In this document: positions 1-45,423 of the stretch, piece by piece
How positions within the stretch are numbered: position 1 is the stretch's first letter
How the letters are laid out: every line of letters starts with the position of its first letter
IMG/VR virus record: IMGVR_UViG_2563366980_000004
DNA: 45,423 nucleotides
Reading direction: 5' to 3' (one strand)
Source: a virus
Taxonomy: Duplodnaviria > Heunggongvirae > Uroviricota > Caudoviricetes
Notes under the pieces: generated by a model
What the model was told of the DNA's origin: nothing
The model's input: only the letters and a program-made list of their open reading frames with translations
The model's database searches: none
Program-made: the position numbers and the translations under genes

Positions 1-90
1 TTGCCTCCCCCCCGTTGATGGGTAAAATAGCCGCAATTTTTCGTTTTCAACAAGCGCGGCGCGATGCCGCTTACTCAAGAAGAAAGAATT

Positions 91-165
91 ATGACGTTGT
101 CTCCTTATTTGCAAGAGGTGGCGAAGCGCCGCACTTTTGCCATTATTTCTCACCCCAATAATTAA
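91..165 (+). pseudogene. prfC: 5' remnant of peptide chain release factor 3 gene (prfC'), truncated at the prophage junction
   Basis: ATG at 91 preceded by AAGAAGAAAG; translation [22 protein letters not shown] matches the RF3 N-terminus as I recall it up to the start of the GTPase P-loop, then diverges (NN-stop) where phage DNA begins. Confidence 0.55.
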
Positions 166-319
166 GTCCAAATTAAAGCTCTTTCACTCTTTCAAAATCC
201 TTTCAGTTAATTGAGGTCGAGCTATATAACTCATTTAAATACATTTGGTTATGTGACTTCTTTAATTGAAAATTCTTTCATGTAACTTTAAATCGATCAG
301 GTTGCTTTCATCAAAAATC

Positions 320-376
320 TGTACATATGCTTGTACATAATGTACAAAGCAGCAGAGGTGTTTTGCGATTTGTACA
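320..376. promoter_or_regulatory. Cluster of four TGTACA motifs overlapping the integrase promoter/leader
   Basis: TGTACA at about 320, 332, 341 and 371; TTGTACAtaaTGTACAA forms a near-palindrome about 40 bp upstream of the int ATG. Confidence 0.35.
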
Positions 377-385
377 AGGTGAGTA

Positions 386-1600
386 ATGGCGCTGTCTGAT
401 GCGTGGTTGCGTTCAGTCGTTGGAAAGGAACGTGATAAGGTTTTGGTTAAATCCGATCGTGATGGTCTGTCTGTCAGAGTATCACCGAAAGGTCGCGTAG
501 TGTTCCAATATCGTTATCAATGGGCAGGGAAAGGTGAGCGTCTTGATATCGGAACTTACCCGGCAACTGGATTAAAAGAGGCCAGAGAAGAAGTTATTCG
601 TCTCCGTGGTGAACTCGAGTCAAACCGTAATCCACGATTGGTCAAGCAGGCTGAAAAACGAAAAGCTACTGAAGCCATGACGGTAGAGTCTGTGATCCGT
701 GCCTGGTATGAAGCATATTGTGTAAAAAATAAAAAAGGTTCTGAACAGATACTCCGCTCGTTTGAGCTGCACCTGTTCTCTAAAATCGGGAATATCCCTC
801 ACGATGCAGCTACATTGCATGATTGGTTAGAAGTCCTGGAGCCTCTTAGCACTAAGACTCCAGCAATAGCAGACCGATTGCTAATTAACGCAAAGCAGGC
901 CCATGTCTGGGCGTATAAGAGAAAGCTCATTGAAACTCGCCCGCTGTCGGATATCACGGGTAAAGATATGGATATCCGTAAAGGTCAGAAGAAACGGTTT
1001 CTGACACATGATGAAATTAAAATCCTTTATGCTGCGATCGATGGTTCTCGAATGGTTCCTAAATACCGGGCCTTCATTAAACTATTGCTTCATTTTGGTT
1101 GCCGTAGTTCAGAGCTAATTACCGCCAGGGTGGACGATTTTGATTTCATTAATAAAGTATGGACTGTACCACCAGAACGACATAAGACTGGGGAGATAAC
1201 AGGCGAACCGCTAAAGCGGCCCATTATTGAACCGGTTGAAGAGCTTATAAAGTACGCTATTTCTATGAACAATGGTTCCGATATGCTTTTTACTAAGGAA
1301 GGAAGCAGGGAACCCGTTGGTCGGACATCATTGCAGTCGCTGCCTTACAATTTAATGCAGTATGCATGGCGGCGTTTGGGTTATCAATTCCCTCATTGGT
1401 CTCTTCATGATTTGAGGCGAACAGCACGAACAAACTTTTCTGATCTTACTGCGCCTCATATTGCAGAAATTATGCTAGGTCATAAACTGCCAGGGGTATG
1501 GCAAGTTTATGACAAGAGCGATTATCTAGAAGAACAGCGTAAAGCCTACCAAGCGTGGTGGGAGAGGGTTGAATCGATCGTTACTTGTACTGGTTCATAA
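386..1600 (+). CDS. int: Tyrosine-type site-specific integrase
   Basis: 404-aa ORF with AAGGTGAG RBS; N-terminal arm-binding-like region and C-terminal catalytic region with the conserved HxLRRT-like signature (HDLRRTART) and a tyrosine near the C-terminus (VYDKSDY); first phage gene next to the junction. Confidence 0.9.
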   Translation: MALSDAWLRSVVGKERDKVLVKSDRDGLSVRVSPKGRVVFQYRYQWAGKGERLDIGTYPATGLKEAREEVIRLRGELESNRNPRLVKQAEKRKATEAMTVESVIRAWYEAYCVKNKKGSEQILRSFELHLFSKIGNIPHDAATLHDWLEVLEPLSTKTPAIADRLLINAKQAHVWAYKRKLIETRPLSDITGKDMDIRKGQKKRFLTHDEIKILYAAIDGSRMVPKYRAFIKLLLHFGCRSSELITARVDDFDFINKVWTVPPERHKTGEITGEPLKRPIIEPVEELIKYAISMNNGSDMLFTKEGSREPVGRTSLQSLPYNLMQYAWRRLGYQFPHWSLHDLRRTARTNFSDLTAPHIAEIMLGHKLPGVWQVYDKSDYLEEQRKAYQAWWERVESIVTCTGS

Positions 1601-1808
1601 TCGAAATGATATTTTGCATATCTAGTACGCAATAAAATATGACAGTCCGCTTTGAGCTGCGGGCATTGCTAGCAGCATTTTCTGTGAAGTAACGGGAGGT
1701 TGTTCAATATTGCCTCTGAAAAGGATAACCATTCAATTCTTCATTGAAAAAACTCATCGAAGATTTTATGGAGGGATGCAATTTATTTTGAGCGAATTTA
1801 ATTCATCA

Positions 1809-1893
1809 CTAATGATCCTACATAGTTATTGCCTTGCTCACTAAAAGGTGAGATTTCATTAGCTCACCAACAATAATTAAATAGGATCATTAG
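1809..1893. repeat. Perfect 12-bp inverted repeat (CTAATGATCCTA / TAGGATCATTAG) flanking about 60 bp that holds a nested CTCAC/GTGAG hairpin
   Basis: Read directly in the AT-rich spacer between the int stop and the 3' end of the minus-strand moron. Confidence 0.35.
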
Positions 1894-1975
1894 CACTTTA
1901 TATCAGGCTATAATTTTAATAAATTACGTTATTTAAAGCCATTTTCTCCATCAAGTAATATCTTCATGCTAATGT

Positions 1976-2971
1976 TCACTTTTGTTTTAGCTTTATAATT
2001 TCTGATATCATAGTTGTTAGCTTTGAATCGGAAAGATTCTGCAGTCTATCTTTCTCAATAGAAACTGTAGTTTGTCCCTTTTCTAATATGAAATTTCTTT
2101 CTGTTTTCATTAAAAGCATTGCCAACTCTTTTATCATGTCTTCGTTCTTGAATTCTTGAGCATATTTTAGAGACATGACTTTCATCTCAATATTTGTGAT
2201 TTCATTCTGAAAATATTTGATTTCGTCAAACCCATTTTTATAGAGGCGTAGAAAAAAATAAGCAAACAATTCAACGACTATTACAAATGATAATTTAGGA
2301 AGGTGATGAATAAAAAATCCCACCCCATCCACAATGTCTGGCGCGCTGTAAAGAAAGTAAGCAAGAGATAATATCCCTGTCAACGCAATTATTGTTCCGA
2401 TTGCAAGGTTAAGCCCACCTCGTCGATTGAGTCTGTCTATTTCAGACTCTAATCTTAGAACCATATCAGTATGGAGTTTATGTAAGCTGTAGCTCTTCTT
2501 AAAATCAGATATATCGCTTTTTAGGCTGTTATCTGCCAGAAGTATTGTGTTTCCAATTATTCTCTTTTTTGCATCGGATATTAACTTCTCCCTTTCACTC
2601 TCTGTTATTTCAATGGAAACTCCGGAAGATGTTCTATTTTCAATTTCGCTCAATTTTTTATTTAGCTTAACTATTTCTTTGTGAAAAATATATCTCGTGT
2701 TTTCAATATCTCTACCACCAATTCCTTTGTTTAAATAAGAAGTCATTATTGCGACAAAAGAACCAACAAAAACTAGGGCAGTTGCTGTAAATAAAATAAA
2801 CTCTTTCTTCTCGTTTATTAAATTTACTATTGATGATGATTCCAGTTGAATGTCTGAAAGCGAAGTTTTAAGCACAAAATTCATCACAGGTGAAACCATG
2901 ATTATGGCAACAACTATAATAAATCCATATTTTTTTATAATGTAAATAAGAAGGCCAAATAAATCTTTCAT
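1976..2971 (-). CDS. Hypothetical integral membrane protein with four predicted TM helices and coiled-coil segments (AT-rich moron)
   Basis: 338-aa ORF (TTG at 2992; first ATG at 2971); hydrophobic segments at roughly residues 15-37, 66-87, 195-217 and 232-250 separated by K/E-rich heptad-like regions; markedly AT-rich relative to flanking phage genes; no family recognised. Confidence 0.7.
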   Translation of the reverse strand: MKDLFGLLIYIIKKYGFIIVVAIIMVSPVMNFVLKTSLSDIQLESSSIVNLINEKKEFILFTATALVFVGSFVAIMTSYLNKGIGGRDIENTRYIFHKEIVKLNKKLSEIENRTSSGVSIEITESEREKLISDAKKRIIGNTILLADNSLKSDISDFKKSYSLHKLHTDMVLRLESEIDRLNRRGGLNLAIGTIIALTGILSLAYFLYSAPDIVDGVGFFIHHLPKLSFVIVVELFAYFFLRLYKNGFDEIKYFQNEITNIEMKVMSLKYAQEFKNEDMIKELAMLLMKTERNFILEKGQTTVSIEKDRLQNLSDSKLTTMISEIIKLKQK

Positions 2972-3344
2972 TTTATCTTTTACCTGAAACAAATTTTTAT
3001 TAAAGTAACTTAAAAAATGATTGATTGCAAGATTTACTATTGCTGTTCATTTTAAATTACTATACCCCCCTATGCATACATATAATCCCATAGGGGAGAA
3101 GTTTATTAGTTAGTTAAGTTGAAGGCTATACCTACAATCTAATTCCCCTCCAACCTAACATGCACAAGCGTCAACCTATCGGTAGTGATAATTTTATGAG
3201 GATACGTATAAACAAGATTCTGAGTTGCTCCTATTCATTAAGACAATACATTTTGTAACTTCTGCTTTTGGCTCAGGGTGGGGTGTGAGATTAGGTTTGG
3301 CTCTGTGCCATAGATGTGTCAGTTCACATCTGAGCTAATACACA

Positions 3345-3539
3345 TTACTCAATCACTCCAGCAAACCTATATATCTTGTGTGACGCCCATTTATTTGGGC
3401 ATGATTTAATATCAGGATCTGGAAAATCAGGCCTGTATTTCTGGCCAGTTCTCCGGTTTACGCTGTTCCAGCGAAGAACTGTCGATACTGAAACGCCACA
3501 GAAGTCGGCGACTTGTTTAGTTGTCATTAAGTTGTTCAT
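3345..3539 (-). CDS. AlpA/excisionase-like small DNA-binding protein
   Basis: 64 aa; TKQVADFCGVSVSTVLRW helix-turn-helix followed by an FPxP motif, as in AlpA/Xis-family proteins; sits at the head of the leftward operon facing int. Confidence 0.7.
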   Translation of the reverse strand: MNNLMTTKQVADFCGVSVSTVLRWNSVNRRTGQKYRPDFPDPDIKSCPNKWASHKIYRFAGVIE

Positions 3540-4333
3540 TACTTCACCTCCTGCGGCGGTTCCGGTAGCGGCATCCAGTGGGTTACTTTCGATGCCGGTT
3601 CTTCCACATCGTCAGTAACTGCCCACCATTTGTTTCTCGACCAATCGTAATACCCTTCGAAGGTATCGCACTCAGTCCAGCCGTAAGACTTCCCCCAACA
3701 CCAAACATACTGTTTATCGTTCGGCATTCGCTCACTACAGCTTATCCAACCATCCGGAGTTACCGGAGAGTTGCCCGATAGCGCATTACGCAATCGCTCC
3801 AGCTTCACGTATTCCTGAACCCTGTTTCCGTCGCATGCCTGAAGCCATTGCGCAGCCTTTTGCGCATCAGTGTGAAAGGCACAAGTGCGACCGTCATCAA
3901 ATTGCATTTCGTAGAGGTCAGCAACTTGTTCAAACTGCGTGTGTTGTGACTTGTAAGTTTGGCTTACAGGTTCGGCACCATGAAGCATGGCGGCGCGGCA
4001 GGCGTTCCAGCCATCAACATAATCAAACGTATTGCTATCGTCTGGCTCGATTTCATCTGGCACTATCAGCACCGGCTGGACGGTGACATTGGCAAAGGCA
4101 GCACGCAACCCGGTTTTAATTTCTTCGATTTCATCAGAGCCAAGCGATGAGTCAGAAAGCGCATGGTGGAATGCGTAAGCCATGTCGTCGTTTACTGCCA
4201 CCGGCTCTGCTTCCAGTGATGCCAGCGCGATAAGCGCCAGCTCACGAATTTCACCGCCGTCTATATCGTCAATGTCATCGCGGCCAGAAATGTTAGCCAG
4301 CCATTGCAGTCGCTCTTTGGAAATAGTGATCAT
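3539..4333 (-). CDS. Phage protein with C-terminal DUF551 domain
   Basis: 264 aa; C-terminal W-rich region ending VTHWMPLPEPP is characteristic of DUF551; N-terminal domain is paralogous to ORF 4697..5053. Confidence 0.8.
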   Translation of the reverse strand: MITISKERLQWLANISGRDDIDDIDGGEIRELALIALASLEAEPVAVNDDMAYAFHHALSDSSLGSDEIEEIKTGLRAAFANVTVQPVLIVPDEIEPDDSNTFDYVDGWNACRAAMLHGAEPVSQTYKSQHTQFEQVADLYEMQFDDGRTCAFHTDAQKAAQWLQACDGNRVQEYVKLERLRNALSGNSPVTPDGWISCSERMPNDKQYVWCWGKSYGWTECDTFEGYYDWSRNKWWAVTDDVEEPASKVTHWMPLPEPPQEVK

Positions 4334-4695
4334 GCCGTAGCCCCTTCTTGATATTTTTCAAACCAGAACACAACCGGGTCAGATTTCATTTCAACCAATC
4401 CCATACGAACCAGCGCCTTGCCTTTCCCGGACGCAAGGAATTCACGACGACCATCACTGATAATTCGCCGATAGTCTTCCAGGCTACTGCAATGCTTGTG
4501 CAGATTGCATGGGTGGCATGCCGGAACCATGTTGGATATATCGTCACGCTCCTGGTGAAGCATATTTCCATCAAAACGAATGACCGGTTTTACATGATCT
4601 GCATGCCACTTTTCGCCAAGTTCGCAGCCGCAATAAGCGCAGCGACCACCGAACTTCATGCGCAGTTCTGCACGTTGTTTTTTCGTCAGTGCCAT
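4330..4695 (-). CDS. HNH endonuclease
   Basis: Start taken at MALTKKQ; motifs GGRCAYCGCEL...WHADHVKP...CHPCN are a classic HNH zinc-finger nuclease signature; overlaps flanking genes by a few nt. Confidence 0.8.
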   Translation of the reverse strand: MALTKKQRAELRMKFGGRCAYCGCELGEKWHADHVKPVIRFDGNMLHQERDDISNMVPACHPCNLHKHCSSLEDYRRIISDGRREFLASGKGKALVRMGLVEMKSDPVVFWFEKYQEGATA

Positions 4696-4696
4696 A

Positions 4697-5053
4697 TCAC
4701 TCTCCTTTCCCCTGAAGCATGGCTTCGCGGCAATCGTTCCATCCTTCAGCATAATCACTATACGCAAGAGGCCAACCTCTTATGTATTCACGCGGCAACT
4801 TATCAGGCACTACCAGCGCTGGCGGCGCGGTGTAAAGCTGGTGCGTTCCATCTGGCAGCGAGTGACCTACATACTCACCGACCCCGTCAACACACATGCA
4901 CCCATCCTCAATAATGCATTCCGCTACAGGCTCTGCCTCCAGCGATGCCAGCGCAATTTCATAAGCACGGCGCTCAATATTGTCTCTAACGTCCAGGCTA
5001 CCGATTCGCTCTTTGATTTCTTTAATCAGTTCCTTATCGGTGAAAGTGGTCAT
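4697..5053 (-). CDS. Hypothetical phage protein (YfdT-like; paralog of the N-terminal domain of 3539..4333)
   Basis: 118 aa; shares IALASLEAEPVA and GWNxCRxAML motifs with the 264-aa DUF551 protein. Confidence 0.7.
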   Translation of the reverse strand: MTTFTDKELIKEIKERIGSLDVRDNIERRAYEIALASLEAEPVAECIIEDGCMCVDGVGEYVGHSLPDGTHQLYTAPPALVVPDKLPREYIRGWPLAYSDYAEGWNDCREAMLQGKGE

Positions 5054-5415
5054 TATGCCCCAGCCTCCGGTGCTTTTGGCATTACTGCCCAGTGAGTGAT
5101 ATTGACGTTTTCAAGGTCCCCGACCTGAAATGTCCACTGCCATTCTCCGGTTTCTTTTTGTCCCCAGGTGTACCAGAGAGAACGCCAGCCAATCAGCCAG
5201 CCTTCTCCGTTAATATCAAATAACAGAACACTTTCATTTGCTGGTGGAAGTTCAACTGACACTGGTATTACTTTGTTTTCCAGTGCCGCACATTTAGCTT
5301 CAAGCGCATCGAATTTACGTACCAGATACTCAGCATTTGTTTCATTCACTTTCAGATCTCGCGGTACACATTTCCCGCGAAGAAACCCTTCCATTTCGAA
5401 AACATTCATGCGCAT
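5053..5415 (-). CDS. Hypothetical phage protein with DUF551-like C-terminus (YfdS-like)
   Basis: 120 aa; W-rich C-terminus ending ITHWAVMPKAPE resembles DUF551. Confidence 0.7.
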   Translation of the reverse strand: MRMNVFEMEGFLRGKCVPRDLKVNETNAEYLVRKFDALEAKCAALENKVIPVSVELPPANESVLLFDINGEGWLIGWRSLWYTWGQKETGEWQWTFQVGDLENVNITHWAVMPKAPEAGA

Positions 5416-5942
5416 TTGCGTAACTCCGATAACTCGTTAAAACGTTCCATAAACATCCCATAGGCATGGCCTGGCGACAGTGGAATAACTTTGAACATCT
5501 CTGTTGCCGGGATACCTTCCAGTACAGGCCAGAAAGAGCCATCATCAAGCCCGAGATCGCGGCGTTCGGTTGCCAGCATGATGAGATCGGCATATTTCAC
5601 AGGCGTGCTCATAACCGGGGGTAACCCGTATTTCTCACGGATTACGGCGTCTATTTTTTCTTCCATCCGTTTATAGTCAGGAAGAAGGCGTTTCAGTGGC
5701 GCGGGGATGTCCTGGCAATACGCTTCTGTTGCATCATGCATTAACGCTTCAAAAGCAAATTCCTGCGGCACCAGCTGGCTGCAAAGCACCGCATGCTGGG
5801 CGACGCTGTAGAAGTGTGAAAGATGTCCTGCAAAGCGACAGATATTTGAAAGGGAAACCGCGATATCGTTAATCACGATGTCGTCTTTATTTATCCTGTC
5901 ATAATAAAAATGCTTCCCGGAAAAAGTTTTAATAAATGACAT
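5406..5942 (-). CDS. HD-domain phosphohydrolase (YfdR-like)
   Basis: Start taken at MSFIKT (ORF-track frame arithmetic); HD-type metal-binding residues (H...HD...D) in NICRFAGH...EALMHDATEAY. Confidence 0.8.
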   Translation of the reverse strand: MSFIKTFSGKHFYYDRINKDDIVINDIAVSLSNICRFAGHLSHFYSVAQHAVLCSQLVPQEFAFEALMHDATEAYCQDIPAPLKRLLPDYKRMEEKIDAVIREKYGLPPVMSTPVKYADLIMLATERRDLGLDDGSFWPVLEGIPATEMFKVIPLSPGHAYGMFMERFNELSELRKCA

Positions 5943-6069
5943 TTTGTTCTCCACGTATATGTGCTGCACCACGCTGAATTCTGGTAAAAGGAAGCCCTCA
6001 CCATCCGGTGATTATTGAGTTAATTACGTTTCCATAAATGCCCCCGCAGGGGCATTTGCAGTAATGAAA

Positions 6070-6894
6070 TCAGGCGGTGAAAGTACCAATAAAGGTTTCT
6101 ACTTTGCTGTCCTTGAATTTCTCAACAAGCAGATCACGAAATTCGTTAGCCATTTCCTCCTGCACTGCTTCCAGCTGAATAATGCGCAGAACCAGTACAG
6201 GACGATCGCCAGTGAGAATGCTGAGGCGTAATTTAAACGGACGTTCTTTCAGGCCTTCAAACGGAACGCATTTAAATTCAAATGCCACTGGCATAATGTC
6301 TTTGGTTTTCGCTTCGACAGACTCCATCAGGGAGCGTTTGCCGCTGAAGTCATTGTCTTCAAAATCAGCGGTCTGGTTTGCTTCAATCGTGATTTTACGG
6401 ACTGCCGCAGCTGCTTTTGTTGCCTGAATAGCGTCACCATTAGCATCAAAGCCCACAAGGTAGTCGGCCCAGTCTTCAATCCATTCTGCCAGTGACTTCT
6501 GGGAGTTACGCTCGCCATTAACAGACAACAGAGCAGAGAACGGTGCTGTCTTTTTCAGTTTGAGAGTGGCGGTGTTATCTGCGTGACCTGGTTCATCAAT
6601 AGTACCCAGATTAAGCACACTGACAGCACGCATATTATCAGCATCGATAAAGCAGCGGGTGCCTTCATCTGCAAGATCTTTAGAATAACGGGTAAAGTCA
6701 TCGATGCTGGCAGTGGAAAGCGCACCACGGAAACGGAAGCGATTTAAATTAAATTTTTCCAGATCATGAATGCGGAAATTCTCAGGCAATGCCACAGCAT
6801 CGGCACCAATCTTACTGATAATTTCATTAACACCCTGAGCAGAAATAAGGGCATGGATTTGATTAATTGCGGTTGCGTCTAAGTTCTGAGACAT
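6070..6894 (-). CDS. DUF2303 family phage protein (YfdQ-like)
   Basis: 274 aa, same length and general sequence character as E. coli prophage YfdQ; conserved early-left position. Confidence 0.75.
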
Positions 6895-6959
6895 AATAAG
6901 TCCTCACTATATAAAGATATTCAGTGATGAGATAAATAATCAGTTTATTAAAAACGATA

Positions 6960-7322
6960 TTAACGACCAGCTGCGCGGAGTTTTCCGTCAGGTTCACCGG
7001 CAAGAGTCAGTAATTGTCCCTGGTCTTCCTGCAGAATAGTCAGGCGACCACCGCGATTGACATACATCGGCGTTTCGGTGGTGTCTTCTTCGGAAATTTT
7101 CCCGCGGTTAGTTGGGCGAACATATGAGAGTTTGTGTTTGATTTTCACACGGTTCTCATCAAACGGTTCGATTTCCAGATTGAGTGAGACCTTCCCTTTG
7201 GTTTTCGTGTTCATCACACCGGAAGCGACTTCACTTAGAACTGCGCCGATTTTTGTTTCAAATACGCCGCCGTCCAGCTCCCCGATAAATGCCTGCACAT
7301 CAGTACTGCGTTCACTAGCCAT
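6960..7322 (-). CDS. Hypothetical early-left phage protein (YfdP-like)
   Basis: Start taken at internal MASERSTD (ATG 7322); the upstream in-frame extension to 7508 looks non-coding (C/H/R-rich and overlaps a 10-bp inverted repeat). Confidence 0.6.
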   Translation of the reverse strand: MASERSTDVQAFIGELDGGVFETKIGAVLSEVASGVMNTKTKGKVSLNLEIEPFDENRVKIKHKLSYVRPTNRGKISEEDTTETPMYVNRGGRLTILQEDQGQLLTLAGEPDGKLRAAGR

Positions 7323-7950
7323 TTTGCTGCTCCTCATCATATCGACCCTGCAATGTCGGTTAGTTTCTCCACAAAACAGAGAAGAACACCTGCGGTGGTA
7401 GCCGCCCGGATGGATTGGGTTATGAGCCCGTCGTCCGATGATGTTCTTCTCTGTTTTGTAAAAAGAGCGGTACCAGCCGGAAGCAAGTGTACAAACTGGT
7501 ACCGCCAAAGCAGTGGCTGTTGTGGTGACCGGTGCTGATCTCCGGCTTGCGGTTATTTCAGACTCTCACGGGCATTTAATTGCCCCGCCGAACAGCTCTT
7601 TTCCGCAATAGCTGCAATGTCTTTCGCGCATCAGCCTGCGCATTCACCACAACGCTGAGAGCACTTAGCCAGTTACGGCACCACACTTTGTCGCGGTTCC
7701 ATAAATGCCCTCATCGTTGCACCCTGGTCTCTTCCCAGGCGTCAAACCGAATCGCCACGCTGGTTAGGCGTCTTATCAGCATCATCATTGACTTGCACAT
7801 TCCGGCTACCTGGTTTGTTTGCCCGAGCAAGGAGTGGATTGTCCCCTTTAACGTCCCCAGACCGCTAACGACGCATGTGCCATACGCCGTGTTACAACCA
7901 AATTTTGTTAGTACCTTGTTTGTTTGTCTGGAAAGAAAGATAAAATGAAG

Positions 7951-7989
7951 TTGCGCATTATGCAAGTGTTTTTGTTGCGAGATATGCAA
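7951..7989. promoter_or_regulatory. Candidate OL: two 15-bp TTGC-N7-GCAA palindromic operator sites
   Basis: TTGCGCATTATGCAA (7951-7965) and TTGCGAGATATGCAA (7975-7989) have the same half-site pattern as the site in the cI-cro intergenic region; positioned just beyond the cI terminator, where lambda-like pL/OL would be. Confidence 0.45.
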
Positions 7990-8000
7990 TTTAATGGGTA

Positions 8001-8025
8001 ATGAAAAGCCACCTTCGGGTGGCTA
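8001..8025 (-). terminator. Intrinsic terminator downstream of cI
   Basis: GCCACC-UUCG-GGUGGC tetraloop hairpin followed on the minus strand by TTTTCATT, about 20 nt after the cI stop. Confidence 0.5.
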
Positions 8026-8044
8026 ATTGATGAGGAGGTAAGGG

Positions 8045-8737
8045 TTAATTGTGTCGCTTAAGGGTTTGTGACTGGCTGATTAAGACCTTTCCAAAGACCA
8101 TAAACCGGTGTTCATTTTCGCTGGTAATTCCCCATTCACGGTAAATCTGGTTATCAGAAATCACCAGTAGTTTGTCAGGTATCATTTGCAGTCGTTTGAC
8201 ATAAATTTTATCATCAAAACCAAATACATAGATACCATCTCCATCAAACTGATTGATACTGACATCAACGAAGATGAGATCTCCTGGCTCAATGGTTGGA
8301 CACATACTGTCCCCACGAACGTTGATAACTTTAATGTGATTGGCTGGCCGTCCGCCAAACATCGATACAGCATTATCAGTTCTGTATTCAATGGCATGAA
8401 TCACATCAATGACATCACCGCCCTGGATAAGGCCATTTCCCGCACTGGCACTGACATCCAGCATTTCAATACGGAATACATCCTTCACCTGCGCAACATC
8501 CTCACTAATACTGTTTTTACATACAGTATTACTTTTGAAGTCTGAGGTAAAGAGATCAGCAATATCAACACCTAAGCTCCTGGCAATATTACTCAGGGCT
8601 TGTTCAGTGAATTGTTTCTGCTTACCTGTTTCCAGGCGTGAGATATTCGCCGCATCCACTCCTATTGCTTCAGCGAGATCGGCGATTTTCATGTTCTTCG
8701 CCTGGCGAAGTTGTCTGACTCGGTTTCCTATGTTCAT
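8045..8737 (-). CDS. cI: CI-type prophage repressor (HTH_XRE + S24 LexA-like peptidase domain)
   Basis: 230 aa; N-terminal HTH (LRQAKNMKIADLAEAIGVDAANISRLETGK) and C-terminal S24 signature (RGDSMCPTIEPGDLIFVD...YVKRL); divergent from the cro-like gene. Confidence 0.9.
   Translation of the reverse strand: MNIGNRVRQLRQAKNMKIADLAEAIGVDAANISRLETGKQKQFTEQALSNIARSLGVDIADLFTSDFKSNTVCKNSISEDVAQVKDVFRIEMLDVSASAGNGLIQGGDVIDVIHAIEYRTDNAVSMFGGRPANHIKVINVRGDSMCPTIEPGDLIFVDVSINQFDGDGIYVFGFDDKIYVKRLQMIPDKLLVISDNQIYREWGITSENEHRFMVFGKVLISQSQTLKRHN
8509..8528. promoter_or_regulatory. Consensus-like SOS (LexA) box inside the cI coding sequence
   Basis: TACTGTTTTTACATACAGTA matches CTGT-N8-ACAG with TA flanks; in the HTH-peptidase linker region of cI. 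Confidence 0.35.
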
Positions 8738-8834
8738 GCGTTTATTACATTTCTTTATTGCGCGTTAAGCAAATCAACTTGCGCAAAATATTTGCGTGAA
8801 ATAATATGCTCATCACGCAATATGTGGAGGTCAT
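8738..8834. promoter_or_regulatory. OR/pRM-pR divergent promoter-operator region between cI and cro
   Basis: 97-bp AT-rich spacer containing TTGCGCGTTAAGCAA (TTGC-N7-GCAA) and the palindrome CGCAAAATATTTGCG; GGAGG RBS before the cro ATG. Confidence 0.6.
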
Positions 8835-9095
8835 ATGCAATCACCATTACGGAATGTGCGTAAGGCGCACGGATTTACTTTGCAGCATGTTGCTGCTGGC
8901 GTTCAGGTCAATCCAGCGACGCTGAGTCGTATTGAAAGACTGGAACAAATTCCATCTATCGATCTTGCAGAACGTCTGGCCAATTTTTTTAAGGGTGAAA
9001 TCAGCGAAATGCAGATTCTTTATCCGGCACGTTTTCAATCTAGCCAAAACCAGAATGGGTTTAAACCACAGGAACAGGAGGTAAGCCGTGGGTAA
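8835..9095 (+). CDS. cro: Cro-like HTH_XRE transcriptional regulator
   Basis: 86 aa; HTH (GFTLQHVAAGVQVNPATLSRIER); first gene of the rightward operon. Confidence 0.8.
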   Translation: MQSPLRNVRKAHGFTLQHVAAGVQVNPATLSRIERLEQIPSIDLAERLANFFKGEISEMQILYPARFQSSQNQNGFKPQEQEVSRG

Positions 9096-9639
9096 TCATC
9101 ACTGGAAAGTGGAAAAACAGCCTGAGTGGTACGTGAAAGCTGTCAGAAAAACTATCGCGGCGTTGCCGGGGGGTTACGCTGAAGCTGCTGAGTGGCTGGA
9201 TGTAACAGAGAACGCTTTATTCAACCGCCTTCGTGCAGATGGCGATCAGATTTTCCCGCTGGGATGGGCAATGATTTTACAGCGTGCTGCTGGCACTCAC
9301 TACATTGCGGATGCTGTCGCACAGTCTGCTGGTGGGGTGTTTGTATCGCTTCCTGAAATTGAGGAAGTAGAGAACGCAGATATAAACCAGCGCCTGCTGG
9401 AAGTCATCGAACAGATCGGGAGTTACTCAAAGCAGATTCGTTCGGCAATCGAAGATGGGGTAGTGGAGCCACACGAGCAGACAGCAATTAATGATGAATT
9501 GTATCTGTCAATTTCGAAGCTCCAGGAGCATGCGGCACTGGTCTACAAAATTTTCTGCGCTCCAGAAAAGAGTGACGCCCGCGAGTGTGCAGCTCCGGGC
9601 GTCGTGGCGTTTTGTGTCTGTGGAGAAACTAACGCATGA
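9088..9639 (+). CDS. CII-like / YdaT-like early regulatory protein
   Basis: 183 aa; GTG start with AGGAGG RBS; position after cro; weak resemblance to CII/YdaT-family proteins (functional call tentative). Confidence 0.6.
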   Translation: MGNHHWKVEKQPEWYVKAVRKTIAALPGGYAEAAEWLDVTENALFNRLRADGDQIFPLGWAMILQRAAGTHYIADAVAQSAGGVFVSLPEIEEVENADINQRLLEVIEQIGSYSKQIRSAIEDGVVEPHEQTAINDELYLSISKLQEHAALVYKIFCAPEKSDARECAAPGVVAFCVCGETNA

Positions 9640-10787
9640 ACAGTTTAACGGCAAATAACCGTTTGTCGCAACAGCTGGTGGTCAGTGTCGCTGCACACCT
9701 GTTGTTACGGCATGAATGCAGATTACCAAATCACCTGGCTGTAAGTAACCACAGAGAACTTTACCTGACTGTGGGGGGCGAGTTGTGCAGGAACTTAACC
9801 GCTGGTTTCGTGACGGAAGAGGACTTTATGTTCATGTTATTCGTTGGGAGCCAGAAACACAGCGCGTTATCTATCTTCGCAAAGACTACCCGCATGAGTG
9901 CTTTAGTCCTTTGTGGAAATTCAGGCGTGATTTTGTTGAGTGTGAAGGACCACCAGCACATTGATTCTGCCATTCCGGGACGTTACACTGTTCAGGCACC
10001 TTATAAAGCGGGTGCCGGGCGTGGAAACCCGGAATTCACCAAAGCGCACAACCGCGCTCTTGCGGTTTTTTTGTGTCATGAGCAGCATTACGCCCAAATT
10101 ATGGTGGGGCGTGCAGGGCCAACTTCGGTTGGGCCGGGTTCTTTGGTGACCGGTATTTCCACCCCTGTACGTCTCACCACCAATAAGGTCGTGGAAAGCC
10201 TTGGTGGTGAGTTATTAAAAATCACCAAAGAGGCTGCCATCATGGCTACGATCCCAACCCTCACTCAACCTGAAATTGCCATCGTTGATGGTCAGGCTGT
10301 TACTTCATCCCTGGCTGTTGCCAACTTCTTCTCCAAACGTCATGACGATGTACTGAAAAAGATCCGCACGCTTGAATGTTCCGCATCATTCACTGCCCGC
10401 AATTTTTCGGTGAGTGATTACACCGATTGCACAGGCCGCAAACTACCTTGCTATCAAATAACCCGCGACGGCTTTGCGTTTCTTGCTATGGGTTTCACGG
10501 GTAAACGTGCTGCCCAGTTCAAAGAGGCATACATCAATGCCTTTAACCAGATGGAGAAACAGCTTTCAAAGCCCGCTGTACCGAGCGACGTTGCACATAA
10601 CGCCAGCGTTCTCTGTTCCTACATTTCATCAATTCATCAGGTCTGGCTGCAGCAGCTTTATCCTATGTTGGCAAAAGCCGAATCTCCGCTGGCTGTTAGC
10701 TTATATGACTATATTAATGATGCTTCGGCGCTGGCCTGCCTCATAAATTTGTCGCTGAACCCTTCAGAGGTAAGGGGGCGCAAATGA
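9636..10787 (+). CDS. Rha-family phage regulatory protein (Rha domain from ATG 10242; status of the upstream 200 codons uncertain)
   Basis: C-terminal 182 aa (MATIPTLTQPEIAIVDGQAVTSSLAVANFFSKRHDDVLKKIR...) matches the Rha domain, with an AAGAGG RBS before 10242; the same frame is stop-free back to an ATGA overlap with the upstream gene but has odd composition and an internal terminator-like hairpin. Confidence 0.5.
   Translation: MNSLTANNRLSQQLVVSVAAHLLLRHECRLPNHLAVSNHRELYLTVGGELCRNLTAGFVTEEDFMFMLFVGSQKHSALSIFAKTTRMSALVLCGNSGVILLSVKDHQHIDSAIPGRYTVQAPYKAGAGRGNPEFTKAHNRALAVFLCHEQHYAQIMVGRAGPTSVGPGSLVTGISTPVRLTTNKVVESLGGELLKITKEAAIMATIPTLTQPEIAIVDGQAVTSSLAVANFFSKRHDDVLKKIRTLECSASFTARNFSVSDYTDCTGRKLPCYQITRDGFAFLAMGFTGKRAAQFKEAYINAFNQMEKQLSKPAVPSDVAHNASVLCSYISSIHQVWLQQLYPMLAKAESPLAVSLYDYINDASALACLINLSLNPSEVRGRK
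10050..10072 (+). terminator. Intrinsic terminator-like hairpin plus T-run (tR1-like)
   Basis: ACCGC-GCTCTT-GCGGT followed by TTTTTTT. Confidence 0.45.
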
Positions 10788-11008
10788 TCCGGAATATTTT
10801 CAAACGTTTTACCAATCAGACTTTCCGTTGTCCTCGTCCGGGTCAGTGGTACACCACGCCTGCAGGGCATGTTCTACGTGTTAGCCTGGTTGACCGTGAA
10901 TGTCAGAAGGTGATTTGTGAACCGCTGGGCCGTAATTACCGCGTCAGTATGCCGCTTATAGCCTTTCGCTCCGGAAAAAACATGAAGCATCTCGGAGGTG
11001 CAGCATGA
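10784..11008 (+). CDS. Hypothetical small phage protein
   Basis: 74 aa; ATGA start/stop overlaps with both neighbours suggest translational coupling. Confidence 0.5.
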   Translation: MIRNIFKRFTNQTFRCPRPGQWYTTPAGHVLRVSLVDRECQKVICEPLGRNYRVSMPLIAFRSGKNMKHLGGAA

Positions 11009-11823
11009 GTATGGAGCTGATGGTTAAAGCGATGAAAATTCGAGTGGGTAATCCATTGCGAAAACTGGTTCTGATCAAGCTGGCTGATAATGCCAGCGAT
11101 CAGGGTGAGTGCTGGCCCAGCTACCAGCATATTGCTGACCAGTGCGAGATTAGCAAACGTTCTGTGATGAATCATATTGCGGCCCTTTGTGAGTCCGGGC
11201 TGGTAAAAAAAGTCACCCGGAAAGGTGAAAAAGGTAACTCAAGTAATATCTATCTCCTTCATCTTGATGGTGCAGGAGATTCACTAGGGGGTAGTGCAAA
11301 TAATTCACTATCTGGTGCAGCAAATTCACCAGGTAGTGCAGGAGTTGCACCAGGGGGTAGTGCAGGAGATTCACCCAGAACCAGTCACTCTTTTGAACCA
11401 GTCAAAGAACCAGTCAATGAACCAATAGCTGTTGGTGCATCTGCTGATGAGTCTGTGCGAGTTCGTTCAAACCGACCGGAATACTCTCCGGAGTTTGAGC
11501 AGGCATGGCTGGCCTATCCCAAACGTGCTGGTGGCAATTCAAAATCTGCAGCCTTCAAAGCCTGGAAAGCCCGTTTGAATGAGGGGGTAAACCCCGAAAC
11601 CATGCTGGAAGGTGTGAAACGCTACGCGGGCTGGGTATCTGCGATGGGTAACAGCGGCACACAATTTGTGAAACAGGCTGTCACGTTCTTTGGTCCGGAT
11701 CGTCATTTCGAAGAATCCTGGGAAGTTCCTGCAGTATCTGCAGCCAGACGCGAGGACCCGTACTTCAAAGCCAGTTACGACAACGTGGACTACAGCCAGA
11801 TCCCGGCAGGATTCAGGGGGTGA
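11005..11823 (+). CDS. Replication initiation protein (O-like, N-terminal HTH; YfdO-like)
   Basis: 272 aa; N-terminal winged-helix-like region, central Gly/Ser/Ala-rich linker encoded by direct DNA repeats, C-terminal domain (EFEQAWLAYPKRAGGNSKSAAFKAWKARL). Confidence 0.7.
   Translation: MSMELMVKAMKIRVGNPLRKLVLIKLADNASDQGECWPSYQHIADQCEISKRSVMNHIAALCESGLVKKVTRKGEKGNSSNIYLLHLDGAGDSLGGSANNSLSGAANSPGSAGVAPGGSAGDSPRTSHSFEPVKEPVNEPIAVGASADESVRVRSNRPEYSPEFEQAWLAYPKRAGGNSKSAAFKAWKARLNEGVNPETMLEGVKRYAGWVSAMGNSGTQFVKQAVTFFGPDRHFEESWEVPAVSAARREDPYFKASYDNVDYSQIPAGFRG
11269..11388. repeat. Iteron-like direct repeats inside the O-like gene (putative ori)
   Basis: GTGCAGGAG(A/T)T, GGTAGTGCA and ATTCAC motifs each recur 3-4 times within about 120 bp. 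Confidence 0.4.
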
Positions 11824-11825
11824 TT

Positions 11826-12314
11826 ATGAGTCTTTTGAATGAAGTTCAGAAATTCATTGAAGCCCATCCGGGGTGTACTTCTGGAGACATTGCGGATGCT
11901 TTTGCTGGTTACTCACGGCAGCGCGTTCTGCAGTCAGCAAGCAAGTTACGTCAGAGTGGGCGTGTGGCTCACCGTTGTGAAGGAGATACACGCAGACATT
12001 TCCCGCGCCTGACTGAGAGAGCGCAGGAGCCGGAACCACAATCTGTTCGTGAAACCAGACCTGTGCGCAATTTCTATGTCGGCACTAACGACCCCCGGGT
12101 GATTTTGTGCCTGACCCGCCTGGCTGAAGAACTGGAGTCCAGGGGCTTATTCCGTCGAGCTGCAACGGTGTGGATGGAGGCATTCCGTGAAAGCCACTCC
12201 CAGCCAGAACGAAACAATTTTCTGGCGCATCGTGAGCGGTGCTTACGGAAAAGCAGCAAGCGCGCTGCATCGGGTGAAGAGTGGTATCTGTCAGGGAATT
12301 ACGTGGGGGCTTAA
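11826..12314 (+). CDS. PerC-family transcriptional regulator-like protein (YfdN-like)
   Basis: Motif LESRGLFRRAATVWMEAF resembles the PerC/Pch signature; ATG 11826 with GGGGGTG RBS; length matches E. coli YfdN (164 aa). Confidence 0.55.
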   Translation: MSLLNEVQKFIEAHPGCTSGDIADAFAGYSRQRVLQSASKLRQSGRVAHRCEGDTRRHFPRLTERAQEPEPQSVRETRPVRNFYVGTNDPRVILCLTRLAEELESRGLFRRAATVWMEAFRESHSQPERNNFLAHRERCLRKSSKRAASGEEWYLSGNYVGA

Positions 12315-12967
12315 TGAGTAATAAATATTGCCAGGCGCTGGTGGAGCTGCGGAACAAACCAGCCCATGAACTGAAGGAAGTGGGCGATCAGTGGCGCACG
12401 CCGGACAACATTTTCTGGGGAATTAACACCCTGTTTGGCCCGTTTGTTCTGGATCTGTTTACTGATGGTGATAACGCCAAATGTGCCGCTTATTACACTG
12501 CGGAAGACAACGCGCTGGCGCATGACTGGTCAGAACGTCTTGCGGAGCTTAAAGGTGCTGCCTTTGGTAATCCCCCGTACAGCCGCGCGAGTCAGCATGA
12601 GGGGCAATACATCACCGGCATGCGTTACATCATGAAACATGCCAGTGCTATGCGTGATAAAGGCGGGCGCTATGTTTTCCTGATCAAAGCTGCCACCAGC
12701 GAAGTTTGGTGGCCGGAAGATGCAGACCATATTGCTTTTATTCGCGGGCGTATTGGTTTTGAACTGCCAGCCTGGTTTATCCCGAAGGACGAGAAGCAGG
12801 TGCCGACAGGCGCTTTCTTCGCTGGTGCTATTGCTGTTTTCGACAAGACCTGGAAGGGACCGGCAATCAGCTACATCGGGCGCGATGAACTTGAGGCATG
12901 TGGTGAGGCCTTTCTGGCGCAGGTTCGCCAGCAGGCGGAAAAACTGGTCAGGGAGATGGCGGCATGA
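12314..12967 (+). CDS. Phage N6-adenine DNA methyltransferase (Dam-like)
   Basis: NPPY catalytic motif (FGNPPYS); start at MSNKYC with TAATG overlap. Confidence 0.85.
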   Translation: MSNKYCQALVELRNKPAHELKEVGDQWRTPDNIFWGINTLFGPFVLDLFTDGDNAKCAAYYTAEDNALAHDWSERLAELKGAAFGNPPYSRASQHEGQYITGMRYIMKHASAMRDKGGRYVFLIKAATSEVWWPEDADHIAFIRGRIGFELPAWFIPKDEKQVPTGAFFAGAIAVFDKTWKGPAISYIGRDELEACGEAFLAQVRQQAEKLVREMAA

Positions 12968-13290
12968 CGACATTAACTCAATGCCAGCAGCAGGTGCTGG
13001 ATATGCTGATTTCTTACCAGAAAGAACGTGGCTTCCCGCCAACCAATCAGGAGGTGGCAACCATGCTGGGATACCGTTCAGTGAATGCAGCGGTGGAGCA
13101 TCTTCGCGCACTGGAGAAAAAAGGCGTCATCACGATAAAGCGTGGCGTGGCCCGGGGGATAACGCTTCATACCGCGGTGAAGGACGACGACAGCGAGGCG
13201 GTCGGGATTATCCGCTCACTGCTTGCCGGTGAGGAAAACGCAAGGCTGCGTGCAACCCACTGGTTACATGAGAGAGGCCTGAAAGTATGA
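12964..13290 (+). CDS. LexA N-terminal DNA-binding domain protein (no S24 peptidase domain)
   Basis: 108 aa; TQCQQQVLDMLISYQKERGFPPTNQEVATMLGYRSVNAAVEHLRALEKKGVI parallels the LexA winged-helix domain; no catalytic Ser/Lys domain follows. Confidence 0.7.
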   Translation: MTTLTQCQQQVLDMLISYQKERGFPPTNQEVATMLGYRSVNAAVEHLRALEKKGVITIKRGVARGITLHTAVKDDDSEAVGIIRSLLAGEENARLRATHWLHERGLKV

Positions 13291-13676
13291 AGCTGATCCT
13301 GCCTTTTCCGCCCAGCGTGAACACGTACTGGCGACACCCCAACAAAGGGGCGTTTGCAGGTAAGAGCCTGATAAGCGCGGCGGGGCGAAAATTCCAGAGC
13401 GCGGCGTGTGCAGCAATAGTTGAGCAGTTACGTCGTCTGCCAAAACCAACGTCGGCACCTGCTTCAGTGGAGATCGTGTTGTTTCCTCCGGATAACCGGA
13501 TCCGCGATCTGGACAACTATAACAAGGCGCTGTTTGACGCCCTGACCCACGCGGGTGTGTGGGAGGACGACAGTCAGGTGAAAAGAATGCTGGTTGAGTG
13601 GGGACCGGTTATCCCGAAAGGGAAGGTCGAGATCACTATCAGTAAGTATGAGAAACCGGCGGGTGCAGCCGCCTGA
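13287..13676 (+). CDS. rusA: RusA Holliday-junction resolvase
   Basis: LPFPPSVNTYWR...DLDNYNKALFDALTHAGVWEDDSQV is the RusA signature. Confidence 0.9.
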   Translation: MKLILPFPPSVNTYWRHPNKGAFAGKSLISAAGRKFQSAACAAIVEQLRRLPKPTSAPASVEIVLFPPDNRIRDLDNYNKALFDALTHAGVWEDDSQVKRMLVEWGPVIPKGKVEITISKYEKPAGAAA

Positions 13677-13695
13677 TTAAGAGGAGAAACGAAGT

Positions 13696-14493
13696 ATGAA
13701 TAATCTGATGGTCATTGATGGTATTGAAGTTCGTCGTGATGCTTATGGTCGTTACAGCCTGAACGATCTTCACAGGGCTGCCGGTTCTCTGGATAAGCAT
13801 AAGCCTGCATTCTGGCTCCGCAATGAGCAAACTGAACATTTAATAAGCGAGTTGCAGATTTGCAACTCGGTCAATATAGAGCCAGTTAACGTTATTCGTG
13901 GCGGAAATAACCAGGGGACGTATGTCTGCAAAGAACTGGTGTATGCCTATGCAATGTGGATAAGCCCGTCATTCCATCTTAAGGTGATCCGTACTTTCGA
14001 TATGGTAACCAGCGTACCGGAAAAATTATCCGGGCAGGCTGCTGACAAGATGCAGGCTGGTGTGATTCTGCTGGACTTTATGCGCCGGGAATTAAATCTG
14101 TCTAACTCTTCAGTGCTTGGTGCCTGTCAGAAACTCCAGGAGGCTGTTGGCTTACCGAATCTGGCACCGCGCTATGCCATTGATGCTCCTGCTGACGCGC
14201 CTGATGGCTCAAGCCGCCCCACGCTGTCACTGAGTGCACTGCTGAAGCAGTATGGTATCCGCCTGACAGCTAATCAGGCATATCACCAGATGGCGAAGCT
14301 GGGGATCGTTGAACAACGTGAACGATACAGCCGTACCGAGATTAATAACATCAAAAAATTCTGGTCGCTGACGGCGAAAGGCTGCATGTTCGGCAAGAAC
14401 ATCACCAGTCCGGCAAATCCGCGCGAGACGCAGCCACACTTCTTCGAATCCCGATTCCCTGAGCTGTTAAAGCTGCTCGATACCGTTCATTGA
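13696..14493 (+). CDS. KilA-N domain protein (antirepressor-like)
   Basis: N-terminal KilA-N-like domain (IDGIEVRRDAYGRYSLNDLHRAAG...KPAFWLRNEQT...AMWISPSFHLKVI). Confidence 0.75.
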   Translation: MNNLMVIDGIEVRRDAYGRYSLNDLHRAAGSLDKHKPAFWLRNEQTEHLISELQICNSVNIEPVNVIRGGNNQGTYVCKELVYAYAMWISPSFHLKVIRTFDMVTSVPEKLSGQAADKMQAGVILLDFMRRELNLSNSSVLGACQKLQEAVGLPNLAPRYAIDAPADAPDGSSRPTLSLSALLKQYGIRLTANQAYHQMAKLGIVEQRERYSRTEINNIKKFWSLTAKGCMFGKNITSPANPRETQPHFFESRFPELLKLLDTVH

Positions 14494-14494
14494 G

Positions 14495-15490
14495 GTGACC
14501 GTGAGAGCACTACTGACCCCTGAAATTGCCCCGCGTATGGGGATCGTATTGTTCAGACCCGGTTCAGAGCTGATGCCCCTGTTTATGCAGGGGCGTGTCC
14601 TGCTGGAGCCTGAGCCGGAACGTTATTCATCTTTCGCCAGTGGTGCCGTTCCGGCGGCATCACAACCGCTGGCGGATGATCCTGCCGTTCGGGCCGTGTT
14701 CCGCAATGAGGCAGTTATTCGTCGTGCGGGTGGCGTGGAATGTCTTGAAAGCTGGTTACTTCGTGAAAAGGGCTGTCAGTGGCCTCATTCCGACTGGCAC
14801 AGCGAGAACATGACCACAATGCGACACGCTCCGGGCGCAATCCGTCTGTGCTGGCACTGCGATAACCTGCTTCGCGATCAGTTCACGGAACGGCTGGAAT
14901 CAATGGCAACGGATAACTGTGCCCGCTGGGTGTTGTCTGTTGTGCGTCGGGATCTCGGTTTTGATGACAGTCACGTTGTGACAATGCCGGAACTGTGCTG
15001 GTGGCTGATTCGTAATGACCTGGCGGATGCCTTACCGGAAAGTGCAGCCCGTAAGGCACTGAGATTACCAAAGCCTGTTGTGCCGTCTGTCACCCGGGAA
15101 AGTGACCTTGTGCCTTCGGTTCCTGCCACCAGCATCATCCAGGATAAAGCGAAAAAGGTGCTGGCGCTGAAAGTGGATCCGGAGTCGCCGGAGTCTTATA
15201 TGTTACGCCCAAAACGTCGCCGCTGGGTTAATGAAAAGTACACGCGCTGGGTTAAGACACAGCCGTGTGCATGTTGTGGAAAGCCCGCTGATGATCCCCA
15301 CCACCTGATAGGTCACGGTCAGGGTGGAATGGGAACAAAAGCGCATGACCTTTTTGTGTTGCCTTTGTGCAGAAAGCATCACGACGAGCTGCATGCGGAT
15401 ACCGTGGCATTTGAAGAGATGTATGGCTCCCAGCTGGAGCTGATATTTCGTTTTATCGATCGTGCGCTGGCAATTGGCGTGCTGGCCTGA
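14495..15490 (+). CDS. DUF968 domain phage protein
   Basis: GTG start; C-terminal Cys/His-rich motif [43 protein letters not shown] typical of DUF968. Confidence 0.7.
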
Positions 15491-15507
15491 TTTTGTGGAG
15501 AAAGTTG

Positions 15508-15873
15508 ATGCGTGATATTCAAATGGTTCTTGAACATTGGGGGGCATGGGTGGCAAATAATCACGAGGATGTCACCTGGTCGTCTATTGCTGCAGGATTT
15601 AAAGGACTAATCCCTTCAAAAGTAAAATCCCGCCCGCAATGTTGTGACGATGATGCGATGATCATTTGTGGGTGCATGGCTCGCTTGAAAAAGAACAACA
15701 GCGATTTGCACGATTTATTAGTGGGTTATTATGTAGGTGGTATGACGTTTATGGCGCTTGCCCGTAAACATGGGCGTTCTGATTGCTGGGTTGGGCGTTT
15801 ATTGCAAAAGGCTGAAGGTGTAGTTGATGGCATGTTAATGATGTTAGAAATTGAGCTAGAGATGGATCGTTAG
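15508..15873 (+). CDS. Q: Antitermination protein Q
   Basis: [34 protein letters not shown]...[20 protein letters not shown] matches enterobacterial prophage Q antiterminators; ATG 15508 with GGAGAAAG RBS. Confidence 0.8.
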
Positions 15874-15957
15874 AAGACCTCTTATTGAGGGGGTAATTGA
15901 ATCAGTTTAATGTGTGGGGAGTCGATTTATTCTCCCCATTTTATTTAATTAATTTAC

Positions 15958-16404
15958 TTAAGGTTTTAATTCATCAAGACGTTGTTGGATAGTGTTTTTG
16001 CTTGCGTTGTCTGTTATAGCCATTTGTTGTACTTGCCCCATTGCCATTTGAGTTTCCATCCACATATCGGCCCACACTTTTGTATCGTTATTAACTTGAG
16101 CGATAGTAAATCTGACTTTTGATACCGGGGTTGTTGAATAGGCATTGCCGATTAACATTTGTCCAAAAACGGCAGAGCCGCCTTCCAGTTCTTTACCACA
16201 TATAACACTGCTGTTATCCGCGTTGTAAATTATCAACCCTCTACTATTGCAGTAATTCACAAGGGCATCTTTGACTTTATCTTTTGTCGTATTTTGATAA
16301 ACCCCCTCAGGTTTTCCTGATTGAGTTTTCTTTATCAATGGTACGGAAGAAGTACAACCTGAAATGATAGTTGCGCTAAGTAATAGTACAGTTATTTTAT
16401 TCAT
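15958..16404 (-). CDS. Hypothetical lipoprotein (AT-rich moron between Q and the late promoter)
   Basis: 148 aa; signal peptide with lipobox (LLLSATIISGC); AT-rich and antisense to the surrounding operon. Confidence 0.75.
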   Translation of the reverse strand: MNKITVLLLSATIISGCTSSVPLIKKTQSGKPEGVYQNTTKDKVKDALVNYCNSRGLIIYNADNSSVICGKELEGGSAVFGQMLIGNAYSTTPVSKVRFTIAQVNNDTKVWADMWMETQMAMGQVQQMAITDNASKNTIQQRLDELKP

Positions 16405-16469
16405 GTTTCTTATCCATTGTTAAGGGCATACCCACACAATTATTTTTATTGGAGATGAATAATCAACCG

Positions 16470-16497
16470 TTTACAATCGTAAAAAATCAAATATGCT
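16470..16497 (+). promoter_or_regulatory. Candidate late promoter pR'
   Basis: TTTACA - 16 nt - TATGCT, about 35-60 nt upstream of a terminator, resembling the lambda pR'/tR' short-RNA arrangement. Confidence 0.35.
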
Positions 16498-16530
16498 GTT
16501 AAGAGTGGTTACTTCGCCACACAACTTAAA

Positions 16531-16557
16531 CCCGCCGCTGAGCGGTTTTTTTGTACC
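16531..16557 (+). terminator. tR'-like intrinsic terminator
   Basis: GC hairpin CCGC-TGA-GCGG followed by TTTTTTT. Confidence 0.45.
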
Positions 16558-16650
16558 TGTAAACTTGGTGCAGTACAGTAAACACGCTGGTGGTCGTGAA
16601 TACTGACTTTTTATCTTGCTGGCTTTTTAGACAAGAGTTATTGGTATGTC

Positions 16651-16878
16651 ATGTTAATCAGAAGGGAAAAAGACATGCTAAAACAGCAAGATATGACAGA
16701 AACCGCCGCCGCAGTCCTTCATTTCTTACCTGCTGACAAGTGGGTAACGCCACGCATGATGACGAGAACTACCGGAGTAAGCGAAGCCCAGTGCCAGTTA
16801 ATACTGACTCAGTTAGTTCTGGCGGGTCTGGCGAAGGATAACGGCGGGTACGGGAATAAATTCAGACGCTGCCAGTAA
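16651..16878 (+). CDS. Hypothetical small protein (possibly winged-helix)
   Basis: 75-aa ORF; alternative ATG at 16675 has a better RBS; no family recognised. Confidence 0.4.
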   Translation: MLIRREKDMLKQQDMTETAAAVLHFLPADKWVTPRMMTRTTGVSEAQCQLILTQLVLAGLAKDNGGYGNKFRRCQ

Positions 16879-17028
16879 TGGCGGTTTCCTGCTGTGAAAA
16901 TGGGCGGCTGGTGGGTGTTGGTAGCACCTGCCAGCCATTCGCTCATGCTTACTGGTCACAAGCGAACCACGGCCCACTGCTTTAGCGCAAAAGCAGAGTG
17001 AGCCTACCAGAGTTACGCTTACTGATCC

Positions 17029-18081
17029 ATGAAAAATACTGTAAGAATAAACAGTGTTGATTTAATCAACGCTGATTGCCTGCATTTTATTCAGTCCCTG
17101 CCTGATGATTCCATTGACCTGATTGTTACCGATCCGCCGTACTTCAAGGTGAAACCCAACGGCTGGGACAATCAGTGGAAAGGGGACGAAGATTACCTTA
17201 AGTGGCTGGACCACTGTCTGGCCCAGTTCTGGCGGGTGTTAAAACCTGCCGGAAGCCTTTACCTGTTCTGTGGGCATCGTCTGGCATCTGATATTGAGGT
17301 CATGATGCGTGAACGTTTCAACGTGCTTAACCATATCATCTGGGCGAAGCCGTCCGGACGTTGGAATGGGTGTAATAAAGAAAGTCTGCGCGCATATTTT
17401 CCTGCCACAGAGCGCGTTCTGTTTGCTGAACATTACCAGGGGCCATATCGCGGCAAAAGTGACGGCTATGCGGCAAAAGAAAGGGAACTCAAACAGCACA
17501 TAATGGCACCGCTGATATCGTATTTCAGGGATGCTCGTGCCGAACTGGGTATAACGGCAAAACAAATTGCCGAAGCCACAGGTAAGAAAAATATGGTTTC
17601 CCACTGGTTTGGTGCCAGTCAGTGGCAGTTGCCGAATGAGGCTGACTATCGGAAGTTACAGGCACTGTTTTCCCGTATAGCGGCAGAGAAGTTTCAGGAA
17701 CAACAACTGGAACAACCACACCACCAGCTGGTGGCATCTTATGATTCACTGAATCGCAAATATTCTGAATTGCTGGATGAGTTTAAATCTCTCCGGCGCT
17801 ATTTCTCCGTATCAGTCTCCGTGCCTTATACCGATGTCTGGATGCATAAACCCGTTCAGTTCTACCCGGGTAAACATCCGTGTGAGAAACCGGCGGATAT
17901 GCTCAGGCAAATAATCAATGCCAGTAGTCGACCTGGTGATCTGGTTGCTGATTTTTTTATGGGATCCGGTTCCACAATAAAAGCAGCAATGGCGCTGGGG
18001 CGTCGGGCCTTAGGTGTTGAGCTTGAGTCAGAGCGGTTTAACCAGACAGTGAAAGAGATAAACGAGCTGGTGGGGAAATAA
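17029..18081 (+). CDS. DNA methyltransferase (N6-adenine/N4-cytosine class, DPPY motif)
   Basis: 350 aa; IVTDPPYF catalytic motif near the N-terminus and an AdoMet-binding-like FFMGSGST motif near the C-terminus; no adjacent restriction endonuclease. Confidence 0.85.
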
Positions 18082-18148
18082 TTTGGTGGCCACGTCAGGT
18101 GGCCTTTTTATTTCCATTACACAGCACCCGCATCTGCGAGGTGGGGTT

Positions 18149-18364
18149 ATGAAATCCATGGATAAGTTAACAACGGGTGTCGCCTATGGCACCTCAGCAG
18201 GTAGTGCCGGTTACTGGTTTTTACAGCTGCTCGATAAAGTCACGCCCTCACAGTGGGCAGCAATAGGTGTGCTGGGTAGCCTGGTATTTGGCCTGCTGAC
18301 GTACCTGACAAACCTTTATTTCAAGATTAAAGAAGATAAGCGCAAGGCTGCGAGAGGTGAATAA
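18149..18364 (+). CDS. S: Pinholin (phage-21 S21-type class II holin)
   Basis: 71 aa from [26 protein letters not shown]; two TM segments; GAGGTGGGG RBS; matches my recollection of S21. Confidence 0.85.
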
Positions 18365-18861
18365 TGCCTCCATCATTACGAAAAGCAGTTGCTGCTGCTA
18401 TTGGTGGCGGAGCAATTGCTATAGCATCAGTGTTAATCACTGGCCCAAGTGGTGACGATGGCCTGGAAGGTGTCAGCTACATACCATACAAAGATATCGT
18501 TGGCGTATGGACTGTATGTCACGGACACACCGGAAAAGACATCATGCTCGGTAAAACGTATACCGAAGCAGAATGCAAAGCCCTCCTGAATAAAGACCTT
18601 GCCACGGTTGCCAGACAAATTAACCCGTACATCAAAGTCGATATACCGGAAACAACGCGCGGCGCTCTTTACTCGTTCGTCTACAACGTGGGTGCTGGCA
18701 ATTTCAGAACATCGACGCTTCTTCGCAAAATAAACCAGGGCGATATCAAAGGCGCATGTGACCAGCTACGTCGCTGGATATACGCTGGCGGTAAGCAATG
18801 GAAAGGCCTGATGACTCGTCGTGAGATTGAGCGTGAAGTCTGTTTGTGGGGGCAACAATGA
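18364..18861 (+). CDS. R: SAR endolysin (phage-21 R-type lysozyme)
   Basis: N-terminal signal-anchor-release segment ([18 protein letters not shown]) followed by a lysozyme domain; ATGA overlap with the holin stop. Confidence 0.9.
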
Positions 18862-19325
18862 GCAGAGTAACCGCGATTATCTCCGCTCTGGTTATCTGCA
18901 TCATCGTCTGCCTGTCGTGGGCGGTCAATCATTACCGTGATAACGCCATCGCCTACAAAGAACAGCGAGATAAAAAAGTCAGTGAGCTGAAGCAGGCGAC
19001 CGCCACCATTACTGACATGCAGCAGCGCCAGCGTTCTGCTGATGCACTCGATGCTAAATACACGAAGGAGTTAGCTGATGCGAAAGCTGAAAATGATGCT
19101 CTTCGGCGCAAGCTTGATAATGGTGGTCGGGTGTTCGTCAAAGGAAAATGCCCTGTGCCATCCTCAGCCGAAACCTCCAGCGCCTCCGGCATGGGCAATG
19201 ATGCCACCGTCGAACTCTCTCCAGTTGCTGGACGAAACGTTCTCGGTATCCGGGACGGAATTATCCGCGACCAAACAGCACTGAGAACGCTTCAGGAATA
19301 CATCAGGACGCAATGCCTTCGATGA
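18858..19325 (+). CDS. Rz: Rz i-spanin
   Basis: N-terminal TM ([18 protein letters not shown]) and coiled-coil periplasmic domain; ATGA overlap with R. Confidence 0.8.
19078..19284 (+). CDS. Rz1: Rz1 o-spanin (embedded in Rz, +1 frame)
   Basis: Lipoprotein signal (LIMVVGCSS) and Pro-rich mature region entirely within Rz. Confidence 0.7.
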
Positions 19326-19489
19326 TAGCGATAATTTTACTCATCATCCTCCACATCTGGCTCTGTAGACAGGATGGTGATCACTTCTGGAGTGAATCCA
19401 GATTAAACATCTCATTGCTGATGCTTGATATTGAGCATCTTGCGCGCGGTAAGGGGCTGCGTTGAGATAAGAGCCAGTCATTACAAATA

Positions 19490-19514
19490 CCAGGATTTAG
19501 CCTCGCATTCGCGG
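19490..19514 (+). terminator. Terminator-like hairpin after the lysis genes
   Basis: GCCTCGC-ATTC-GCGGGGC (one mismatch) followed by TTTTTA. Confidence 0.4.
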
Positions 19515-19516
19515 GG

Positions 19517-19560
19517 CTTTTTATTGCCATTATCAAAGCCACTCCCTACAGAGTGGCTTT
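19517..19560. repeat. Perfect 19-bp inverted repeat with 6-nt loop
   Basis: GCCATTATCAAAGCCACTC - CCTACA - GAGTGGCTTTGATAATGGC. Confidence 0.5.
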
Positions 19561-19954
19561 GATAATGGCTTATACCCTACACGGGATAGCTTAACTGATA
19601 TCCCTTTTAACGGATAAAGGTATTCAAGCCTGACACATCATGCGCTGTATCGTCGCCGTATTCCCGTATTAACAGAGACCGTAGCCCGACGGGGAACTCC
19701 TTCTGCGCGAGTGTGCGGGAATAATCAAAAACGATGCACACCGGGTTTTTACCGCGTTTATGGTTCGCGGGTTTGTCCCTCATGCTCGCCAGTCCTGTGC
19801 GGGGGTGGAAGAAACAGGACACTTACACAGATTCTTGTGGGCACGATGCTATGCCTTTCTGGATTATCCCGATGCCATTCATGCAAGGCGTTGTATCAGA
19901 CGTTCGTCAGAGCTGTCAGGCTGACGGGTCCTCCCGGTGGGGTGGCCTGCCACG

Positions 19955-19966
19955 GGGCGGGAGCGT
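19955..19966. other. cosN-like site (putative 12-nt cohesive end GGGCGGGAGCGT), with cosB-like repeats downstream
   Basis: ACGGGGCGGGAGCGTCGCGG closely resembles lambda cos (ACGGGGCGGCGACCTCGCGGG as recalled); about 180 bp upstream of the small terminase; GTCGAA/TTCGAC repeats between. Confidence 0.5.
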
Positions 19967-20140
19967 CGCGGAAAAAGGCTAGTTTTTGCATTTTTATCGG
20001 CCACCATCATCTTTGCATCTTATTGATTATTAATGGTTGTTTGTTTTTTGTATGTCGAATTGAGTGTTTTTTGTTCGACATCGAACGCGTTTTCTTAAAG
20101 TTGTTCGCACGATGCATGTTTAAAGCTCTCCGGAGGAAAT

Positions 20141-20632
20141 ATGGATCATGAGTTGAAAAAACTGGTGCTGAATATTAATCAACTGGCGGCTTTATCTGGT
20201 CTGCACCGCCAGACTGTCGTGGCAAGACTGAAAAACATTCGTCCCGCTGGTGGACATGACAAACTCAAGCTATACCGGTTGACCGATATTCTGACTGAAT
20301 TTATGGGGTTACCACCGCCGGTTGCTGAGGGCGAAATGGATCCACATGAACGCAAAGCCTGGTATCAGTCTGAACGTGAGCGTCTTAAGTTCGAACAGGA
20401 AACGGCACAACTCATTCCGGCCAGTGATGTCAGACGGGAGTTTGCCATCTGGGCAAAAGCGGTCGTGCAGGTGCTGGAGACATTACCGGATATTCTGGAA
20501 CGTGACTGTGGTCTGCAGCCTGCCGCTGTGAGCCGTGTTCAGTCCATTATTGATGATCTGCGCGATCAGATAGCCCTGCGGGTGACCGAAGCAGGTGCGG
20601 ATGATGAGGAGGAATTACAGCAGGAGGAGTAA
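20141..20632 (+). CDS. Terminase small subunit (Nu1-like, N-terminal HTH)
   Basis: 163 aa; N-terminal HTH (LNINQLAALSGLHRQTVVARL); acidic C-terminus; first gene after cos. Confidence 0.75.
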   Translation: MDHELKKLVLNINQLAALSGLHRQTVVARLKNIRPAGGHDKLKLYRLTDILTEFMGLPPPVAEGEMDPHERKAWYQSERERLKFEQETAQLIPASDVRREFAIWAKAVVQVLETLPDILERDCGLQPAAVSRVQSIIDDLRDQIALRVTEAGADDEEELQQEE

Positions 20633-22734
20633 TGCTGAATCAGGAAACCGCAAAGGCAGCACGAACCGATTCAGGTTATATCCTTCGCGCACCGAGACGA
20701 ATGCGGGTTGCTGATGCCGTTGCTCAGTATATGCGGGTGCCCATGGGGGCAGGGAACTCAGTCCCGTGGGATCCGCTGGTGGCACCGTATGTTATTGAGC
20801 CGATGAACTGCCTGGCCTCGCGTGAATACGACGCAGTGATATTTGTTGGCCCGGCACGAACCGGCAAGACTATCGGCCTGATTGACGGCTGGGTGATTTA
20901 CAACGTGATTTGCGATCCTGCGGATATGCTGATCATTCAGATGACGGAGGAAAAAGCCCGCGAACACTCCAAAAAACGACTCGCCAGAACGTTTCGCGTC
21001 AGCCCGGAAGTGGTCAGTCGCCTGAGTCCGAACAAAAATGACAACAACGTTTATGACAGAACATTCCTTGCTGGCAACTACCTGAAAATCGGCTGGCCGT
21101 CAGTCAATATCATGTCCTCATCAGATTATAAATGCGTGGCGCTGACGGATTATGACCGTTTTCCGGAAGATATTGATGGCGAGGGGGATGCCTTCTCTCT
21201 TGCCTCAAAACGTACCACCACATTTATGTCCAGTGGTATGACGCTGGTGGAGAGTTCCCCCGGCAGGGATGTGAAGGATGTGAAATGGCGACGGACTTCA
21301 CCGCATGAGGCTCCACCAACCACGGGGATACTGTCGCTCTATAACCGTGGCGATCGCCGTCGCTGGTACTGGCCCTGTCCACACTGTGGTGAGTATTTTC
21401 AGCCCTGCGGCGATGTGGTTGCTGGTTTCCGTGATATTGCCGATCCCGTGCTGGCAAGTGAGGCGGCTTATATTCAGTGTCCTTCCTGTTCAGGACGGAT
21501 TATGCCTGAACAAAAACGCGAGCTGAACGGACGTGGGGTCTGGTTGCGGGATGGTGAATCCATCAATGCGGATGGCAGTCGTTATGGTGATCCCCGACGC
21601 TCACGTATTGCGTCATTCTGGATGGAGGGTCCGGCAGCTGCTTACCAGACACTCTCGCAACTCGTTTACAAACTGCTTACTGCAGAACAGGAATACGAGA
21701 CAACCGGAAGTGAAGAAACACTCAAGACGGTTATCAATACCGACTGGGGATTACCTTATCTTCCCCGTGCCAGCATGGAGCAACGAAAAAGTGAACTGCT
21801 TGAGCAGCGGGCAGAGCCAGTTCCTTCCCGCAGTGTGCCGGATGGCGTTAATTTCCTTGTGGCGACAGTGGATGTGCAGGCGGGACGTCATCGCCGTTTT
21901 GTGGTTCAGGTAACGGGCTATGGCAGCCGTGGCGAACGCTGGATTATTGATCGTTACAACATCACGCAGTCATTGCGCGGTGACAGCGACGGGGAGAGCC
22001 AGCGAATTGATCCGGCCAGCTATCCGGAAGACTGGGATGTCCTGCTGACGGATGTTTTTCATAAAAGCTGGCCGCTGGCCTCCGATCCTTCTCAACAAAT
22101 GCGACTGATGGCAATGGCGGTGGACTCCGGCGGTGAAGACGGGGTCACTGATAATGCCTATAAATTCTGGCGTCGTTGCCGTCGTGATGGCCTTGGTAAA
22201 CGTATTTACCTGTTTAAGGGCGACAGCATCCGGCGCGCAAAACTGATCACCCGTACATTCCCTGATAACACCGGACGAACAGGCCGACGGGCGCAGGCCG
22301 CAGGTGATGTGCCGCTCTGGCTTCTTCAGACGGATGCCCTGAAAGACCGGGTGAATAACGCGTTATGGCGTGACTCTCCAGGTCCCGGCTATGTGCATTT
22401 CCCTGACTGGCTGGGGAGCTGGTTTTACGACGAACTGACGTATGAAGAGCGGAGTAGTGACGGGAAATGGAGTAAGCCGGGTCGCGGTGCCAACGAAGCT
22501 TTTGACCTGATGGTGTATGCCGAGGCTCTGGTCATTCTGCATGGATACGAAAAGATCCGCTGGCCGGATGCACCGGGGTGGGCGAGCCGGGAAACCTGGC
22601 TGGAGTGTGTCCCGGACAGTACCGAACCGTCACCCTCACCGGAACCGGTATCCACGCCTGTTAAAAAACAAAAACGGAAGAAAACAGTAACTGACGATGT
22701 TAACCCCTGGCTGACTTCCGGAGGATGGTTATGA
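20632..22734 (+). CDS. Terminase large subunit (GpA-like)
   Basis: 700 aa; Walker A (VGPARTGKT), large N-terminal ATPase and C-terminal nuclease regions. Confidence 0.9.
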   Translation: MLNQETAKAARTDSGYILRAPRRMRVADAVAQYMRVPMGAGNSVPWDPLVAPYVIEPMNCLASREYDAVIFVGPARTGKTIGLIDGWVIYNVICDPADMLIIQMTEEKAREHSKKRLARTFRVSPEVVSRLSPNKNDNNVYDRTFLAGNYLKIGWPSVNIMSSSDYKCVALTDYDRFPEDIDGEGDAFSLASKRTTTFMSSGMTLVESSPGRDVKDVKWRRTSPHEAPPTTGILSLYNRGDRRRWYWPCPHCGEYFQPCGDVVAGFRDIADPVLASEAAYIQCPSCSGRIMPEQKRELNGRGVWLRDGESINADGSRYGDPRRSRIASFWMEGPAAAYQTLSQLVYKLLTAEQEYETTGSEETLKTVINTDWGLPYLPRASMEQRKSELLEQRAEPVPSRSVPDGVNFLVATVDVQAGRHRRFVVQVTGYGSRGERWIIDRYNITQSLRGDSDGESQRIDPASYPEDWDVLLTDVFHKSWPLASDPSQQMRLMAMAVDSGGEDGVTDNAYKFWRRCRRDGLGKRIYLFKGDSIRRAKLITRTFPDNTGRTGRRAQAAGDVPLWLLQTDALKDRVNNALWRDSPGPGYVHFPDWLGSWFYDELTYEERSSDGKWSKPGRGANEAFDLMVYAEALVILHGYEKIRWPDAPGWASRETWLECVPDSTEPSPSPEPVSTPVKKQKRKKTVTDDVNPWLTSGGWL

Positions 22735-22943
22735 ACCAGAATGATATCGAAGCCATGATTCAGCGTTATACGGAAGCTGAAATGGCGGTGCTGGACGGAA
22801 AATCCGTCACCTTTAATGGTCAGCAGATGACCATGGAAAACTTATCTGAGATCCGGCAGGGACGGCAGGAGTGGGAGCGCCGCCTTGCGGCTCTGATTAC
22901 ACGACGACGGGGGCATCCCGGGTACCGGCTGGCGAGGTTCTGA
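22731..22943 (+). CDS. W: Head-tail joining protein (gpW-like)
   Basis: About 70 aa; ATGA overlap with terminase stop; RRRGHPGY C-terminal motif resembles lambda W. Confidence 0.7.
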   Translation: MNQNDIEAMIQRYTEAEMAVLDGKSVTFNGQQMTMENLSEIRQGRQEWERRLAALITRRRGHPGYRLARF

Positions 22944-24451
22944 TGGCAATTCTTGATGATGTGATTGGCGTTTTTTCACCAGGATGGAAAGCGGCAAGGC
23001 TGCGTTCCCGTGCGGTGATCCAGGCTTATGAGGCCGTAAAAACGACGCGGACACACAAAGCCCGGCGGGAAAACCGAACTGCCGACCAGTTAAGCCAGTA
23101 CGGGGCCGTGTCGTTACGTGAGCAGGCCCGTTACCTTGATAACAACCACGATCTGGTTATTGGTGTATTTGACAAGCTGGAAGAACGGGTGGTGGGGAAA
23201 AACGGGATTATTGTCGAGCCACATCCGGTATTACGCAATGGGGCCATTGCCCGTGATCTGGCAGCAGAGATACGCACCCGATGGAGTGAATGGTCTGTCA
23301 GTCCGGAAGTCACCGGGCAGTTTACCCGTCCGATGCTGGAACGTCTGATGCTGCGTACCTGGCTGCGCGATGGTGAGGTGTTTGCCCAGATGGTTTCCGG
23401 GCGCATAAACAGCCTGACGCCTTCTGCCGGTGTTCATTTCTGGCTGGAGGCGCTCGAGCCGGACTTTATTCCCATGACCAGTGATGAGAGCAACAGGCTG
23501 AATCAGGGCGTGTTTGTTGATGACTGGGGGCGTCCCGAAAAATATCTGGTGTATAAAAGCCGTCCCGTATCCGGGCGGCAGATGGAAACCAAAGAAGTGG
23601 ATGCAGAGCGAATGCTGCATCTTAAATTTGTTCGCCGTCTGCACCAGATGCGCGGGACGTCTTTGTTGTCCGGTGTGCTGATCCGCCTCAGTGCCCTGAA
23701 AGAGTATGAAGATTCTGAGCTGACTGCAGCAAGGATCGCCGCTGCTCTGGGGATGTACATCCGGAAAGGCGACGGGCAGAGCTATGAACCGGATGGTAAT
23801 GGCAGCAAGGAGAATGAACGCGAGCTTACCATTCAGCCAGGCATTATTTACGACGATCTGAAACCCGGCGAAGAAATCGGAATGGTGAAGTCGGATCGTC
23901 CCAATCCTAACCTTGAAACTTTTCGTAATGGTCAGTTGCGTGCCGTGGCGGCGGGCAGTCGTCTGAGTTTTTCCAGTACGGCACGCAACTATAACGGCAC
24001 TTACAGCGCCCAGCGTCAGGAGCTGGTTGAATCCACTGATGGCTACCTGATCCTGCAGGACTGGTTTATTGGTGCCGTCACCCGCCCGATGTATCGTGCC
24101 TGGCTGAAACAGGCTGTGGCATCCGGTGTTATCAGGCTACCCCGCGATCTTGACCGTTCTTCACTGTATACCGCGGTGTATTCCGGACCGGTGATGCCGT
24201 GGATTGACCCTGTTAAGGAGGCTGAGGCCTGGAAAATTCAGATTCGTGGCGGAGCGGCGACAGAATCAGACTGGGTACGTGCAGGTGGTCGTAATCCGGA
24301 TGATGTCAAACGTCGGCGCAAGGCAGAAATTGATGAAAACCGCAAGCTGGATCTGGTATTTGATACCGATCCGGCCAGTGATAAAGGAGGCAGCAGTGCC
24401 GCAACGAAACGACAGGAGCCGCAGCACACCGACGACCAGTCCGAAGAATAA
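22943..24451 (+). CDS. B: Portal protein (lambda gpB family)
   Basis: 503 aa from MAILDD (TGATG overlap with W); size and position typical of lambda-family portal. Confidence 0.9.
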   Translation: MAILDDVIGVFSPGWKAARLRSRAVIQAYEAVKTTRTHKARRENRTADQLSQYGAVSLREQARYLDNNHDLVIGVFDKLEERVVGKNGIIVEPHPVLRNGAIARDLAAEIRTRWSEWSVSPEVTGQFTRPMLERLMLRTWLRDGEVFAQMVSGRINSLTPSAGVHFWLEALEPDFIPMTSDESNRLNQGVFVDDWGRPEKYLVYKSRPVSGRQMETKEVDAERMLHLKFVRRLHQMRGTSLLSGVLIRLSALKEYEDSELTAARIAAALGMYIRKGDGQSYEPDGNGSKENERELTIQPGIIYDDLKPGEEIGMVKSDRPNPNLETFRNGQLRAVAAGSRLSFSSTARNYNGTYSAQRQELVESTDGYLILQDWFIGAVTRPMYRAWLKQAVASGVIRLPRDLDRSSLYTAVYSGPVMPWIDPVKEAEAWKIQIRGGAATESDWVRAGGRNPDDVKRRRKAEIDENRKLDLVFDTDPASDKGGSSAATKRQEPQHTDDQSEE

Positions 24452-26423
24452 TTCCTGGTTCAGGATGCAGGCTGGTCACCAGAGTGACGCGGATATTTAT
24501 ATTTATGACGAGATTGGTTTCTGGGGTGTTACAGCGAAGCAGTTTATCAGTGATCTGAATGCACTGGGCGATATCACCCACATTAATCTCCATATCAATT
24601 CACCGGGTGGCGATGTCTTTGAAGGCATCGCCATTTTTAATGCGCTGAAAACACATGGTGCGTCCATTACCGTTTATGTCGACGGTGTGGCGGCGTCAAT
24701 GGCGTCGGTCATTGCGATGGTGGGAAACCCGGTCATTATGCCGGAAAACACCTTCATGATGATTCATAAACCATTTGGCTTTACGGGCGGTGATGCGGAG
24801 GACATGCGCACCTATGCCGACCTGCTCGATAAGGTTGAGGCGGTTCTGTTACCCGCTTATGCACAGAAAACCGGGAAAACCACCGATGAAATTGCTGCCA
24901 TGCTGGCGGATGAGACCTGGATGTCCGGTGCCGAATGTCTGGCACATGGATTTGCTGATCAGGTGACGCCAGCCGTTAAGGCAATGGCATGTATTCAGTC
25001 AAAACGTACAGAGGAATTTAAAAAGATGCCGGAATCCATTCGAAACATGATTACTCCGCCACGCAACAGTGCTCCACGCGTACAGGATGATGAACCTGCA
25101 GCCTCCCGGACGCCAGTGCAGGCAGCAGCACCCGTGGTGGATGAAAACAGTATCCGTGCGCAGGTACTGGCAGAGCAAAAAGCGCGTGTAAACGGTATTA
25201 ATGATCTGTTTGCCATGTTTGGCGGGCGTTATCAGACGCTACAGGCTCAGTGTCTTGCCGATCCTGAATGTTCGCTGGAGCAGGCCCGCGAAAAGCTGTT
25301 GAACGAGATGGGGCGCGAGTCCACGCCATCCAATAAAAATACCCCGGCTCATATTTATGCCGGTAACGGTAATTTTGTGGGGGACGGGATCCGCCAGGCG
25401 CTGATGGCGCGTGCCGGATTTGAAAAAACCGAACGTGATAATGTCTACAACGGGATGACCCTGCGTGAATATGCCCGTATGTCACTGACTGAACGGGGTA
25501 TTGGGGTTTCCAGTTATAACCCGATGCAGATGGTCGGTGCGGCGTTCACACACAGTACGTCTGACTTCGGTAATATTCTGCTGGATGTTGCGAACAAAGC
25601 CATTCTGCAGGGCTGGGAAGATGCTCCTGAAACCTATGAACAGTGGACGCGGAAAGGTCAGTTGTCTGATTTTAAAATTGCCCATCGTGTGGGTATGGGG
25701 GGCTTCAGTGCTCTGCGTCAGGTGCGTGAAGGGGCGGAATATAAATACGTCACCACCGGAGATAAACAGGCCACTATTGCACTGGCGACCTATGGCGAGC
25801 TGTTCAGTATCACCCGTCAGGCCATTATCAATGATGATCTGAATATGCTGACCGATGTCCCGATGAAACTGGGCCGTGCGGCGAAATCCACTATTGCCGA
25901 TCTGGTTTATGCCATTCTGACGTCTAACCCGAAAATCTCCACAGATAATGTAAGTCTGTTCGATAAAGCGAAACATGCAAACGTACTGGAGAGCGCTGCA
26001 ATGGACGTGGCATCGCTGGATAAAGCCCGCCAGTTGATGCGCGTTCAGAAAGAGGGGGAGCGTCATCTGAATATTCGTCCTGCGTTCGTACTGGTACCGA
26101 CGGCGATGGAGTCTGTTGCTAACCAGGTCATTCGCTCCTCAAGTGTCAAGGGGGCTGACATTAACGCCGGTATTATTAACCCGGTGAAAGATTTTGCGAC
26201 CGTTATTGCAGAGCCTCGTCTTGATGATAACAGCCAGACCACCTTCTACCTGGCTGCGTCAAAAGGCTCCGATACAATTGAAGTGGCTTATCTCAACGGT
26301 GTGGATACGCCATATATTGATCAGATGGAGGGCTTCAGTGTGGATGGCGTGACAACGAAAGTGCGTATTGACGCCGGTGTCGCGCCAGTTGATCACCGCG
26401 GTCTGGTGAAATGTACGGCGTAA
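24396..26423 (+). CDS. Prohead protease (ClpP/S49-like) fused to major capsid protein
   Basis: GTG 24396 with AAGGAGG RBS (alternative ATG 24465); N-terminal ClpP-like protease region (DEIGFWG...HINSPGGDVFEGIAIFNAL...MASVIAM), central Ala/Pro-rich linker, C-terminal capsid-like region. Confidence 0.8.
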   Translation: MPQRNDRSRSTPTTSPKNNSWFRMQAGHQSDADIYIYDEIGFWGVTAKQFISDLNALGDITHINLHINSPGGDVFEGIAIFNALKTHGASITVYVDGVAASMASVIAMVGNPVIMPENTFMMIHKPFGFTGGDAEDMRTYADLLDKVEAVLLPAYAQKTGKTTDEIAAMLADETWMSGAECLAHGFADQVTPAVKAMACIQSKRTEEFKKMPESIRNMITPPRNSAPRVQDDEPAASRTPVQAAAPVVDENSIRAQVLAEQKARVNGINDLFAMFGGRYQTLQAQCLADPECSLEQAREKLLNEMGRESTPSNKNTPAHIYAGNGNFVGDGIRQALMARAGFEKTERDNVYNGMTLREYARMSLTERGIGVSSYNPMQMVGAAFTHSTSDFGNILLDVANKAILQGWEDAPETYEQWTRKGQLSDFKIAHRVGMGGFSALRQVREGAEYKYVTTGDKQATIALATYGELFSITRQAIINDDLNMLTDVPMKLGRAAKSTIADLVYAILTSNPKISTDNVSLFDKAKHANVLESAAMDVASLDKARQLMRVQKEGERHLNIRPAFVLVPTAMESVANQVIRSSSVKGADINAGIINPVKDFATVIAEPRLDDNSQTTFYLAASKGSDTIEVAYLNGVDTPYIDQMEGFSVDGVTTKVRIDAGVAPVDHRGLVKCTA

Positions 26424-26447
26424 ACGTCGCAGACAACAACTCTGATG

Positions 26448-26466
26448 GCCCGTAAGGGCTTTTTTT
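26448..26466 (+). terminator. Intrinsic terminator after the capsid gene
   Basis: GCCC-GTAA-GGGC followed by seven T. Confidence 0.55.
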
Positions 26467-26509
26467 GTACCTGAAATCAGCCCCTGAACGGGGCTGTGCG
26501 GAGACAGTT

Positions 26510-26833
26510 ATGGCAAAGAATTTTGTAGAAGAAGGAAAAACGGTGGCGATTGTTGCCAGTGCAGCCATCAGCAGCGGAGATCTGGTGCAGGTGGGTGATG
26601 TTTTTGCGGTGGCGCTGACCGATATTCCACAGGGTGAAACAGGCGACGGCATGACCGAAGGTGTGTTTATGCTGCCTAAGCTGAAAACGGATGACATGAA
26701 AACGGGTAAGAAGGTTTATCTGAAGTCCGGAAAAGTTCAGCTGACTAACAGCGGCTCTGATCCGCTGGTCGGGGTTGTCTGGGCAGATGCCGGAACCAGT
26801 GCAGAAGAAGTGCCGGTAAAACTCAATGTCTGA
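26510..26833 (+). CDS. Small head protein (decoration or packaging protein; tentative)
   Basis: 107 aa from MAKNFVEEGK; position directly after the capsid gene. Confidence 0.55.
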   Translation: MAKNFVEEGKTVAIVASAAISSGDLVQVGDVFAVALTDIPQGETGDGMTEGVFMLPKLKTDDMKTGKKVYLKSGKVQLTNSGSDPLVGVVWADAGTSAEEVPVKLNV

Positions 26834-27101
26834 TCCCTTTTCCCGGCTGGCAGCGCGTATGGATGCGATCACGGTCAGAAAGATGGGAAAGACAGCCTCG
26901 ATTAATGATGTCGATATGACTGTGATCCCGGGAGAAACACTGGCAGAGCTGAATGCTCTGTCCGGACCTGCGGTCTCTCTGGTGGTGTTTTCTTCGGGAT
27001 ACCGCCCACGGCGCGGGGATCGCGTTGTTTATGACGGACAACAATGGACGGTCACACGGCATGAACGCTTTAACGGTAAGCCAATGATCTTTATTGAGTA
27101 A
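26826..27101 (+). CDS. Head-tail connector/adaptor protein (tentative)
   Basis: 91 aa; position between head genes and gpZ; overlapping start. Confidence 0.5.
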   Translation: MSDPFSRLAARMDAITVRKMGKTASINDVDMTVIPGETLAELNALSGPAVSLVVFSSGYRPRRGDRVVYDGQQWTVTRHERFNGKPMIFIE

Positions 27102-27112
27102 AGAGGTGTGGG

Positions 27113-27703
27113 ATGAAGGGGCTTGAGAATGCCATCCGCAATCTGAACAGCCTTGATACCCGTATGGTGCCACAGGCCAGCGCATGGGCGATAAACCGTG
27201 TGGCACAGAAAGCGGTCTCGGTTGCCACCCGGCAGGTTGCCGGGAATACCGTTGCGGGAGATAACCAGGTGAAAGGGATCCCCCTGAAACTGGTACGTCA
27301 GCGTGTCCGGGTGTTTAAAGCCAGTCCGTCAGGAAAAATGACGGCCAGGATCCGCGTTAACCGGGGCAATCTGCCCGCCATCAAACTGAACACAACACGG
27401 CGGCGTGCTGGTGAAGGACTGAGAGTGGGAAAATACTTTTTCCGGAGGGCATTTGTTCAGCAACTGGCGAATGGCCGCTGGCATGTTCTGAGGCGTCTTC
27501 CTGAAGCGCGTTTTGCAACAGGGCATGACCATCAGGGCAGGCCAAGAAAAAATCGTCTTCCTGTGGAGGTAGTGAAAATCCCGCTGTCCGGACCGCTGAC
27601 ACAGGCATTTGAAGATGCCCGCGACCGCATCATTGCTGCGGAAATGCCGAAACAGCTGGGGTATGCACTGAAACAACAACTGAGGTTATGGCTGACTCGA
27701 TGA
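27113..27703 (+). CDS. Z: Minor tail protein Z (tail completion)
   Basis: Motifs NGRWHV, VVKIPLSGPL and LGYALKQQLR parallel lambda gpZ; similar length. Confidence 0.8.
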   Translation: MKGLENAIRNLNSLDTRMVPQASAWAINRVAQKAVSVATRQVAGNTVAGDNQVKGIPLKLVRQRVRVFKASPSGKMTARIRVNRGNLPAIKLNTTRRRAGEGLRVGKYFFRRAFVQQLANGRWHVLRRLPEARFATGHDHQGRPRKNRLPVEVVKIPLSGPLTQAFEDARDRIIAAEMPKQLGYALKQQLRLWLTR

Positions 27704-28101
27704 ACCGACATACACAAATCCGCCAGGCCGTACTGGCACGCCTTCGGGAACAGTGTGGAGACAGCGCCACGTTTTTTGACGGGCTTCCGGCATTTATTGA
27801 TGCGCAGGAACTGCCTGCCGTGGCGGTGTGGCTGAGTGATGCTCAGTACACCGGAAAAATGACGGATGAAGATGACTGGCAGGCTGTTCTGCATATTGCC
27901 GTCTTCATCCGGGCACAGGCACCGGATTCAGAGCTGGATATGTGGATGGAGAGCACCATTTTCCCTGCCCTGAATGATATACCGGCACTTTCCGGACTCA
28001 TCGACACCCTGATCCCACTCGGTTTTAACTATCAACGTGATAATGAGATGGCCACCTGGGCGATGGCGGAAATCACGTACCAGATCACGTACACGAATTA
28101 A
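27688..28101 (+). CDS. U: Tail terminator protein U
   Basis: ATFFDGLPAFIDAQELPAVAVWLSDAQYTG...PDSELDMWMES...IPALSGLI parallels lambda gpU. Confidence 0.8.
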   Translation: MADSMNRHTQIRQAVLARLREQCGDSATFFDGLPAFIDAQELPAVAVWLSDAQYTGKMTDEDDWQAVLHIAVFIRAQAPDSELDMWMESTIFPALNDIPALSGLIDTLIPLGFNYQRDNEMATWAMAEITYQITYTN

Positions 28102-28111
28102 GGAGGTGGTA

Positions 28112-28855
28112 ATGACCACACCAAATCCACTGGCAAAGACGAAAGGTGCGGGGACGACGTTCTGGATGTATACCGGCAACGGCGACGCATTTGCGAACCC
28201 TTTGTCGGACACTGACTGGCTGCGTCTTGCGATGGTGAAGGATCTGCAACCTGGCGAAATGACCGCTGATGCAGAAGATGATACTTATCTCGATGATGAA
28301 GATGCAGACTGGAAAACGACAACCCAGGGGCAGAAATCCGTTGGTGATACTTCGGCGACGCTGGCCTGGCGTCCGGGTGACAGCGGGCAGAAAAAACTGG
28401 TTCAGTTGTTCGACTCCGGTGAAGTCTGCGCGTTTCGTATCAAATATCCCAACGGTACTGTTGATGTTTTCCGTGGCTGGCTGAGTTCACTGGGTAAAAC
28501 CATTGCCTCAAAAGACGTGATGACCCGCACTGTGAAAATCAGCGGTGTGGGGCGTCCGTATCTGGCAGAGGAAGGCACTGAAATAGTGAGCGTTACCGGG
28601 CTGACGGTGGCACCGGCATCTGCCAGTGTAAAAGTGGGAGCAACCACCACGCTGACCTTTACAGTAAAACCTGACGGAGCCAGTGACAAAGCGATCAGTG
28701 TGCATTCGTCAGATCCACAGACTGCCACGGTGACCCTGAACGGGCTTGTAGCCACGGTGAAAGGCGTGAAGCAGGGCAGTGTCAGCATTGTGGGCATGAC
28801 CGCTGACGGGAATTTTGTGGCTGTGGTTGCGGTGACTGTCAGCGCCGCAGGTTAA
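28112..28855 (+). CDS. V: Major tail protein V with C-terminal Ig-like (Big_2) domain
   Basis: AGGAGG RBS; N-terminal tail tube domain and C-terminal Ig-like domain (VTGLTVAPASASVKVGATTTLTFTV). Confidence 0.85.
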   Translation: MTTPNPLAKTKGAGTTFWMYTGNGDAFANPLSDTDWLRLAMVKDLQPGEMTADAEDDTYLDDEDADWKTTTQGQKSVGDTSATLAWRPGDSGQKKLVQLFDSGEVCAFRIKYPNGTVDVFRGWLSSLGKTIASKDVMTRTVKISGVGRPYLAEEGTEIVSVTGLTVAPASASVKVGATTTLTFTVKPDGASDKAISVHSSDPQTATVTLNGLVATVKGVKQGSVSIVGMTADGNFVAVVAVTVSAAG

Positions 28856-28875
28856 CAGGACGATACTCATCATTT

Positions 28876-28899
28876 GCCCCGGTTATCCGGGGCTTTTTT
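28876..28899 (+). terminator. Intrinsic terminator after V
   Basis: GCCCCGG-TTAT-CCGGGGC followed by TTTTTT. Confidence 0.6.
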
Positions 28900-28912
28900 G
28901 CAGGTGGAGAAC

Positions 28913-29302
28913 ATGATGTTTCTGAAACAGGGCACGTTTAATTATGAAAAACAGTCCGTGGTGCTCAGTGAGCTGTCCGGGCTGCAGAGAATTGAATATC
29001 TGGCGTTTGTTCAGCAGCGAACGGCAAAGTTTGATGCCGGTGAGGGAGAACTGCCGGAGGCTGAACGACAGATTGCTTTTCTGCGGATGGGGATGGATAT
29101 CAATGCCTGGCTGGTTTCCCGCTCACTGTGGAATGCGGATCAGTCTAAGGATGTAGAGACGCTTTGCGCATCCGTTATTACAACATGGTCGTATGATGCC
29201 CTGGGTGCGGGGGCGGAGATGGTTCTGTCGCTGAGCGGTATGGGGGCCATTGATAATGCCGGGGATGATGAGCATGAGGCGCTGACGCCGGAAAAGTCCT
29301 GA
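28913..29302 (+). CDS. G: Tail assembly chaperone G
   Basis: Start MMFLKQ; LSELSGLQRIEYLA parallels lambda gpG. Confidence 0.8.
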   Translation: MMFLKQGTFNYEKQSVVLSELSGLQRIEYLAFVQQRTAKFDAGEGELPEAERQIAFLRMGMDINAWLVSRSLWNADQSKDVETLCASVITTWSYDALGAGAEMVLSLSGMGAIDNAGDDEHEALTPEKS

Positions 29303-29310
29303 CGCGGGAA

Positions 29311-29640
29311 ATGCAGTTTGTCATGCGGCTTGCCCGGGAGTTCCGGCGGGCAGACTGGCGGCGGATGCTGTCGGAAATGTCGGCCACTGAGCTTGGTGAG
29401 TGGGGTGATTATTTCCGGATGCAGAGCTTCAGTGATGTGTGGATGGATGCGCAGTTTGCCTCGCTGAAGGCATTGATCGTGAGAATGGTGTCCGGCAGCA
29501 GTGATGCTGCGGTGGCTGATTTCAGCCTTTTACCGGAAGAGAACGGGATACCGGAGCGAACGGACGAAGAACTGATGCATCTTGGGGAAGGTATTTCCGG
29601 AGGTGTGCGTTATGGACCAGATAGCCAACCTGGTCATTGA
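29311..29640 (+). CDS. T: Tail assembly protein T (probably made as a G-T fusion by -1 frameshift)
   Basis: ORF in the -1 frame relative to G, open across the G stop; arrangement conserved with lambda G/GT. Confidence 0.7.
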   Translation: MQFVMRLAREFRRADWRRMLSEMSATELGEWGDYFRMQSFSDVWMDAQFASLKALIVRMVSGSSDAAVADFSLLPEENGIPERTDEELMHLGEGISGGVRYGPDSQPGH

Positions 29641-32600
29641 TTTGGGGATTGATGCGGCAGAGTTTAAAAATGAAATCCCCCGTATCAAAAACCTTCTGAA
29701 TGGTGCAGCCAGCGATGCAGAACGGTCTTCTGCCCGTATGCAGCGTTTTATGGAGCGTCAGACTCAGGCCGCCCGGCAGACAACGCAGGCGGCGTCTTCG
29801 GCTGCAACAGCCGCATCCGTCCATGCGCAGACGGTGGAGAAGAACGCACAGGCTCATGAACGCATGGCCCGCGAGGTGGAGAAAACCCGCCAGCGCATGG
29901 AGGCGCTGAGCCAGAAAATGCGCGAGGAACAGGCGCAGGCCATGGCTCTGGCGGAGGCTCAGGATAAAGCGGCTGCTGCGTTTTATCGTCAGATTGACAG
30001 TGTGAAACAGGCCAGTGCGGGTCTGCAGGAATTACAGCGTATTCAGCAGCAGATCCGACAGGCCAGAAACAGTGGCGGGATTGGTCAGCAGGATTATCTG
30101 GCGCTGATTTCTGAGGTTACGGCGAAAACCCGTGTTCTTACACAGGCTGAGGAAGAGGCTACCCGACAGAAAGTGGCGTTTATCCGTCAGCTTAAAGAGC
30201 AGGCAACCCGCCAGAATCTTTCATCTTCTGAGTTGCTTCGTGCTAAGGCTGCCCAGCTGGGGGTAAGCAGTGCTGCAGAAGTGTATATCCGCAAAATGGA
30301 GCAGGCAGGAAAAGCCACGCATTCGCTGGGTCTGAAAAGTGCAGCGGCCCGCCAGGAGATAGGCGTTCTGATAGGTGAACTGGCCCGCGGCAATTTAGGG
30401 GCGCTGAGGGGATCCGGGATAACGCTGGCTAACCGTGCCGGATGGATAGACACACTGATGTCACCGAAAGGCATGATGCTGGGCGGGGTTATTGGCGGTA
30501 TTGCCGCAGCTGTCTATGGTCTGGGTAAAGCCTGGTATGACGGTCAGAAGGAGGGGGAAGAATTTAACCGCCAGCTGTCGCTGACGGGGCATTATGCCGG
30601 AGTCACTGCCGGGCAGCTGTGGACGCTCAGTCGTGCTATTTCCGGGAATGGTATCACGCAACATGCTGCAGCCGGTGCGCTGGCTCAGGTGGTGGGGAGT
30701 GGTGCATTTCGTGGAAACGATATCGGTATGGTGGCGAGAGCTGCCGCACAGATGGAGCGATCGGTTGGCCAGTCGGTCAGCGATACCATAAGTCAGTTTA
30801 AGCGGCTGAAGGATGATCCTGTAAATGCCGCGAAGGCTCTGGACAATGAGCTGCATTTTCTTGCTGCCACTCAGCTTGAGCAGATACGCGTCCTTGGGGA
30901 ACAGGGGCGGTCCAGTGATGCGGCACGGATAGCCATGTCTGCACTGGCAGAGGAAACCGGTCGGCGTACTGCGGATATTGATAATAACCTCAATGCGCTG
31001 GGCAGTACGCTGAAGTATCTGTCTGATTTATGGAGTCGTTTCTGGGATGCGGCCATGAATATTGGTCGTGAAGACTCGCTGGATGAACAGATTTCCGCTT
31101 TACAGGAGAAAGTGTCGCGGGCGAAAAGACTCCCCTGGACGGCATCATCTTCTCAGGTTGAGTACGATCAGCAGCGTCTTAACGAGCTTCAGGAAAAAAA
31201 ACGCCAGAAGGATTTGCAGGATGCAAAAGAGCAGGCAGAGCGGAATTATCAGGAGCAACAGAAACGCCGTAATGCTGAAAATGCTGCACTGAACCGGATG
31301 AATGAAACGGAAGCAGCACGACATCAGCGTGAAATTGCGCGTATTAATGCCATGCAGTACGCCGATCAGACTGTCAGGGATGCGGCGATACAACGTGAAA
31401 ATGAACGTTACGAGAAAGCCCTGGCATCCGGTAAGAAAAAAACACGCGAAACCCGTAATGATGAGGCCACCCGGTTATTGCTGCAGTACAGTCAGCAACA
31501 GGCACAGGTGGAAGGACAGATTGCTGCTGCCAGACAGTCAGCAGGCATTGCCACGGAAAGGATGACAGAAGCGCATAAACAGCTTCTGGCTCTGCAGCAG
31601 CGCATCAGCGACCTGGACGGGAAAAAACTGACGGAAGATGAAAAGAGTGTGCTGGCCCGTAAAGATGAACTGATTCAGGCACTGACGCTGCTGGATGTAA
31701 AACAGCAGGAGCTTCAGAAACAGACGGCACTCAACGAGCTGAAGAAAAAAACAATTCAGCTGACCAGTCAACTGGCTGAAGAAGAGCGTGCTCAGCGTCA
31801 ACAACATAATCTGGATATCGCCACGGTGGGTATGGGTGATCAGCAGCGGCAGCGATATCAGGTACAACTGAGTCTTCGTCAGAAATACCAGCAACAGCTG
31901 GAGCAGTTGAGGCGGGATAGTGAGCAGAAAGGGACATATAACACGGATGACTACAGAAAGGCCGAGCAGGCGCTGACGGAGAGCCTGAACCGACAACTGA
32001 ATGAGAATCGCCGTTACTGGCAACAGCTTGAAATTGCTCAGGGTAACTGGAAAAACGGAGTCCTGCGTGCACTCCAGAATGTCACTGAGAATGCGGATAA
32101 CACAGCCTGGACAGTGGAACAGTTGTTCACGTCTGCGTTCAGTAGCATGAGTGACTGGCTGGCGACATTCTGTACTACAGGCAAACTCAATTTCAAATCT
32201 TTTACTTCTTCTGTGCTGTCAGATATGTCCAGAATCATGGCTCAGATAGCTTTAATGAAAGCGGTAAAAGGCATTGCTTCCGCGCTGCCTTTTGATTTTG
32301 TAGCCAATGCTGATGGCGGTGTTTATCAGTCGGCTGATTTGAGTCGCTACAGTGGCACGGTGGTTAACCGTCCGACGTTTTTTGCTTTTGCAAAAGGCGC
32401 GGGTGTGATGGGGGAAGCGGGACCTGAAGCCATTCTGCCACTGCGTCGTGGTGCTGACGGTAAGCTGGGGGTTGTGGCGGATATTGGTGGTTCAGGTATG
32501 GCGATGTTTGCCCCGCAGTACAACATTGAGATCAATAACGATGGCACGAACGGGCAGATAGGTCCGGCTGCCCTGAAGGTGGTTTATGACCTTGGGAAAA

Positions 32601-32668
32601 AAGCGGCAGCGGACTTTATGCAACAGCAGGCCCGTGATGGTGGTCGGTTAAGTGGAGCATATCGGTAA
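29612..32668 (+). CDS. H: Tail tape measure protein
   Basis: 1018 aa; long coiled-coil-rich protein; GGAGGTG RBS before ATG 29612. Confidence 0.9.
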   Translation: MDQIANLVIDLGIDAAEFKNEIPRIKNLLNGAASDAERSSARMQRFMERQTQAARQTTQAASSAATAASVHAQTVEKNAQAHERMAREVEKTRQRMEALSQKMREEQAQAMALAEAQDKAAAAFYRQIDSVKQASAGLQELQRIQQQIRQARNSGGIGQQDYLALISEVTAKTRVLTQAEEEATRQKVAFIRQLKEQATRQNLSSSELLRAKAAQLGVSSAAEVYIRKMEQAGKATHSLGLKSAAARQEIGVLIGELARGNLGALRGSGITLANRAGWIDTLMSPKGMMLGGVIGGIAAAVYGLGKAWYDGQKEGEEFNRQLSLTGHYAGVTAGQLWTLSRAISGNGITQHAAAGALAQVVGSGAFRGNDIGMVARAAAQMERSVGQSVSDTISQFKRLKDDPVNAAKALDNELHFLAATQLEQIRVLGEQGRSSDAARIAMSALAEETGRRTADIDNNLNALGSTLKYLSDLWSRFWDAAMNIGREDSLDEQISALQEKVSRAKRLPWTASSSQVEYDQQRLNELQEKKRQKDLQDAKEQAERNYQEQQKRRNAENAALNRMNETEAARHQREIARINAMQYADQTVRDAAIQRENERYEKALASGKKKTRETRNDEATRLLLQYSQQQAQVEGQIAAARQSAGIATERMTEAHKQLLALQQRISDLDGKKLTEDEKSVLARKDELIQALTLLDVKQQELQKQTALNELKKKTIQLTSQLAEEERAQRQQHNLDIATVGMGDQQRQRYQVQLSLRQKYQQQLEQLRRDSEQKGTYNTDDYRKAEQALTESLNRQLNENRRYWQQLEIAQGNWKNGVLRALQNVTENADNTAWTVEQLFTSAFSSMSDWLATFCTTGKLNFKSFTSSVLSDMSRIMAQIALMKAVKGIASALPFDFVANADGGVYQSADLSRYSGTVVNRPTFFAFAKGAGVMGEAGPEAILPLRRGADGKLGVVADIGGSGMAMFAPQYNIEINNDGTNGQIGPAALKVVYDLGKKAAADFMQQQARDGGRLSGAYR

Positions 32669-32997
32669 TGGAGACGTTTCACTGGAAAGTGCGCCCGGAT
32701 ATGAATGTGGTATCAGAGCCGAAAGTGGTGACAGTGAAGCTGGGCGATGGTTATGAACAGCGTCGTGCGGCGGGACTGAATAACCAGTTGTCGACTTACA
32801 GCGTGACGATACGTGTTCGTAAATGTGAACACCCATCTTTAAAAGCCTTTCTGGAACGGCACGGTGGCGTCCGCGCATTTCAGTGGACGCCACCTTATGA
32901 CTGGAAACCGATTAGGGTGGTTTGTCGTAAATGGTCGGCAAGCGTGGGGGCGCTGTGGGTAACCATAACGGCAGATTTTGAACAGGTCGTGGCATAG
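32668..32997 (+). CDS. M: Minor tail protein M
   Basis: 109 aa, same length and position as lambda gpM. Confidence 0.85.
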   Translation: METFHWKVRPDMNVVSEPKVVTVKLGDGYEQRRAAGLNNQLSTYSVTIRVRKCEHPSLKAFLERHGGVRAFQWTPPYDWKPIRVVCRKWSASVGALWVTITADFEQVVA

Positions 32998-33006
32998 GAG
33001 GCTCTG

Positions 33007-33705
33007 ATGCAGGATATTCCACAGGAAACACATCATGAGACGACACGCCTCACTCAGTCAGCCCAGGTGGTGCTCTGGGAAATCGATCTGACAGAGGTCG
33101 GTGGTGAACGTTATTTTTTCTGTAATGAGCAGAACGAAAAAGGTGAGCCGGTTACCTGGCAGGGGCGGCAGTATCAGGCATACCCCATTCAGGGGACAGG
33201 ATTTGAACTGAACGGCAAGGGCAGTGCTGCCCGTCCGACACTGACGGTTTCTAACCTGCACGGCATGGTCACGGGGATGGCGGAAGACCTGCAGAGTCTG
33301 GTCGGCGGAACGGTGGTCAGGCGTAAGGTTTACGCCCGTTTTCTGGATGCGGTGAACTTCGTCAACGGAAACAGCGACGCCGATCCGGAGCAGGAGGTGA
33401 TCAGCCGCTGGCGCATCGAGCAGTGCAGCGAACTGAGTGCGGTCAGTGCCTCCTTTGTGTTGTCCACACCGACGGAAACGGATGGTGCTGTTTTTCCGGG
33501 GCGTATCATGCTGGCCAACACCTGCACCTGGACCTATCGCGGTGATGAGTGTGGTTATCACGGTCCGGCTGTCGCGGATGAATATGACCAGCCGACAACC
33601 GATATCACGAAGGATAAATGCAGCAAATGCCTGAGCGGTTGTAAGTTTCGCAATAACGTCGGCAACTTTGGCGGCTTCCTTTCCATTAACAAACTTTCGC
33701 AGTAA
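33007..33705 (+). CDS. L: Minor tail protein L
   Basis: 232 aa; C-terminal Cys cluster (CSKCLSGCKF) as in lambda gpL. Confidence 0.85.
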   Translation: MQDIPQETHHETTRLTQSAQVVLWEIDLTEVGGERYFFCNEQNEKGEPVTWQGRQYQAYPIQGTGFELNGKGSAARPTLTVSNLHGMVTGMAEDLQSLVGGTVVRRKVYARFLDAVNFVNGNSDADPEQEVISRWRIEQCSELSAVSASFVLSTPTETDGAVFPGRIMLANTCTWTYRGDECGYHGPAVADEYDQPTTDITKDKCSKCLSGCKFRNNVGNFGGFLSINKLSQ

Positions 33706-33709
33706 ACCC

Positions 33710-34453
33710 ATGACAGAGACAGAATCAGCGATTCTGGCGCACGCCCGGCGATGTGCGCCAGCGGAGTCGTGCGGCTTCGTGGTGAGAACGCCGGAGGGGG
33801 AAAGATATTTTCCCTGCGTGAATATTTCCGGTGAGCCGGAGGGGTATTTCCGGATGGCTCCGGAGGACTGGCTGCAGGCAGAGATGCAGGGTGAGATTGT
33901 GGCGCTGGTTCACAGCCACCCCGGTGGTCTGCCCTGGCTGAGTGAGGCCGACCGGCGGTTGCAGGTGCAGAGTGATTTGCCGTGGTGGCTGGTCTGCCGC
34001 GGGGCGATTCATAAGTTCCGCTGTGTGCCGCATCTCACCGGGCGGCGCTTTGAGCACGGGGTGACGGACTGTTACACGCTGTTCCGGGACGCTTACCATC
34101 TGGCGGGGATTGAGATGCCGGATTTTCATCGCGAGGATGACTGGTGGCGTAACGGTCAGAATCTCTATCTGGATAATCTGGAGGCCACAGGGCTGTATCA
34201 GGTGCCGTTGTCAGCGGCGCAGCCGGGCGATGTGCTGCTGTGCTGCTTTGGTTCATCGGTGCCGAATCATGCCGCCATTTACTGCGGCGACGGCGAGCTG
34301 TTGCACCATATTCCTGAACAACTGAGCAAACGAGAGAGGTATACCGACAAATGGCAGCGACGCACACACTCCCTCTGGCGTCACCGGGCATGGCACGCAT
34401 CTGCCTTTACGGGGATTTACAACGATTTGGCCGCCGCATCGACCTTCGTGTGA
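33710..34453 (+). CDS. K: Tail assembly protein K (JAB/MPN + NlpC/P60-like)
   Basis: Start MTETESAIL; ESCGFVV and HSHP motifs (JAB/MPN) followed by a Cys/His region. Confidence 0.85.
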   Translation: MTETESAILAHARRCAPAESCGFVVRTPEGERYFPCVNISGEPEGYFRMAPEDWLQAEMQGEIVALVHSHPGGLPWLSEADRRLQVQSDLPWWLVCRGAIHKFRCVPHLTGRRFEHGVTDCYTLFRDAYHLAGIEMPDFHREDDWWRNGQNLYLDNLEATGLYQVPLSAAQPGDVLLCCFGSSVPNHAAIYCGDGELLHHIPEQLSKRERYTDKWQRRTHSLWRHRAWHASAFTGIYNDLAAASTFV

Positions 34454-34998
34454 AAACGGGGGCCGAAGCCATCCGGGCGCTGGCCACGCAGCTTCCGTCG
34501 TTTCGCCAGAAACTGAATGAGGGCTGGTATCAGGTGCGCATTGCCGGGCGTGATGCAGGCGAAAATGAATTATCTGCCCGTCTTAATGAGCCGCTGGCAA
34601 ATGGTGCCGTGATCCACATTGTGCCGCGTCTGGCGGGAGCTAAAAGTGGCGGTGTTTTTCAGGCAGTGCTGGGTGCGGCGCTGATTGCGGTGGCATGGTG
34701 GAACCCTGTGGGCTGGCTGGGTGCCGCGGCTGTATCGGGCATGTATGCGGCAGGGGCCAGTATGATCCTGGGCGGTGTGGCTCAGATGCTGGCACCGAAA
34801 GCCAGAACTCCCCGCACACAGACAACGGATAACGGTAAGCAGAACACCTATTTCTCCTCACTGGATAACATGGTTGCCCAGGGCAATGTTATGCCTGTTC
34901 TGTATGGTGAAATGCGCGTGGGGTCACGTGTGGTATCTCAGGAGATCAGCACGGCAGATGAAGGGGACGGTGGTCAGGTTGTGGTGATTGGTCGATGA
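34351..34998 (+). CDS. I: Tail assembly protein I
   Basis: N-terminus MAATHTLPLASPGMARICLYGDLQRF resembles lambda gpI; hydrophobic C-terminal region. Confidence 0.8.
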   Translation: MAATHTLPLASPGMARICLYGDLQRFGRRIDLRVKTGAEAIRALATQLPSFRQKLNEGWYQVRIAGRDAGENELSARLNEPLANGAVIHIVPRLAGAKSGGVFQAVLGAALIAVAWWNPVGWLGAAAVSGMYAAGASMILGGVAQMLAPKARTPRTQTTDNGKQNTYFSSLDNMVAQGNVMPVLYGEMRVGSRVVSQEISTADEGDGGQVVVIGR

Positions 34999-35058
34999 TG
35001 CAAAATGTTTTATGTGAAACCGCCTGCGGGCGGTTTTGTCGTTTATGGAGCATGACGA

Positions 35059-38000
35059 ATGGGTAAAGGCAGCAGTAAGGGACATACCCCGCGCGAAGCA
35101 AAGGACAATCTGAAGTCCACGCAGTTGCTGAGTGTGATCGATGCCATCAGCGAAGGGCCGATTGAAGGTCCGGTGGATGGATTAAAAAGCGTGCTGCTGA
35201 ACAGTACGCCGGTGCTGGACAGTGAGGGGAATACCAACATCTCCGGTGTCACGGTGGTGTTCCGGGCAGGTGAGCAGGAACAGACACCGCCGGAGGGATT
35301 TGAATCCTCCGGATCCGAGACGGTGCTGGGTACGGAAGTGAAATACGACACGCCGATCACCCGGACCATCACGTCTGCAAACATCGACCGTCTGCGCTTT
35401 ACCTTCGGTGTGCAGGCACTGGTGGAAACCACCTCAAAGGGGGACCGGAATCCGTCGGAAGTCCGCCTGCTGGTTCAGATACAGCGTAATGGTGGCTGGG
35501 TGACGGAAAAAGACATCACCATTAAGGGCAAAACCACCTCGCAGTATCTGGCCTCGGTGGTGGTGGATAACCTGCCGCCGCGCCCGTTTAATATCCGGAT
35601 GCGCAGAATGACGCCGGACAGCACCACAGACCAGCTGCAGAACAAAACGCTCTGGTCGTCATACACCGAAATCATCGATGTGAAACAGTGCTACCCGAAC
35701 ACGGCACTGGTCGGCGTGCAGGTGGATTCGGAGCAGTTCGGCAGCCAGCAGGTGAGTCGTAATTATCATCTTCGCGGGCGCATTCTGCAGGTGCCGTCGA
35801 ACTATAACCCGCAGACGCGACAATACAGCGGTATCTGGGACGGAACGTTTAAGCCAGCATACAGCAACAACATGGCCTGGTGTCTGTGGGATATGCTGAC
35901 CCATCCGCGCTACGGCATGGGGAAGCGTCTCGGTGCGGCGGATGTGGACAAATGGGCGCTGTATGTCATCGGCCAGAATTGCGACCAGTCGGTGCCGGAT
36001 GGCTTTGGTGGCACGGAGCCGCGCATCACCTGTAATGCCTGGCTGACCACACAGCGCAAGGCGTGGGATGTGCTCAGTGATTTCTGCTCGGCGATGCGCT
36101 GTATGCCGGTATGGAACGGGCAGACGCTGACGTTCGTGCAGGACCGACCATCAGATAAGGTGTGGACCTATAACCGCAGTAATGTGGTGATGCCGGATGA
36201 TGGCGCGCCGTTCCGCTACAGCTTCAGCGCCCTGAAGGACCGCCATAATGCCGTTGAGGTGAACTGGATTGACCCGAACAACGGCTGGGAGACGGCGACA
36301 GAGCTTGTTGAAGATACGCAGGCCATTGCCCGTTACGGTCGTAACGTCACGAAGATGGATGCCTTTGGCTGTACCAGCCGGGGGCAGGCGCACCGCGCCG
36401 GGCTGTGGCTGATTAAAACGGAACTGCTGGAAACGCAGACCGTGGACTTCAGCGTGGGTGCGGAAGGGCTTCGCCATGTACCGGGGGATGTCATTGAAAT
36501 CTGTGATGATGACTATGCGGGTATCAGCATCGGCGGGCGCGTGCTGGCGGTGAACAGCCAGACCCGGACGCTGACGCTCGACCGTGAAATCACGCTGCCA
36601 TCCTCCGGTACCACGCTGATAAGTCTGGTTGACGGAAGTGGCAATCCGGTCAGCGTGGAGGTTCAGTCCGTCACCGACGGCGTGAAGGTAAAAGTGAGCC
36701 GTGTTCCTGACGGTGTTGCTGAATACAGCGTATGGGGGCTGAAGCTGCCGACGCTGCGCCAGCGCCTGTTCCGCTGCGTGAGTATCCGTGAGAACGACGA
36801 CGGCACGTATGCCATCACCGCCGTGCAGCATGTGCCGGAAAAAGAGGCCATCGTGGATAACGGGGCGCACTTTGACGGCGACCAGAGCGGCACGGTGAAT
36901 GGTGTCACGCCGCCTGCGGTGCAGCACCTGACTGCCGAAGTCACCTCAGACAGCGGGGAGTATCAGGTGCTGGCGCGCTGGGATACGCCGAAGGTGGTGA
37001 AGGGGGTGAGCTTTATGCTTCGCCTGACCGTGGCAGCGGATGACGGCAGTGAGCGGCTGGTCAGCACGGCCAGGACGACGGAAACCACATACCGCTTCAG
37101 GCAACTGGCGCTGGGGCGTTACACGCTGACGGTCAGGGCGGTAAATGCGTGGGGACAGCAGGGCGATCCGGCATCGGTATCGTTCCGGATTGCCGCACCG
37201 GCAGCGCCGTCGCGGATTGAGCTGACGCCGGGCTATTTTCAGATAACTGCCACGCCGCATCTTGCGGTTTATGATCCGACGGTACAGTTTGAGTTCTGGT
37301 TCTCGGAAAAGCGGATTACCGATATCAGGCAGGTTGAGACCACAGCCCGCTATCTTGGTACGGCGCTGTACTGGATAGCTGCCAGTATCAATATCAAACC
37401 GGGCCATGATTATTACTTTTATATCCGCAGTGTGAACACCGTTGGCAAATCGGCATTCGTGGAGGCTGTTGGTCAGCCGAGCGATGATGCGGAAGGTTAC
37501 CTGGATTTTTTCAAAGGCCAGATAACCGAATCCCATCTCGGCAAGGAGCTGCTGGAAAAAGTCGAGCTGACGGAGGATAACGCCAGCAAACTGGAGGAGT
37601 TTTCGAAAGAGTGGAAGGACGCCAACGATAAATGGAATGCCATGTGGGGCGTCAAAATTGAGCAGACCGAAGACGGCAGGCATTATGTCGCGGGGCTTGG
37701 CCTTAGTATGGAGGATACGGAGGAAGGCAAACTGAGCCAGTTCCTGGTTGCCGCTAACCGTATCGCGTTTATTGACCCGGCAAACGGGAATGAAACGCCG
37801 ATGTTTGTGGCGCAGGGCAACCAGATATTCATGAACGAAGTGTTCCTGAAGTATCTGACGGCTCCCACCATTACCAGTGGCGGCAATCCTCCGGTATTTT
37901 CCCTGACACCGGACGGGCGGCTGACGGCGAAAAATGCCGATATCAGCGGTAACGTGAATGCGAACTCCGGGACGCTCAATAATGTCACGATTAACGAGAA

Positions 38001-38454
38001 CTGTCGGGTTCTGGGAAAACTGTCCGCGAACCAGATTGAAGGCGATCTCGTTAAAACAGTGGGCAAAGCTTTCCCCCGGGACTCCCGTGCACCGGAGCGG
38101 TGGCCATCAGGGACTATTACCGTCAGGGTTTATGACGATCAGTCGTTTGACCGGCAAATTGTTATTCCAGCGGTGGCTTTCTGCGGTGCCAGACATGAGC
38201 GGGAGAATAGCGATACTTATTCGTCATGCCGCCTGATAGTGAAGAAAAACGGGGCTGAAATTTATAACCGAACGGCTCTGGATAATACTCTGATTTACAC
38301 GGGTGTTATTGATATGCCTGCAGGCAGTGGTGTAATGACACTGGAGTTTTCTGTATCAGCATGGTGGGTAAATGGTTGGTATCCCACAGCAAGTATCAGC
38401 GATTTGCTGGTTGTTGTGATGAAGAAAGCCACTGCAGGCATCAGTATCAGCTGA
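35059..38454 (+). CDS. J: Host specificity / central tail fibre protein J
   Basis: 1131 aa, collinear with lambda gpJ throughout; GGAG RBS. Confidence 0.9.
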
Positions 38455-38473
38455 ATTTTATAACCCCAATACG

Positions 38474-38497
38474 GGCGTCAGAAATGACGCCTTTTTT
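38474..38497 (+). terminator. Intrinsic terminator after J
   Basis: GGCGTCA-GAAA-TGACGCC followed by TTTTTT. Confidence 0.55.
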
Positions 38498-38521
38498 ATT
38501 GCAGAAAAGCGAGAGGTAATT

Positions 38522-39121
38522 ATGCGTAAATTATGTGCTGTTATTCTGTCCGCAGTAGTCTGGCTGGTTGCCGCTGGTACGCCAGCGAGCGCAGCAGAGC
38601 ATCAGTCCACACTAAGCGCCGGGTATCTTCAGACCCATACTTATATGCCAGGCAGTGATGACCTGAAGGGCATTAACGTGAAATACCGTTATGAATTTAC
38701 GGACACGCTGGGGCTGGTGACGTCATTCAGTTATGCAGGATACAAGAATCGTCAGCTGACCCGTTACAGCGATACCCGCTGGCATAAAGATTCCGTGCGT
38801 AACCGCTGGTTCAGCGTGATGGCGGGGCCGTCTGTGCGCGTGAATGAATGGTTCAGCGCGTATGCGATGGCGGGTATGGCTTACAGCCGTGTTTCGACTT
38901 TTTCCGGGGATTACCTCCGCGTAACTGACAACAAGGGGAAAACGCACGATGTGCTGACCGGAAGTGATGACGGTCGCCACAGCAACACGTCTCTGGCGTG
39001 GGGAGCTGGCGTGCAGTTTAACCCGACCGAATCCGTGGCCATTGATATTGCTTATGAAGGCTCCGGCAGTGGTGACTGGCGCACTGACGGTTTCATCGTG
39101 GGTGTCGGTTATAAGTTCTGA
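38522..39121 (+). CDS. lom: Lom outer-membrane protein (Ail/Lom/PagC/OmpX family)
   Basis: Signal peptide, beta-barrel-like alternating pattern, C-terminal GYKF; lambda lom position after J. Confidence 0.85.
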   Translation: MRKLCAVILSAVVWLVAAGTPASAAEHQSTLSAGYLQTHTYMPGSDDLKGINVKYRYEFTDTLGLVTSFSYAGYKNRQLTRYSDTRWHKDSVRNRWFSVMAGPSVRVNEWFSAYAMAGMAYSRVSTFSGDYLRVTDNKGKTHDVLTGSDDGRHSNTSLAWGAGVQFNPTESVAIDIAYEGSGSGDWRTDGFIVGVGYKF

Positions 39122-39148
39122 TTAGCCAGGTAACACAGTGTTATGACA

Positions 39149-39175
39149 GCCCGCCGGTTCAGGCGGGCTTTTTTG
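39149..39175 (+). terminator. Intrinsic terminator after lom
   Basis: GCCCGCC-GGTTCA-GGCGGGC followed by TTTTTT. Confidence 0.6.
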
Positions 39176-39185
39176 TGGAGTGGAT

Positions 39186-41561
39186 ATGGCAGCAGTAAAA
39201 ATCTCAGGTGTGCTGAAAGATGGTGCGGGAAAACCAATACAGAACTGCACTATTCAACTGAAGGCAAAGCGTAACAGCACCACGGTACTGGTGAACACGG
39301 TGGCCTCTGAAAATCCGGATGAAGCCGGGCGTTACAGCATGGATGTTGAGTATGGCCAGTACAGCGTCATCCTGCTGGTTGAAGGTTTTCCGCCTTCACA
39401 TGCCGGGACCATTACCGTCTATGAAGGCTCCAGACCAGGTACGCTGAATGATTTTCTCGGTGCCATGACGGAAGATGATGTCATGCCGGAGGCATTGCGT
39501 CGTTTTGAGGAAATGGTGGAAGAAGCGGCACGCAACGCTGAAGCCGCCTCTCAGAGCGCAGCGGCGGCAAAGAAATCCGAAACTGCAGCGGCATCATCGA
39601 AGAACGCGGCGAAAACCTCAGAAACGAATGCAGCTAATAGTGCACAGGCGGCAGCGACCTCACAGACTGCATCAGCAAACTCCGCGACAGCAGCCAAAAA
39701 ATCAGAAACCAACGCGAAAAATAGCGAGACAGCCGCAAAGACGAGCGAAACCAACGCAAAGTCCAGCCAGACGGCAGCGAAGACCAGCGAAACGAATGCT
39801 AAAGCCAGTGAAACTGCGGCAAAAAACAGCCAGGTTGCAGCAGCCCAAAGCGAGAGCGCGGCAGCCGGTTCTGCGACTTCAGCAGCTGGATCAGCAACTG
39901 CTGCGGCTAACAGCCAGAAAGCTGCGAAGACGAGTGAAACTAACGCAAAGTCCAGCCAGACGGCAGCGAAGACCAGCGAAACGAATGCCAAAGCCAGTGA
40001 AACTGCGGCGAAAAGCAGTCAGGATGCAGCGGCCCAAAGCGAGAGTGCCGCAGCCAGTTCTGCAAGTGAGGCGGCGGCTTCTGCTACTGCATCAGCCAAC
40101 AGTCAAAAAGCTGCAAAAACCAGTGAAACCAACGCAAAGGCGAGCGAGACTACGGCGGCCAACTCGGCGAAAGCATCCGCTGCAAGCCAGACCGCTGCAA
40201 AAGCAAGTGAAGACGCAGCCAGAGAGTATGCAAGCCAGGCAGCAGATCCGTATAAATATGTCTTACAGCCGCTGCCTGATGTGTGGATACCGTTTAACGA
40301 TTCACTGGATATGATTACGGGCTTTTCGCCATCATATAAAAAGATTGTTATTGGTGACGACGAAATAACGATGCCTGGCGACAAGATTGTTAAGTTTAAA
40401 CGTGCATCGAAAGCAACCTATATTAACAAATCTGGTGTGCTGACAGAGGCTGCCATTGATGAGCCTCGATTTGAACGTGATGGCCTGCTTATTGAGGGGA
40501 AAAGAACGAACTACATGCTCAATTCGGAAAACCCTGCCAGTTGGGGGCGATCGTCAAATATGGATGTTCCCGAAACCGGGACGGATAGTTTTGGTTTTAC
40601 CTATGGAAAGTTTGTCTGTAACGATTCTCTGATTGGGCAAACCTCAGCCATTAATATGGCATCAATTGCTGCAACAAAGTCAGTTGATGTCTCAGGCGAT
40701 AATAAATACGTGACAACCTCATGTCGTTTTAAAACAGAACTGCAGGTAAGGTTGCGTATCCGATTTGATAAATATGACGGTAGCGCAACAACTTTTCTTG
40801 GTGATGCGTATATTGATACACAAACGCTTGAAATTAATATGACAGGCGGCGCTGCCTCAAGGATTACAGCGAGAGTCAGAAAGGACGAAGCTACCGGATG
40901 GATTTTTGCAGAGGCAACAATTCAGGCAATTGATGGGGAGTTAAAAATAGGTTCTCAGATACAGTATTCTCCTAAGCAGGGCGGGGCAACCGTATCTGGT
41001 GACTATATTTATCTGGCCACCCCACAAGTAGAAAATGGGCCTTGTGTATCATCTTTTATTATATCAGGAACGACGGCGGCGACCCGCGCAAGCGATATAG
41101 TTACAGTTCCCATTAAGAATAATCTTTATAATCTTCCTTTTACGGTTCTTTGTGAGGTACATAAGAACTGGTATAAAACGCCAAATGCAGCGCCGCGTGT
41201 TTTTGACACCGGCGGTCATCAAACCGGAGCGGCTATTATTCTTGGCTTCGGTTCTTCAGCAGATTACGACGGATTTCCTTATTGCGATATTGGAGGAGCT
41301 AACAGACGGGTAAACGAAAACGCATTGCTTGAAAAAATGGTTATGGGGATGCGTGTAAAGTCAGATCAGTCTACGTGCTCAGTAAGTAACGGGCGTATAT
41401 CCAGCGAAACAAAAACCACATGGTCCTGTATTCAGAACACCGCAATTATCCGTATTGGAGGCCAGACTACAGCCGGGTTACGTCATTTATTTGGTCATGT
41501 CAGGAATTTCAGAATATGGCACAAGGCATTGACTGATGCTCAGGTGGGGGAGTCAATCTAA
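39186..41561 (+). CDS. stf: Side tail fibre protein (Stf-like N-terminus, Ala/Ser/Thr-rich repeat shaft, distinct C-terminal domain)
   Basis: N-terminus MAAVKISGVLKDGAGKPIQNCTIQLKAKRNSTTVLVNTVASENPDEAGRYSMDVEYGQYSVIL matches lambda Stf; central KTSETNAKxSxTAAK repeats. Confidence 0.85.
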   Translation: MAAVKISGVLKDGAGKPIQNCTIQLKAKRNSTTVLVNTVASENPDEAGRYSMDVEYGQYSVILLVEGFPPSHAGTITVYEGSRPGTLNDFLGAMTEDDVMPEALRRFEEMVEEAARNAEAASQSAAAAKKSETAAASSKNAAKTSETNAANSAQAAATSQTASANSATAAKKSETNAKNSETAAKTSETNAKSSQTAAKTSETNAKASETAAKNSQVAAAQSESAAAGSATSAAGSATAAANSQKAAKTSETNAKSSQTAAKTSETNAKASETAAKSSQDAAAQSESAAASSASEAAASATASANSQKAAKTSETNAKASETTAANSAKASAASQTAAKASEDAAREYASQAADPYKYVLQPLPDVWIPFNDSLDMITGFSPSYKKIVIGDDEITMPGDKIVKFKRASKATYINKSGVLTEAAIDEPRFERDGLLIEGKRTNYMLNSENPASWGRSSNMDVPETGTDSFGFTYGKFVCNDSLIGQTSAINMASIAATKSVDVSGDNKYVTTSCRFKTELQVRLRIRFDKYDGSATTFLGDAYIDTQTLEINMTGGAASRITARVRKDEATGWIFAEATIQAIDGELKIGSQIQYSPKQGGATVSGDYIYLATPQVENGPCVSSFIISGTTAATRASDIVTVPIKNNLYNLPFTVLCEVHKNWYKTPNAAPRVFDTGGHQTGAAIILGFGSSADYDGFPYCDIGGANRRVNENALLEKMVMGMRVKSDQSTCSVSNGRISSETKTTWSCIQNTAIIRIGGQTTAGLRHLFGHVRNFRIWHKALTDAQVGESI
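39745..40010. repeat. Intragenic direct repeats in stf (a near-identical ~68-bp unit occurring twice about 190 bp apart, plus degenerate copies)
   Basis: ACGCAAAGTCCAGCCAGACGGCAGCGAAGACCAGCGAAACGAATGC(T/C)AAAGCCAGTGAAACTGCGGC occurs at about 39753 and 39942. Confidence 0.5.
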
Positions 41562-41842
41562 TGAAAGATTTAACACTCAAATTTGCCGACAGGGCCGACT
41601 TTTCGGCCTTTATGGAGAGTATTGGCTATTATGATGACGAGTCGATGCAGGATGATATTCTTATTGACGTGATAGGTAACGTGTACAAAGAAAACGGAGA
41701 ACTGAATGAAGATGGCGAACCGGTATGTGTTAAGGACGACGGATATTTTGTAAACGTGCGCATCATTAATGATGTGAAAACACCATCAATATTCGATGAA
41801 TACGTGGTTGCTGTTGAGCATCAACTTCGTGGCTGGATGTGA
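41561..41842 (+). CDS. Hypothetical small acidic protein (possible fibre-associated chaperone)
   Basis: 93 aa; TAATG overlap with stf stop; no family recognised. Confidence 0.55.
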   Translation: MKDLTLKFADRADFSAFMESIGYYDDESMQDDILIDVIGNVYKENGELNEDGEPVCVKDDGYFVNVRIINDVKTPSIFDEYVVAVEHQLRGWM

Positions 41843-41851
41843 GGAAGAAAA

Positions 41852-42892
41852 ATGGCTACATCGACAGTAATTCCTGATGACATCAAAACGCTAAAATCCG
41901 ACGTTAGCAAATTAAAAAACGATCAAGGAAGCTACGCAACAAAATCATATGTAGACAGCAAAGATGAAACCGTTGGTGACTGGTCTGCTTCATGGTATCA
42001 GCAGGTATTGCCAACTAGCGGAGCTATATTTGGGAGAAAACTCCGCTCAACTCACAGGACGGCAGGTGTTGAGGATGCGTATTGCGAACTATACCTCAAA
42101 AAATGGATAGACAGTCCAGGTAACGCAATGGCGCGCCTTAACCTGAACGATAACGGGACAAACATTTGCTGGGACTTTACCAACCTTTATGGCGGTACGA
42201 TGATTTTTCCCGGTGACAGCGGATACCTCAAAATGGGTAACTGCCTTATGTCATACAGCAAGCGTGGAAGTAACGCGCTTATTAAATTTGATTACACCGA
42301 CACATTACAGATCAAATATGCCAATCATGGGTCAACCATGACATTAAACACACAGGGAACCGCTCATTCTGGCGCTACTACTAGTTTGTGGGGTAACTCT
42401 ACCCGTCCGGTTGTATATGAAGTTGGTGCTGATGGTGGCGCGTATATGTTCTATGCGCAGAAAAATACCGATAACACCTATATGTTAAGCGTTAATGGTG
42501 CATGTCATGCCACCGCATTTAACCAGCATTCCGACCGGGATCTGAAAGACAACATTCAGGTGATCGATAATGCAACCGACCGCATCCGTAAAATGAACGG
42601 CTATACATACACGCTTAAAGAAAACGGTATGCCCTATGCTGGTGTCATTGCACAGGAAGCACTGGAAGCAATCCCAGAAGTTGTAGGTTCCGCAATGAAA
42701 TATCAGGACGGTGCAGGCGGATCGGAAGGTGAAGAAGGTGAACGTTATTACACAGTAGATTATTCTGGTGTTACTGGCTTGCTTGTTCAGGTAGCCAGAG
42801 AGTCAGACGACAGAATAACAGCACTGGAAGAAGAAAACGCAGAATTAAGACAAAGATTATCTGCAATTGAGGCGGCGCTTGCGTCTAAATAA
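41852..42892 (+). CDS. Second tail fibre/spike protein with C-terminal intramolecular chaperone (peptidase S74-like) domain
   Basis: C-terminal region (HSDRDLKDNIQ...MNGYTYTLKENG...GVIAQEALEAIPEVV...VDYSGVTGLLVQVARE...LEEENAELRQRL) resembles the self-cleaving chaperone domain of endosialidase-type fibres. Confidence 0.75.
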   Translation: MATSTVIPDDIKTLKSDVSKLKNDQGSYATKSYVDSKDETVGDWSASWYQQVLPTSGAIFGRKLRSTHRTAGVEDAYCELYLKKWIDSPGNAMARLNLNDNGTNICWDFTNLYGGTMIFPGDSGYLKMGNCLMSYSKRGSNALIKFDYTDTLQIKYANHGSTMTLNTQGTAHSGATTSLWGNSTRPVVYEVGADGGAYMFYAQKNTDNTYMLSVNGACHATAFNQHSDRDLKDNIQVIDNATDRIRKMNGYTYTLKENGMPYAGVIAQEALEAIPEVVGSAMKYQDGAGGSEGEEGERYYTVDYSGVTGLLVQVARESDDRITALEEENAELRQRLSAIEAALASK

Positions 42893-42919
42893 TATTAAGG
42901 GGCCGAGCGCCCCGTTTTA

Positions 42920-43228
42920 TTGGGTAGGATGAAAATGGATATAACACCTTTCCTTCATGCGCTTTGTGCTGCGGCTGCGCAGCTATTGATTGGTCTTTTT
43001 ACCGGGAACTGGGCTTACGGGGCGATAGCCGGTTGTACGTTCTTCATTGCGCGCGAACATACCCAGGCAGAATATCGCTGGATTGAAATGTTCGGGCATG
43101 GCAAGCGTATGAATATGCCGTGGTGGGGCGGTTTTGATCCTCGTGCATGGGATGTGGCAAGCCTGATGGATTTTTCTGTGCCGGTGGTGGCGTGTCTGCT
43201 GGTCTGGCTGTTGGTTAATCGTGGGTGA
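42920..43228 (+). CDS. Hypothetical small membrane protein
   Basis: 102 aa with two to three hydrophobic segments; possible alternative start at MKMDITPF; preceded by a hairpin terminator-like element. Confidence 0.5.
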   Translation: MGRMKMDITPFLHALCAAAAQLLIGLFTGNWAYGAIAGCTFFIAREHTQAEYRWIEMFGHGKRMNMPWWGGFDPRAWDVASLMDFSVPVVACLLVWLLVNRG

Positions 43229-43238
43229 AAAAAGGTGA

Positions 43239-43367
43239 GCTGTATATGCAACGGAGGAAGAAACCTCGTTGCTGGAAGCCTGGAAGAAGTATCGGGTGTT
43301 GCTGAATCGCGTTGATACATCAGTAGCACCGGATACTGAGTGGCCGGAAGAACCAGACACAATGTAA
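43239..43367 (+). pseudogene. tfa: 3' remnant of a tail fibre assembly (tfa) gene
   Basis: Start-less frame encoding ...[38 protein letters not shown]-stop, resembling the conserved Tfa C-terminus; an in-frame stop lies immediately upstream and there is no start codon. Confidence 0.5.
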
Positions 43368-43531
43368 GTGAAAAAGAAAAAACGCAGACACGACGTATGC
43401 AGGACGTGCTGCGGTTGGCTGGTGAACTTTCGATAGTGCGAGTATTGAATGATTTCCAGCCGTTACTGATTTTACGCATTTCACGCGCAAGAGAAATTGA
43501 ACTTTATCCCTCTGTCACCCCATGACGGGGA

Positions 43532-44290
43532 TTAACATTCTGGATTTTTTATTTCTAAATCAGATAAAGCATTAATTCTTATTTTTTCTAAGGCTTTATC
43601 CATGGCCCCCTTGATTCTGTATCCATAATCATCCGGTTCTTCATATTCCTGTGGGGACGGATTTGTACCAATATTCTCAATCAATTCATTTAAAATAACT
43701 GTTACTTCTTTATTAAGAAGAACTGCTTTAGTTAACATCATCTCTGTTAATGCTGTGAAGGCTAGGCTAAGTTTCTGTTGTAGCTCTTTATTTTTTAATT
43801 TTAGATCTTCATCGTTTAGTGCTTTATCACGGTCTTCGTGAGCCTGTTGTACTTCATCCCAAAACTGCTTTTCTTGTTCTTGATTAAAATATCCTTGATA
43901 ACTATTGGCTACATATGTTGGCATCATGTGAATCTCAATAATTTCAAATTCATTATCAGCCCATTTTTTTATACTAAGTAACTGTGTGTAAATGTACTCA
44001 TACATATCGTACTTTTTTTGCCAGATTTGTTGAGAAATCCACAACTCAGAAGTAATCTTTTTTTCTATATCTTTGATAGTTGTTGTATTTAATGCTAACT
44101 GCTTTCTGAGTATTTCATAGTTAGCGTTGGTAGCAGAAATTTTTGCTTTTTCAGTTATAAAAGAAACAATAAAGTTCACTATGAGAGCTACAATAATAAT
44201 AGCGAAGCTCAACCCCAAAATCTCTGTGGTTGAGAAATTGGATGACTGTAATGCTTTGATAAGTTCAAAAAACTGTTTTTCTGTGAGCAT
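43532..44290 (-). CDS. Hypothetical membrane-anchored coiled-coil protein (AT-rich cargo gene)
   Basis: 252 aa; ATG with AAGG RBS; single N-terminal TM (ILGLSFAIIIVALIVNFIVSFI) followed by an acidic coiled-coil region; AT-rich, antisense to the tail genes. Confidence 0.65.
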   Translation of the reverse strand: MLTEKQFFELIKALQSSNFSTTEILGLSFAIIIVALIVNFIVSFITEKAKISATNANYEILRKQLALNTTTIKDIEKKITSELWISQQIWQKKYDMYEYIYTQLLSIKKWADNEFEIIEIHMMPTYVANSYQGYFNQEQEKQFWDEVQQAHEDRDKALNDEDLKLKNKELQQKLSLAFTALTEMMLTKAVLLNKEVTVILNELIENIGTNPSPQEYEEPDDYGYRIKGAMDKALEKIRINALSDLEIKNPEC

Positions 44291-44388
44291 GGTGCCTTAC
44301 CAAAAATTAAGACTGTTATCTATATAAAAATGTTACCCAAGAGGGATTGTAATGAAATAACAAACCGGCACATTGGCCGGTTTGAAGT

Positions 44389-45423
44389 TCAAGGAGGTGA
44401 GATTGTAGAGGCGTTACCTTGTTCTATCACACCAGACCTAATCTTGTAACTACCAAGGATGTTGACCGTTTTATTATTTTTCATCGCGTCAAAAATTAAG
44501 CCTATTTCATCAGGGTCATTGATAAAACTGGTATCAACATAGATCGGGAATGAATCATCACCTGTTGGCTCATGGCAGCTTAACGTTAGCTTATCGGCTG
44601 AGCGTTTTATACTATCAATGACAACTTCCAATGTTTGCTGCTCTGACTTAGCCTTTTCAATTGGGTTCTTGATGATTTCTTGAACCTGACCTTGCGAAAG
44701 TTCAATATTGCTGGCCCCGCGGATCGTCACTTTGTCTGCATCAGATGCACCTTTAAGAACTCCAGTGTATGCCTTAGCGGTGTGCTCTTGGATACCTTCG
44801 GCGCGCTCTATCGTATCAATACCTTCATGTGCTTTTATTGCAGACAGCATACCATCGCGTAGAATTGTCATCCGCTCGGATTCTGCTCGCTGTTTTGCTT
44901 CTTCCTGTTGTAACTCAATAGTTTTGGTTTCGACTTGTGTCTGATGATCTAAGTAGGACGTACCGACCCATGCGCCGCCTAAAACTAAGACAGCAAACAG
45001 GAAACACATTGTTTTCTGTCTTGGGCTCATACCTTGTGTTACCTTCTCAAATGCGTTACCAAAGGAATCAATAAGTTCTTTAACTGAGGTGATAATTTCT
45101 GTACAGCCAGGTTTGATAGTAAAAACCAACTCTGCAGCTTCTCTATCCTCAGCAGTGAGCTTCTGTAAGTTAGAGGTTTTGTACTTGATTAGAGTAAAAA
45201 CCTTGTACATCTCAGTTTGAAATTCACAAATACCCTGTGCCAAACCTGCAGGCAGAGTACCATTATACTTATCTTCATCACCAAAAAATTTGAAATCAAT
45301 ACTTTCTAAGAAGTTTAACTTCAAATTTTCAATGTGGATTTCTTCGCCTGAAATAACTCGGTCGAAAATATTTCCTATATCATCAATATCATTGATTTCA
45401 TAGGTCTGAATTGCATCTTCCAT
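44389..45423 (-). CDS. Hypothetical protein with central TM segment and coiled-coil (AT-rich cargo gene; N-terminus may lie beyond the window)
   Basis: ORF runs to the window edge (344 aa seen); acidic N-terminal region, TM segment (TMCFLFAVLVLGGAWVGTSYL), Q/E-rich coiled-coil, C-terminal globular region; same strand and composition as 43532..44290. Confidence 0.65.
   Translation of the reverse strand: MEDAIQTYEINDIDDIGNIFDRVISGEEIHIENLKLNFLESIDFKFFGDEDKYNGTLPAGLAQGICEFQTEMYKVFTLIKYKTSNLQKLTAEDREAAELVFTIKPGCTEIITSVKELIDSFGNAFEKVTQGMSPRQKTMCFLFAVLVLGGAWVGTSYLDHQTQVETKTIELQQEEAKQRAESERMTILRDGMLSAIKAHEGIDTIERAEGIQEHTAKAYTGVLKGASDADKVTIRGASNIELSQGQVQEIIKNPIEKAKSEQQTLEVVIDSIKRSADKLTLSCHEPTGDDSFPIYVDTSFINDPDEIGLIFDAMKNNKTVNILGSYKIRSGVIEQGNASTISPP

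Follow-up and report, generated by a model that had tools for sequence, protein, structure and literature searches.

The left attachment site of a cdtI-type lambdoid prophage in Escherichia coli prfC, and a phage-borne start that very probably rebuilds the gene

Background

The prfC gene is an established integration site of Stx1a and Stx2c phages (PMC2323221, PMC10132054, PMC12831630, PMC3491183), and in 2007 an Stx1 phage in prfC was described to alter a short N-terminal region of RF3 (Ogura; PMC2323221). The integrases of phage cdtI and of SXT cluster together, and both elements insert at prfC (PMC8138268). SXT/R391 elements bring a new promoter for prfC, according to a passage of PMC8409611 that cites Hochhut and Waldor (1999), and membership of this family goes with an Int about 99% identical to IntSXT (PMC2791158). 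A comparable strategy is known from the dusA elements (e.g. IMEVchUSA3), which, like the phage considered here, insert into the 5′ part of a gene and supply a diverged N-terminus restoring the frame, a new promoter and restored expression having been shown by lacZ fusion (PMC8409611); unlike this phage, they are mobilisable islands with another target gene and another integrase lineage.

Here we describe a stretch of 45,423 nucleotides (called the window, at its full length) of which positions 91–165 are very probably the attL of a 46.2-kb lambdoid prophage lying within prfC, with a phage-borne start rebuilding the prfC frame at attR.

Results

Source of the window and the left junction in prfC

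The window matched E. coli UTI89 (NC_007946.1, 4987026–5032448) with 3 mismatches in 45,423 bases. The full element measured 46,244 bp from core to core in UTI89, and the window, which ended at the start codon of the last minus-strand cargo gene in that strain, covered all but the last ~1 kb of it. The features discussed below are collected in Table 1.

Bases 1–155 were base-for-base identical to the yjjG–prfC intergenic region and prfC codons 1–22 of K-12 MG1655, and the equivalent stretch of UTI89 lay directly after yjjG, the window beginning just past the yjjG stop codon. Positions 91–156 comprised the first 22 codons of native E. coli prfC, as had been claimed in an earlier, sequence-only reading, which recognised there the N-terminus of RF3 behind an RBS. 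The ATG at 91, with a purine-rich stretch (AAGAAGAAAGAA, 76–87) ahead of it, fell on the base equivalent to the annotated MG1655 prfC start; a longer in-frame ORF from ATG 64, given in a mechanical ORF list, differed from the annotated start. A chance match to prfC was excluded, because 5,425 of the 5,426 complete E. coli genomes matched the prfC-start stretch.

The alignment with an uninterrupted prfC locus, which the sequence-only reading had proposed as a check, gave identity through base 155 and divergence from base 156, the first mismatch to MG1655 being the silent third base of Pro22. The next codons of native K-12 prfC were GAC GCC GGT AAG (DAGK), and in the window AAT AAT TAA (Asn-Asn-stop) stood at 157–165, where these P-loop codons were due. 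The break thus fell directly before the P-loop, and the claim of a broken frame ending in an NN-stop exactly where the P-loop should start was correct. Host sequence stops at base 155/156, and the phage DNA that follows encodes a P4/SXT-type integrase and a complete lambdoid set of genes, which bears out the placing of attL inside the prfC coding sequence. That reading had also put the integrase right at the junction; phage DNA does begin there, but the integrase ORF starts only at 386, 220 nt past the stop.

Table 1. Coordinates of the features of the prfC junction and the prophage (positions in the window)
Feature	Position	Strand	Basis
Promoter-like site of native prfC, TTGCCT-16 nt-TAAAAT (predicted)	1..28	+	Consensus scan only; identical to MG1655 yjjG–prfC region
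Orphaned native prfC 5′ end, codons 1–22	91..156	+	RefSeq, partial pseudogene in UTI89
att core ATTTCTCACCC	145..155	+	Common to attL, attR, attB and attP in the five-sequence alignment
First phage-derived bases (silent C of Pro22, then Asn-Asn-stop)	156..165	+	Alignment
Lambdoid prophage body	156..45423	+	UTI89 annotation; window–UTI89 identity
P′ arm of attachment site	157..385	+	TGTACA(A/T)A motifs at 320, 332, 341 and 371
Tyrosine integrase, 404 aa (arm-binding, central and catalytic domains)	386..1600	+	Pfam
Excisionase candidate, 64 aa, helix-turn-helix	3345..3539	-	PHROG 1553 'excisionase', E = 4e-36, full length

Attachment sites and the phage-borne copy of the prfC start

Five sequences were aligned, namely attB (MG1655), attL (window), attR (UTI89) and the attP sites of the free phages cdtI and Ayreon. 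The left part of attL and the right part of attR equalled attB, and the phage-derived sides of attR and attL, put together, gave attP. Judged from this alignment, the crossover must occur inside the core or at one of its borders. One base just left of the core varied between copies (ATC vs ATT), and in Ayreon the identity of attP and attB reached 20 bp (TTTGCCATTATTTCTCACCC).

In the cdtI and Ayreon genomes a copy of the prfC start (hereafter the mimic), the core and int were contiguous, the mimic of attP being a 23-codon ORF 220 nt upstream of int. The NN-stop seen at attL is therefore the phage's own ending of this 23-codon ORF. Over 14 codons, 9 of 42 bases differed between the phage and host copies, with 7 synonymous and 0 nonsynonymous codon changes, and residue differences of the mimic were confined to positions 2–8. 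This ratio of synonymous to nonsynonymous changes argues for the mimic having been selected to encode the conserved strand leading into the RF3 P-loop, beyond DNA identity with the target.

Right junction and the hybrid RF3

A search of the window for a second direct-repeat copy of the core was negative; since attR is ~970 bp past its right end, this is no argument against integration. The attR sequence was therefore taken from UTI89 and from some 700 further genomes, the window's own strain differing from UTI89 by 3 mismatches. In UTI89 it reads ATGACAAGC...ATCATTTCTCACCC/GGACGCCGGTAAG, and the right junction with its phage side is caattATGACAAGCCTTTTGGCCGCAGAGGTAGCGAAAAGAAGAACCTTTGCAATCATTTCTCACCC/GGACGCCGGTAAG (slash, junction). 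The phage supplies an ATG and 20 diverged codons, which are fused in frame to prfC codon 23 at the core ATTTCTCACCC. In the source strain the right junction is expected as GCAATCATTTCTCACCCGGACGCC, with ATGACAAGCCTTTTGGCC 51 bp upstream of the core. A duplicated core at the other prophage end and an in-frame replacement start, both of which the sequence-only reading had said should be looked for, were thus present in UTI89 attR.

The hybrid prfC encodes 528 aa, is annotated as intact in UTI89 (RefSeq) and passes the prfC equivalog model TIGR00503 with 1062 bits. Its product was identical to K-12 RF3 in 521 of 521 residues from Glu8/9 to the end, the differences lying only in the first 7–8 residues. 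The integration is thus of the gene-restoring kind, in which an in-frame surrogate gives a full-length target ORF. The earlier reading had allowed either inactivation of prfC or a replacement 5′ end from the other terminus; of these, the replacement stood, at the level of sequence, with the intact 528-aa prfC of UTI89.

We propose that an SXT-related tyrosine integrase recombined attP with the prfC codons Ile-Ser-His-Pro (the core), just before the GTPase P-loop. In attP the mimic and int lie on opposite sides of the core, and because of this position integration has two outcomes. At attL the predicted promoter, RBS and 22 codons of the native gene remain as a 24-codon orphan ORF upstream of int, and at attR the phage-borne start is joined to prfC codon 23, giving a 528-aa RF3.

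Just beyond the right end of the window, UTI89 carries a dinI-like gene on the minus strand (L001 47896–48177). Ahead of this gene, about 190 bp before the phage-borne start of prfC, is a LexA-box-like palindrome (TACTGTGTTTGTATACAGTA, L001 48158–48177). The DNA from which the hybrid prfC must be driven therefore adjoins a probable SOS-regulated promoter.

Integrase, arm sites and excisionase candidate

The Pfam matches of the integrase were all above the curated cut-offs (PF13356, 60.4 bits; PF22022, 32.2 bits; PF00589, 64.9 bits). Residues R240, K267, H341, R344, H366 and Y375 were invariant in an alignment of 14 integrases, and the H366–Y375 spacing of 9 equals the H333–Y342 spacing of lambda Int. 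At the nucleotide level the gene was 96–98% identical to the cdtI/Ayreon integrase genes (96.4% to cdtI int), and the protein was 39% identical to the Int of R997 (SXT/R391) over 406 aa (E = 2e-91). It had the features of the IntSXT subgroup, that is, three domains, the R-K-H-R-H-Y residues, kinship to the SXT/R391 and cdtI Int proteins and insertion at the prfC 5′ end; membership of the prfC-targeting IntSXT cluster rests on Smyshlyaev et al. 2021 (PMC8138268).

Four of the six TGTACAWA matches in the window lay within 320–376, between the core and int, and four further TGTACA were found in the 115 bp left of the mimic start at attR. A 22-bp module, TGTACATATG(C/A)TTGTACATAAT, was present in one copy on each arm. 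The integrase probably binds the TGTACA motifs as arm-type sites. Between the orphan ORF and int, a terminator scan and an RNA fold of 157–390 revealed no intrinsic terminator, the fold having z = -2.1 and hairpins without a U-tract.

The excisionase candidate scored below the cut-off against Pfam HTH_17 and gave no BLASTP alignment with the R997 Xis. Positions 3345–3539 carry no CDS in the UTI89 RefSeq annotation.

Prophage body and cargo

The prophage genes annotated in UTI89 included int, XRE-type repressor and cro-like genes, the Q antiterminator, and lysis, terminase, portal and capsid/head genes, followed by lambda-like tail genes, J, Lom, tail fibres and a few minus-strand cargo genes. 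In gene set (UTI89 annotation) and int/att identity (phage-genome comparison) the element was a lambdoid temperate phage of the cdtI/Ayreon type.

Three low-GC ORFs, all on the minus strand, were located at the prophage ends (1976–2992, 43532–44290 and 44389–45423), the GC content being 0.32 over 2001–3000 and about 0.39–0.42 over 43–45 kb. ORF 1976–2992 had predicted membrane segments. PADLOC and Pfam scans of these three ORFs and of 15958–16404 gave no significant match, and PHROGs matched the cargo ORFs only to families of unknown function (5157, 6191). The same slots held cdtABC in phage cdtI, and genes for a TIR protein, a reverse transcriptase and an AIPR protein in p13P484A-1 (NZ_CP019281.1, 33.7 kb). 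The latter was submitted as a plasmid of E. coli, but what it contains is a related phage in a circular assembly full of frameshifts, whose attP is joined (dinI-like gene, mimic, int); it probably represents a prophage that was excised or misassembled, not a plasmid. The ORF slots at the ends of the prophage may be moron or defence slots.

Repeats were observed at three further places. Iteron-like direct repeats (GTGCAGGAGATTCAC and variants, at least 4 copies) at 11270–11374 lay inside ORF 11005–11823, annotated as a helix-turn-helix protein in UTI89, and resemble a lambdoid origin of replication situated in an O-like gene. The tail-fibre ORF 39180–41561 contained periodic repeats at 39601–40157, built of 21-nt units and of a higher-order unit of 189 nt, the copies being about 80% identical. 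The adjacent minus-strand ORFs 3539–4333 and 4697–5053 had repeats in common (3978–4231 and 4710–4957, about 730 bp apart, 83–86% identity), which suggests duplicated modules; in UTI89 a DUF551 partial pseudogene covered the equivalent of 3539–3778, and ORF 4697–5053 was a hypothetical protein.

Prevalence and spread among relatives

The prfC site was uninterrupted in 4,717 of 5,426 complete E. coli genomes, and attL and attR of this type were found in 701 and 700 of them, respectively; roughly 13% of the complete genomes (700/5,426) thus have a prophage with this int/att module at prfC, and other insertions at the site are all but absent. Genomes showed either an empty site or two junctions ~46 kb apart, with a median of one place per genome matching either junction. 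The attR feature was annotated prfC in every row sampled from the ~700 genomes.

A protein search revealed a large family of integrases, 50–85% identical, in many Proteobacteria, and an exact-protein look-up found the orphan prfC start ahead of int in three Pseudomonas loci and one Vibrio locus (Vibrio diabolicus). Relatives were then scanned with one genome per species (80 Int relatives from genome contigs). An orphan prfC start ending ...AIISHP was located 196–234 bp upstream of int in 19 of the 80, whose integrases were 45–99% identical and which belonged to the Gamma- and Betaproteobacteria, with hosts including Enterobacterales, Pseudomonas, Methylomonas, Halomonas, Variovorax and Methylibium. 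Such a start was absent from all 26 relatives whose identity was 33% or lower, and there was no prfC fragment upstream of int in many relatives at 40–51% (one at 53%). Relatives without the fragment included Morganella, Xenorhabdus, Photorhabdus, Kluyvera and Acinetobacter; these sister integrase clades presumably target other sites. (T)GTACA motifs were present in all 21 prfC-associated P′ arms examined, in most of them at offsets of about 133, 145 and 183 nt, with a 12-bp spacing.

Comparison with cdtI-type phages and SXT/R391 elements

The comparators were phage cdtI (NC_009514), Ayreon (MF807953) and the long-tailed Stx1a/Stx2c phages at prfC (LC727876–LC727902). The cdtI/Ayreon group resembled the present element in the integrase with the P′ arm (95.7–97.7% nucleotide identity), in the P arm with the prfC mimic (94.8–96.9%), in the attP order (dinI-like gene, mimic start, core, int) and in the integration site. 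The cargo differed, with cdtABC beside the dinI-like gene in cdtI, stx in the Stx phages and the three low-GC ORFs here. On these identities the element is to be placed in the group of phage cdtI, Ayreon and the prfC-type Stx phages.

R997 (NZ_KY433363.1, SXT/R391) targets the same prfC 5′ codons and likewise bears a substitute start; its attP has a prfC mimic and a similar core, with GTGTACAAA repeats in each of the two arms, and its Int is homologous with the same three domains. It is, however, a conjugative element with tra, setCD, setR and eexS, none of which occurred in the window, and its int is located past xis and oriented towards the core, whereas the int described here is 230 bp from the core and points away. 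The phage Int, at 39% identity to that of R997, is far from the near-identity expected within the SXT/R391 family, and no tra/setCD/setR backbone was found in the window or the UTI89 annotation. As far as genes and sites tell, the phage works like SXT at prfC, with a homologous Int/att module, and is outside the SXT/R391 family.

Phage 21 and e14 at icd offer a further parallel, since they too integrate inside a conserved protein gene and keep it intact by a diverged duplicate of the displaced end. There it is the 3′ end that is replaced, no promoter or RBS is needed, and the integrase is unrelated.

Discussion

Insertion in prfC with a substitute start is already described for these phages and for SXT/R391, and there is nothing new in that finding; the conserved break point and arm motifs across Beta- and Gammaproteobacteria are an extension of the known picture.

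Integration parts prfC from its promoter-like site (1–28) and its RBS, the former staying upstream of the orphan fragment and int. The insertion could on this account inactivate prfC, the frame being intact but no expression following from the lost promoter and RBS, so that lysogens would be without RF3, a loss that would be tolerable because prfC is non-essential. In keeping with this, a strict sigma-70 scan of the plus strand gave no site in the stretch of ~220 bp that separates the dinI-like gene from the hybrid ATG, and the candidates from a looser scan of the same region were all weak (TTTTCT-17-CATAAT and an extended -10, TGcTATGCT). Every gene just upstream is encoded on the other strand, which makes read-through from a phage operon in the lysogen unlikely. 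Ogura et al. (2007) stated that transcription and translation of prfC in such lysogens were not known (PMC2323221), and Bobay et al. (2013) counted prfC among the genes disrupted by prophages (PMC3603311). We nevertheless hold a loss of RF3 to be improbable. The 7 synonymous against 0 nonsynonymous changes point to a segment kept as RF3 coding sequence, the mimic was retained in all three independent attP sites (cdtI, Ayreon and the distantly related R997), the attR gene was annotated prfC throughout the sampled rows, and the same strategy has been shown experimentally to keep dusA expressed (PMC8409611). Because the mimic diverges only synonymously and distant elements retain it, we infer that a promoter on the phage DNA would drive the hybrid prfC, in the way reported for SXT, and that RF3 function would thereby be kept.

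It had also been considered that positions 91–156 might be a phage-borne decoy of the prfC start, with the host prfC intact elsewhere. Phages of this family do carry a prfC-like start of their own, but it is the diverged copy at the other end, and the reverse of the decoy arrangement was seen, the window copy being the host original and the phage copy standing at attR. The identity of bases 1–155 to the K-12 yjjG–prfC region, their position directly after yjjG in UTI89, the median of a single matching place per genome and the choice between an empty site and two paired junctions all speak against a decoy, to which we attach practically no probability; the UTI89 annotation, the att alignment and the MG1655 identity refute it.

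Beyond the rebuilding of prfC at attR, integration may bring about a reciprocal exchange of promoters, in which a phage promoter would serve the hybrid prfC and the host prfC promoter would serve int, making Int constitutive in lysogens. In the free phage the mimic ORF and int are in series, and a promoter ahead of the mimic could serve int too; after integration the host prfC promoter, RBS and 24-codon orphan ORF stand 220 nt upstream of int, with no predicted intrinsic terminator between. The int gene of SXT depends on SetCD and is silent without it (PMC4344509), which speaks against strong read-through in that relative, and we consider the exchange rather unlikely. If it did take place, constitutive Int could favour tandem integrations and the 'phage shift at prfC' of STEC CC119, which was reported as unexplained (PMC10132054), and the RF3 level would be under phage control.

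For annotation purposes, the 24 codons left at attL are a true remnant of the gene, and the 528-aa prfC at attR is a phage–host hybrid that should not be counted as disrupted or as the loss of a core gene. At the coding level, the intact hybrid ORF contradicts the listing of prfC as a disrupted gene (PMC3603311). The effect of such insertions on RF3 level and termination fidelity was flagged as open in 2007 (PMC2323221) and, for SXT, in 2021 (PMC8409611). About 13% of complete E. coli genomes (700/5,426) appear to have an RF3 whose N-terminus is encoded by a phage and whose expression presumably depends on signals that the phage supplies.

Follow-up and report, generated by a model that had tools for sequence, protein, structure and literature searches.

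Arm-type binding sites for integrases, and int genes that overlap attL and are repressed by their own products, are already established concepts. In phage lambda, the integrase (Int) is heterobivalent and carries an N-terminal arm-binding domain, which recognises short sites on both arms of the attachment site (P1, P2 and P'1-P'3) that are distinct from the core sites; a mixture of direct and inverted orientations is typical of arm sites, and lambda int is expressed from pI/pL and not through attL. The promoter region of the P4 int gene, by attP, is reportedly repressed by Int, of which the N-terminal part is sufficient, and by the excisionase Vis. P4 has other arm repeats, targets the leuX tRNA and adds a post-transcriptional control. 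The Int of KplE1 (CPS-53) of E. coli K-12 is presumably a member of the DUF4102/IntSXT subgroup, as is the Int described here. In KplE1 the P'1 arm site overlaps the -10 of intS, and both IntS and TorI repress intS (Panis et al. 2010, PMC2951348). Smyshlyaev et al. (2021, PMC8138268), who also cover the P4/Sf6 cluster, group the Int of phage cdtI with IntSXT in a prfC-targeting 'SXT cluster', which forms part of the IntSXT subgroup with DUF4102.

The locus analysed here lies at one end of a stretch of 45,423 bp (hereafter referred to as the window), which is the lambdoid prophage of E. coli UTI89 inserted in the 5' end of prfC (NC_007946.1, 4987026-5032448). Positions 1-155 are 100% identical to the uninterrupted prfC of thousands of E. 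coli genomes and the host identity ends at 155; ATTTCTCACCC (145-155) is common to attL, attR, attP and attB, the identity with some versions of attP extending back to 136. The complete prfC (RefSeq 5033363-5034949) resumes ~0.9 kb beyond the window end, and its first codons in UTI89 are supplied by the phage and replace those of the host. The gene order at this end is prfC', int and a xis-like gene, the first two on the plus strand and the third on the minus strand. Scans of the window and 29 related loci found no tRNA, which indicates that a tRNA is not used as the target by these elements.

Int matches PF13356, PF22022 and PF00589, corresponding to an arm-binding N-domain, a central domain and a catalytic domain, and residues 3-90 are covered by PF13356 (Arm-DNA-bind_3, E = 1.9e-16). 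The arm-binding domains of the HPI (3JTZ/3RMP) and HAI7 (3JU0) integrases in PDB align to residues 1-80/96 with E-values of 1e-6 and 3e-4, respectively; the similarity is a distant one of protein sequence. The alignment is an argument for regarding the N-terminus as a genuine DNA-binding domain of the arm type. As Int carries such a domain, arm sites must exist somewhere in attP. The window Int is a member of the prfC-targeting SXT cluster of the IntSXT subgroup, and its close relatives include those of phages cdtI (~96% identical in DNA), Ayreon and 2H10 and of many Stx1a and Stx2c phages. About 700 of 5,426 complete E. coli genomes carry this int at prfC.

The arrangement at this locus resembles that of KplE1 in that the 5' end of int faces attL, int has the orientation of its target gene and forms no operon with the gene of the recombination directionality factor (RDF), and P' sites, putative here, fill the region upstream of int. 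The two differ in the target (the argW tRNA in KplE1 versus the prfC 5' end here) and in the arm motif (TAAA-containing versus TGTACATA), and the promoter and start site have been mapped and repression demonstrated in KplE1, whereas consensus scans found no promoter here. A tandem array on the int-proximal P' arm is shared with lambda, but the lambda sites are ~10 bp long, lie no more than ~150 bp from the core and are non-palindromic (C/AAGTCACTAT), whereas those described here have a palindromic core hexamer and a period of 12 bp, and the ones on the P' arm are 167-220 bp away from the core. IntSXT of the SXT/R391 elements (Hochhut & Waldor 1999; PMC8138268) belongs to the same cluster, has the same prfC 5' target, and its element also supplies a replacement prfC 5' end. 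The int and xis genes of SXT are convergent, as in most of the loci compared here, but the promoter of the SXT int gene is Ps003, which SetCD controls, and transcription does not come from the attL side.

The original prediction, made from the sequence of the window, was that four TGTACA hexamers, two of them forming a near-palindrome, lie within 60 bp of the int start. Four hexamers are indeed present (320-325, 332-337, 341-346 and 371-376), and positions 331-347 (TTGTACATAATGTACAA) form a perfect 8+1+8 inverted repeat of 17 bp. The distance was slightly understated, as the array spans -66 to -10 relative to the int ATG, placing the first hexamer 66 nt upstream; the ATG at 386 agrees with the RefSeq annotation and is preceded by the Shine-Dalgarno sequence AAGGTGAG at 376-383. 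The hexamer is not over-represented in the window as a whole, with nine copies against 8.9 expected from shuffled sequences, yet four of the nine are confined to 57 bp just 5' of int. The probability of at least four copies in 57 bp is ~5e-10 per span and ~2e-5 window-wide (Poisson/Markov estimates). It stays between 6e-9 and 9e-11 when the local AT-rich composition is used, and thus local AT-richness does not explain the cluster. The direct pair corresponds to CTGTACATATGCTTGTACATAAT (319-341 of the window). The reverse complement of the site at 371-376 has the same flank consensus as the first two sites, which makes it an inverted copy, so that the P' array reads direct (320), direct (332), inverted (341) and inverted (371), to the right of the prfC crossover core. 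The features of this region are listed in the table.

Table. Features at the attL end of the UTI89 prophage (positions in the window).
Feature	Position	Strand	Basis or remarks
Truncated host prfC 5' end at attL	91..164	+	ORF list; partial CDS in RefSeq
attL core/crossover region	136..155	.	attL compared with UTI89 attR, Ayreon and cdtI attP, and empty prfC sites
CTTTCA, five copies, clade-specific repeat in one orientation	181..310	+	starts at 181, 189, 200, 275, 305
Tandem direct pair, putative P' arm	320..337	+	cTGTACAtatgctTGTACAtaa; 12-bp period; consensus R-TGTACA-TA
Extra inverted site	341..346	-	minus strand reads TTGTACATTA; makes 17-bp palindrome with site 332
Inverted site, putative arm-type	371..376	-	abuts int Shine-Dalgarno; -15 to -20 from start codon in many clades
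int, 404-aa tyrosine integrase, SXT/cdtI (prfC-targeting) cluster	386..1600	+	Pfam, PDB alignment, PMC8138268
Xis/AlpA-like small HTH protein, 64 aa	3345..3539	-	weak HTH_17/HTH_23 matches; opposite to int

Other features of the window were also recorded. The only other hexamer clustered as tightly as TGTACA is GAACCA at 11378, where four direct repeats GAACCAGTCA (the last being GAACCAATAG) occupy 11378-11427 within the replication-initiator-like HTH gene UTI89_RS24740; these look like lambdoid ori iterons within an O-like gene. An ORF of 338 residues with predicted membrane segments (1976-2992, minus strand), for which a Pfam search gave no match, lies between int and the xis-like gene. In the related loci L006-L010 xis comes right after int, and in cdtI and Ayreon a different large ORF is found there, so that the interval looks like a variable cargo slot. 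Two AT-rich, low-GC hypothetical ORFs (43733-45423, minus strand) lie between the tail-fibre genes and dinI/attR, a place typical of a moron or defence gene.

Homologues of Int at 43-85% identity occur throughout the Gammaproteobacteria and in some Betaproteobacteria, and the conservation of the array was examined in 80 loci encoding Int relatives of 43-99% identity. The pattern GT[AC]CA-N7-GT[AC]CA is present within 130 nt 5' of int in 68 of the 80 loci, mostly at about -80 to -45 from the int start, as against four matches in the 513 kb of sequence elsewhere in the loci. A motif-blind search for the best tandem 9-mer with a period of 11-13 returned a period of 12 and a GTACA-type motif in ~70 of the 80 loci; exact TGTACA-N6-TGTACA is found in 40. 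Many loci carry the third, inverted site at -15 to -20, adjoining the ribosome-binding site. Motif variants in the relatives include GGTACAAAT, AGTACAAA and GGTGTAA, and the orientation is explicit in one variant locus, in which two copies of GGTACAAAT are followed by ATTTTGTACC. The 17-bp palindrome and the inverted site at 341-346 are restricted to the lineage of E. coli and Pantoea; what is conserved as a unit is the direct 12-bp pair together with the distant inverted site. When the attL regions of E. coli, cdtI, Pantoea, Xenorhabdus and Serratia were aligned, the invariant columns clustered in the core, three TGTACA sites (that at 371-376 being invariant) and the int start, with scattered single invariant columns only elsewhere. 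Variability within the species was assessed from a scan of viral contigs, whose matches were E. coli prophage ends of 98-100% identity only, many of them cut at int; among 20 distinct close E. coli relatives, none of the 24 hexamer positions varies, whereas 50 of the remaining 202 positions of the intergenic region do (Fisher p = 0.0017).

An additional GTCCA-N7-GTCCA pair is present in the Franconibacter pulveris locus (L069) at about -307 from int, ~230 bp upstream of the int-proximal pair. The spacing between the two pairs equals that of the P and P' pairs in the attP of Salmonella phage SPN3UB, which suggests an attP-like junction, derived from tandem elements or a remnant.

The prediction had also named the two ends of the prophage as the place to look for matching repeats, and these were found. 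The attR (P arm) of UTI89, ~0.9 kb past the window end, contains four TGTACA hexamers (47729, 47798, 47826 and 47838 of the UTI89 locus L004), of which those at 47729 and 47798 are inverted and are followed by the direct pair TTGTACATATGATTGTACATAAT (47826-47848). This set (47729-47843) lies 80-195 bp to the left of the core, and the attP of phages Ayreon and cdtI show the same four-site P-arm layout. The P-arm direct pair, 23 bp in all, is nearly identical to that of the P' arm, and an unbiased repeat search returned this P/P' pair as the longest direct repeat in attP (35 nt, 80% identical, 264 bp apart). Thus, in UTI89, Ayreon and cdtI four sites on each arm flank the core in the order inverted, inverted, direct, direct, core, direct, direct, inverted, inverted. 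Both arms were inspected in the E. coli phages and SPN3UB, and no repeat family other than TGTACA is common to both attP arms.

In L004 47826-47866 (UTI89 attR), the tandem pair of the P arm is situated 17-39 bp upstream of the phage-supplied prfC start codon; a consensus scan for a promoter of this hybrid prfC found none, and Int on the P-arm pair could affect the expression of release factor 3 (RF3) in lysogens. Adjoining the P arm, a LexA-box-like palindrome TACTGTGTTTGTATACAGTA (L004 47655-47680, UTI89) lies upstream of the phage dinI-like gene. A LexA box (CTGT-N8-ACAG) in the cluster itself was considered and rejected by eye; the real LexA-like box is that in front of dinI, close to attR.

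The motif changes with the integrase. In 12 genome loci (Enterobacter, Kluyvera, Franconibacter, Edwardsiella and others; 44-47% Int identity) GTCCA replaces GTACA, and the same holds for SPN3UB; the layout is kept, a direct pair of 12-bp period being followed by inverted TGGACA copies. In SPN3UB the GTCCA pair is present on both arms of attP (L165 1193-1211 and 1427-1445). The Ints of the GTCCA clade differ in the N-domain from those of the GTACA group (S29W, K37A, Q41F and D54T). Motif and Int hence covary, across two main clades and minor variants and with phylogeny as a confounding factor. The motif is also kept in loci away from prfC with other flanking genes, and the core (TTTGCCATTATTTCTCACCC) does not contain TGTACA. 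Its retention after a change of integration target shows that the motif is no core-type site; it goes with the arm-binding part of Int rather than with the core specificity. In the prfC-adjacent loci, the only spacings between the core His codon and the pair are 135-137, 146, 157 and 165-167 bp, with steps of ~10.5 bp, that is, whole helical turns, as would be expected of a folded protein-DNA complex.

Int is likely to be the protein that binds these sites, and the TGTACA hexamers of the window probably represent the P'-arm set of arm-type sites for its N-terminal domain (PF13356). This reading rests on the need of Int for arm sites, the presence of the motif on both arms in mixed orientation, the covariation with the N-domain and the lack of any other repeat family common to both arms. 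The N-domain of Int would bind an arm site while the C-terminal domains bind a core site, and such bivalent binding together with DNA bending would fold attP (or attL and attR) into a recombinogenic intasome. The distance of the P' sites from the core is unusually long in comparison with lambda and counts against the assignment to Int. Within attP, no match to the IHF consensus WATCAANNNNTTR was found with up to one mismatch.

The original prediction had left the choice between integrase arm sites, an Xis/AlpA-type protein and a host factor, and it is the first of these that both-arm presence, covariation and helical phasing favour. Conservation alone cannot separate Int from the RDF as the binder, since most loci keep a small wHTH RDF gene behind int, in convergent orientation. 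The Xis/AlpA-like protein of the window is a probable RDF, its equivalent is labelled excisionase in the cdtI record, clear homologues are found directly after int in loci L005-L010, and analogous small wHTH ORFs are found convergent with and right after int in most other loci, so that the RDF is co-inherited with Int. If this protein bound TGTACA, it would play the part of TorI in KplE1, bending the arms for excision and repressing int. Phased direct repeats are the usual targets of RDFs, and a distance of 12 nt separates the TorI sites I1 and I2. This reading is nonetheless improbable. RDF sites are normally on one arm, whereas TGTACA occurs on both, in direct and inverted copies; the RDF sequence diverges far more than the motif (tblastn finds the window Xis in eight of the 80 loci); the recognition-helix regions of the RDFs are alike in the GTCCA and GTACA clades (SSRTLERY versus SSRTIFRR), whereas the Int N-domains differ; and, were TGTACA taken by the RDF, no candidate arm sites would be left for Int. 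A one-arm repeat would suit the RDF better, and one is found in the CTTTCA family, which includes a 20-nt repeat (191-210 and 266-285) and has five of the 13 copies of the window within 229 bp; attR contains no copy. In other Int clades the corresponding place is taken by AGACA/AGTCA repeats. Speculatively, the CTTTCA repeats can be regarded as candidate sites of a DNA-bending protein or of the Xis-like RDF.

The palindrome TTGTACATAATGTACAA is of operator-like size and the prophage encodes several HTH regulators, which could point to an operator of a factor unrelated to recombination, either a repressor-type dimer of the phage that would occupy the 17-bp palindrome or a regulator of the host, acting on int only. 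Such an operator is very unlikely, in view of the narrow lineage distribution of the palindrome, the way in which the motif follows Int through phages and non-prfC elements of many genera whose other genes are different, and the second set beside prfC on the opposite arm, a place in which an operator of int would be of no use. A host factor in particular is disfavoured, since the motif changes with the Int clade within closely related hosts: Enterobacter, Kluyvera and Salmonella have host regulators in common with E. coli and yet show the switch to GTCCA. Host regulators of the OmpR/PhoB type were rejected on the 12-bp period and the clade-specific change of the motif. It is scarcely credible that the cluster arose by chance or from the composition of an AT-rich intergenic region, or that it reflects an RNA structure of the int leader. 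The region is AT-rich, and a hairpin predicted in the leader can pair the site at 341 with that at 371, but the window-wide probability, the conservation and the covariation are contrary to chance, the fold of 300-400 is no better than that of shuffled sequences (z = -1.0) and the site at 341 is missing in most clades. An RNA element was accordingly rejected; Rfam gave no family at the gathering score, the sole match up to E = 1 being a chance microRNA match inside int.

With regard to the expression of int, the original prediction placed the array over the int promoter, where it would couple the expression of int to att-site occupancy as in KplE1; a sigma-70 consensus scan found no promoter-like plus-strand site between 29 and 385, nor in the P' arm of attP, and lends the promoter part of the prediction no support. 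Hexamer candidates picked by hand, such as CATAAT at 336-341 or TTGCTT-18-TATGCT at 302-331, were not adopted, being weak and without conservation. The promoter region of the host prfC (TTGCCT-16-TAAAAT, 1-28), together with the prfC' ORF, points into int, and no terminator was predicted between this promoter region and int. In the lysogen int may therefore be transcribed from the prfC promoter of the host, and in attP from the prfC' side carried by the phage. Because the P' set occupies the final 66 bp in front of the ATG and touches the ribosome-binding site, Int bound there would probably reduce int transcription, either by occluding a promoter or by stopping read-through that starts at the host prfC promoter; the fixed place of the third site by the Shine-Dalgarno sequence in many clades is consistent with an occluder or roadblock role. 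Judging from position and from the precedents of KplE1 and P4, the chances that Int occupancy represses int in a negative autoregulation are about even. A wider proposal, put forward as a doubtful one, is that the array is a family-wide three-part switch, in which a 12-bp-phased direct pair and an inverted site by the int ribosome-binding site, at whole turns from the core, would link the production of Int to the assembly of the intasome in the prfC-targeting phages and islands of the Gamma- and Betaproteobacteria and in their relatives there, and in which Int could also modulate host RF3 through the P-arm twin.

The searchable literature contains no description of a TGTACA arm motif or of the prfC attP arms and no published map of IntSXT arm sites; the motif, layout and phasing for integrases of the prfC/SXT cluster and the GTACA/GTCCA specificity pair thus appear to have been undescribed before. 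The map of putative arm sites (R-TGTACA-TA, with its layout and phasing) concerns a cluster that includes CDT- and Stx-converting phages and relatives of the SXT/R391 resistance elements, and helps to delimit att sites and to predict attP from sequence. The GTACA and GTCCA motifs, with a few residues of the N-domain, constitute a natural specificity swap for the reading of DNA by DUF4102 arm domains. Self-limited integrase levels may, in addition, bear on prophage stability and on the mobility of toxin phages.

Follow-up and report, generated by a model that had tools for sequence, protein, structure and literature searches.

A single-copy inverted repeat in the 3' untranslated region of a prophage moron cassette of Escherichia coli: a possible RNA stem-loop under weak selection

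What is the inverted repeat that lies between the integrase gene and a convergent moron at one end of an Escherichia coli prophage, and which of its two neighbours does it belong to? The question was raised by an initial annotation of a 45,423-nt stretch of viral DNA (IMG/VR record IMGVR_UViG_2563366980_000004; the whole stretch is hereafter called the window), in which the repeat was read as a MITE-like or palindromic unit, as a bidirectional terminator insulating int from the moron, or as a scar of the recombination that brought the moron in. The window is 100% identical to sequence of the E. coli ST95-type strains UTI89, APEC O1, S88 and NU14. It presumably starts with the 5' end of prfC, as read from the translated sequence; RefSeq has only a truncated hypothetical protein there. 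The tyrosine integrase gene (386–1600, + strand; Arm-DNA-bind_3, Phage_int_M and Phage_integrase domains) converges with the moron (1976–2971, − strand), and the repeat was confirmed to lie between the two. The moron is the last gene of a leftward gene block, and the usual early genes of a lambdoid prophage are found beyond the moron. In E. coli SCU-306 (L004; loci used for comparison are referred to by such numbers) the same prophage end is decaying, with int frameshifted and the moron no longer annotated (equivalent positions 1612–2869 and 3187–4182); the hairpin described below is kept there despite this decay, with one U.G wobble.

The moron encodes a 331-aa membrane/coiled-coil protein with transmembrane and coiled-coil segments, which is annotated as hypothetical (RefSeq WP_000653746.1); its mechanical open reading frame reaches position 2992 by way of an upstream TTG. 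Pfam, PADLOC and PDB profile searches gave no informative match for its function, the PADLOC search yielding one marginal match to a 2TM effector (E-value, 0.0075). No homologues were found in cultured phages, and no sigma-70-type promoter was found upstream of the gene. The family to which the protein belongs is very widespread and consists of unannotated membrane proteins sharing a conserved C-terminal domain of about 160 aa; it extends over Proteobacteria, Bacteroidota, Acidobacteriota, Planctomycetota and others, and one relative is labelled 'MotA/TolQ/ExbB proton channel domain-containing' by one source. Members occupy at least three different moron slots in phages of the E. coli group, and the Pantoea homologue is placed in a tail-fibre-assembly region.

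Perfect 12-bp arms bracketing about 60 bp had been reported, and these were recovered exactly: CTAATGATCCTA at 1809–1820 is matched by its reverse complement TAGGATCATTAG at 1882–1893, with 61 bp between them. The repeat lengthens inward to 23-nt arms (left arm, 1809–1831; right arm, 1871–1893), which are 87% complementary and separated by 39 nt; as DNA, neither arm is assigned to a strand. Shuffling the whole window yields at least one perfect 12-bp inverted repeat within 100 bp in 26% of cases, and shuffling at the AT-rich composition of the 1.7-kb cassette (32% G+C) does so in 3%; the window itself holds three further repeats of this kind. Such a repeat is thus, on its own, weak evidence. 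The full element at 1809–1893 is nevertheless non-random because of its extended 23-nt arms and its fold. Elsewhere in the window, a second long inverted repeat of the same geometry (7371–7395 and 7435–7459; 25-nt arms, 88% complementary, 39 nt between) is located in the leftward early region, with a small gene on one side and the gene for a cI-like repressor (8045–8737, − strand) on the other. A perfect 19-bp palindrome with a 6-nt spacer (19,526–19,569) and a perfect 13-bp inverted repeat whose arms are 31 nt apart (23,934–23,990) were also observed.

Folded as RNA, a 106-nt stretch containing the element reaches −29.1 kcal/mol on the + strand and −33.5 kcal/mol on the − strand, with z-scores of −5.55 and −5.35, respectively, and none of 200 dinucleotide shuffles folded as well. 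On the − strand, which is the strand of the moron, the predicted fold is a stem-loop of 85 nt in which about 24 base pairs are nearly continuous. Although this strand is always 4–9 kcal/mol more stable, its shuffles are likewise more stable and the z-scores of the two strands are equal, so that folding energy was rejected as a means of assigning the element to a strand. Among wobble-type substitutions, those in favour of the gene strand prevail by about 3–4 to 1, in numbers too small to count. Searches of window positions 1–4000 with the Rfam 15 covariance models returned only sub-threshold chance matches to eukaryotic families.

The interior of the element had been described as a nested CTCAC/GTGAG hairpin. 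Both motifs are present (1837–1841 and 1848–1852), but the minimum free energy fold of the + strand pairs GGTGAG (1847–1852) with CTCACC (1863–1868) instead, and it is this apical stem, not the CTCAC/GTGAG pairing, that has a counterpart in the ST80 homologue L003. Read on the gene strand from 1868 down to 1847, the apical hairpin has the form GGUGAG-N10-CUCACC and is followed by UUUU (complement of 1843–1846), which gives a weak terminator-like structure of −6.1 kcal/mol in the window and L004. Its counterpart in L003 (GGGAG-N11-CUCCC followed by UUUU) reaches −7.2 kcal/mol. The apical hairpin is limited to the window, L004 and L003, and is not formed in the L002 type, L085, L221 or L223; the T-run beside it is invariant even in variants that do not form the hairpin.

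Whether such an element is mobile was judged from its distribution. Of 5,426 complete E. coli genomes, 65 contain a match to a 121-nt query around the repeat, always at exactly one site, which lies just 3' of the 331-aa gene or a homologue of it; no plasmid or cultured phage was matched. A degenerate pattern of the inner stem, run against 2.9 million viral contigs and a metagenome collection, recovered only variants of the same cassette and chance AT-rich matches. The search for other copies that had been proposed together with the MITE-like reading, covering E. coli genomes, phages, plasmids, viral contigs and metagenomes, thus returned no unrelated ones. An 81%-identical copy is found in the same prfC prophage slot in L002, just 3' of the homologue of the 331-aa gene, and L246 and L247 are of this L002 type. 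A 75%-identical copy is found elsewhere in L003, again 3' of a 331-aa homologue, in an island that adjoins a remnant of tRNA-Pro, adjacent to the vat island. Further variants accompany proteins with identities of 75% (L085), 72% (L221, at a prophage end beside ssrA), 70% (L223) and 76% (L250, in another context). Distant homologues with unrelated downstream sequence were found in other phages in a KilA-N/ANT-RusA slot (L087, L222 and L249) and in Pantoea (L088). Wherever a homologous cassette retains this stretch, the homologous sequence is there, in intact or decayed form, and no empty sites occur among these cassettes.

The repeat is therefore a fixed, single-copy part of one gene cassette. 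Of the features expected of a MITE, only terminal inverted repeats are present (12 bp, extending to 23 nt at 87%); dispersed copies, target-site duplication and empty-site polymorphism were not found, and the mobile-unit reading is therefore refuted by the single copy per genome, its fixed place, the lack of half-sites in the window and the lack of empty sites. Other actions at the level of DNA (binding of a dimeric protein, formation of a cruciform or switching by Dam methylation) were weighed together with transposition, as the perfect arms each carry a GATC (1814–1817 and 1885–1888). These GATC sites are not conserved, both being absent from L003 and one being lost in most copies of the L002 type; half-site matches in the window with up to three mismatches number 17, against 28 expected, and an operator family was rejected; and the 2-bp CA/CA flank is the sole possible target duplication of an element that occurs once per genome, without dispersed copies or empty sites. 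The DNA-level reading is thus largely refuted, and we regard it as extremely unlikely. An integron attC site was also rejected: no RYYYAAC or GTTRRRY cores occur at the arm ends on either strand, and the neighbouring integrase has a phage-type architecture.

The limits of the cassette were approached from two sides. Homology of the window to prophages with the same integrase stops at 1591–1657 (at 1657 in L228 and L231) and resumes at 3252–3295, and moron cassettes found in other contexts are homologous to the window between 1644/1645 and 3270–3281. Because both boundary estimates coincide (1644–1657 and 3252–3295), the cassette can be placed at about 1645–3283. Over its length of about 1.64 kb, it comprises an upstream region, the − strand gene for the 331-aa protein and roughly 310 nt of 3' untranslated region. 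The repeat lies about 145–165 nt inside the left junction, and its interior position refutes the suggestion that it marks a recombination scar of moron acquisition, the junctions themselves being at 1644–1657 and 3252–3295.

The slot of the prfC prophages between int and a DUF551 gene (window 1600–3300) is a cargo hot spot. In other prophages it is occupied by a single gene, for a product of 413 aa (L228, + strand), 239 aa (L229) or 515 aa (L231, − strand), or by a pair of small genes (L230); with the 331-aa moron, at least five unrelated inserts were counted among prophages whose integrases are more than 93% identical. This type of integrase is present in about 700 of the 5,426 genomes.

Hairpin motifs of about 24 nt were observed at both cassette junctions and also flank other cargo genes; they share a common stem and have two types of loop, the L type (GTCCGCT-RTGAGCGAR-AGCGGAC) and the R type (YTCTGCT-TTTGGCACA-WAGCRGMC). 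A degenerate L-type copy, GTCCGC-TTTGAGCT-GCGGGC, occupies the left junction at 1645–1664, where homology to same-integrase prophages stops and that to moron cassettes starts, and a degenerate R-type copy, TTCTGCTTTTGGCTCAGGGTGGGG (consensus elsewhere, YTCTGCTTTTGGCACAWAGCRGMC), occupies the right junction at 3260–3283; neither is assigned to a strand. Four copies in L003 (1215–1238, 2419–2442, 2842–2865 and 4409–4432) bracket two adjacent cassettes, one with a HEPN-domain gene and one with the moron homologue, and two copies in L085 (1740–1763 and 2685–2708) flank a gene of 237 aa adjacent to the moron. Versions of their own also accompany other cargos of the prfC slot at the same junction (2739–2762 in L228; 2314–2338 in L229). 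In viral contigs, pairs of L and R motifs lie 1.0–1.8 kb apart; in the one case that was checked, L236, the motifs at 1072–1093 and 2867–2888 surround a 444-aa gene that appears FRG-domain-like by eye, and in L243 they lie beside a restriction-modification pair, also identified by eye. Homology breaks between cargo variants fall inside these boundary motifs or adjoin them, and by analogy the motifs may be PeSL-like shuffling sites.

One R-type copy overlaps a tRNA annotation. At L003 4409–4499 (NZ_CP031215.1, 2,315,259–2,315,340), RefSeq lists an 82-nt tRNA-Pro, ARAGORN calls no tRNA, and the 3' half matches, by eye, a proK-type tRNA. The R-type motif resembles, also by eye, the 5' end of tRNA-Pro (GGCACRTAGC..AGCC). 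The overlap may be a remnant of an att site or a coincidence.

Within the cassette, the repeat belongs to the 3' untranslated region (1665–1975, about 310 nt, − strand), which contains no conserved small ORF and no pseudogene remnant. In the order of the gene strand, the stop codon (1978–1976) is followed by 82 AT-rich nt, by the hairpin (1893 to 1809), by about 145 nt and by the short border hairpin (1664 to 1645). The repeat thus starts 83 nt past the moron stop codon, and as no terminator-like site is predicted between the two, the moron message is expected to cross it. Two short reading frames in the region were rejected as coding: in a 36-aa ORF on the − strand (1622–1732), non-synonymous differences between L002 and the window (9) outnumber synonymous ones (2) and the frame is shifted by a loop indel in L003, and a 44-aa ORF on the + strand (1710–1844) is broken by indels. 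The region was likewise rejected as the remnant of a lost partner gene, since tblastn with the proteins encoded downstream of homologues gave no match.

The proposal that the repeat is a bidirectional terminator insulating int from the moron was retained only in part. A canonical intrinsic terminator has a G+C-rich stem, a loop of 3–8 nt and a U-tract, and the whole repeat has none of these: its stem is AT-rich, its interior measures 39 nt, and no run of U follows the whole stem on either strand (UGAUGAAUUAAAUU on the − strand and CACUUUAUAUC on the + strand). Only the apical hairpin is followed by UUUU, and its loop is of 10 nt. A looser version, in which a 3' structure acts at the level of the transcripts between the two convergent genes, survives. 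The element travels with the moron and not with int: L228 has a 100% identical int, a different cargo and no repeat, while in the L003 island and in L250 the element is linked to the 3' end of the moron even without an adjacent int.

The same linkage bears on the strand. The element follows the moron into contexts lacking int and is absent where an identical int is combined with other cargo, and for this reason the moron strand is preferred. Action on the + strand, by which the element would end or process int transcripts 209 nt downstream of int or give rise to a short antisense RNA reaching into the 3' end of the moron, would draw on the equal z-score of the + strand fold, on one stem position of the window that is a G.U pair when read on the + strand and A.C when read on the − strand, and on the moderately U-rich sequence past the stem on the + strand (CACUUUAUAU). 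However, same-integrase prophages with other cargo lack the element and int-less cassettes keep it; most wobble-type substitutions are tolerated on the − strand and not on the + strand; and the candidate + strand promoter (TTGAAA-17-TATGGA) is not conserved and lacks the conserved final T of the −10 hexamer. Promoters for an antisense RNA or sRNA were rejected, the candidate hexamers being weak and not conserved. Taken together, a role on the + strand appears very improbable.

It was then asked whether the structure is maintained. When each variant is folded singly, strong hairpins are predicted for the window, L004, the L002/L093/L247 type and L003 (z-scores from −4.1 to −6.9), and L250 has a weaker hairpin of the same architecture (z-score, −1.4). 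L085, L221 and L223 have homologous arms and no stable hairpin (z-scores from −1.0 to +2.2 over both strands). The homologous sequence is present in seven lineages, of which four fold and three have decayed. A neighbour-joining tree of the coding sequences has the form ((window, L002), ((L003, L221), L085), L223), with L222 outside, and because hairpin-bearing lineages occur in both major clades, the hairpin is probably ancestral to the cassette and has probably been lost three times.

Several substitutions between variants are suggestive. An outer-stem pair is C-G in the window and G-C in L003; an inner-stem pair is G-C in the L002 type, G.T in the window and A-T in L003; one position within the L002 type alternates between G.U and A-U on the gene strand; and the apical stem changes from GGTGAG/CTCACC in the window to GGGAG/CTCCC in L003. 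Over the alignment, which comprises about seven independent lineages, 89.0% of cells are paired; shuffling gives 88.2%, and 133 of 500 shuffles equal or exceed the observed share. Compensatory pairs number two, with 0.9 expected, a count matched by 98 of 500 shuffles, so that neither measure stands above the shuffles. The covariation term of RNAalifold is +1.1. Compared with L003, identity amounts to 69% at third codon positions, 77% in the repeat, 68% in the rest of the 3' region and 72% in the 5' region, and in the other homologue comparisons the repeat and the untranslated region likewise diverge at the rate of third codon positions. The 70–80% identity of the 3' region of about 310 nt was therefore rejected as a sign of constraint, and because the divergence equals that of third codon positions, sequence conservation proves common descent only, at a divergence that is not saturated. 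Judged from these comparisons, selection on the hairpin looks weak.

The main rival to a role in RNA is that the repeat is a functionless palindromic relic in the untranslated tail of the cassette, which drifts neutrally and of which the lineage of the window happens to keep a clean copy. This would agree with the divergence at the level of synonymous sites, with covariation that is not significant, with the loss of the hairpin in L085, L221 and L223, and with a perfect 12-bp repeat that, by itself, is not rare at this composition. On the other hand, a divergence of about 25% should break the pairing of 23-nt arms, yet L003 still folds with z-scores from −4.1 to −4.6, having exchanged a C-G pair for G-C and repaired an inner-stem pair, and the L002 type, with 26 near-continuous pairs, has the strongest fold of all variants. 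We consider neutral drift a real possibility, although a rather unlikely one.

The explanation that we tentatively prefer, and which falls short of being probable, is that the repeat acts as an RNA stem-loop in the 3' untranslated region of the moron, as a protection of the 3' end, a processing site or a barrier to read-through, under weak selection. The moron message would run through the repeat, 83 nt past the stop codon, and the repeat would fold in this RNA into the 85-nt stem-loop with its roughly 24 near-continuous pairs. Such a stem-loop could block 3'-to-5' exonucleases and/or offer a double-stranded processing site, and it could hinder read-through between the convergent transcripts of the moron and int. 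The hairpin would have been ancestral to the cassette and, under weak selection, would have persisted in four lineages and decayed in three.

The nested arrangement of the two hairpins allows a more specific reading, modelled on the retroregulation of phage lambda, where tI/sib is a weak terminator nested in a longer duplex 3' of int. Moron transcripts from the gene's own promoter would stop at the apical hairpin and its U4, whereas antiterminated read-through from the early-left operon would include the 3' arm, and the resulting long duplex would be cut by RNase III and the message degraded; the moron would then be on in lysogens and silenced in lytic growth. The long duplex (about 24 pairs in the window, 26 in the L002 type) has the length of at least about 20 bp that a sib-type site would need, a weak hairpin with UUUU is nested at its tip on the gene strand (−6.1 kcal/mol in the window and L004; −7.2 kcal/mol in L003), and the element lies 3' of a gene on the same strand that is the last in its leftward block. 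Against this, the L002 type has the best long stem but no apical hairpin, and where the apical stem does form it is weak, its loop measuring 10–11 nt; the element is also kept in L003, in an island that is not a prophage. Retroregulation of this kind therefore seems improbable. A wider version is put forward as speculation of low probability: a sib-like RNase III switch might tie a mobile moron to the state of the prophage within an undescribed class of hairpin-delimited cassettes, whose L- and R-type 24-nt boundary hairpins would allow cargo and defence-like genes to be shuttled between the att-proximal ends of enterobacterial prophages and islands.

Taken on its own, the repeat is one more 3'-UTR stem-loop on a prophage moron and is fairly ordinary. 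The main value of the analysis is negative, in that the element is neither a mobile repeat nor a recombination junction nor a classical terminator. If the preferred role in RNA is true, morons would carry their own post-transcriptional control beside a promoter and a terminator. The by-product is the more useful result: exchange points in the int-proximal slot of the prfC prophages coincide with hairpin motifs, which gives a handle on cargo swapping.

Among known systems, the closest likeness is to stem-loops that protect or process bacterial and phage mRNAs, such as REP-stabilised 3' ends and RNase III sites of the T7 R1.1 type. Like these, the repeat would form a long, stable hairpin soon past a stop codon and within the transcription unit, and it has no coding potential and no U-tract; it differs in being single-copy and cassette-specific, with no dispersed family and with a structure that is not formed in all lineages. 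With the lambda sib/tI retroregulator of int it shares a long duplex that lies 3' of a gene close to int and is tipped by a small terminator-like hairpin, a layout that could tell terminated from read-through transcripts. There is, however, no sequence similarity between the two; the repeat is tied to the moron and not to int, and is not parted from its gene by integration, and its nested terminator is weak and is missing in the L002 type. MITEs and the small palindromic repeats of enterobacteria resemble it in their terminal inverted repeats, short AT-rich interior and total length of about 85 bp, but the repeat occurs in one copy per genome at a fixed position, with no target duplication and no empty sites. 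The likeness to PeSL, finally, concerns the boundary hairpins and not the repeat: in both cases short conserved stem-loops border exchangeable, non-essential genes and the exchange points lie within them, while the boundary motifs described here belong to temperate enterobacterial prophages and islands and come with two types of loop.

Follow-up and report, generated by a model that had tools for sequence, protein, structure and literature searches.

Which kind of gene sits between the integrase and the excisionase of this prophage, and what does its position suggest about its function? The stretch of DNA analysed here (45,423 nucleotides; hereafter, the window) matches a prophage of Escherichia coli UTI89, a lambdoid element that is integrated next to yjjG in the yjjG/prfC region. 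A preliminary description, made from the sequence alone, had placed a strongly AT-rich minus-strand gene for a membrane protein of roughly 331–338 residues at the int-xis junction and had proposed that this position is a hotspot for defence and exclusion cargo. The placement is correct, as the tyrosine integrase and the excisionase on either side were both matched, and the composition is as described, the GC content being 31.7% in the cargo gene, 44.9% in int and 49.8% across the window as a whole. The coordinates of all features are collected in Table 1. The integrase protein is 98–100% identical across 80 IMG/VR contigs. The excisionase is called a MerR-family regulator in a related prophage and is absent from the RefSeq annotation of UTI89.

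Table 1. Features of the int-xis junction (positions in the window) and of the cargo protein (residues of the 331-residue form).
Feature	Position	Strand	Basis or remark
Tyrosine integrase, left border of the slot; convergent with respect to the cargo gene	386..1600	+	Pfam Phage_integrase 1e-17, Arm-DNA-bind_3, Phage_int_M
Variable cargo slot, the entire mobile cassette, ~1.65 kb	1621..3291	.	blastn comparison with four prophages that carry different cargo
Second small hairpin, GCCCGC..GCGGAC followed by a T-rich stretch, int-proximal cassette end	1645..1664	-	conserved in three copies
Long inverted repeat, arms 1809-1831 / 1871-1893	1809..1893	-	23 nt, 87% complementary
GC-stem hairpin and T-run inside the inverted repeat, GGTGAG..CTCACC TTTT on the gene's strand	1843-1868	-	
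Cargo CDS, 331 aa, predicted four-TM inner-membrane protein	1976..2971	-	WP_000653746.1, PHROG 5157
Shine-Dalgarno-like AGGT, weak	2982..2985	-	sequence; 10-nt spacer to ATG; purine-rich GG kept in other copies
Putative sigma-70 promoter, -35 TTGCAA (3025-3030), 17-nt spacer, -10 TACTTT (3002-3007)	3002..3030	-	by eye
8-bp perfect hairpin CCCCTATG N14 CATAGGGG, upstream non-coding region	3067..3096	-	
Excisionase, 64 aa, HTH, right flank of the slot	3345..3539	-	phrog_1553 4.1e-36
TM1	residues ~14-34		Kyte-Doolittle maximum
Variable periplasmic loop	residues 35-56		
TM2	residues 57-79		Kyte-Doolittle maximum
Cytoplasmic helical region	residues 80-185		
TM3	residues 186-208		Kyte-Doolittle maximum
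Short periplasmic loop			
TM4	residues 222-244		Kyte-Doolittle maximum
Cytoplasmic C-terminal helices	residues 245-331		

The cargo gene is a real gene under purifying selection. Its longest reading begins with a TTG and encodes 338 residues (1976–2992, minus strand), whereas the start that is conserved, an ATG at 2971, gives the 331-residue form and is also used in the RefSeq entry WP_000653746.1. The alignment of two diverged copies of the cassette holds at this ATG and not at the TTG. A full-length match was obtained to PHROG 5157, a phage and prophage protein family without annotated function (E 2.7e-226, residues 8–338 in the 338-residue numbering on profile positions 1–331 of 331). From base composition, the chance of a stop-free run of this length at 32% GC is estimated at ~1e-12. 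In comparison with an 84%-identical allele (L096), dN/dS amounts to 0.26 overall and to 0.04–0.08 in the conserved core; the regional values are 0.04 for TM3–TM4, 0.08 for the C-terminus and 0.57 for TM1–TM2, with similar dS throughout.

The gene is carried within a variable block. Homology to four prophages with other cargo ends 17–57 bp past the int stop codon and returns 53–88 bp beyond the xis stop codon (blastn), and the edges of the slot are fuzzy, falling at 1617–1657 on the left and at 3257–3292 on the right. An unrelated prophage (L097) has a cassette copy whose homology to the window is bounded by identical ends, and the 1.65-kb block recurs there as the gene together with its non-coding flanks. 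The conservation of the same cassette with its flanks in a different prophage argues for its mobility. The GC content of the cassette is 32.7%, and neither a second ORF nor a known RNA family was found within it.

A promoter-like block lies ~30 nt upstream of the ATG and is kept in all three cassette copies, the −10 element reading TATTTT in the other two. The cassette promoter is nonetheless treated as putative, since a strict consensus scan for promoters did not pick up TTGCAA-17-TACTTT. The inverted repeat around 1809–1893 that had been noticed earlier is real: the corresponding RNA, in the gene's orientation, folds with −33.5 kcal/mol (z = −5.1), the repeat is conserved in the three copies, and 4 of its 30 pairs carry two-sided changes that preserve pairing. 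Together with its inner hairpin it probably serves as the intrinsic terminator of the cassette, judging from these sequence features. The 8-bp stem upstream of the gene, which had been taken as a second insulating element, does exist, but its z-score is only −2.0 and the stem is not kept in L096 or L097; it is probably not functional and probably plays no insulator role.

For lambdoid phages, a moron is defined as an additional prophage gene that is autonomous. The proposal that the cargo gene is an insulated moron is largely supported, with the exception of the upstream hairpin as insulator. The gene has its own terminator hairpin and T-run, a conserved promoter-like site and a foreign base composition, the block recurs in another prophage, and the gene is present in 3 of 78 contigs with an integrase protein at least 98% identical to that of the window.

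The same sample of 78 IMG/VR prophage contigs was used to survey the int-xis slot, which is a genuine hotspot and hypervariable: 19 cargo types occupy it among the 78 contigs, with Dsr1 in 17 of them and the four-TM cargo gene in three. Full-length or strong PADLOC matches were returned for Dsr1, dGTPase, BovA (Borvo; two proteins), AbiU, Septu PtuA, PDC-M01A/B and PDC-S59, and CHAT is also among the 19 types. The alternative cargo anticipated at this position was likewise found in same-site prophages with ~96–97% DNA identity in the integrase flanks, where the slot contains a dGTPase, AIPR, CHAT with a partner, or a restriction endonuclease with a partner. The bounding genes are thus conserved and the slots of relatives carry validated defence systems, which strongly supports the earlier view of a defence and exclusion hotspot with independently acquired cargo. 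As some cargo types are themselves without a known function, the slot may not serve defence exclusively. In a literature search, no paper describing an int-xis hotspot at this lambdoid prophage site was found. Across 5,426 complete E. coli genomes, the cassette region is matched with at least 80% coverage in 54, and 52 of the best matches are at least 99% identical. The opposite possibility raised in the preliminary description, that all relatives share the protein as a conserved core membrane component of the phage, is excluded by the occupancy of 3 in 78 and by the lack of any match to the cargo protein in 50,697 GenBank phage records. Because related prophages fill the slot with known anti-phage genes, the cargo protein is probably a new single-gene phage-defence protein, and we treat it as a candidate.

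The four predicted transmembrane helices of the earlier account correspond to four hydrophobic segments, and the distribution of Lys and Arg fits an N-in/C-in arrangement that places the two large soluble parts on the cytoplasmic side. Only ~35 residues are exposed to the periplasm in this predicted topology. Conservation within the family clusters in the second TM pair (TM3 and TM4), in the juxtamembrane helix and in a single cytoplasmic motif. The conserved core comprises residues 173–262 and 287–306, in which R173, E177, G192, G199, P225, K252, Q255, N256, E257, R292, N293, T302 and E306 are invariant and N188 and E234 nearly so. The two K/E-rich segments that had been described as coiled coils are confidently helical in AlphaFold models, but a test for the heptad periodicity of a canonical coiled coil was not significant (p = 0.06–0.6); in the models they look like an intramolecular helical bundle.

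Scans of the cargo protein against Pfam, NCBIfam and PADLOC assigned no family, and the earlier statement to this effect still holds after searches with PDB sequence profiles, Foldseek and hhalign. The sole match in PADLOC-DB 2.0.0 was a weak one to PDLC00707 ‘2TM effector’ (E 0.0075, 13.5 bits, residues 18–166), which covers the non-conserved N-terminal half of the protein. Pfam searches with 22 and 75 family members returned only recurrent weak matches of the TM type (DUF2207_C in 19 and MotA_ExbB in 4 of the 75). PDB sequence searches with the 22- and 75-sequence profiles gave nothing below E 0.02, and a solved structural relative was found neither by these profiles nor by Foldseek. A match of RLxxEIDRLNRxGG to DarA of phage P1 weakened when the larger profile was used (E 0.16, then 1.3) and is therefore treated as chance. 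Homology to lambda RexB is not supported (hhalign probability 0.9%; no adjacent rexA or other partner gene), nor is homology to Kiwa KwaA (hhalign probability 0.2% against the KwaA of locus L006; no KwaA Pfam match and no partner gene) or to the SLATT/2TM effectors (only the weak PDLC00707 match, no SLATT among the Pfam matches listed, Foldseek E 0.7–1.2 and no linked cyclase).

A literature search on WP_000653746 or phrog_5157 returned no paper mentioning either. In the portion of the supplementary files of the DefensePredictor study (2026, PMC13092281) that was covered, including tested-system proteins, the family motifs and the searched accessions were not found; the family was accordingly not validated in that material, which does not make it non-defensive. 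The protein DS-19 (327 aa) of the same study, considered as a possible homologue, is unrelated by its sequence. The svsR/NC-SV prophage (PMC12803456) is a different prophage, integrated at icd.

The cargo protein belongs to a family of 2,811 clusters at 50% identity that spans many phyla, from Proteobacteria to Bacteroidota, Acidobacteriota and Planctomycetota. All-against-all clustering of the ORFs in the 6 kb on either side of the gene, for 78 family loci from many phyla, returned no neighbour cluster in more than 3 loci, and the tightly coupled downstream genes are mutually unrelated. As no neighbour gene is conserved across these loci, the cargo gene works alone. No toxin gene accompanies the family at the loci examined (78 loci; coupled downstream genes), and no nucleotide cyclase or other signal-producing gene is linked to it at these 78 loci.

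Elsewhere, family members are found in accessory or defence settings, with one member directly beside kwaA-kwaB and another adjoining an AbiJ/Abi_C gene in a Citrobacter prophage. Further members lie between icd and int, after tail-fibre genes or adjoining an integrase, and a Pantoea homologue is found near the O-antigen conversion genes gtrABC. Direct neighbours include OLD, a KAP NTPase, a CAP12-type TIR, integrases and transposases, and a tyrosine recombinase lies within 6 kb at 9 of the 78 loci. Many distant members have housekeeping genes as neighbours, so that the association with defence islands is modest outside enterobacterial prophages.

The explanation that we prefer is a moron-type cassette, composed of a promoter-like site, one gene and a terminator, which lies in the int-xis defence slot and would encode a stand-alone sensor-effector of abortive infection or exclusion; we give this reading about an even chance. 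That the gene is defence cargo is well supported by context, and we infer its anti-phage role by association, together with the following mechanism. The product is a stand-alone inner-membrane protein, its large soluble parts in the cytoplasm, which would both sense infection and execute the response. The TM3–TM4 hairpin, with its glycine face, the polar Asn188 and the buried Glu234, would oligomerise to form an ion-conducting path, which the juxtamembrane helix KYFQNExTNxE and the TERNFxLEKGQTT motif of the cytoplasmic bundle would hold shut. A cue produced by infection would open the path, the membrane potential would collapse and phage development would stop, while the fast-evolving TM1–loop–TM2 hairpin may act as an anchor or as a specificity module. 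The pore or depolarisation step is speculative and follows the logic of motif and topology (the buried Glu, the Asn and the glycines). It is possible, with a likelihood somewhat short of even, that this very widespread family, with the cargo protein as its founder, consists of membrane sensor-effectors that each act alone and so forms an unrecognised single-gene anti-phage system with a fold without solved relative. The helical bundle would then sense a generic cytoplasmic or membrane cue induced by infection, and the Glu234 hairpin would bring about killing or arrest. In this reading the protein may be a very distant branch of the MotA/ExbB architecture that lacks a partner.

As a prophage-encoded inner-membrane protein, the cargo product could also provide non-lethal superinfection exclusion, blocking genome entry or the insertion of ejection proteins at the inner membrane in the manner of T4 Imm or HK97 gp15, with TM1–loop–TM2 recognising phage components. 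Residues 1–82, the only part at the periplasm or outer leaflet, show ~10-fold faster non-synonymous change at similar dS, as expected for a surface in conflict with phages. However, the N-terminal dN/dS of 0.57 is not above 1, and relaxed constraint is an equally good account of it. The cytoplasmic parts and TM3–TM4 make up approximately 80% of the protein and hold nearly all of its strongly conserved positions, which is unexpected for a task on the periplasmic face, and the occurrence of the family in many phyla and in non-prophage contexts points to a generic trigger or effector and not to a block aimed at particular phages. We regard exclusion of this type as unlikely. Comparably unlikely is a lysogenic-conversion or fitness factor unrelated to phages, for example one that helps the cell to tolerate envelope stress, serves ion homeostasis or acts as an orphan immunity protein against a membrane-targeting toxin (colicin, CDI or T6SS effector). 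Morons carry non-defence cargo too, the window allele is present in ExPEC strains such as UTI89 and NU14, and both the gtrABC-linked Pantoea homologue and the housekeeping neighbours of many distant homologues would suit such a function. All identifiable alternative cargo in the slot consists, however, of anti-phage genes, and the toxin gene that an immunity protein might accompany is absent from the loci examined.

The order of a TM1–TM2 hairpin, a large cytoplasmic insert, a conserved TM3–TM4 pair and a cytoplasmic tail is MotA-like, and very long helices extend from the membrane into the cytoplasm. Hydropathy, charge distribution and AlphaFold helices all conform to the MotA-type topology, although this is resemblance only. 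The protein might accordingly be an orphan MotA/TolQ/ExbB-like (ZorA-like) proton-channel subunit, acting alone or with host TolR, ExbD or MotB, and one homologue is indeed named ‘MotA/TolQ/ExbB proton channel domain-containing’ in UniRef. Membership is not supported by sequence: PF01618 matches neither the window protein nor the homologue so named, and reaches 4 of 75 members below threshold (best E 0.008) and none at the Pfam threshold. With the 75-sequence profile against E. coli TolQ, ExbB and MotA, hhalign places TM3 on the GLFGTVWG segment, but with a probability of 3.4%, and Foldseek returned ExbB at E 0.92 with a TM-score of 0.16–0.22. No MotB/TolR/ExbD/ZorB-like partner was found beside the gene in the 78 family loci, nor a further ORF in the window cassette. 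A proton-channel subunit is on balance improbable. More improbable still is that the gene serves the life cycle of the phage itself, for instance by timing lysis, by acting like a holin or antiholin, or by controlling induction or excision. With xis immediately upstream on the same strand, the gene could be expressed at induction by read-through from the early-left operon; yet it is missing from 75 of the 78 prophages with near-identical integrase and from all of the GenBank phage records, its homologues occupy unrelated positions in other prophages and non-prophage loci, and the cassette has its own terminator and promoter-like site.

If the gene protects against phages, it would add a compact one-gene (~1 kb) defence system and a tractable model in which one membrane protein both senses and executes. 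The members of its family are numerous and spread over many phyla, and neither Pfam nor NCBIfam nor PADLOC includes them, so that defence annotation in its current form overlooks the family throughout. The conserved core (TM3–TM4 and two cytoplasmic motifs) and the fast-evolving N-terminal hairpin are clear mutational targets. Regardless of the cargo gene, the int-xis slot, with at least 19 cargo types of which about half are unannotated, provides a list of further candidates.

Defence hotspots are familiar from temperate phages and satellites, for example those of P2 and P4 and the int-proximal variable regions of cluster N mycobacteriophages. As in known hotspots, core phage genes bound the slot described here, and the cargo is unrelated, mostly of one or two genes, AT-rich and in large part known defence. 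The slot differs in its place, the int-xis interval of a lambdoid prophage at yjjG/prfC, and in that the cargo here is no recognised system. PMC13586616 was also drawn upon in naming the known hotspots.

Lambda RexB and similar prophage membrane effectors depolarise the cell. Like RexB, the cargo protein is a prophage-encoded four-TM inner-membrane accessory protein, and the outcome proposed for it, an infection aborted by loss of membrane potential, is the same. The two have no sequence relation, and RexB has 144 residues and needs the sensor RexA, whereas the cargo protein has 331 residues, ~190 of them cytoplasmic, and no partner gene. With MotA, TolQ, ExbB and ZorA it shares the four-TM order, the large cytoplasmic segment that separates TM2 from TM3, a final TM pair that is conserved and contains Pro and polar residues, and helices that extend far into the cytoplasm; unlike ZorA, it is much shorter, it comes without ZorB, ZorC and ZorD or any B-subunit gene, and homology is unsupported. 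A TM hairpin flanked by cytoplasmic helices is also seen in the SLATT/2TM effectors of CBASS, Pycsar and related signalling systems, which are predicted to form a lethal pore, but matches to these are non-significant and no cyclase is linked to the cargo family. Kiwa KwaA is likewise a four-TM membrane protein and belongs to a defence system; the two proteins share no similarity, and KwaA acts with KwaB whereas the cargo gene is autonomous.

The open reading frame of the preliminary description begins at a TTG codon, whereas the conserved start of this cargo gene is an ATG that yields a protein of 331 residues. The ATG is matched in the alignment of two diverged copies of the surrounding cassette and is also the start placed by RefSeq (WP_000653746.1, 'hypothetical protein'). 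PHROG 5157, of unknown function, spans residues 8–338 of the longer frame end to end (E 2.7e-226), and these observations together establish the gene as real. Its location between integrase and excisionase is confirmed by matches on both flanks, and it is AT-rich as described, with a GC content of 31.7%, lower than in int (44.9%) and in the window (49.8%). A prophage identical to the window (100%) is found in E. coli UTI89 and NU14; in UTI89 it lies at ~4.99 Mb, directly downstream of yjjG, which we take to be followed by prfC in K-12, and beside a 69-bp gene fragment. The coordinates of the features are collected in the table.

Features of the window and of the comparison loci
Feature	Position	Strand	Remarks
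Tyrosine integrase, left neighbour	386-1600	+	Pfam Phage_integrase, Arm-DNA-bind_3
Homology to prophages with other cargo stops	1617-1657
Cassette	1621-3291
Inverted repeat	1809-1831/1871-1893
GC stem followed by TTTT	1843-1868		inside inverted repeat
Cargo ORF as listed	1976-2992	-	TTG start, 338 aa
RLEsEIDRLNRRGG motif	~2417-2464		residues ~170-185
Conserved ATG start of cargo gene	2971	-
8-bp stem hairpin	3067-3096
Homology to prophages with other cargo restarts	3257-3292
Excisionase, right neighbour	3345-3539	-	64 aa; phrog_1553, 4e-36
DUF551 gene beside excisionase	3539-4333	-	intact 264-aa ORF
Large late-region ORF	39180-41561	+	probably a tail-fibre gene
Tandem 21-nt units in two 189-nt repeats	39664-40157		inside the large late-region ORF
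Cassette copy in unrelated prophage	L097:5660-7340
Pseudomonas integrative island	L005:7647-10827
Kosakonia and Enterobacter homologues (L183/L184, L185)	7001-7975
Examples of slot cargo with no Pfam match (IMG/VR contigs)	L134:1896-2612, L103:1782-3032, L120:1760-2575, L109:1412-1960, L112:1399-2949, L168:1395-2525

Elsewhere in the window, the excisionase frame is unannotated in RefSeq UTI89, where the DUF551 gene is represented by a partial pseudogene only. The two 189-nt repeats of the late region are 80% identical.

The preliminary description regarded the int-xis junction as a hotspot for defence and exclusion cargo, and comparison of related prophages at this position bears this out. 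When the int-to-DUF551 region was searched against complete E. coli genomes, same-site prophages were returned with integrase flanks ~96–97% identical in DNA, a shared right flank and different genes between. The alternative contents were one gene (a dGTPase, an AIPR family protein or an 84% variant of the cargo gene) or two (a hypothetical protein with either a CHAT-domain protein or a restriction endonuclease). A second comparison used 80 IMG/VR prophage contigs with integrase proteins 98–100% identical, and both flanks were found in 78. These carry 19 unrelated cargo types of 1.0–4.15 kb, mostly single genes, with a GC content of 31–43% (51% for one type). Type 1 (17 of the 78) is full-length Dsr1, type 3 includes a CHAT protein and type 6 is a dGTPase with HD and HD_assoc domains; other matches, with E values of 1e-45 to 1e-247, are to BovA (two proteins), AbiU, PtuA, PDC-M01A/B and PDC-S59. 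Given this range of cargo, the slot is a genuine hotspot with a strong association with defence. The cargo gene is not a core membrane protein common to all relatives: its cassette is present in 3 of the 78 contigs, and no GenBank phage record was matched by DNA or protein search. Cargo with no Pfam match was also seen in the slot, for example genes encoding 239 amino acids (10 of 78 contigs), 417, 272, 183, 517 and 377 amino acids; these are further defence candidates.

The proposal that the cassette is an insulated moron is supported. The inverted repeat folds on the cargo strand with -33.5 kcal/mol (z = -5.1), and its structure is kept in three cassette copies, four of its pairs carrying changes in both partners; together with the enclosed GC stem and TTTT it is read as the probable intrinsic terminator of the cargo gene. 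The sequence TTGCAA-17 nt-TACTTT, 30 nt before the ATG, is conserved (TATTTT in other copies) and is a putative promoter, the activity of which we infer, since a strict consensus promoter scan did not report it. The 8-bp hairpin is present, but its fold is weak (z = -2.0) and it is not conserved. A 73%-identical allele, present in many E. coli genomes, is located at the margin of another prophage, one that has sheath and tube genes; its non-coding flanks match those of the window cassette over ~290 nt upstream and ~330 nt downstream (~77–86% identity), with identical boundaries. The shared flanks and end points in an unrelated prophage show that the 1.65-kb cassette moves as a block. Comparison of the two copies revealed no terminal repeats or recombinase for such movement, and no other plausible ORF or Rfam match was found within the cassette. 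In one E. coli genome (NZ_CP195442.1) the cassette region matches in two pieces with an extra 1.06 kb, and an IS5-like ISEc35 transposase is annotated under the match.

The four transmembrane (TM) helices previously noted correspond to four hydropathy segments (~14–34, ~57–79, ~186–208 and ~222–244). Clusters of Lys and Arg follow TM2 and TM4, and the charged residues of the TM3-TM4 loop are solely acidic; the topology is therefore likely N-in/C-in, which places an insert of ~105 residues and a tail of ~88 in the cytoplasm. An AlphaFold model from a 75-sequence alignment (pLDDT 81.8, pTM 0.63) is all-helical, with an 83-residue helix (126–208) running from the cytoplasm through TM3 and a 59-residue helix (216–274) returning through TM4 to the cytoplasm. 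The K/E-rich segments described as coiled coils are helical in this model, but their heptad periodicity is not significant (p = 0.06–0.6), and we read them as helices of an intramolecular bundle, not as an established coiled coil.

A word-indexed search returned 1,080 relatives, all 'hypothetical' save three with automatic names, one of them MotA/TolQ/ExbB-related. A HMMER profile against 1.84 billion representatives matched 2,811 clusters at E <= 1e-3, of which 1,537 reach E <= 1e-30; among the best 150 clusters, lengths are mostly ~280–410 amino acids, with about ten shorter (159–265). Genome matches come from Gamma-, Beta- and Alphaproteobacteria, Campylobacterota, Bacteroidota, Acidobacteriota, Planctomycetota, Nitrospirota and others. 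Conservation is centred on residues 173–262 and 287–306 and includes an RLxxE motif before TM3, a glycine-rich TM3 in which Asn188 is nearly invariant, a TM4 with an invariant Pro225 at its start and a nearly invariant Glu234 mid-helix, and the blocks FAYFFLRLYK, (E)IKYFQNExTNxE (juxtamembrane) and TERNFxLEKGQTT; conservation is poor in TM1, TM2 and the first periplasmic loop. In a comparison with the 84%-identical E. coli allele, dN/dS is lowest in TM3-TM4 (0.04) and the C-terminus (0.08), higher in the loop (0.23) and highest in residues 1–82 (0.57), while dS is similar throughout (0.25–0.45). The protein is functional, its N-terminal hairpin evolves fast, and it is not a mosaic.

No family could be assigned in the preliminary description, and none emerged from searches of Pfam, NCBIfam and PADLOC, from PDB sequence profiles or from Foldseek against PDB and BFVD. 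A MotA/ExbB relationship was suspected from the topology and TM3 sequence; hhalign against E. coli TolQ, ExbB and MotA aligned TM3 to the GLFGTVWG segment with a probability of 3.4% only, PF01618 was matched sub-threshold by 4 of 75 family members, and no B-subunit gene is conserved beside the gene at 78 family loci. RexB and KwaA are both unrelated, and membership in any of these three families is not supported by the sequence comparisons. The segment RLqgEIDRLNRtGG of phage P1 DarA (PDB 9ukm_I) resembles the cargo motif, probably by chance in a helical region, as E rose from 0.16 with a small profile to 1.3 with a larger one. No paper on the protein was found, and its family motifs are absent from those supplementary sequences of the 2026 DefensePredictor study (PMC13092281) that could be consulted, tested systems included. 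The family is widespread, uncharacterised and without recognisable relatives.

At 78 family loci drawn from many phyla, no neighbour family recurs in more than three and tightly coupled downstream genes are mutually unrelated. The protein needs no dedicated partner. Among the genes directly alongside are integrases, transposases, OLD nucleases, a KAP NTPase, a CAP12-type TIR protein and DUF4411, and also housekeeping genes; a tyrosine recombinase lies within 6 kb at 9 of the 78. Enterobacterales homologues occupy several classic prophage accessory positions: after tail-fibre genes, near gtrABC, between DUF968 and lysis genes beside an AbiJ/Abi_C gene, and adjoining an integrase. The Kosakonia and Enterobacter homologues (40–41% identical) lie between host icd and the integrase gene of a lambdoid prophage that integrates at icd, outside int and not between int and xis, a second int-adjacent cargo position. 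A Vreelandella homologue directly adjoins kwaA-kwaB. In the Pseudomonas island, a 98-aa ORF precedes the family member, and two ORFs on its strand (251 and 309 aa), neither matched by Pfam, come after it at spacings of 33 and 4 bp. Whereas the enterobacterial genes are solitary, this group may form a lineage-specific operon.

The cargo gene is a good candidate for a new membrane defence made up of a single gene. Its product is almost wholly cytoplasmic or membrane-embedded, and the conserved parts are the TM3-TM4 hairpin, with its buried Glu and Asn, and two cytoplasmic motifs. We favour a single-protein sensor-effector that would oligomerise, remain closed in uninfected cells and, on infection, damage the membrane by opening an ion path or in some other way. 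The main rival is non-lethal exclusion at the inner membrane, which would suit the fast-evolving N-terminal hairpin; a fitness role other than defence is also conceivable. Many such defence candidates exist; this one has unusually clean contextual support, offers clear handles for experiments and belongs to a very large family that lacks annotation. As a sensor-effector, the protein would share its proposed action with RexB, SLATT-type and other TM effectors, which are thought to damage the membrane likewise, and its likeness to MotA is limited to layout.

Follow-up and report, generated by a model that had tools for sequence, protein, structure and literature searches.

The HNH endonuclease gene at the end of the early-left operon of the prophage described here lies between two genes whose N-modules, judged by their sequences, are diverged members of one family that have been united by recombination and not by local duplication: for each of them much closer relatives are found in other prophages, which argues against duplication in situ. 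It is highly probable that the locus has a history of mosaic recombination, and it can be regarded as ordinary lambdoid module swapping that includes a free-standing HNH module. The fuller account, in which this history is combined with a mobile HNH cassette and with homing, is the best explanation of the locus as a whole and is, on balance, probable. In this way the locus clearly illustrates lambdoid mosaicism at a resolution finer than the gene.

The window, by which we mean the whole stretch of 45,423 nucleotides that was analysed, is a lambdoid (lambda-like) prophage of Escherichia coli UTI89, with 100% identity. All genes at the locus are on the minus strand and are transcribed in the order yfdS (120 aa), 118-aa gene, HNH gene (121 aa), 264-aa gene and excisionase gene, and they are translationally coupled, either by overlapping stop and start codons or across a 1-nt gap. 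They form the distal end of an early-left operon yfdP-yfdQ-yfdR-yfdS-yfdT-xis, and the UTI89 annotation together with comparison to K-12 gives the order typical of CPS-53: yfdP, yfdQ, yfdR, yfdS, a variable gene at the yfdT position, and the excisionase gene. The four open reading frames of the first-pass annotation (3539-4333, 4330-4695, 4697-5053 and 5053-5415) are all present, the HNH gene starting at the ATG at 4695 and not at the TTG of a 145-aa ORF. The features referred to below are as follows.

5053..5415, minus strand: yfdS, 120 aa; coiled N-terminus and distant DUF551-like C-terminus; a conserved neighbour outside the rearrangement.
4697..5053, minus strand: 118-aa gene consisting of an N-module only, at the yfdT position; overlaps the stop codon of yfdS with its start (ATGA).
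4923..4957, minus strand: LASLEAEPVA box of the 118-aa gene; direct repeat D2 with 4197-4231.
4330..4695, minus strand: HNH endonuclease gene, 121 aa; begins 1 nt after the stop codon of the 118-aa gene and overlaps the start of the 264-aa gene with its own stop (ATGA).
~4312..4708, minus strand: HNH cassette, a mobile mosaic unit, delimited by the homology ends of 90 loci, with the same limits in E. coli genomes.
3539..4333, minus strand: 264-aa gene, with N-module (residues 1-~120), spacer module (~130-185) and DUF551 (195-261); ends in a stop codon that overlaps the start of the excisionase gene.
4197..4231, minus strand: LASLEAEPVA box of the 264-aa gene; direct repeat D2, and the second class of downstream cassette boundary.
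3978..4025, minus strand: GWNACRAAML box of the 264-aa gene; direct repeat D1 with 4710-4757, and the downstream breakpoint relative to the single-gene allele.
3345..3539, minus strand: excisionase, 64 aa (phrog_1553 excisionase, E=4e-36; annotated as such in phage cdtI); the last operon gene before the int-proximal cargo.

The arrangement had been read in the first-pass annotation as a local tandem duplication of a gene comprising N-module and DUF551, with the HNH gene inserted at the junction, followed by divergence or splitting. The HNH gene is indeed flanked by two N-modules, with a DUF551-like gene nearby, and homing endonucleases can drive segmental amplification (PMC13096335). The paralogy on which this reading was built is real, the 118-aa protein and residues 4-119 of the 264-aa protein being homologues (BLASTP E=7e-11, 31% identity); the two have in common the identical 12-mer IALASLEAEPVA and a second box, which is GWNDCREAML in the former and GWNACRAAML in the latter. 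Alignment of the modules, which had been suggested as a check, gives significant protein similarity for the N-modules, but DNA similarity is confined to these two boxes, which appear as direct repeats of 35 nt (86%) and 48 nt (83%). The N-modules are 31–35% identical to each other, whereas each is, segment by segment, 65–96% identical to genes in other prophages, and the idea of a duplication with the HNH gene at its junction founders on this difference.

Nor is the 118-aa gene one part of a split gene, as had also been supposed. Its product covers phrog_5117 end to end (residues 1-117 against positions 1-125 of the 125 in the profile, E=4e-50) and is thus a complete family member; over its first 42 aa it matches K-12 YfdT at 86% identity, and over its full length it matches the product of a 118-aa gene of O157:H7 at 74%, while searches of Pfam and NCBIfam matched no family. 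In Aeromonas phage Aeh1 the nrdA gene has been split by insertion of the homing endonuclease mobE, and the UTI89 locus is like that case in having a nuclease ORF between two ORFs of one gene family, but its flanking ORFs, about 31% identical, are not complementary halves. A gene split by nuclease insertion was rejected here, both flanks holding a complete N-module with the LASLEAEPVA and GWNxCR boxes. The 264-aa protein carries the whole of Pfam DUF551 (PF04448; residues 195-261, profile 1-68 of 68, 60.8 bits against a cut-off of 22), matches phrog_60 (E=4.5e-56), and is present in NCBI in exactly this form as a 'DUF551 domain-containing protein'. The N-module is predicted to be helical; the AF2 model of the 264-aa protein has a mean pLDDT of 46, with only the DUF551 strands reaching about 70-86, and is too poor for a fold search.

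The two short genes had been taken for the two modules of the 264-aa gene split apart, and here the evidence points elsewhere. The 120-aa protein is YfdS, 98% identical to its K-12 counterpart; its gene lies upstream of the N-module gene, and is kept at about 95% DNA identity in relatives without the HNH gene, so that it pre-exists there, and on the wrong side for a duplication. The two short genes, moreover, run DUF551-like then N-module, the reverse of the module order in the 264-aa protein. The DUF551-like C-terminus claimed for the 120-aa protein is a marginal case: YfdS has been listed as a DUF551 protein (PMC4776307), hhalign pairs it with the 264-aa protein over the expected regions (E=0.019), and its C-terminus matches phrog_6925 and phrog_924, both of which are also matched by the 264-aa protein, but its Pfam DUF551 (PF04448) score of 19.9 bits falls under the cut-off of 22, and BLASTP finds no significant similarity between it and the 264-aa protein (E=0.63). 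YfdS also gives a full-length match to phrog_583, and neither it nor the 264-aa protein had a significant match among PDB sequences. Modules of the N-module/DUF551 family are found elsewhere both fused and as separate adjacent genes. With paralogs so much closer to genes elsewhere, DNA similarity limited to two boxes, a full-length 118-aa protein and a pre-existing yfdS, we consider local duplication very improbable.

The operon is closely comparable to yfdQ-yfdR-yfdS-yfdT in the K-12 cryptic prophage CPS-53 (PMC4776307), with which it shares its gene order, YfdS and the first part of YfdT; K-12 differs in having a single 101-aa YfdT followed by torI, with no HNH gene and no second gene combining N-module and DUF551. 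Experimental ties of the YfdT/DUF551 family are limited to overexpression phenotypes (DnaA-dependent initiation; PMC4776307). Most related prophages likewise have one gene at the yfdT position, made up of an N-module, an optional spacer and DUF551, and encoding 206 aa (as in phage cdtI) or 259 aa (as in STE15); clusters of the 259-aa protein were seen on hundreds of contigs. Against these single-gene alleles the breakpoints in the UTI89 prophage are well defined. Upstream, homology to STE15 and cdtI runs from 6100 to 4913/4922 and ends immediately 3' of the LASLEAEPVA box in the 118-aa gene; downstream, the breakpoint is inside the GWNACR box of the 264-aa gene, homology extending over 3257-4022 in STE15 (93%) and 3949-4019 in cdtI. 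In the UTI89 lineage an 890-bp patchwork (window 4023-4912) has very probably replaced about 155 bp of the single gene, the exchange using two family-conserved motifs, the LASLEAEPVA box upstream and the GWNxCRxAML box downstream. Its outcome is the three translationally coupled genes now present, namely the N-module-only 118-aa gene, the 121-aa HNH gene, and the 264-aa gene, a second one with an N-module, joined to DUF551, and different in ancestry from the first. The points of exchange are short coding boxes (LASLEAEPVA, GWNxCRxAML and the MTTxT gene start), between which a selected, intact HNH cassette rides. As a strictly conserved DNA site the LASLEAEPVA box was rejected: among 13 DNA variants 10 of the 12 third-codon positions vary, and constraint on the box is for that reason mainly on the protein, while a degenerate nuclease site would still be compatible with it.

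The HNH protein matches Pfam HNH (PF01844; 28.1 bits, cut-off 21.4) and phrog_2118 (E=5e-57), and consists of a minimal HNH core plus two helices. It has the beta-beta-alpha-metal fold with catalytic His/Asp-His and Asn residues and two CxxC pairs of zinc ligands, and its gene is under strong purifying selection (dN/dS ~0.06), so that it likely encodes an active, zinc-stabilised nuclease that selection has maintained. Similarity to endonuclease VII PHROGs and to NinG is weak, and in NCBIfam only IscB and retron HNH matches, both below threshold, were found. Membership of a defence system was considered and rejected, as the only matches to defence families (PtuB and PDC-M01B) are generic and partial ones to the HNH motif. 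The gene is free-standing, as had been suggested: an Rfam search of 3000-6000 revealed no intron or other RNA family, no tRNA lies near it, and the stop codon of one neighbour and the start codon of the other delimit its ORF; an intron-encoded HNH was rejected on the same grounds. The protein has no recognisable extra DNA-binding domain that could give site specificity, a promoter scan found no minus-strand promoter-like site near the gene, and the GC content of the cassette equals that of its flanks, three observations that we counted against homing. A terminase-associated packaging role of the HK97 gp74 type is close to negligible in probability. Some 16 kb separate the HNH gene, which belongs to the early-left operon, from the terminase genes (20141-22734), which are encoded on the other strand; the phage has lambda-type terminase and portal genes, and to our knowledge lambda packaging needs no HNH protein. 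Most close relatives of the prophage do without the gene, and such a role was rejected on position and dispensability.

The distribution of the gene among genomes is sporadic. An intact HNH cassette is present in 386 of 5426 E. coli genomes (about 7%), in many contexts and in the UTI89-type arrangement in only 17, and the gene occurs also in an Stx phage, in Rac/Qin-like prophages and in a genomic island. Among 80 viral contigs its neighbours are of at least six types upstream and at least seven downstream. The cassette comprises the HNH ORF with ~12 nt upstream, where the ribosome-binding site and the final codons of the preceding gene lie, and ~18 nt of the start of the downstream gene. Homology in 90 loci ends at 4707-4709 in 75 of them, and on the other side at 4306/4312/4317 in 54 and at 4197 in 20; the boundaries are thus sharp, fall at gene junctions and belong to few classes, and the graded co-conversion tracts that repeated homing should leave were not seen among these ends. 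There is no clean empty-site allele: a synthetic empty-site query gave only two-piece matches split by HNH or alternative cassettes, and in the commonest context, between a DUF4014 gene and a 114-aa gene, every genome has one or the other. In the prophage's own relatives the alternative to the HNH gene is a hybrid single gene and not simple absence. A deletion footprint, a 55-aa ORF fusing LASLEAEPV to the HNH tail VFWFEKYQEGATA, was found in about 330 genomes. The HNH gene is a self-contained cassette, which recombination at gene junctions passes around among lambdoid prophages of enterobacteria and at least one genomic island.

In 59 of 74 viral loci the gene directly downstream of the HNH gene is an N-module gene, as against 8 of 583 other same-strand ORFs, in a test whose HMM was trained on the downstream genes and whose loci are largely non-independent. 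At species level the corresponding counts are 4/17 as scored and 0/125, or 5/18 for the former if locus L107 is included, in which the N-module gene was found but the HNH gene was missed by the script. The enrichment includes HNH proteins only 47-52% identical to that of the UTI89 prophage. Adjacency above chance fits, but does not prove, a site-associated nuclease of the homing type. It could also mean that the HNH and the downstream N-module protein are a functional pair, the latter acting as inhibitor, immunity factor or targeting adaptor by analogy with colicin DNase-immunity pairs, and the ATGA overlap between the two genes (a gap of -3 in nearly all loci with an N-module neighbour), the strong positional enrichment and the predicted helical nature of the N-module would suit such a role. 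Most N-module genes, however, occur without an HNH gene (4047 genomes match the region, against 386 with the HNH gene), about 13 of the 21 HNH loci at species level are without an N-module gene beside them, the N-termini encoded downstream belong to at least seven very different sequence classes, and no defence or toxin-immunity family was matched beyond the generic HNH motif. A functional pair is for us improbable.

A homing-type nuclease, selfish or semi-selfish, would make double-strand breaks or nicks in the DNA of a co-resident phage lacking the HNH gene, and repair from the HNH-bearing copy would bring the cassette into new phages together with more or less of the N-module gene beside it. 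Anatomy, homologies, breakpoints, distribution, selection and neighbour enrichment are shown by the sequences; we infer the nuclease activity, the target and the homing itself, and hold this mechanism, taken alone, only tentatively. Phage HNH homing endonucleases have been reported to cluster by insertion site (PMC12724721), and of the features expected of free-standing homing endonucleases the UTI89 gene shows position between genes and sporadic presence. The lack of a clean empty site and of graded co-conversion tracts weakens the case, and the features of the cassette also fit a non-selfish accessory gene shuffled like other lambdoid modules. Such a plain, phage-beneficial module might process recombination or replication intermediates, or attack host or competitor DNA in lytic growth, and its adjacency to N-module genes would reflect only common descent and conserved gene-start and gene-end sequences that channel recombination. 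Purifying selection, tight translational coupling in an early operon with no promoter of its own, sharp boundaries with no empty site, as for any lambdoid mosaic module, and the resemblance to endonuclease VII and NinG are all in keeping with this, as is the location of distant HNH family members in nin-type regions beside NinG-like, RusA and methyltransferase genes. But its presence in so few E. coli genomes and its frequent deletion remnants suggest that the gene is dispensable, the phage already encodes RusA, and descent alone explains poorly why enrichment of one downstream family persists at 47-52% HNH identity; we think a purely accessory role possible but unlikely.

Should the HNH gene encode a homing nuclease that is site-associated, a temperate lambda-like coliphage would provide an example of one in its early operon, and a mechanism would be at hand for the hyper-variability seen in the YfdT/DUF551 gene family; we found no description in the literature of an HNH gene in the exo-xis region or of lambdoid homing. 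A stronger form, that the HNH family is specialised for the 5' junction of YfdT-like genes, those with the N-module, and by homing or nicking there drives sub-genic shuffling of the N-module/DUF551 family, is a doubtful proposition. Were it true, a nuclease that promotes recombination would be linked to a group of early phage proteins that evolves fast, a situation that bears loose comparison with T-even phages, where SegB drives the amplification of anti-defence genes (PMC13096335).

In its small intergenic nuclease ORF with no intron or intein, its sporadic presence among related genomes, its recurrence beside one gene family and its mosaic flanks, the locus resembles the free-standing homing endonucleases of phages, such as T4 seg/mob and the I-HmuI-like HNH genes of Skunavirus (PMC2988022, PMC12724721). 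It is unlike them in its want of an empty-site allele, graded co-conversion tracts and an accessory DNA-binding domain, and in being located in the operon of a temperate lambdoid prophage. The mosaic genes of the lambdoid exo-xis/ea region, such as the Ea22 variants (PMC10834534), show the same position between early recombination genes and xis, the same shuffling within genes, and shared N-terminal segments with interchangeable C-terminal domains that include DUF551; the N-module (MTTxT...LASLEAEPVA...GWNxCRxAML; phrog_5117, phrog_60), however, does not have the Ea22 coiled-coil signature, and the UTI89 locus adds the HNH cassette.

The analysis also corrects the RefSeq annotation of UTI89, in which the intact 264-aa gene is reduced to a pseudogene fragment at 3539-3778 and the excisionase gene at 3345..3539 is missing.

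The window spans the whole of a lambda-like prophage in E. coli UTI89, its segment 3300-6000 being 100% identical to NC_007946.1 4990325-4993025, and the RefSeq genes within it comprise integrase, early-left, repressor, replication and nin, lysis, lambda-type terminase, and head and tail genes. The genes of interest lie on the minus strand and are transcribed in the order yfdP, yfdQ, yfdR, 120-aa gene, 118-aa gene, HNH gene, 264-aa gene, excisionase:

6070-6894, minus strand, yfdQ
5406-5942, minus strand, yfdR
5053-5415, minus strand, 120-aa gene (yfdS)
4697-5053, minus strand, 118-aa gene
4330-4695, minus strand, HNH gene, 121 aa
3539-4333, minus strand, 264-aa gene
3345-3539, minus strand, excisionase, 64 aa

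Successive genes overlap at ATGA or TAATG or are separated by 1-nt gaps, and no promoter-like site was found near the HNH gene on the minus strand; the genes from yfdP to the excisionase are therefore a single early operon with translational coupling. The DUF551-like gene thus precedes the N-module gene in transcription, the reverse of the order in the first-pass annotation. In RefSeq UTI89 the 264-aa ORF is represented by no more than a pseudogene fragment (3539-3778, 'missing N-terminus') and the 64-aa excisionase ORF (3345-3539) is unannotated, yet each ORF is intact and has an exact or near-exact counterpart that is annotated elsewhere.

Pfam confirmed both the HNH assignment of the nuclease (28.1 bits; cut-off 21.4) and a DUF551 domain in the 264-aa protein, which scores 60.8 bits (cut-off 22) over residues 195-261. 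Also confirmed was the relationship of the 118-aa protein to the N-terminal part of the 264-aa protein (residues 4-119; 31% identity, E=7e-11), which includes the identical string IALASLEAEPVA and the motif GWNxCRxAML and defines a common N-module; at the DNA level the similarity is confined to the two corresponding boxes, one of 35 nt (86%) and one of 48 nt (83%). The 120-aa gene product is YfdS (98% identity to that of K-12), which has been counted as a DUF551 protein (PMC4776307, PMC10834534). Its proposed DUF551-like C-terminus is reflected in matches to phrog_6925 and phrog_924 shared with the 264-aa protein and in an hhalign E-value of 0.019 between the two, but the Pfam score (19.9 bits) lies under the cut-off of 22 and BLASTP gave no significant match to the 264-aa protein, so that the likeness is marginal.

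It had been proposed that the two shorter genes arose by duplication, with the HNH gene inserted at the junction, and that they represent the two modules of the 264-aa protein split apart. Local duplication is contradicted by the finding that the two N-modules are only 31-35% identical to each other, while each is much closer to genes elsewhere: the 118-aa protein to a 118-aa gene of O157:H7 (74%) and a gene of strain RM8082 (65%), and the N-terminal half of the 264-aa protein to a 221-aa gene (96% over residues 1-46, 84% over residues 34-119) and, over residues 44-120, to a gene of strain A19 (91%). Splitting is contradicted because the match of the 118-aa protein to phrog_5117 extends over the full length and yfdS is present, unchanged, in relatives that lack the HNH gene. 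In E. coli O157:H7 (locus L127, 1629-2344) a 118-aa N-module gene is followed directly, without HNH, by a separate 120-aa gene whose DUF551 domain is nearly identical to that of the 264-aa protein; fusion and fission of modules are therefore general in this family, which occurs both fused and split without any HNH gene. In K-12, multicopy suppression of DnaA over-initiation requires yfdS or yfdT, plus yfdQ and yfdR (PMC4776307). YfdT has the N-module, and the DUF551-like protein is YfdS; module fusion and fission fits a shared function.

Of 5426 complete E. coli genomes, only 17 have the whole arrangement, and 4047 show partial matches. In phage cdtI (206 aa) and strain STE15 (259 aa) one gene alone fills the interval from yfdS to the excisionase; the 259-aa form is common, with protein clusters that span hundreds of contigs. 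The 5' end of this single gene, through the LASLEAEPVA box, corresponds to that of the 118-aa gene (homology from 6100 down to 4913), and its 3' end, from GWNACRAAML on, to the 3' portion of the 264-aa gene (homology 3257-4022). Relative to this gene, the window thus has an 890-bp replacement (4023-4912); one junction lies at the GWNACR box, the other immediately 3' of the LASLEAEPVA box. Since the first 42 residues of the 118-aa protein match K-12 YfdT at 86% identity, the 118-aa gene is the local allele at the yfdT position. The LASLEAEPVA box is conserved mainly as protein rather than as a fixed DNA site, since 10 of its 12 third-codon positions vary. The best-supported reading is lambdoid mosaicism of the ordinary kind at sub-gene resolution, in which recombination at conserved boxes remodelled the gene at the yfdT position and introduced, between segments derived from other members of the family, a self-contained HNH cassette.

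Intact HNH genes (97-100% identity) occur in 386 of the 5426 genomes, in settings that include Stx phage ArgO145, Rac/Qin-like prophages beside hokD and a ParB/STY4528 genomic island; in 80 viral contigs they are flanked by at least six kinds of upstream and at least seven kinds of downstream gene. Among 90 loci, the upstream limit of homology falls at 4707-4709 in 75, about 12 nt before the ATG, a segment that holds the ribosome-binding site together with the final codons (KGE/KGD/KES) of whichever gene precedes; the downstream limit falls at 4306, 4312 or 4317 in 54 and at the LASLEAEPVA box (4197) in 20. The GC content of the cassette equals that of its flanks, and no intron or other RNA family was found around the HNH gene. 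In some 330 E. coli genomes all that is left of HNH is its last 55 bp. At locus L006 (2497-2664) a 55-aa ORF joins the 5' end of an N-module (...IALASLEAEPV) to the final 13 HNH codons (VFWFEKYQEGATA and the stop), and locus L007 (2533-2667) has a 44-codon pseudogene version; the junction looks like the deletion footprint of an N-module-HNH pair. In the genomic island of E. coli RM8082 (locus L128, 1641-2884; ParB, STY4528-family replication protein), which is not a phage, there is also an N-module/HNH/N-module trio, in which the HNH has HADH changed to HAYH and the downstream gene is frameshifted, which suggests decay. A 194-aa Shigella sonnei protein (P0002) fuses DUF4014 (PF13198) to a window-type HNH, presumably because the stop codon that separates the cassette from its commonest upstream gene was lost.

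Catalytic residues and zinc ligands (C19, C22, H31, D33, H34, N55, C60, C63 and N64) are invariant in 38 homologues down to about 48% identity, and AlphaFold gives a confident model (pLDDT 91). Pairwise dN/dS has a median of 0.06 across 43 intact alleles, and 81 full-length copies are intact against two with indels. The cassette encodes a nuclease that is under selection and probably active. The first ~110 nt of the HNH gene (window 4334-4445, given as the 5' third) show 75-85% DNA identity to HNH genes of phages of Klebsiella, Edwardsiella, Caulobacter and Acinetobacter, an unusually high nucleotide conservation across distant hosts that the middle of the gene does not share.

An N-module gene lies immediately downstream of HNH in 59 of 74 viral loci, against 8 of 583 other same-strand ORFs (Fisher p=1e-60). 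With one genome per species the figures are 4/17 against 0/125 as scored (p=1.5e-4), or 5/18 (p=2e-5) on adding locus L107, where the script found the N-module gene and missed the HNH. The adjacency persists at 47-52% HNH identity (Huaxiibacter, Edwardsiella), with looser N-module variants downstream in Shimwellia and Buttiauxella. The association is subject to the caveats that the N-module HMM was trained on downstream genes and that the loci are non-independent. At species level, about 13 of the 21 loci have neighbours of unrelated kinds, for example NinG-like, RusA or methyltransferase genes.

Because its distribution is sporadic, its contexts many and its adjacency to one gene family persistent, a homing-type lifestyle of the cassette is plausible; phage HNH homing endonucleases are known to cluster by insertion site (PMC12724721). 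An accessory gene of ordinary kind, shuffled like its neighbours, is nevertheless a serious rival, since a synthetic query for the commonest context retrieved only HNH or alternative cassettes and no empty site, the cassette boundaries are step-like, and no further DNA-binding domain that might confer specificity is recognisable in the protein. A functional pair with the N-module protein and a packaging HNH are, like duplication and a split gene, contradicted or weakly supported. Public databases already list all four proteins, under generic names, and the arrangement adds an instance of two phenomena known before, module exchange among lambdoid phages and free-standing HNH genes of phages, which would not surprise a specialist. 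The feature of note is the persistent HNH-to-N-module adjacency: the nuclease could home to, or stimulate recombination at, the hyper-variable N-module family.

Between integrase and excisionase lies a 338-aa ORF (1976-2992, minus strand) of 30-33% GC, against about 50% in its neighbours, which matches phrog_5157 (function unknown) and, weakly, the PADLOC '2TM effector'. Its place is taken by an AIPR-family gene in STE15 and a 710-aa ORF in phage cdtI, and the slot resembles a variable hotspot for cargo or defence genes.

Follow-up and report, generated by a model that had tools for sequence, protein, structure and literature searches.

Between the yfdQ-like and yfdR-like genes of a virus of the class Caudoviricetes (IMG/VR record IMGVR_UViG_2563366980_000004) lies a perfect inverted repeat, which raises the question of whether it is a terminator, another kind of RNA element, a signal in the DNA or an accident of sequence. 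We examined it in a stretch of 45,423 nucleotides, hereafter called the window, and in related loci of viral contigs and bacterial genomes.

The hairpin and its genomic setting

The minus strand is the coding strand of the locus. The yfdQ-like gene (DUF2303; 6070-6894, minus strand), with its stop codon at 6070-6072, lies 5' of the hairpin. The yfdR-like gene, which encodes a 5'-deoxynucleotidase (5406-5942, minus strand), starts with an ATG at 5942, and its ribosome-binding site GGAGAA together with the ATG occupies 5940-5952 (minus strand). The gap from the yfdQ-like stop to the yfdR-like ATG measures 127 nt, in agreement with the preliminary description, which had placed the hairpin in an intergenic position inside an operon. 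The hairpin, named here the upper stem of P1, spans 6036-6057 (minus strand) and reads AAAUGCCCC-UGCG-GGGGCAUUU, a stem of 9 bp with a UNCG-type loop, C(UGCG)G; on the plus strand the same positions read AAATGCCCC-CGCA-GGGGCATTT. The perfect stem and 4-nt loop reported earlier were confirmed by reading both strands. The upper stem begins 12 nt past the yfdQ stop and is followed on the coding strand by AUGGAAACG, without a U-run, and the plus strand beside the stem, GCAGTAATG, is likewise without a T-run. The terminator scan of the window does not list the site, and the earlier remark that no T-run follows on the coding strand holds. The predicted stability is -15.0 kcal/mol in the sense orientation and -13.2 kcal/mol in the antisense orientation.

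On chance grounds alone, nothing about the P1 hairpin stands out. Perfect 9-bp stems with loops of 3-8 nt occur 1.05 +/- 1.18 times per dinucleotide-shuffled window, 60% of the shuffles contain at least one such hairpin, and the window itself holds five distinct ones, against about one expected by chance. Other perfect hairpins of at least 9 bp are located at 8506-8531, 13848-13869, 19535-19560 and 44361-44384. A functionless chance repeat would fit this background frequency, and P1 is set apart from it by its conservation and covariation across genera, as described below.

The locus is widely distributed. The yfdQ-yfdR segment of the window (5400-6900, used as a 1501-bp query) is 100% identical to a prophage of Escherichia coli MS7163 and matches 3012 of 5426 complete E. 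coli genomes, as well as Stx2, cdtI, mEp460 and SfIV phages. The E. coli K-12 prophage CPS-53 carries the identical hairpin (NC_000913.3, 2474869-2474890) and most of the gap in identical form. The genes xis and int follow downstream of yfdR in SfIV-type phages. The yfdR product is a DnaA-binding 5'-deoxynucleotidase (PMC4776307); this paper on yfdQRST does not discuss promoters, terminators or transcripts. The phage records carry no annotation at the hairpin site, and a paper on small RNAs of EHEC prophages concerns a different locus.

Covariation of the P1 stem across genera

Across a set of 80 near-identical viral loci, hardly any variation falls in the hairpin, whereas the remainder of the gap varies. 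More distant relatives were collected by scanning a YfdQ alignment against one genome per bacterial species; the 80 loci obtained in this way come from about 40 genera and have amino-acid identities of 38-99%. Nearly every Enterobacterales YfdQ locus has a strong hairpin beginning 0-15 nt past the stop, with differing stem sequences, and in nearly all Enterobacteriaceae sequences the upper stem begins 10-12 nt past the stop. The stem reads UUAAUUGCCCUGC/GCGGGGCAAUUAG in Mixta and Erwinia, UUAAAUCCCCGG/CCGGGGAUUUAUU in Citrobacter and Klebsiella, ACAAAUGCCACU/GGUGGCAUUUAU in Proteus and UAAGCGUCG/CGGCGCUUA in Xenorhabdus. Beyond these, YfdQ homologs of about 40% identity in Marinobacter (L270, L271, L274, L285) and Pseudomonas (L278-L284) are followed by GC-rich hairpins without U-tracts; that of Marinobacter koreensis, CGCCCC-UGCG-GGGGCG, has the same core and loop as in E. 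coli.

In a MAFFT alignment of 40 distinct sequences, the nine core pairs are paired in every sequence (360 of 360 cells), and five of the nine show compensatory double changes. None of 500 shuffles reached the observed values of pairing and covariation. As a control on the same alignment, sliding the partners by one to three columns lowered the pairing from 86% to 37-47%. These compensatory changes across about 40 genera, with the flanking intergenic sequence and the loops varying while the pairing is kept, refute the chance reading, to which we assign practically no weight. The preliminary description had named a lack of transcript discontinuity or of conservation at this site as findings that would speak against it; the site is conserved.

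The G·U and A·C cells in P1 stand at 31:3 in the MAFFT alignment and at 19:1 in a covariance-model alignment, and this excess of G·U over A·C indicates that the structure is selected on the mRNA-sense strand. As far as comparative evidence can establish it, the alignments show P1 to be a selected RNA structure on the sense strand, and they argue against a feature of duplex DNA or of an antisense transcript. The earlier preference for an RNA element is upheld in this respect, and covariation together with the G·U to A·C asymmetry assigns the element to coding-strand RNA. The same data bear on the proposal that the signals around P1 are read in DNA, either as an internal yfdR promoter (TTTATG-16 nt-AATAAT), with P1 acting as a stop ahead of it, or as a palindromic protein-binding site. 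P1 is indeed a perfect 22-bp palindrome, and about 17-20 of the 48 aligned sequences share a weak -35/-10 match at one alignment column. However, the position-weight scores are low (3-8 bits), the match is missing in the Mixta, Erwinia and Klebsiella types, a promoter scan of the window finds none, and the short gaps of Proteus-type loci have no room for a promoter. The 31:3 ratio, the variable loops of 3-8 nt and the covarying stems also favor RNA over duplex DNA, and a DNA signal appears improbable. A sigma-54 promoter in TGGCGAGGGATTCGTGCA was rejected by reading of the sequence, its GG-to-GC spacing being 2 nt too long, and the matches to a sigma-70 promoter were weak and inconsistent.

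The loop behaves differently from the stem. Hairpins of the C(UNCG)G type are reportedly those of Tuerk et al. 1988. P1 fits this pattern on the coding strand, C(UGCG)G, whereas the plus-strand loop CGCA does not. In 120 viral contigs selected by the stem, the great majority of loops are UGCG, the others being UUCG, UCCG, UGAG and UGUG, and one E. coli genome carries UACG; the UUCG, UCCG and UACG variants keep the UNCG pattern, while the rare UGAG and UGUG loops depart from it. Since the loops of other genera are 3-8 nt long and unrelated in sequence, the UNCG tetraloop is, on this comparison, a lineage-specific stabilizer of the E. coli lineage and not the conserved feature. Exact matches to the stem lie at the yfdQ locus in 107 of the 120 contigs; the remaining 13 are unrelated hairpins, several with T-runs, and real U-runs follow the same 9-bp stem in these unrelated phage contexts.

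A larger conserved RNA and its placement

P1 extends below the reported hairpin. Its 5' flank UUUCAUUACUGC (6058-6069, minus strand), directly 3' of the yfdQ stop codon, supplies the 5' side of a lower stem and an internal loop, and its 3' tail AUGGAAACGUAAUU (6022-6035, minus strand) supplies the 3' side. The tail has the consensus A(G/U)(U/G)GAA(G/A)CG(U/A)AAUU, is kept across genera (alignments A4 and A5) and stays with yfdQ where other intergenic sequence has been replaced (L004, L081, L195). In the minimum-energy fold of the window sequence, the lower stem pairs UUUCAU with AUGGAA (-17.3 kcal/mol, z = -3.5), and the Kosakonia-type P1 reaches -23.2 kcal/mol (z = -4.2). Elsewhere the lower stem takes the forms CGCU/AGCG, CAC/GUG, GCU/AGC and CGUUU/AAACG versus CGCUU/AAGCG, with U-A to C-G covariation and, for the last contrast, six compensatory cases; in the lineage of the window it is weak or remodelled. 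With 9-12 bp in the upper stem and 4-6 bp in the lower, on either side of a small internal loop, the helix comes to about 16-19 bp.

In Enterobacteriaceae, Erwiniaceae and their relatives, the whole gap of 125-140 nt is conserved, and P1 is followed in order by an AU-rich stretch, a hairpin P2, a linker, a hairpin P3 and the ribosome-binding site. P2 (5998-6011, minus strand) reads UCACC-GGAU-GGUGA, with the consensus UCGCC-loop-GGCGA; its variants UCGCC/GGCGA, UUGCC/GGCAA and UCGCC/GGUGA have variable loops of 3-6 nt, and two of its five pairs show double changes in the 48-sequence covariance-model alignment. The conserved single-stranded linker GGGCUUCCUUUUACCAGAAUUCA (5975-5997, minus strand) has the consensus GGGAUUCGUGCAACCAAAA (alignments A5 and A9). 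P3 (5961-5974, minus strand) reads GCGUG-GUGCAG-CAC and lies 8 nt 5' of the yfdR-like ribosome-binding site; its GUGCAG hexaloop is nearly invariant, and its stem covaries, with G-C, U-A and A-U closing pairs and inserted pairs.

The whole P1-P2-P3 motif (5940-6072, minus strand) is present in a single copy in the window. A covariance model of it, R1, scores 130 bits at 5940-6072 with an E-value of about 1e-30; the only other match in the window is a palindromic echo on the plus strand. In the R1 alignment of 48 sequences, the pairing is 99.5% for P1, 99.6% for P2 and 89.8% for P3, and double changes occur at 12 of 19 pairs; this alignment leans towards the model, and the counts based on MAFFT agree with it. 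Rfam gives no match on 5940-6072, either at the gathering threshold or at E-values up to 10. On the alignments, P1 thus belongs to a larger conserved RNA architecture, with no Rfam match and no description found. The preliminary description had seen a part of this element and had missed the covarying lower stem, P2 and P3.

Several side readings of the gap were rejected. A small ORF (ATG GAA ACG TAA) and an N-terminally extended YfdR both fail, their frame and start not being conserved and the indels not being multiples of three. Pairing of the P3 loop UGCAG with CUGCA 5' of P1 shows no covariation, the partner being GCCUU in most genera, and the GGA in the P2 loop, considered as a CsrA-binding site, is not conserved.

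Elsewhere in the window, Rfam matches at gathering level were found on the plus strand to isrK (9996-10072, 67 bits) and to C4 antisense RNA (10097-10184, 83.6 bits), both inside a region for which the annotation of the identical MS7163 prophage gives a Rha-family regulatory protein. These matches suggest a c4-ant immunity module of the P1/P7 type at 9996-10184, and the Rha-family CDS annotation over this region is possibly over-extended.

The motif follows yfdQ regardless of the next gene, which is yfdR in most loci and an Ea22-like, exonuclease-like, pentapeptide-like or SSB gene in others. In Proteus, Providencia, Morganella and Xenorhabdus, the P1 equivalent stands alone in a gap of 51-110 nt, about 10-20 nt short of the next ribosome-binding site; the gaps of Proteus and Providencia, 51-58 nt, are so short that there is no room for a promoter. 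Two loci carry rearrangements. In E. coli AR_0014 (L003, 3150-3175), a deletion has taken out P0 (a further hairpin described below) and yfdP together with yfdQ, and of P1 it has removed the outer 5' arm; a mosaic junction at the hairpin was rejected here, the break being a simple deletion with the leader (...GGAGAAACUAACCG) fused to the inner P1. PSJ-23 (L004, about 2480-2550) is a recombinant in which yfdQ and P1 with its tail are kept while P2, P3 and yfdR are replaced, the homology running about 20 nt beyond P1.

The element is also found without yfdQ. A search of viral contigs with the P2 3' arm and linker returned 120 loci, about half of which have no yfdQ within 1.1 kb upstream. In these yfdQ-less loci, the early-left operon leader contains P1, complete with tail and lower stem, as well as P2 and P3, and GGAGAA(A/G)CUAAC and a hairpin, P0, directly precede P1 with no spacer. 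The P0 loop, UGGCAG or UUGCAG, resembles the P3 loop. RNAalifold applied to 18 such leaders predicted P0, both P1 stems, P2 and P3 independently. The hairpin is therefore not simply a 3' hairpin of yfdQ. In the window, GGAGAAACUAAC followed by the P0 hairpin CGAC-AUUGCAGG-GUCG lies at 7343-7370 (minus strand), just upstream of yfdP, and here, as in about 3000 E. coli genomes, a 1.3-kb yfdP-yfdQ segment is located between P0 and P1. By this comparison of loci, a conserved leader is split by yfdP-yfdQ, which behaves as a cassette placed between its P0 and P1.

Further observations concern the edges of the leader. The SD-like motif before P0 matches the ribosome-binding region after P3 of the same phage, with GGAGAUACC occurring twice in L289 and GGAGAAGCUAAC and GGAGAAACUAUCC at the two places in L308. 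Six yfdQ-less leaders (L301, L320, L325, L330, L348, L351) have a short hairpin GCGGAUUUAUCCAC in place of P3 and a different first gene (MNHLEFI...); this replacement places the right-hand module boundary between the linker and P3. In the window, about 650 nt of non-coding sequence (7323-7990, minus strand) lie between the cI-like repressor gene and yfdP, with no convincing ORF and no significant Rfam match. This region shares homologous stretches (e.g., ACGGCGUAUGGCACAUG and GGUAGCCGGAAUGUGCAAG) with the leader of yfdQ-less phages, which is roughly 600 nt long, and it may be a long structured early-left leader. ORFs antisense to the leader, at 7580-7948 (plus strand) and in L308 at 7068-7271 (minus strand), share short stretches such as P-L-x-x-H-x-PY near the C-terminus; they may represent a small conserved antisense gene or may be due to chance. 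The sequence AGCCACCCGAAGGUGGCU at 8007-8024 (minus strand) forms a canonical terminator-like hairpin with UUUUCAUUACC behind it; the cI-like repressor gene (8045-8737) ends 20 nt before this hairpin.

The yfdQ-less leaders bring up the idea that P0-P1-P2-P3 is one larger, undescribed cis-regulatory RNA, widespread in the early-left operon of Enterobacterales prophages, with P1 as its central helix and the yfdP-yfdQ cassette inserted inside it. A phage or host factor, or RNA polymerase, would recognize this RNA through the NUGCAG loops conserved in P0 and P3, and the RNA would control either elongation, by nut- or put-like antitermination or by attenuation, or the translation of the first downstream gene. 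Several features fit: the four-hairpin architecture is kept with covariation in the yfdQ-less leaders, where P0 abuts P1; the GUGCAG/UUGCAG loops and the linker GGGAUUCGUGCAACCAAAA are conserved in sequence; the P0 arms of this class, GGCGA...UCGCC, mirror the P2 arms, UCGCC...GGCGA, so that alternative pairings are possible; and the element matches no Rfam family. Like lambda nut and HK022 put, these hairpins lie in the early-left operon leader of a lambdoid prophage, and in some phages P3 has a P22-boxB-like stem, GCGCU/AGCGC. Unlike nut and put, the element occurs once per phage, without a left/right pair. Alignments A5 and A9 show no boxA, a GNRA-like pentaloop is absent (the loops being GUGCAG or variable), no N-like arginine-rich ORF is present in 7323-8044, and the best R1 match in the HK022 genome, 12 bits at E = 0.34, does not recover put. 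In addition, P0 and P1 are 1.3 kb apart in the window and in the E. coli genomes mentioned above, and P1 stands alone in Proteus-type loci. We consider a unitary RNA of this kind rather unlikely.

Possible roles of P1 in termination, processing and RNA stability

P1 resembles an intrinsic terminator in its GC-rich hairpin with A-rich 5' and U-rich 3' flanks, and its 9-bp stem, five G-C pairs and 4-nt loop lie within the usual range for terminator stem-loops (5-14 bp, loops of 3-8 nt). The full stem is followed by AUGGAAAC, short of the five U in 8 nt expected of a U-tract; counted from the G-C core, the tail AUUUAUGG has four U in 8. In the homologs the U-run ends at UUU and is followed by an invariant A, UUU-A-(G/U)(U/G)GAA being kept, and the A-U pairs at the stem base have an invariant orientation (AA...UU in 40/40 and 39/40 sequences). 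P1 thus differs from an intrinsic terminator in its UUU followed by a conserved A, in its position inside an operon and in its extra, covarying lower stem. The comparative sequence evidence shows that P1 is not a canonical terminator, that it lies inside the operon, and that its predicted helix is longer than termination needs. The earlier judgement that the hairpin is more likely an element of RNA processing, stability or attenuation than a terminator fits insofar as the canonical U-tract is lacking, and is weakened by a 3' arm that always ends in UU(U)A and by the full U-tract GCGGCAUUUUUAUAUU of the Morganella P1 equivalent.

The main rival to the reading that we prefer is therefore a leaky intrinsic terminator, or attenuator, at which a fraction of polymerases would stop at AUUUA after the GC-rich stem, so that yfdR and what lies beyond it, which in SfIV-type phages includes xis and int, would be expressed less than yfdP-yfdQ. 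Internal partial terminators tune operons, as at rplL-rpoB. A GC-rich stem of 9-12 bp with a loop of 4-8 nt, the invariant A-A 5' and U-U 3' at its base, the Morganella U-tract, the U/A-rich versions in Xenorhabdus and Providencia, and the U-runs that follow identical stems elsewhere in phage contigs would all suit such a role. Against it, only three consecutive U are present before the invariant A and G/U-G-A-A, and the consensus scan makes no call at P1. The covarying lower stem would be unneeded and would form only after at least 10 further nucleotides had been made. The ribosome-binding site about 10-20 nt past P1 in Proteus and Providencia indicates that there is no full stop at that place, and the next gene of Proteus-type loci has no room for its own promoter. 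Leaky termination is possible, but we hold it to be doubtful.

Our best explanation, tentative and held with somewhat less than even confidence, is that P1 is an RNA boundary element at which a 3' end would be protected or processed and termination would at most be weak. The reported hairpin would form the upper part of P1, a long interrupted stem-loop on the leftward early polycistronic transcript, in a module retained as a self-contained unit either just after yfdQ or in the operon leader of phages that lack yfdP-yfdQ. Once formed, P1 would block 3'-to-5' exonucleases; alternatively, it may serve as an endonuclease site, for an RNase III-type enzyme at the interrupted helix or for RNase E in the AU-rich flank, and any factor-independent termination at it would be weak. 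The RNA upstream (leader, yfdP and yfdQ) and downstream (yfdR onward to xis and int) would then differ in stability and yield, the downstream part beginning with a structured 5' end made up of P2 and P3. We infer this boundary, stability or processing role, together with the nuclease that would act.

The covariation of the upper stem, seen alike in the MAFFT, covariance-model and RNAalifold analyses, supports the boundary reading, as do the sense-strand signature, the covarying lower stem, the missing U-tract and the position of the upper stem: at 10-12 nt past the stop it lies, given the footprint size of the ribosome, just beyond a terminating ribosome. Three observations speak against it, namely the invariant AA...UU, which suggests a terminator A-/U-tract or a protein contact over pure structure; the weak or remodelled lower stem in the lineage of the window; and the sequence conservation of the linker and the P3 loop, which a stability role leaves unexplained. 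The K-12 transcript-end data consulted are uninformative: no yfdQ/yfdR entry was found in the searched supplements of Term-seq (Adams 2021), Cappable-seq and SMRT-Cappable-seq studies, and CPS-53 is poorly expressed.

Two known kinds of element come close to a boundary role. Intercistronic hairpins that stabilize mRNA are known from the malE-malF REP, the Rhodobacter puf operon, papB-papA and the T4 gene 32 region. P1 is like them in being a stable stem-loop just 3' of the upstream cistron on a polycistronic mRNA, with no U-tract, and by analogy the upstream segment would be expected to be more stable and to reach a higher yield. It is unlike them in its conserved 3' tail and lower stem and in its occurrence in a leader with no upstream gene. 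From REP-type elements it differs in being present once per phage at a constant locus, not as a dispersed repeat; in the window, too, the single copy does not fit a REP/BIME, which is defined by many dispersed copies. The second kind comprises the RNase III sites of phage early mRNAs, such as those of the T7 R1.1 type and the lambda N-leader and sib sites. P1 resembles these in its sequence of upper stem, internal loop and lower stem between phage early genes, and, if cut there, the upstream RNA would keep a hairpin at its 3' end. Whereas an RNase III site has about 20 bp, or two turns, of interrupted duplex, P1 has about 16-19 bp, with a lower stem of only 4-6 bp.

An intercistronic RNA stem-loop is an ordinary kind of element, and the comparative support for this one is unusually good; P1 provides a clean RNA motif, supported by covariation, that has no Rfam match. 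It is carried by the CPS-53 prophage of K-12, by Stx2-converting phages and by the Shigella serotype-converting phage SfIV, all convenient for experiments. A boundary element or attenuator at this position would determine what share of the early-left transcript reaches the genes with effects on host replication and excision.

Follow-up and report, generated by a model that had tools for sequence, protein, structure and literature searches.

A conserved pseudoknotted RNA in the early-left leader of N-less lambdoid phages and its possible role in terminator read-through

Many prophages of Escherichia coli, Shigella, Salmonella and Klebsiella, Stx2 phages included, have neither N nor put, and to our knowledge the HK022-type put RNA is the one described means of early-operon expression in lambdoid phages that lack N. 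In phages HK022 and HK639, which have no N, the put RNA is encoded just downstream of pL (PMC9378689; HK639 annotation), and a put-like mechanism was suspected by the authors in a phage that has early-left genes of the same yfdPQR type and likewise no N (PMC12315714). ROOL and GOLLD are large ornate phage RNAs that are often found beside tRNA genes (PMC12286853).

The window analysed here is the whole 45,423-nucleotide stretch of a Caudoviricetes virus (IMG/VR record IMGVR_UViG_2563366980_000004), and cI, the leader features and the first early-left gene described below are on its minus strand; no strand is assigned to the operators. The cI gene (8045–8737; Peptidase_S24 and HTH domains) is followed, 20 nt past its stop codon, by an intrinsic terminator at 8024–8007 (AGCCACCCGAAGGTGGCT and then TTTCATT; a 7-pair stem with five G-C pairs, a tetraloop and the tail TTTCATTACC), and then by two TTGC-N7-GCAA palindromes, OL1 (7951–7965) and OL2 (7975–7989). 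The initial annotation had recognised both the terminator and the operator pair, and had reported no rexAB-like cargo; there are indeed no co-transcribed genes to the left of cI. A third TTGC-N7-GCAA is located on the pR side (8758–8772), and the motif occurs five times in the window, where 1.76 are expected, with three copies within 850 bp around cI. The putative pL promoter (7937–7965) has its −35 hexamer TTGCAT (7965–7960) inside OL1, a 17-nt spacer and the −10 hexamer TATCTT (7942–7937); it was read from the letters and scores under the threshold of the promoter scan tool. SfII shares the TTGCAT-17-TATCTT layout, and the phiV10 copy has TTGACA-17-TACCTT upstream. Transcription would start at about 7928.

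The first early-left gene, including its Shine-Dalgarno sequence GAGGAG (7335–7330), occupies 6960–7335 and begins at the ATG at 7322; its acidic 120-aa product matches phrog_204, a PHROG of unknown function, and is not N-like. The first five early-left ORFs comprise DUF2303, a YfbR-like HD phosphatase, DUF551 and unknowns, and the claim that there is no N-like gene holds, with no antiterminator family match in the early-left or leader ORFs. The ORFs of at least 30 aa inside 7323–7989 match neither Pfam families nor informative PHROGs, one of them hitting only an 'unknown function' PHROG, and they overlap covarying RNA helices, in agreement with the initial verdict that no convincing ORF is present. 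The phage is an N-less lambdoid one of the mEp460 type, and the 600-bp stretch left of cI makes up the untranslated leader (about 600 nt) of its early-left (pL) transcript. It is strongly supported that this leader is noncoding yet highly organised on the minus strand, with several folded domains rather than one hairpin. The reading that we prefer, tentatively and at rather less than even confidence, is that it provides N-independent, RNA-based control of read-through, analogous to put but unrelated to it.

The 5′ 250 nt of the leader, which the initial annotation had passed over, form a widely conserved structured RNA that we call D1 (7650–7903; ∼190–255 nt, with its core at 7898–7710), and the D1 covariance model R1 recovers it from the window at 144.5 bits (E 6e-40). 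Helix P1 (7869–7889; CGGCGUAUG-GCA-CAUGCGUCG) is paired in 97% of cells, and its pair 14/26 is G-C in 28 sequences and A-U in 27. The invariant junction GGUAGCCGGAAUGUGCAAG (7792–7810) is exact in 12 of the 14 true members from an independent pattern search. Helix P4 (7771–7768 with 7760–7757), in which three pairs change on both sides, forms part of a pseudoknot (7745–7771 overall) in which its loop AACC (7765–7762) pairs with GGUU (7748–7745); at one pseudoknot position 50 sequences have a C-G pair and five an A-U pair, the window having A-U. In helix P5 (7723–7739; CCUGG-GAAGAGA-CCAGG), four of the five pairs change on both sides. A 3′ extension helix, P6 (7719–7706 with 7663–7650), is predicted, and comparison by eye shows GAGAGCA/UGCUCUC replaced by AAGAGCA/UGCUCUU in relatives. 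Over the whole of D1, pairing is seen in 94.5% of cells compared to 85.4% in shuffles, and the covariation score is 0.286, compared to 0.134 when shuffled (none of 500 shuffles reaches the observed value) and 0.075 or less with slid partners; both-side changes are seen at fifteen pairs, one of them in the pseudoknot. Because pairing and covariation exceed those of the controls, we take D1 to be a genuine structured RNA, in which five helices covary and a pseudoknot is formed.

Searching the whole window against Rfam 15 at gathering thresholds gave no family in 7250–8060, the leader searched at E values up to 10 gave chance-level matches only, and a literature search with the invariant D1 sequences returned nothing relevant; D1 is an undescribed RNA without an Rfam family. 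The structured RNA that had been offered as one option for the leader is thus strongly supported, to an extent beyond what was suspected, and the option of a small protein finds no support, the substitutions in relatives keeping base pairs and not codons. It might be argued that the leader is merely a long folded 5′ untranslated region guarding an untranslated transcript from Rho or RNases, its conservation reflecting recent common descent; the 603-nt leader as a whole does fold better than shuffles (z −3.5), and many copies are 97–99% identical. We find this improbable, because the covarying copies are only 65–80% identical and come from different phage types, and because invariant junctions, a conserved pseudoknot and the exact copy of a tRNA anticodon arm described below suggest more specific functions.

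The order of elements is D1, a linker, and then a terminator-like hairpin, T1. The linker contains a small hairpin, GCGCA-GGCUGA-UGCGC (7626–7641), with UGAAU before it; its stem becomes GCACA/UGUGC or GGCGG/CCGCC in relatives, with the hexaloop unchanged and the encoded peptide altered. A predicted long-range helix (7519–7653 overall) closes the linker by pairing GUUGUGGUGA (7653–7644) with UCACCACAAC (7528–7519) over 10 nt at 100% complementarity, and seven to eight of its pairs are retained in the relatives L086 and L120; the initial annotation had not noted this complement. In epsilon15-like relatives a tRNA-Arg gene takes the linker slot. Because the linker is closed either by the long-range helix or by a tRNA, D1 and T1 would be close in space.

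We think it very improbable that a conventional N-like small protein or nut site is concealed in this leader, albeit with some superficial likenesses. UGCUCUC, a GU-rich stretch and a hairpin follow one another somewhat as boxA, boxC and boxB do, and a 36-aa ORF (7576–7686) has an Arg/Lys-rich tail, LRKRAVRRGN. However, this ORF has no family match, and its sequence is unconserved where the overlapping hairpin covaries; among ORFs shorter than 60 aa, which the initial annotation had proposed as candidates, both it and a 13-codon ORF in P6 were rejected, their substitutions being explained by pairing and neither having a family match. The boxA/boxB-like sites proposed at the same time were looked for in the leader and none fits. 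The sole boxA-like string, GCTCTCAGCG (7662–7653), is off the consensus GYTCTTTAANA (or CGCTCTTA) from position 6 on, position 6 being C; it is also base-paired within P6, and the hairpin near it has a GGCUGA hexaloop that is not of the boxB type. At suhB, Nus factors no longer bound boxA once it carried both C4T and T6C, the latter being the change that gives C at position 6 (PMC5725501).

D1 is present in 1833 of 5426 complete E. coli genomes, where it is unannotated, and homologues are found in P1, phiV10 and phages of Klebsiella, Salmonella and Enterobacter. It spans lambdoid, P1-like and epsilon15-like phages and is often beside tRNA genes. A pattern scan of a genome collection for D1 used too loose a pattern, and 14 of its 120 matches were real, all of them in Enterobacterales. 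We note that phage records annotate hypothetical proteins over D1. Of 44 sequence clusters, at least 26 place D1 where the pL transcript begins, with a same-strand cI-like gene immediately upstream, and D1 stays with the leader even when the immunity region differs. The D1-carrying lambdoid phages inspected are all without N, and their xis/int genes are kilobases further along the same operon. The T1/H2 module (H2 being the helix that follows T1) can be separated from D1: P1 carries D1 and has neither T1 nor a predicted terminator before ban, Lys8385Vzw has the same T1/H2 leader from pL without D1, and in SfII, a described serotype-converting phage, D1 is disrupted.

The association with tRNAs bears on a different explanation. 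In P1, D1 is mid-operon and starts 2 nt past tRNA-Ile(CAU), in the epsilon15-like phages its end is exactly the first base of tRNA-Arg, and a flanking tRNA is found in 10 of the 44 clusters. Such placements speak against antitermination and look like those of a processed, free-standing RNA. D1, and perhaps H2, could be stable trans-acting RNAs cut from the early transcript and aimed at a host or defence factor, with the leader just a handy early slot; where tRNAs flank them, tRNA-processing enzymes might release them, and as decoys they might occupy nucleases that target tRNAs, or other proteins that bind RNA. We regard this explanation as the main rival, only slightly less probable than the reading that we prefer. 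In its favor, D1 is a mobile, optional module in three unrelated phage types, dispensable in SfII and Lys8385Vzw, and ROOL and GOLLD set a precedent for large ornate RNAs by tRNAs. However, no conserved partner protein adjoins D1, and a stoichiometric decoy would be a weak strategy against an enzyme.

Read-through control, the reading that we prefer, draws on the hairpins that follow D1. The perfect 10-bp inverted repeat GCGGTACCAG (7467–7476 and 7496–7505), which the initial annotation had singled out, is present and is the stem of T1 (7460–7506), a hairpin followed by CUUUUUACA / CUCUUUUU, with a 13-pair stem (−21.2 kcal/mol, z −4.0). Comparison across relatives, which had been proposed as a check on the hairpin, gives 30 distinct sequence variants that all fold, with an invariant base GGCGGU/ACCGCC and a covarying upper stem. 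At least 22 of the 44 clusters have T1 after D1, in lambdoid as well as epsilon15-like settings, with a conserved base and U tract. The version in the window has a 19-nt loop and five U residues; the scan tool does not call this version a terminator, because of the length of the loop, and calls the phiV10 version terminator-like. Given the 19-nt loop and only five U residues, termination at T1 may be weak. A canonical strong terminator, T2, closes the cassette in epsilon15-type relatives, and its U tract directly abuts the AAGGUGA-N5-8-AUG of at least eight unrelated cargo genes. There is no promoter room between T2 and the cargo ribosome-binding site, and the cargo would therefore be expressed by read-through only. 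This variable cargo includes a Tad2-like gene, of an anti-defence family, and an anti-defence gene among the neighbours would suit trans-acting RNAs; the latter explanation nevertheless leaves unaccounted for a regular T1 with conserved base and U tract after D1, a linker that is always closed, and promoterless cargo right behind a strong terminator.

Other interactions of T1 were considered. The loops of P5 (GGAAG) and T1 (CUUCC) are perfectly complementary in the window and might make a kissing contact, but they do not covary across subtypes. An RfaH ops element, GGCGGTAGnnTG on the non-template strand, was rejected in T1, where the 5′ arm GGCGGTACCAGT has three mismatches, and the leader has no ops match at two mismatches or fewer.

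A terminator-like hairpin downstream of a large folded RNA also recalls a riboswitch-like attenuator, with D1 as an aptamer for a metabolite, ion, tRNA or protein and T1 as its expression platform, and the size, pseudoknot and invariant junction of D1 are typical of large aptamers. We judge this unlikely. The gap between D1 and T1 is 140–190 nt and can hold even a whole tRNA gene, unlike known riboswitches; no alternative pairing was found between the D1 3′ end and T1, P1 has D1 without T1, and there is no Rfam riboswitch match.

T1 is followed by H2 (7371–7459), a long helix capped by a three-way junction (−45.8 kcal/mol, z −8.1), and a like fold is predicted in most close relatives. Its inverted repeat (7371–7395 and 7435–7459; 25 nt, 88% complementary) is larger than that of T1 and is absent from the initial annotation. 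The tip of one H2 arm, CGGGCUCAUAACCC (7417–7430), would present a 3-bp stem and a 7-nt loop and, when aligned with MG1655 metZ, is identical at 14 of 14 nt to the anticodon stem-loop of the E. coli initiator tRNA-fMet, with three G-C pairs and CUCAUAA. This string has one match in the window, where 0.01 is expected. The mimic is restricted to the H2 sub-lineage like that of the window, and in the others just a CUCAU or UCAUAA loop is retained. The copy does not go beyond the anticodon arm of tRNA-fMet; ARAGORN finds no tRNA genes in the window, and there is no Rfam tRNA match. Winther and Gerdes are said to have identified, in 2011, the initiator-tRNA anticodon stem-loop as the cleavage target of enteric VapC toxins, and an exact copy of such a target at the H2 tip is a further point for trans-acting RNAs. 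Between H2 and the first gene (7343–7370) are a single-stranded segment, GGAGAAACUAAC (7370–7359), and a hairpin, H3 (7358–7343, loop UUGCAG); GGAGAA(A/G)CUAAC is almost invariant, whereas the stem of H3 takes the forms CGAC/GUCG, GGCGG/CCGCC and GCCC/GGGC.

We propose that the leader acts as an RNA-only switch that determines whether or not the pL polymerase reads through T1, and in relatives also T2, into the early-left genes. Transcription from pL would begin about 20 nt before D1, the closed linker would put D1 beside T1, and T1 would be followed by the three-way junction of H2 and then by the first gene. T1 would terminate and D1 would suppress that termination, serving as a cis-acting antiterminator in the role of N/nut in lambda or put in HK022, either by modifying the polymerase as with put, which binds the β′ zinc-binding domain of RNA polymerase and suppresses termination, or by direct RNA-RNA contact between D1 and T1. 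The terminators would keep transcripts without D1 out of the cargo. Of the RNA-based antitermination that the initial annotation raised, the general idea is plausible by analogy, D1 having its slot at the pL 5′ end in N-less lambdoid phages with conserved terminator-like hairpins downstream; the leader, however, is not of the put family and has no boxA/boxB nut site.

Whatever the mechanism, D1 is a well-supported unannotated structured RNA in the 1833 E. coli genomes counted above. More broadly, and with considerable reserve, D1 and T1/H2 could represent an undescribed class of large phage RNA in lambdoid, P1-like and epsilon15-like Enterobacterales phages, reaching about one-third of complete E. 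coli genomes, that combines RNA-only terminator resistance of polymerase with initiator-tRNA mimicry and offers a portable platform from which early accessory genes and anti-defence genes are expressed. It is unusual for a phage leader to hold an exact copy of the initiator-tRNA anticodon arm, which suggests ties to the initiation of translation or to toxins that target tRNAs. The conserved cassette marks a slot for variable cargo such as the Tad2-like gene, which is useful for anti-defence gene discovery. The proposals are directly testable because mEp460, P1, phiV10 and the Stx phages are tractable in the laboratory.

Several known systems share features with this leader. Like the AgvB/AsxR RNAs (EcOnc01-03) of lambdoid prophages, it has a variable short segment and then a conserved terminator hairpin; the window has the GcvB-target consensus CACAACA at 7524–7518, 12 nt before T1, a 7-mer that would occur by chance in 600 nt with ∼4% probability, and the AgvB 3′ conserved region seems to resemble the T2 end of relatives, CUCAUUGCUUCC...GCCCGG..CCGGGCAUUUU. 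AgvB-type genes are downstream of pR′, are 51–60 nt long and have their own promoters (PMC4104026); identity with AgvB was rejected on this location and on its different sequence. The E. coli thrS operator resembles H2 in being a 5′-leader hairpin that copies the anticodon stem-loop of a specific tRNA (tRNA-fMet in H2), although no cognate synthetase gene is downstream of H2. ROOL and GOLLD are, like D1, large, intricately folded RNAs of temperate phages, frequently near tRNAs, whereas their Rfam models do not match here, and D1 has Enterobacterales hosts, is smaller, and has a fixed leader slot before terminators. The lambda N/nut system has the same slot between pL/OL and the early-left genes, with xis/int and accessory genes far downstream, whereas this leader has no N-like protein, boxA consensus or boxB-type loop.

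The closest parallel is with put. The put stem I shares 15 nt with the P1 base of D1 in the window (ACGGCG...CAUGCGUCG), but homology on this ground was rejected, since the covariance models do not cross-match and these letters vary freely in the D1 family. A put model, R2, built from 37 put sequences (signature GUCGAACGGCGCGAC..AAACCAUGCGUCGG..GGCGGG..CGGCAAU), finds nothing at E values up to 10 in the leader, the P1 copy or the phiV10 copy, nor does the D1 model match either HK022 or HK639; the sole, weak put-model match (32760–32835, 12.9 bits) is inside a coding ORF. put is ∼70 nt long with two stems, whereas D1 is 190–255 nt long and has a pseudoknot besides its five or six helices; unlike HK022, there is by the D1 covariance model no second copy in the pR operon, and D1 is also found beside tRNAs in P1-like and epsilon15-like phages. 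Both are nonetheless cis-encoded RNAs right downstream of pL in lambdoid phages without N, with terminators after them, and if our proposal is correct, D1 would be a second RNA solution, structurally unrelated to put.

This stretch is a lambdoid temperate phage, and its 7323-8044 region is 98% identical to mEp460 and several E. coli prophage-derived phages. The cI gene (8045-8737, minus strand; Peptidase_S24 and HTH domains) lies beside cro (8835-9095, plus strand) and a CII (CP76-type) gene (9088-9639, plus strand). The initial annotation described a terminator and two TTGC-N7-GCAA palindromes left of cI, and both are present, the terminator at 8024-8007 (minus strand) and the palindromes at 7951-7965 (operator OL1) and 7975-7989. 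A third palindrome lies at 8758-8772, and the five occurrences in the window (1.76 expected) cluster around cI. A plausible pL promoter (7965-7937; TTGCAT inside OL1, 17 nt, TATCTT) has a layout common to SfII, and because it scores under the threshold of the promoter scan tool we treat it as putative only.

The early-left genes begin with an ATG at 7322 and encode a phrog_204 protein, DUF2303 (YfdQ-like), a YfbR/HD phosphatase, DUF551 and unknowns, with no antiterminator among these products; the absence of an N-like or rexAB-like gene noted earlier was confirmed. The suggested search for boxA/boxB sites gave no nut site. The boxA-like GCTCTCAGCG diverges from GYTCTTTAANA from position 6 on, where it has a C; the inactivating double mutant C4T/T6C has this same substitution as one of its two (PMC5725501). 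The string is also base-paired in the predicted helix P6 of the leader RNA, and a hidden N gene or nut site in the leader is very improbable.

On the minus strand the leader, which folds more stably than shuffled sequences (z -3.5), resolves into five parts: a structured RNA, D1 (7903-7650); a small hairpin with loop GGCUGA (7641-7626); a 10-bp long-range helix that closes the linker (7653-7644 with 7528-7519); a terminator-like hairpin, T1 (7506-7460); and H2 (7459-7371), a long helix of 23 predicted pairs that ends in a three-way junction (-45.8 kcal/mol, z -8.1). The perfect inverted repeat GCGGTACCAG previously picked out (7467-7476 and 7496-7505) lies in T1, a hairpin of 13 pairs (-21.2 kcal/mol, z -4.0) with CUCUUUUU behind it. 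H2 leads on its 3′ side into the conserved GGAGAAACUAAC and then hairpin H3, after which the first gene's Shine-Dalgarno sequence and start codon follow. That such a leader acts as a riboswitch-like attenuator is unlikely, and that it is merely a protective folded UTR is slightly less likely still.

D1 is a widespread, previously undescribed structured RNA. BLAST of 7640-7930 finds it in phages P1, P7, D6 and SJ46 at ∼79% identity, the P1 copy being placed between trnI and ban, and in epsilon15-like phages (phiV10 and others) at ∼82%, where its 3′ boundary is exactly the 5′ end of a tRNA-Arg gene; phages of Klebsiella, Salmonella and Enterobacter have homologues as well. Scanning IMG/VR for an exact motif yielded at least 120 loci, which reduce to 105 unique sequences and 44 clusters at 93% identity. 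In an independent pattern scan of GTDB genomes the true members were confined to Enterobacterales (n = 14), and the junction GGUAGCCGGAAUGUGCAAG is exact in 12 of the 14. Most D1 sequences were gathered with an exact 17-mer, and ascertainment therefore accounts for part of this junction's invariance. D1 is present in 1833 of 5426 complete E. coli genomes (554 places on plasmids), where annotation over it consists only of the flanking tRNA-Arg or, rarely, a hypothetical protein.

The hand-derived D1 structure was tested for covariation on a 55-sequence alignment, covering helices P1, P2a/b, a 3-bp closing helix, P4, P5 and a pseudoknot in which the P4 loop pairs with GGUG further downstream. 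Paired cells amount to 94.5%, versus 85.4% in shuffles. The covariation score is 0.286 (0.134 in shuffles), a value reached by none of 500 shuffles, and sliding the partners gives no more than 0.075. Changes on both sides are seen in fifteen pairs, and the pseudoknot is AACC/GGUU in the window and CACC/GGUG in most members. R1, the covariance model of D1, detects a single copy in the window (144.5 bits), with no second copy in the pR operon.

No Rfam 15 family matches D1, and neither Rfam 15, nor the annotations of 79 phage and 2113 E. coli records, nor full-text searches on the invariant sequences yielded any account of D1, T1 or H2. The GenBank records of mEp460, phiSTEC1575, cdtI and phiV10 (p04) have 'hypothetical proteins' drawn over D1, T1/H2 or tRNA-Arg, which look like mis-annotated RNA regions; phrog_33599 matches a spurious 49-aa ORF over H2 (7337-7486, minus strand). 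Between D1 and ban in phage P1 (locus L002, 3200-3290) is a 14-codon ORF, MPIISDIQHAWVEC, whose stop overlaps the ban start (TAATG), suggesting translational coupling.

T1 lies 3′ of D1 in at least 22 of the 44 clusters, in lambdoid and epsilon15-like contexts alike. The comparison across relatives proposed for this hairpin bore it out: there are 30 distinct variants, every one of which folds (-10 to -23 kcal/mol), the upper stem covaries, the base GGCGGU/ACCGCC is invariant, and CUUUUUACA comes after the hairpin. D1 and T1 are always joined by a closed linker, formed by the long-range helix here and by a complete tRNA-Arg in epsilon15-like phages. We rejected the T1 arm as an ops site. The segment before T1 varies, being CA-rich here and GU-rich (GCUGUGUGUAGUC) in others; in the window CACAACA (7518-7524, minus strand), 12 nt upstream of T1, is the GcvB R1 seed target consensus and stands just before a hairpin and U run, as the seed does in AgvB, a prophage anti-sRNA, although this 7-mer could be chance. 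Nearly all variants have, in both the D1 P2 loop and the T1 loop, a pyrimidine motif (UCCUU, UUCC or CUUCC) resembling an anti-Shine-Dalgarno (in the window, CUCCUU at ∼7826-7821 in the P2 domain and CUUCC at ∼7482-7478 in the T1 loop). The motif could pair with GGAAG in the P5 loop of D1, to which it is complementary, and no covariation between the two was seen among the relatives' D1 and T1 variants.

In epsilon15-type relatives the region 3′ of T1 ends in a canonical strong terminator, T2 (GCCCGGUUCGCCGGGC then seven U), whose U tract abuts the AAGGUGA-N5-8-AUG of at least eight unrelated cargo genes, including a Tad2-like (PF11195) gene, one for a gp49/gp66-family protein and several unknowns. 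There is no space for a promoter, so this cargo is expressible only by read-through. The gap from T2 to AAGGUGA is 1–2 nt in the relative L003 (3482-3525) and at homologous sites in L015, L020, L028, L053, L056, L069, L075, L077, L088, L095, L119, L158 and L204. This junction is a conserved cargo slot and could be mined for anti-defence genes.

The H2 arm tip CGGGCUCAUAACCC (7430-7417, minus strand) is identical over 14 nt to the anticodon stem-loop of E. coli initiator tRNA-fMet, including the three G-C pairs and the loop CUCAUAA, and is predicted to form a 3-bp stem with a 7-nt loop; the window has one such match (0.01 expected). Close relatives have retained UCAUAACCC; in epsilon15-type relatives the loop still contains CUCAU. 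The copy is also found in the D1-less Lys8385Vzw (locus L246, ∼2590-2610). VapC-type toxins cleave this stem-loop of tRNA-fMet, and they, MetRS and the 30S P site are among the candidate partners.

Judging from anatomy and comparative context alone, we tentatively propose, as the reading with most support, that the leader is an RNA-only control of read-through substituting for N. D1 would be the cis element, and T1 (and T2) the barriers that D1-dependent read-through would overcome. Two other D1 lambdoids, Stx2a_WGPS2 and cdtI, are also without N, and in the former the operon continues for several kb before it reaches xis and int. Counting against antitermination, Lys8385Vzw has T1/H2 without D1, phage P1 has D1 without T1, and SfII tolerates a disrupted D1. 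SfII (locus L247, ∼2270-3010) matches the window in its operators and in the start of the leader, but D1 breaks off after helix P1, ∼600 bp with an opposite-strand ORF (SfII_36) take its place, and only the last ∼12 nt of D1 (3′ strand of P6) and the T1/H2 module are retained. The tRNA-flush boundaries of D1 also point to a free RNA released by processing; that it is a tRNA-linked RNA or decoy acting in trans is a somewhat weaker possibility than read-through control. With these points weighed, both readings stay below even odds.

Elsewhere in the phage, Rfam places two RNAs between cII and a Rha-type gene: isrK (9996-10072, plus strand; 67 bits), which has a terminator of its own, and a C4 antisense RNA (10097-10184, plus strand; 83.6 bits). 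The pair is an RNA switch like that of P1 immI and Gifsy-1, inside a lambdoid pR operon. The 383-aa ORF spanning them (9636-10787) is probably an artefact; its Phage_pRha match is limited to residues 223-308. The Pfam Phage_ASH match (residues 117-213) overlies both RNA genes, so that family may partly model translated RNA genes.

The nearest comparison is with put, the N-independent antiterminator RNA of HK022 and HK639, whose putL shares ACGGCG..CAUGCGUCG with helix P1 of the D1 copy in this window. We rejected D1 as a put RNA, as the shared letters vary freely within the D1 family. A put covariance model (37 sequences) matches neither the leader nor other D1 copies, and R1 matches neither HK022 nor HK639. 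A weak put match at 32760-32835 (plus strand; 12.9 bits, E 0.12), inside coding ORF 32668-32997 of the tail-gene region, is most likely chance. That a phage lacking N but carrying early-left genes of this type might use a put-like RNA has only been speculated (PMC12315714). Under the read-through proposal the leader would work as put does but lie outside the put family, with a real chance of its being further from known systems than RNA-mediated control of early-operon termination.
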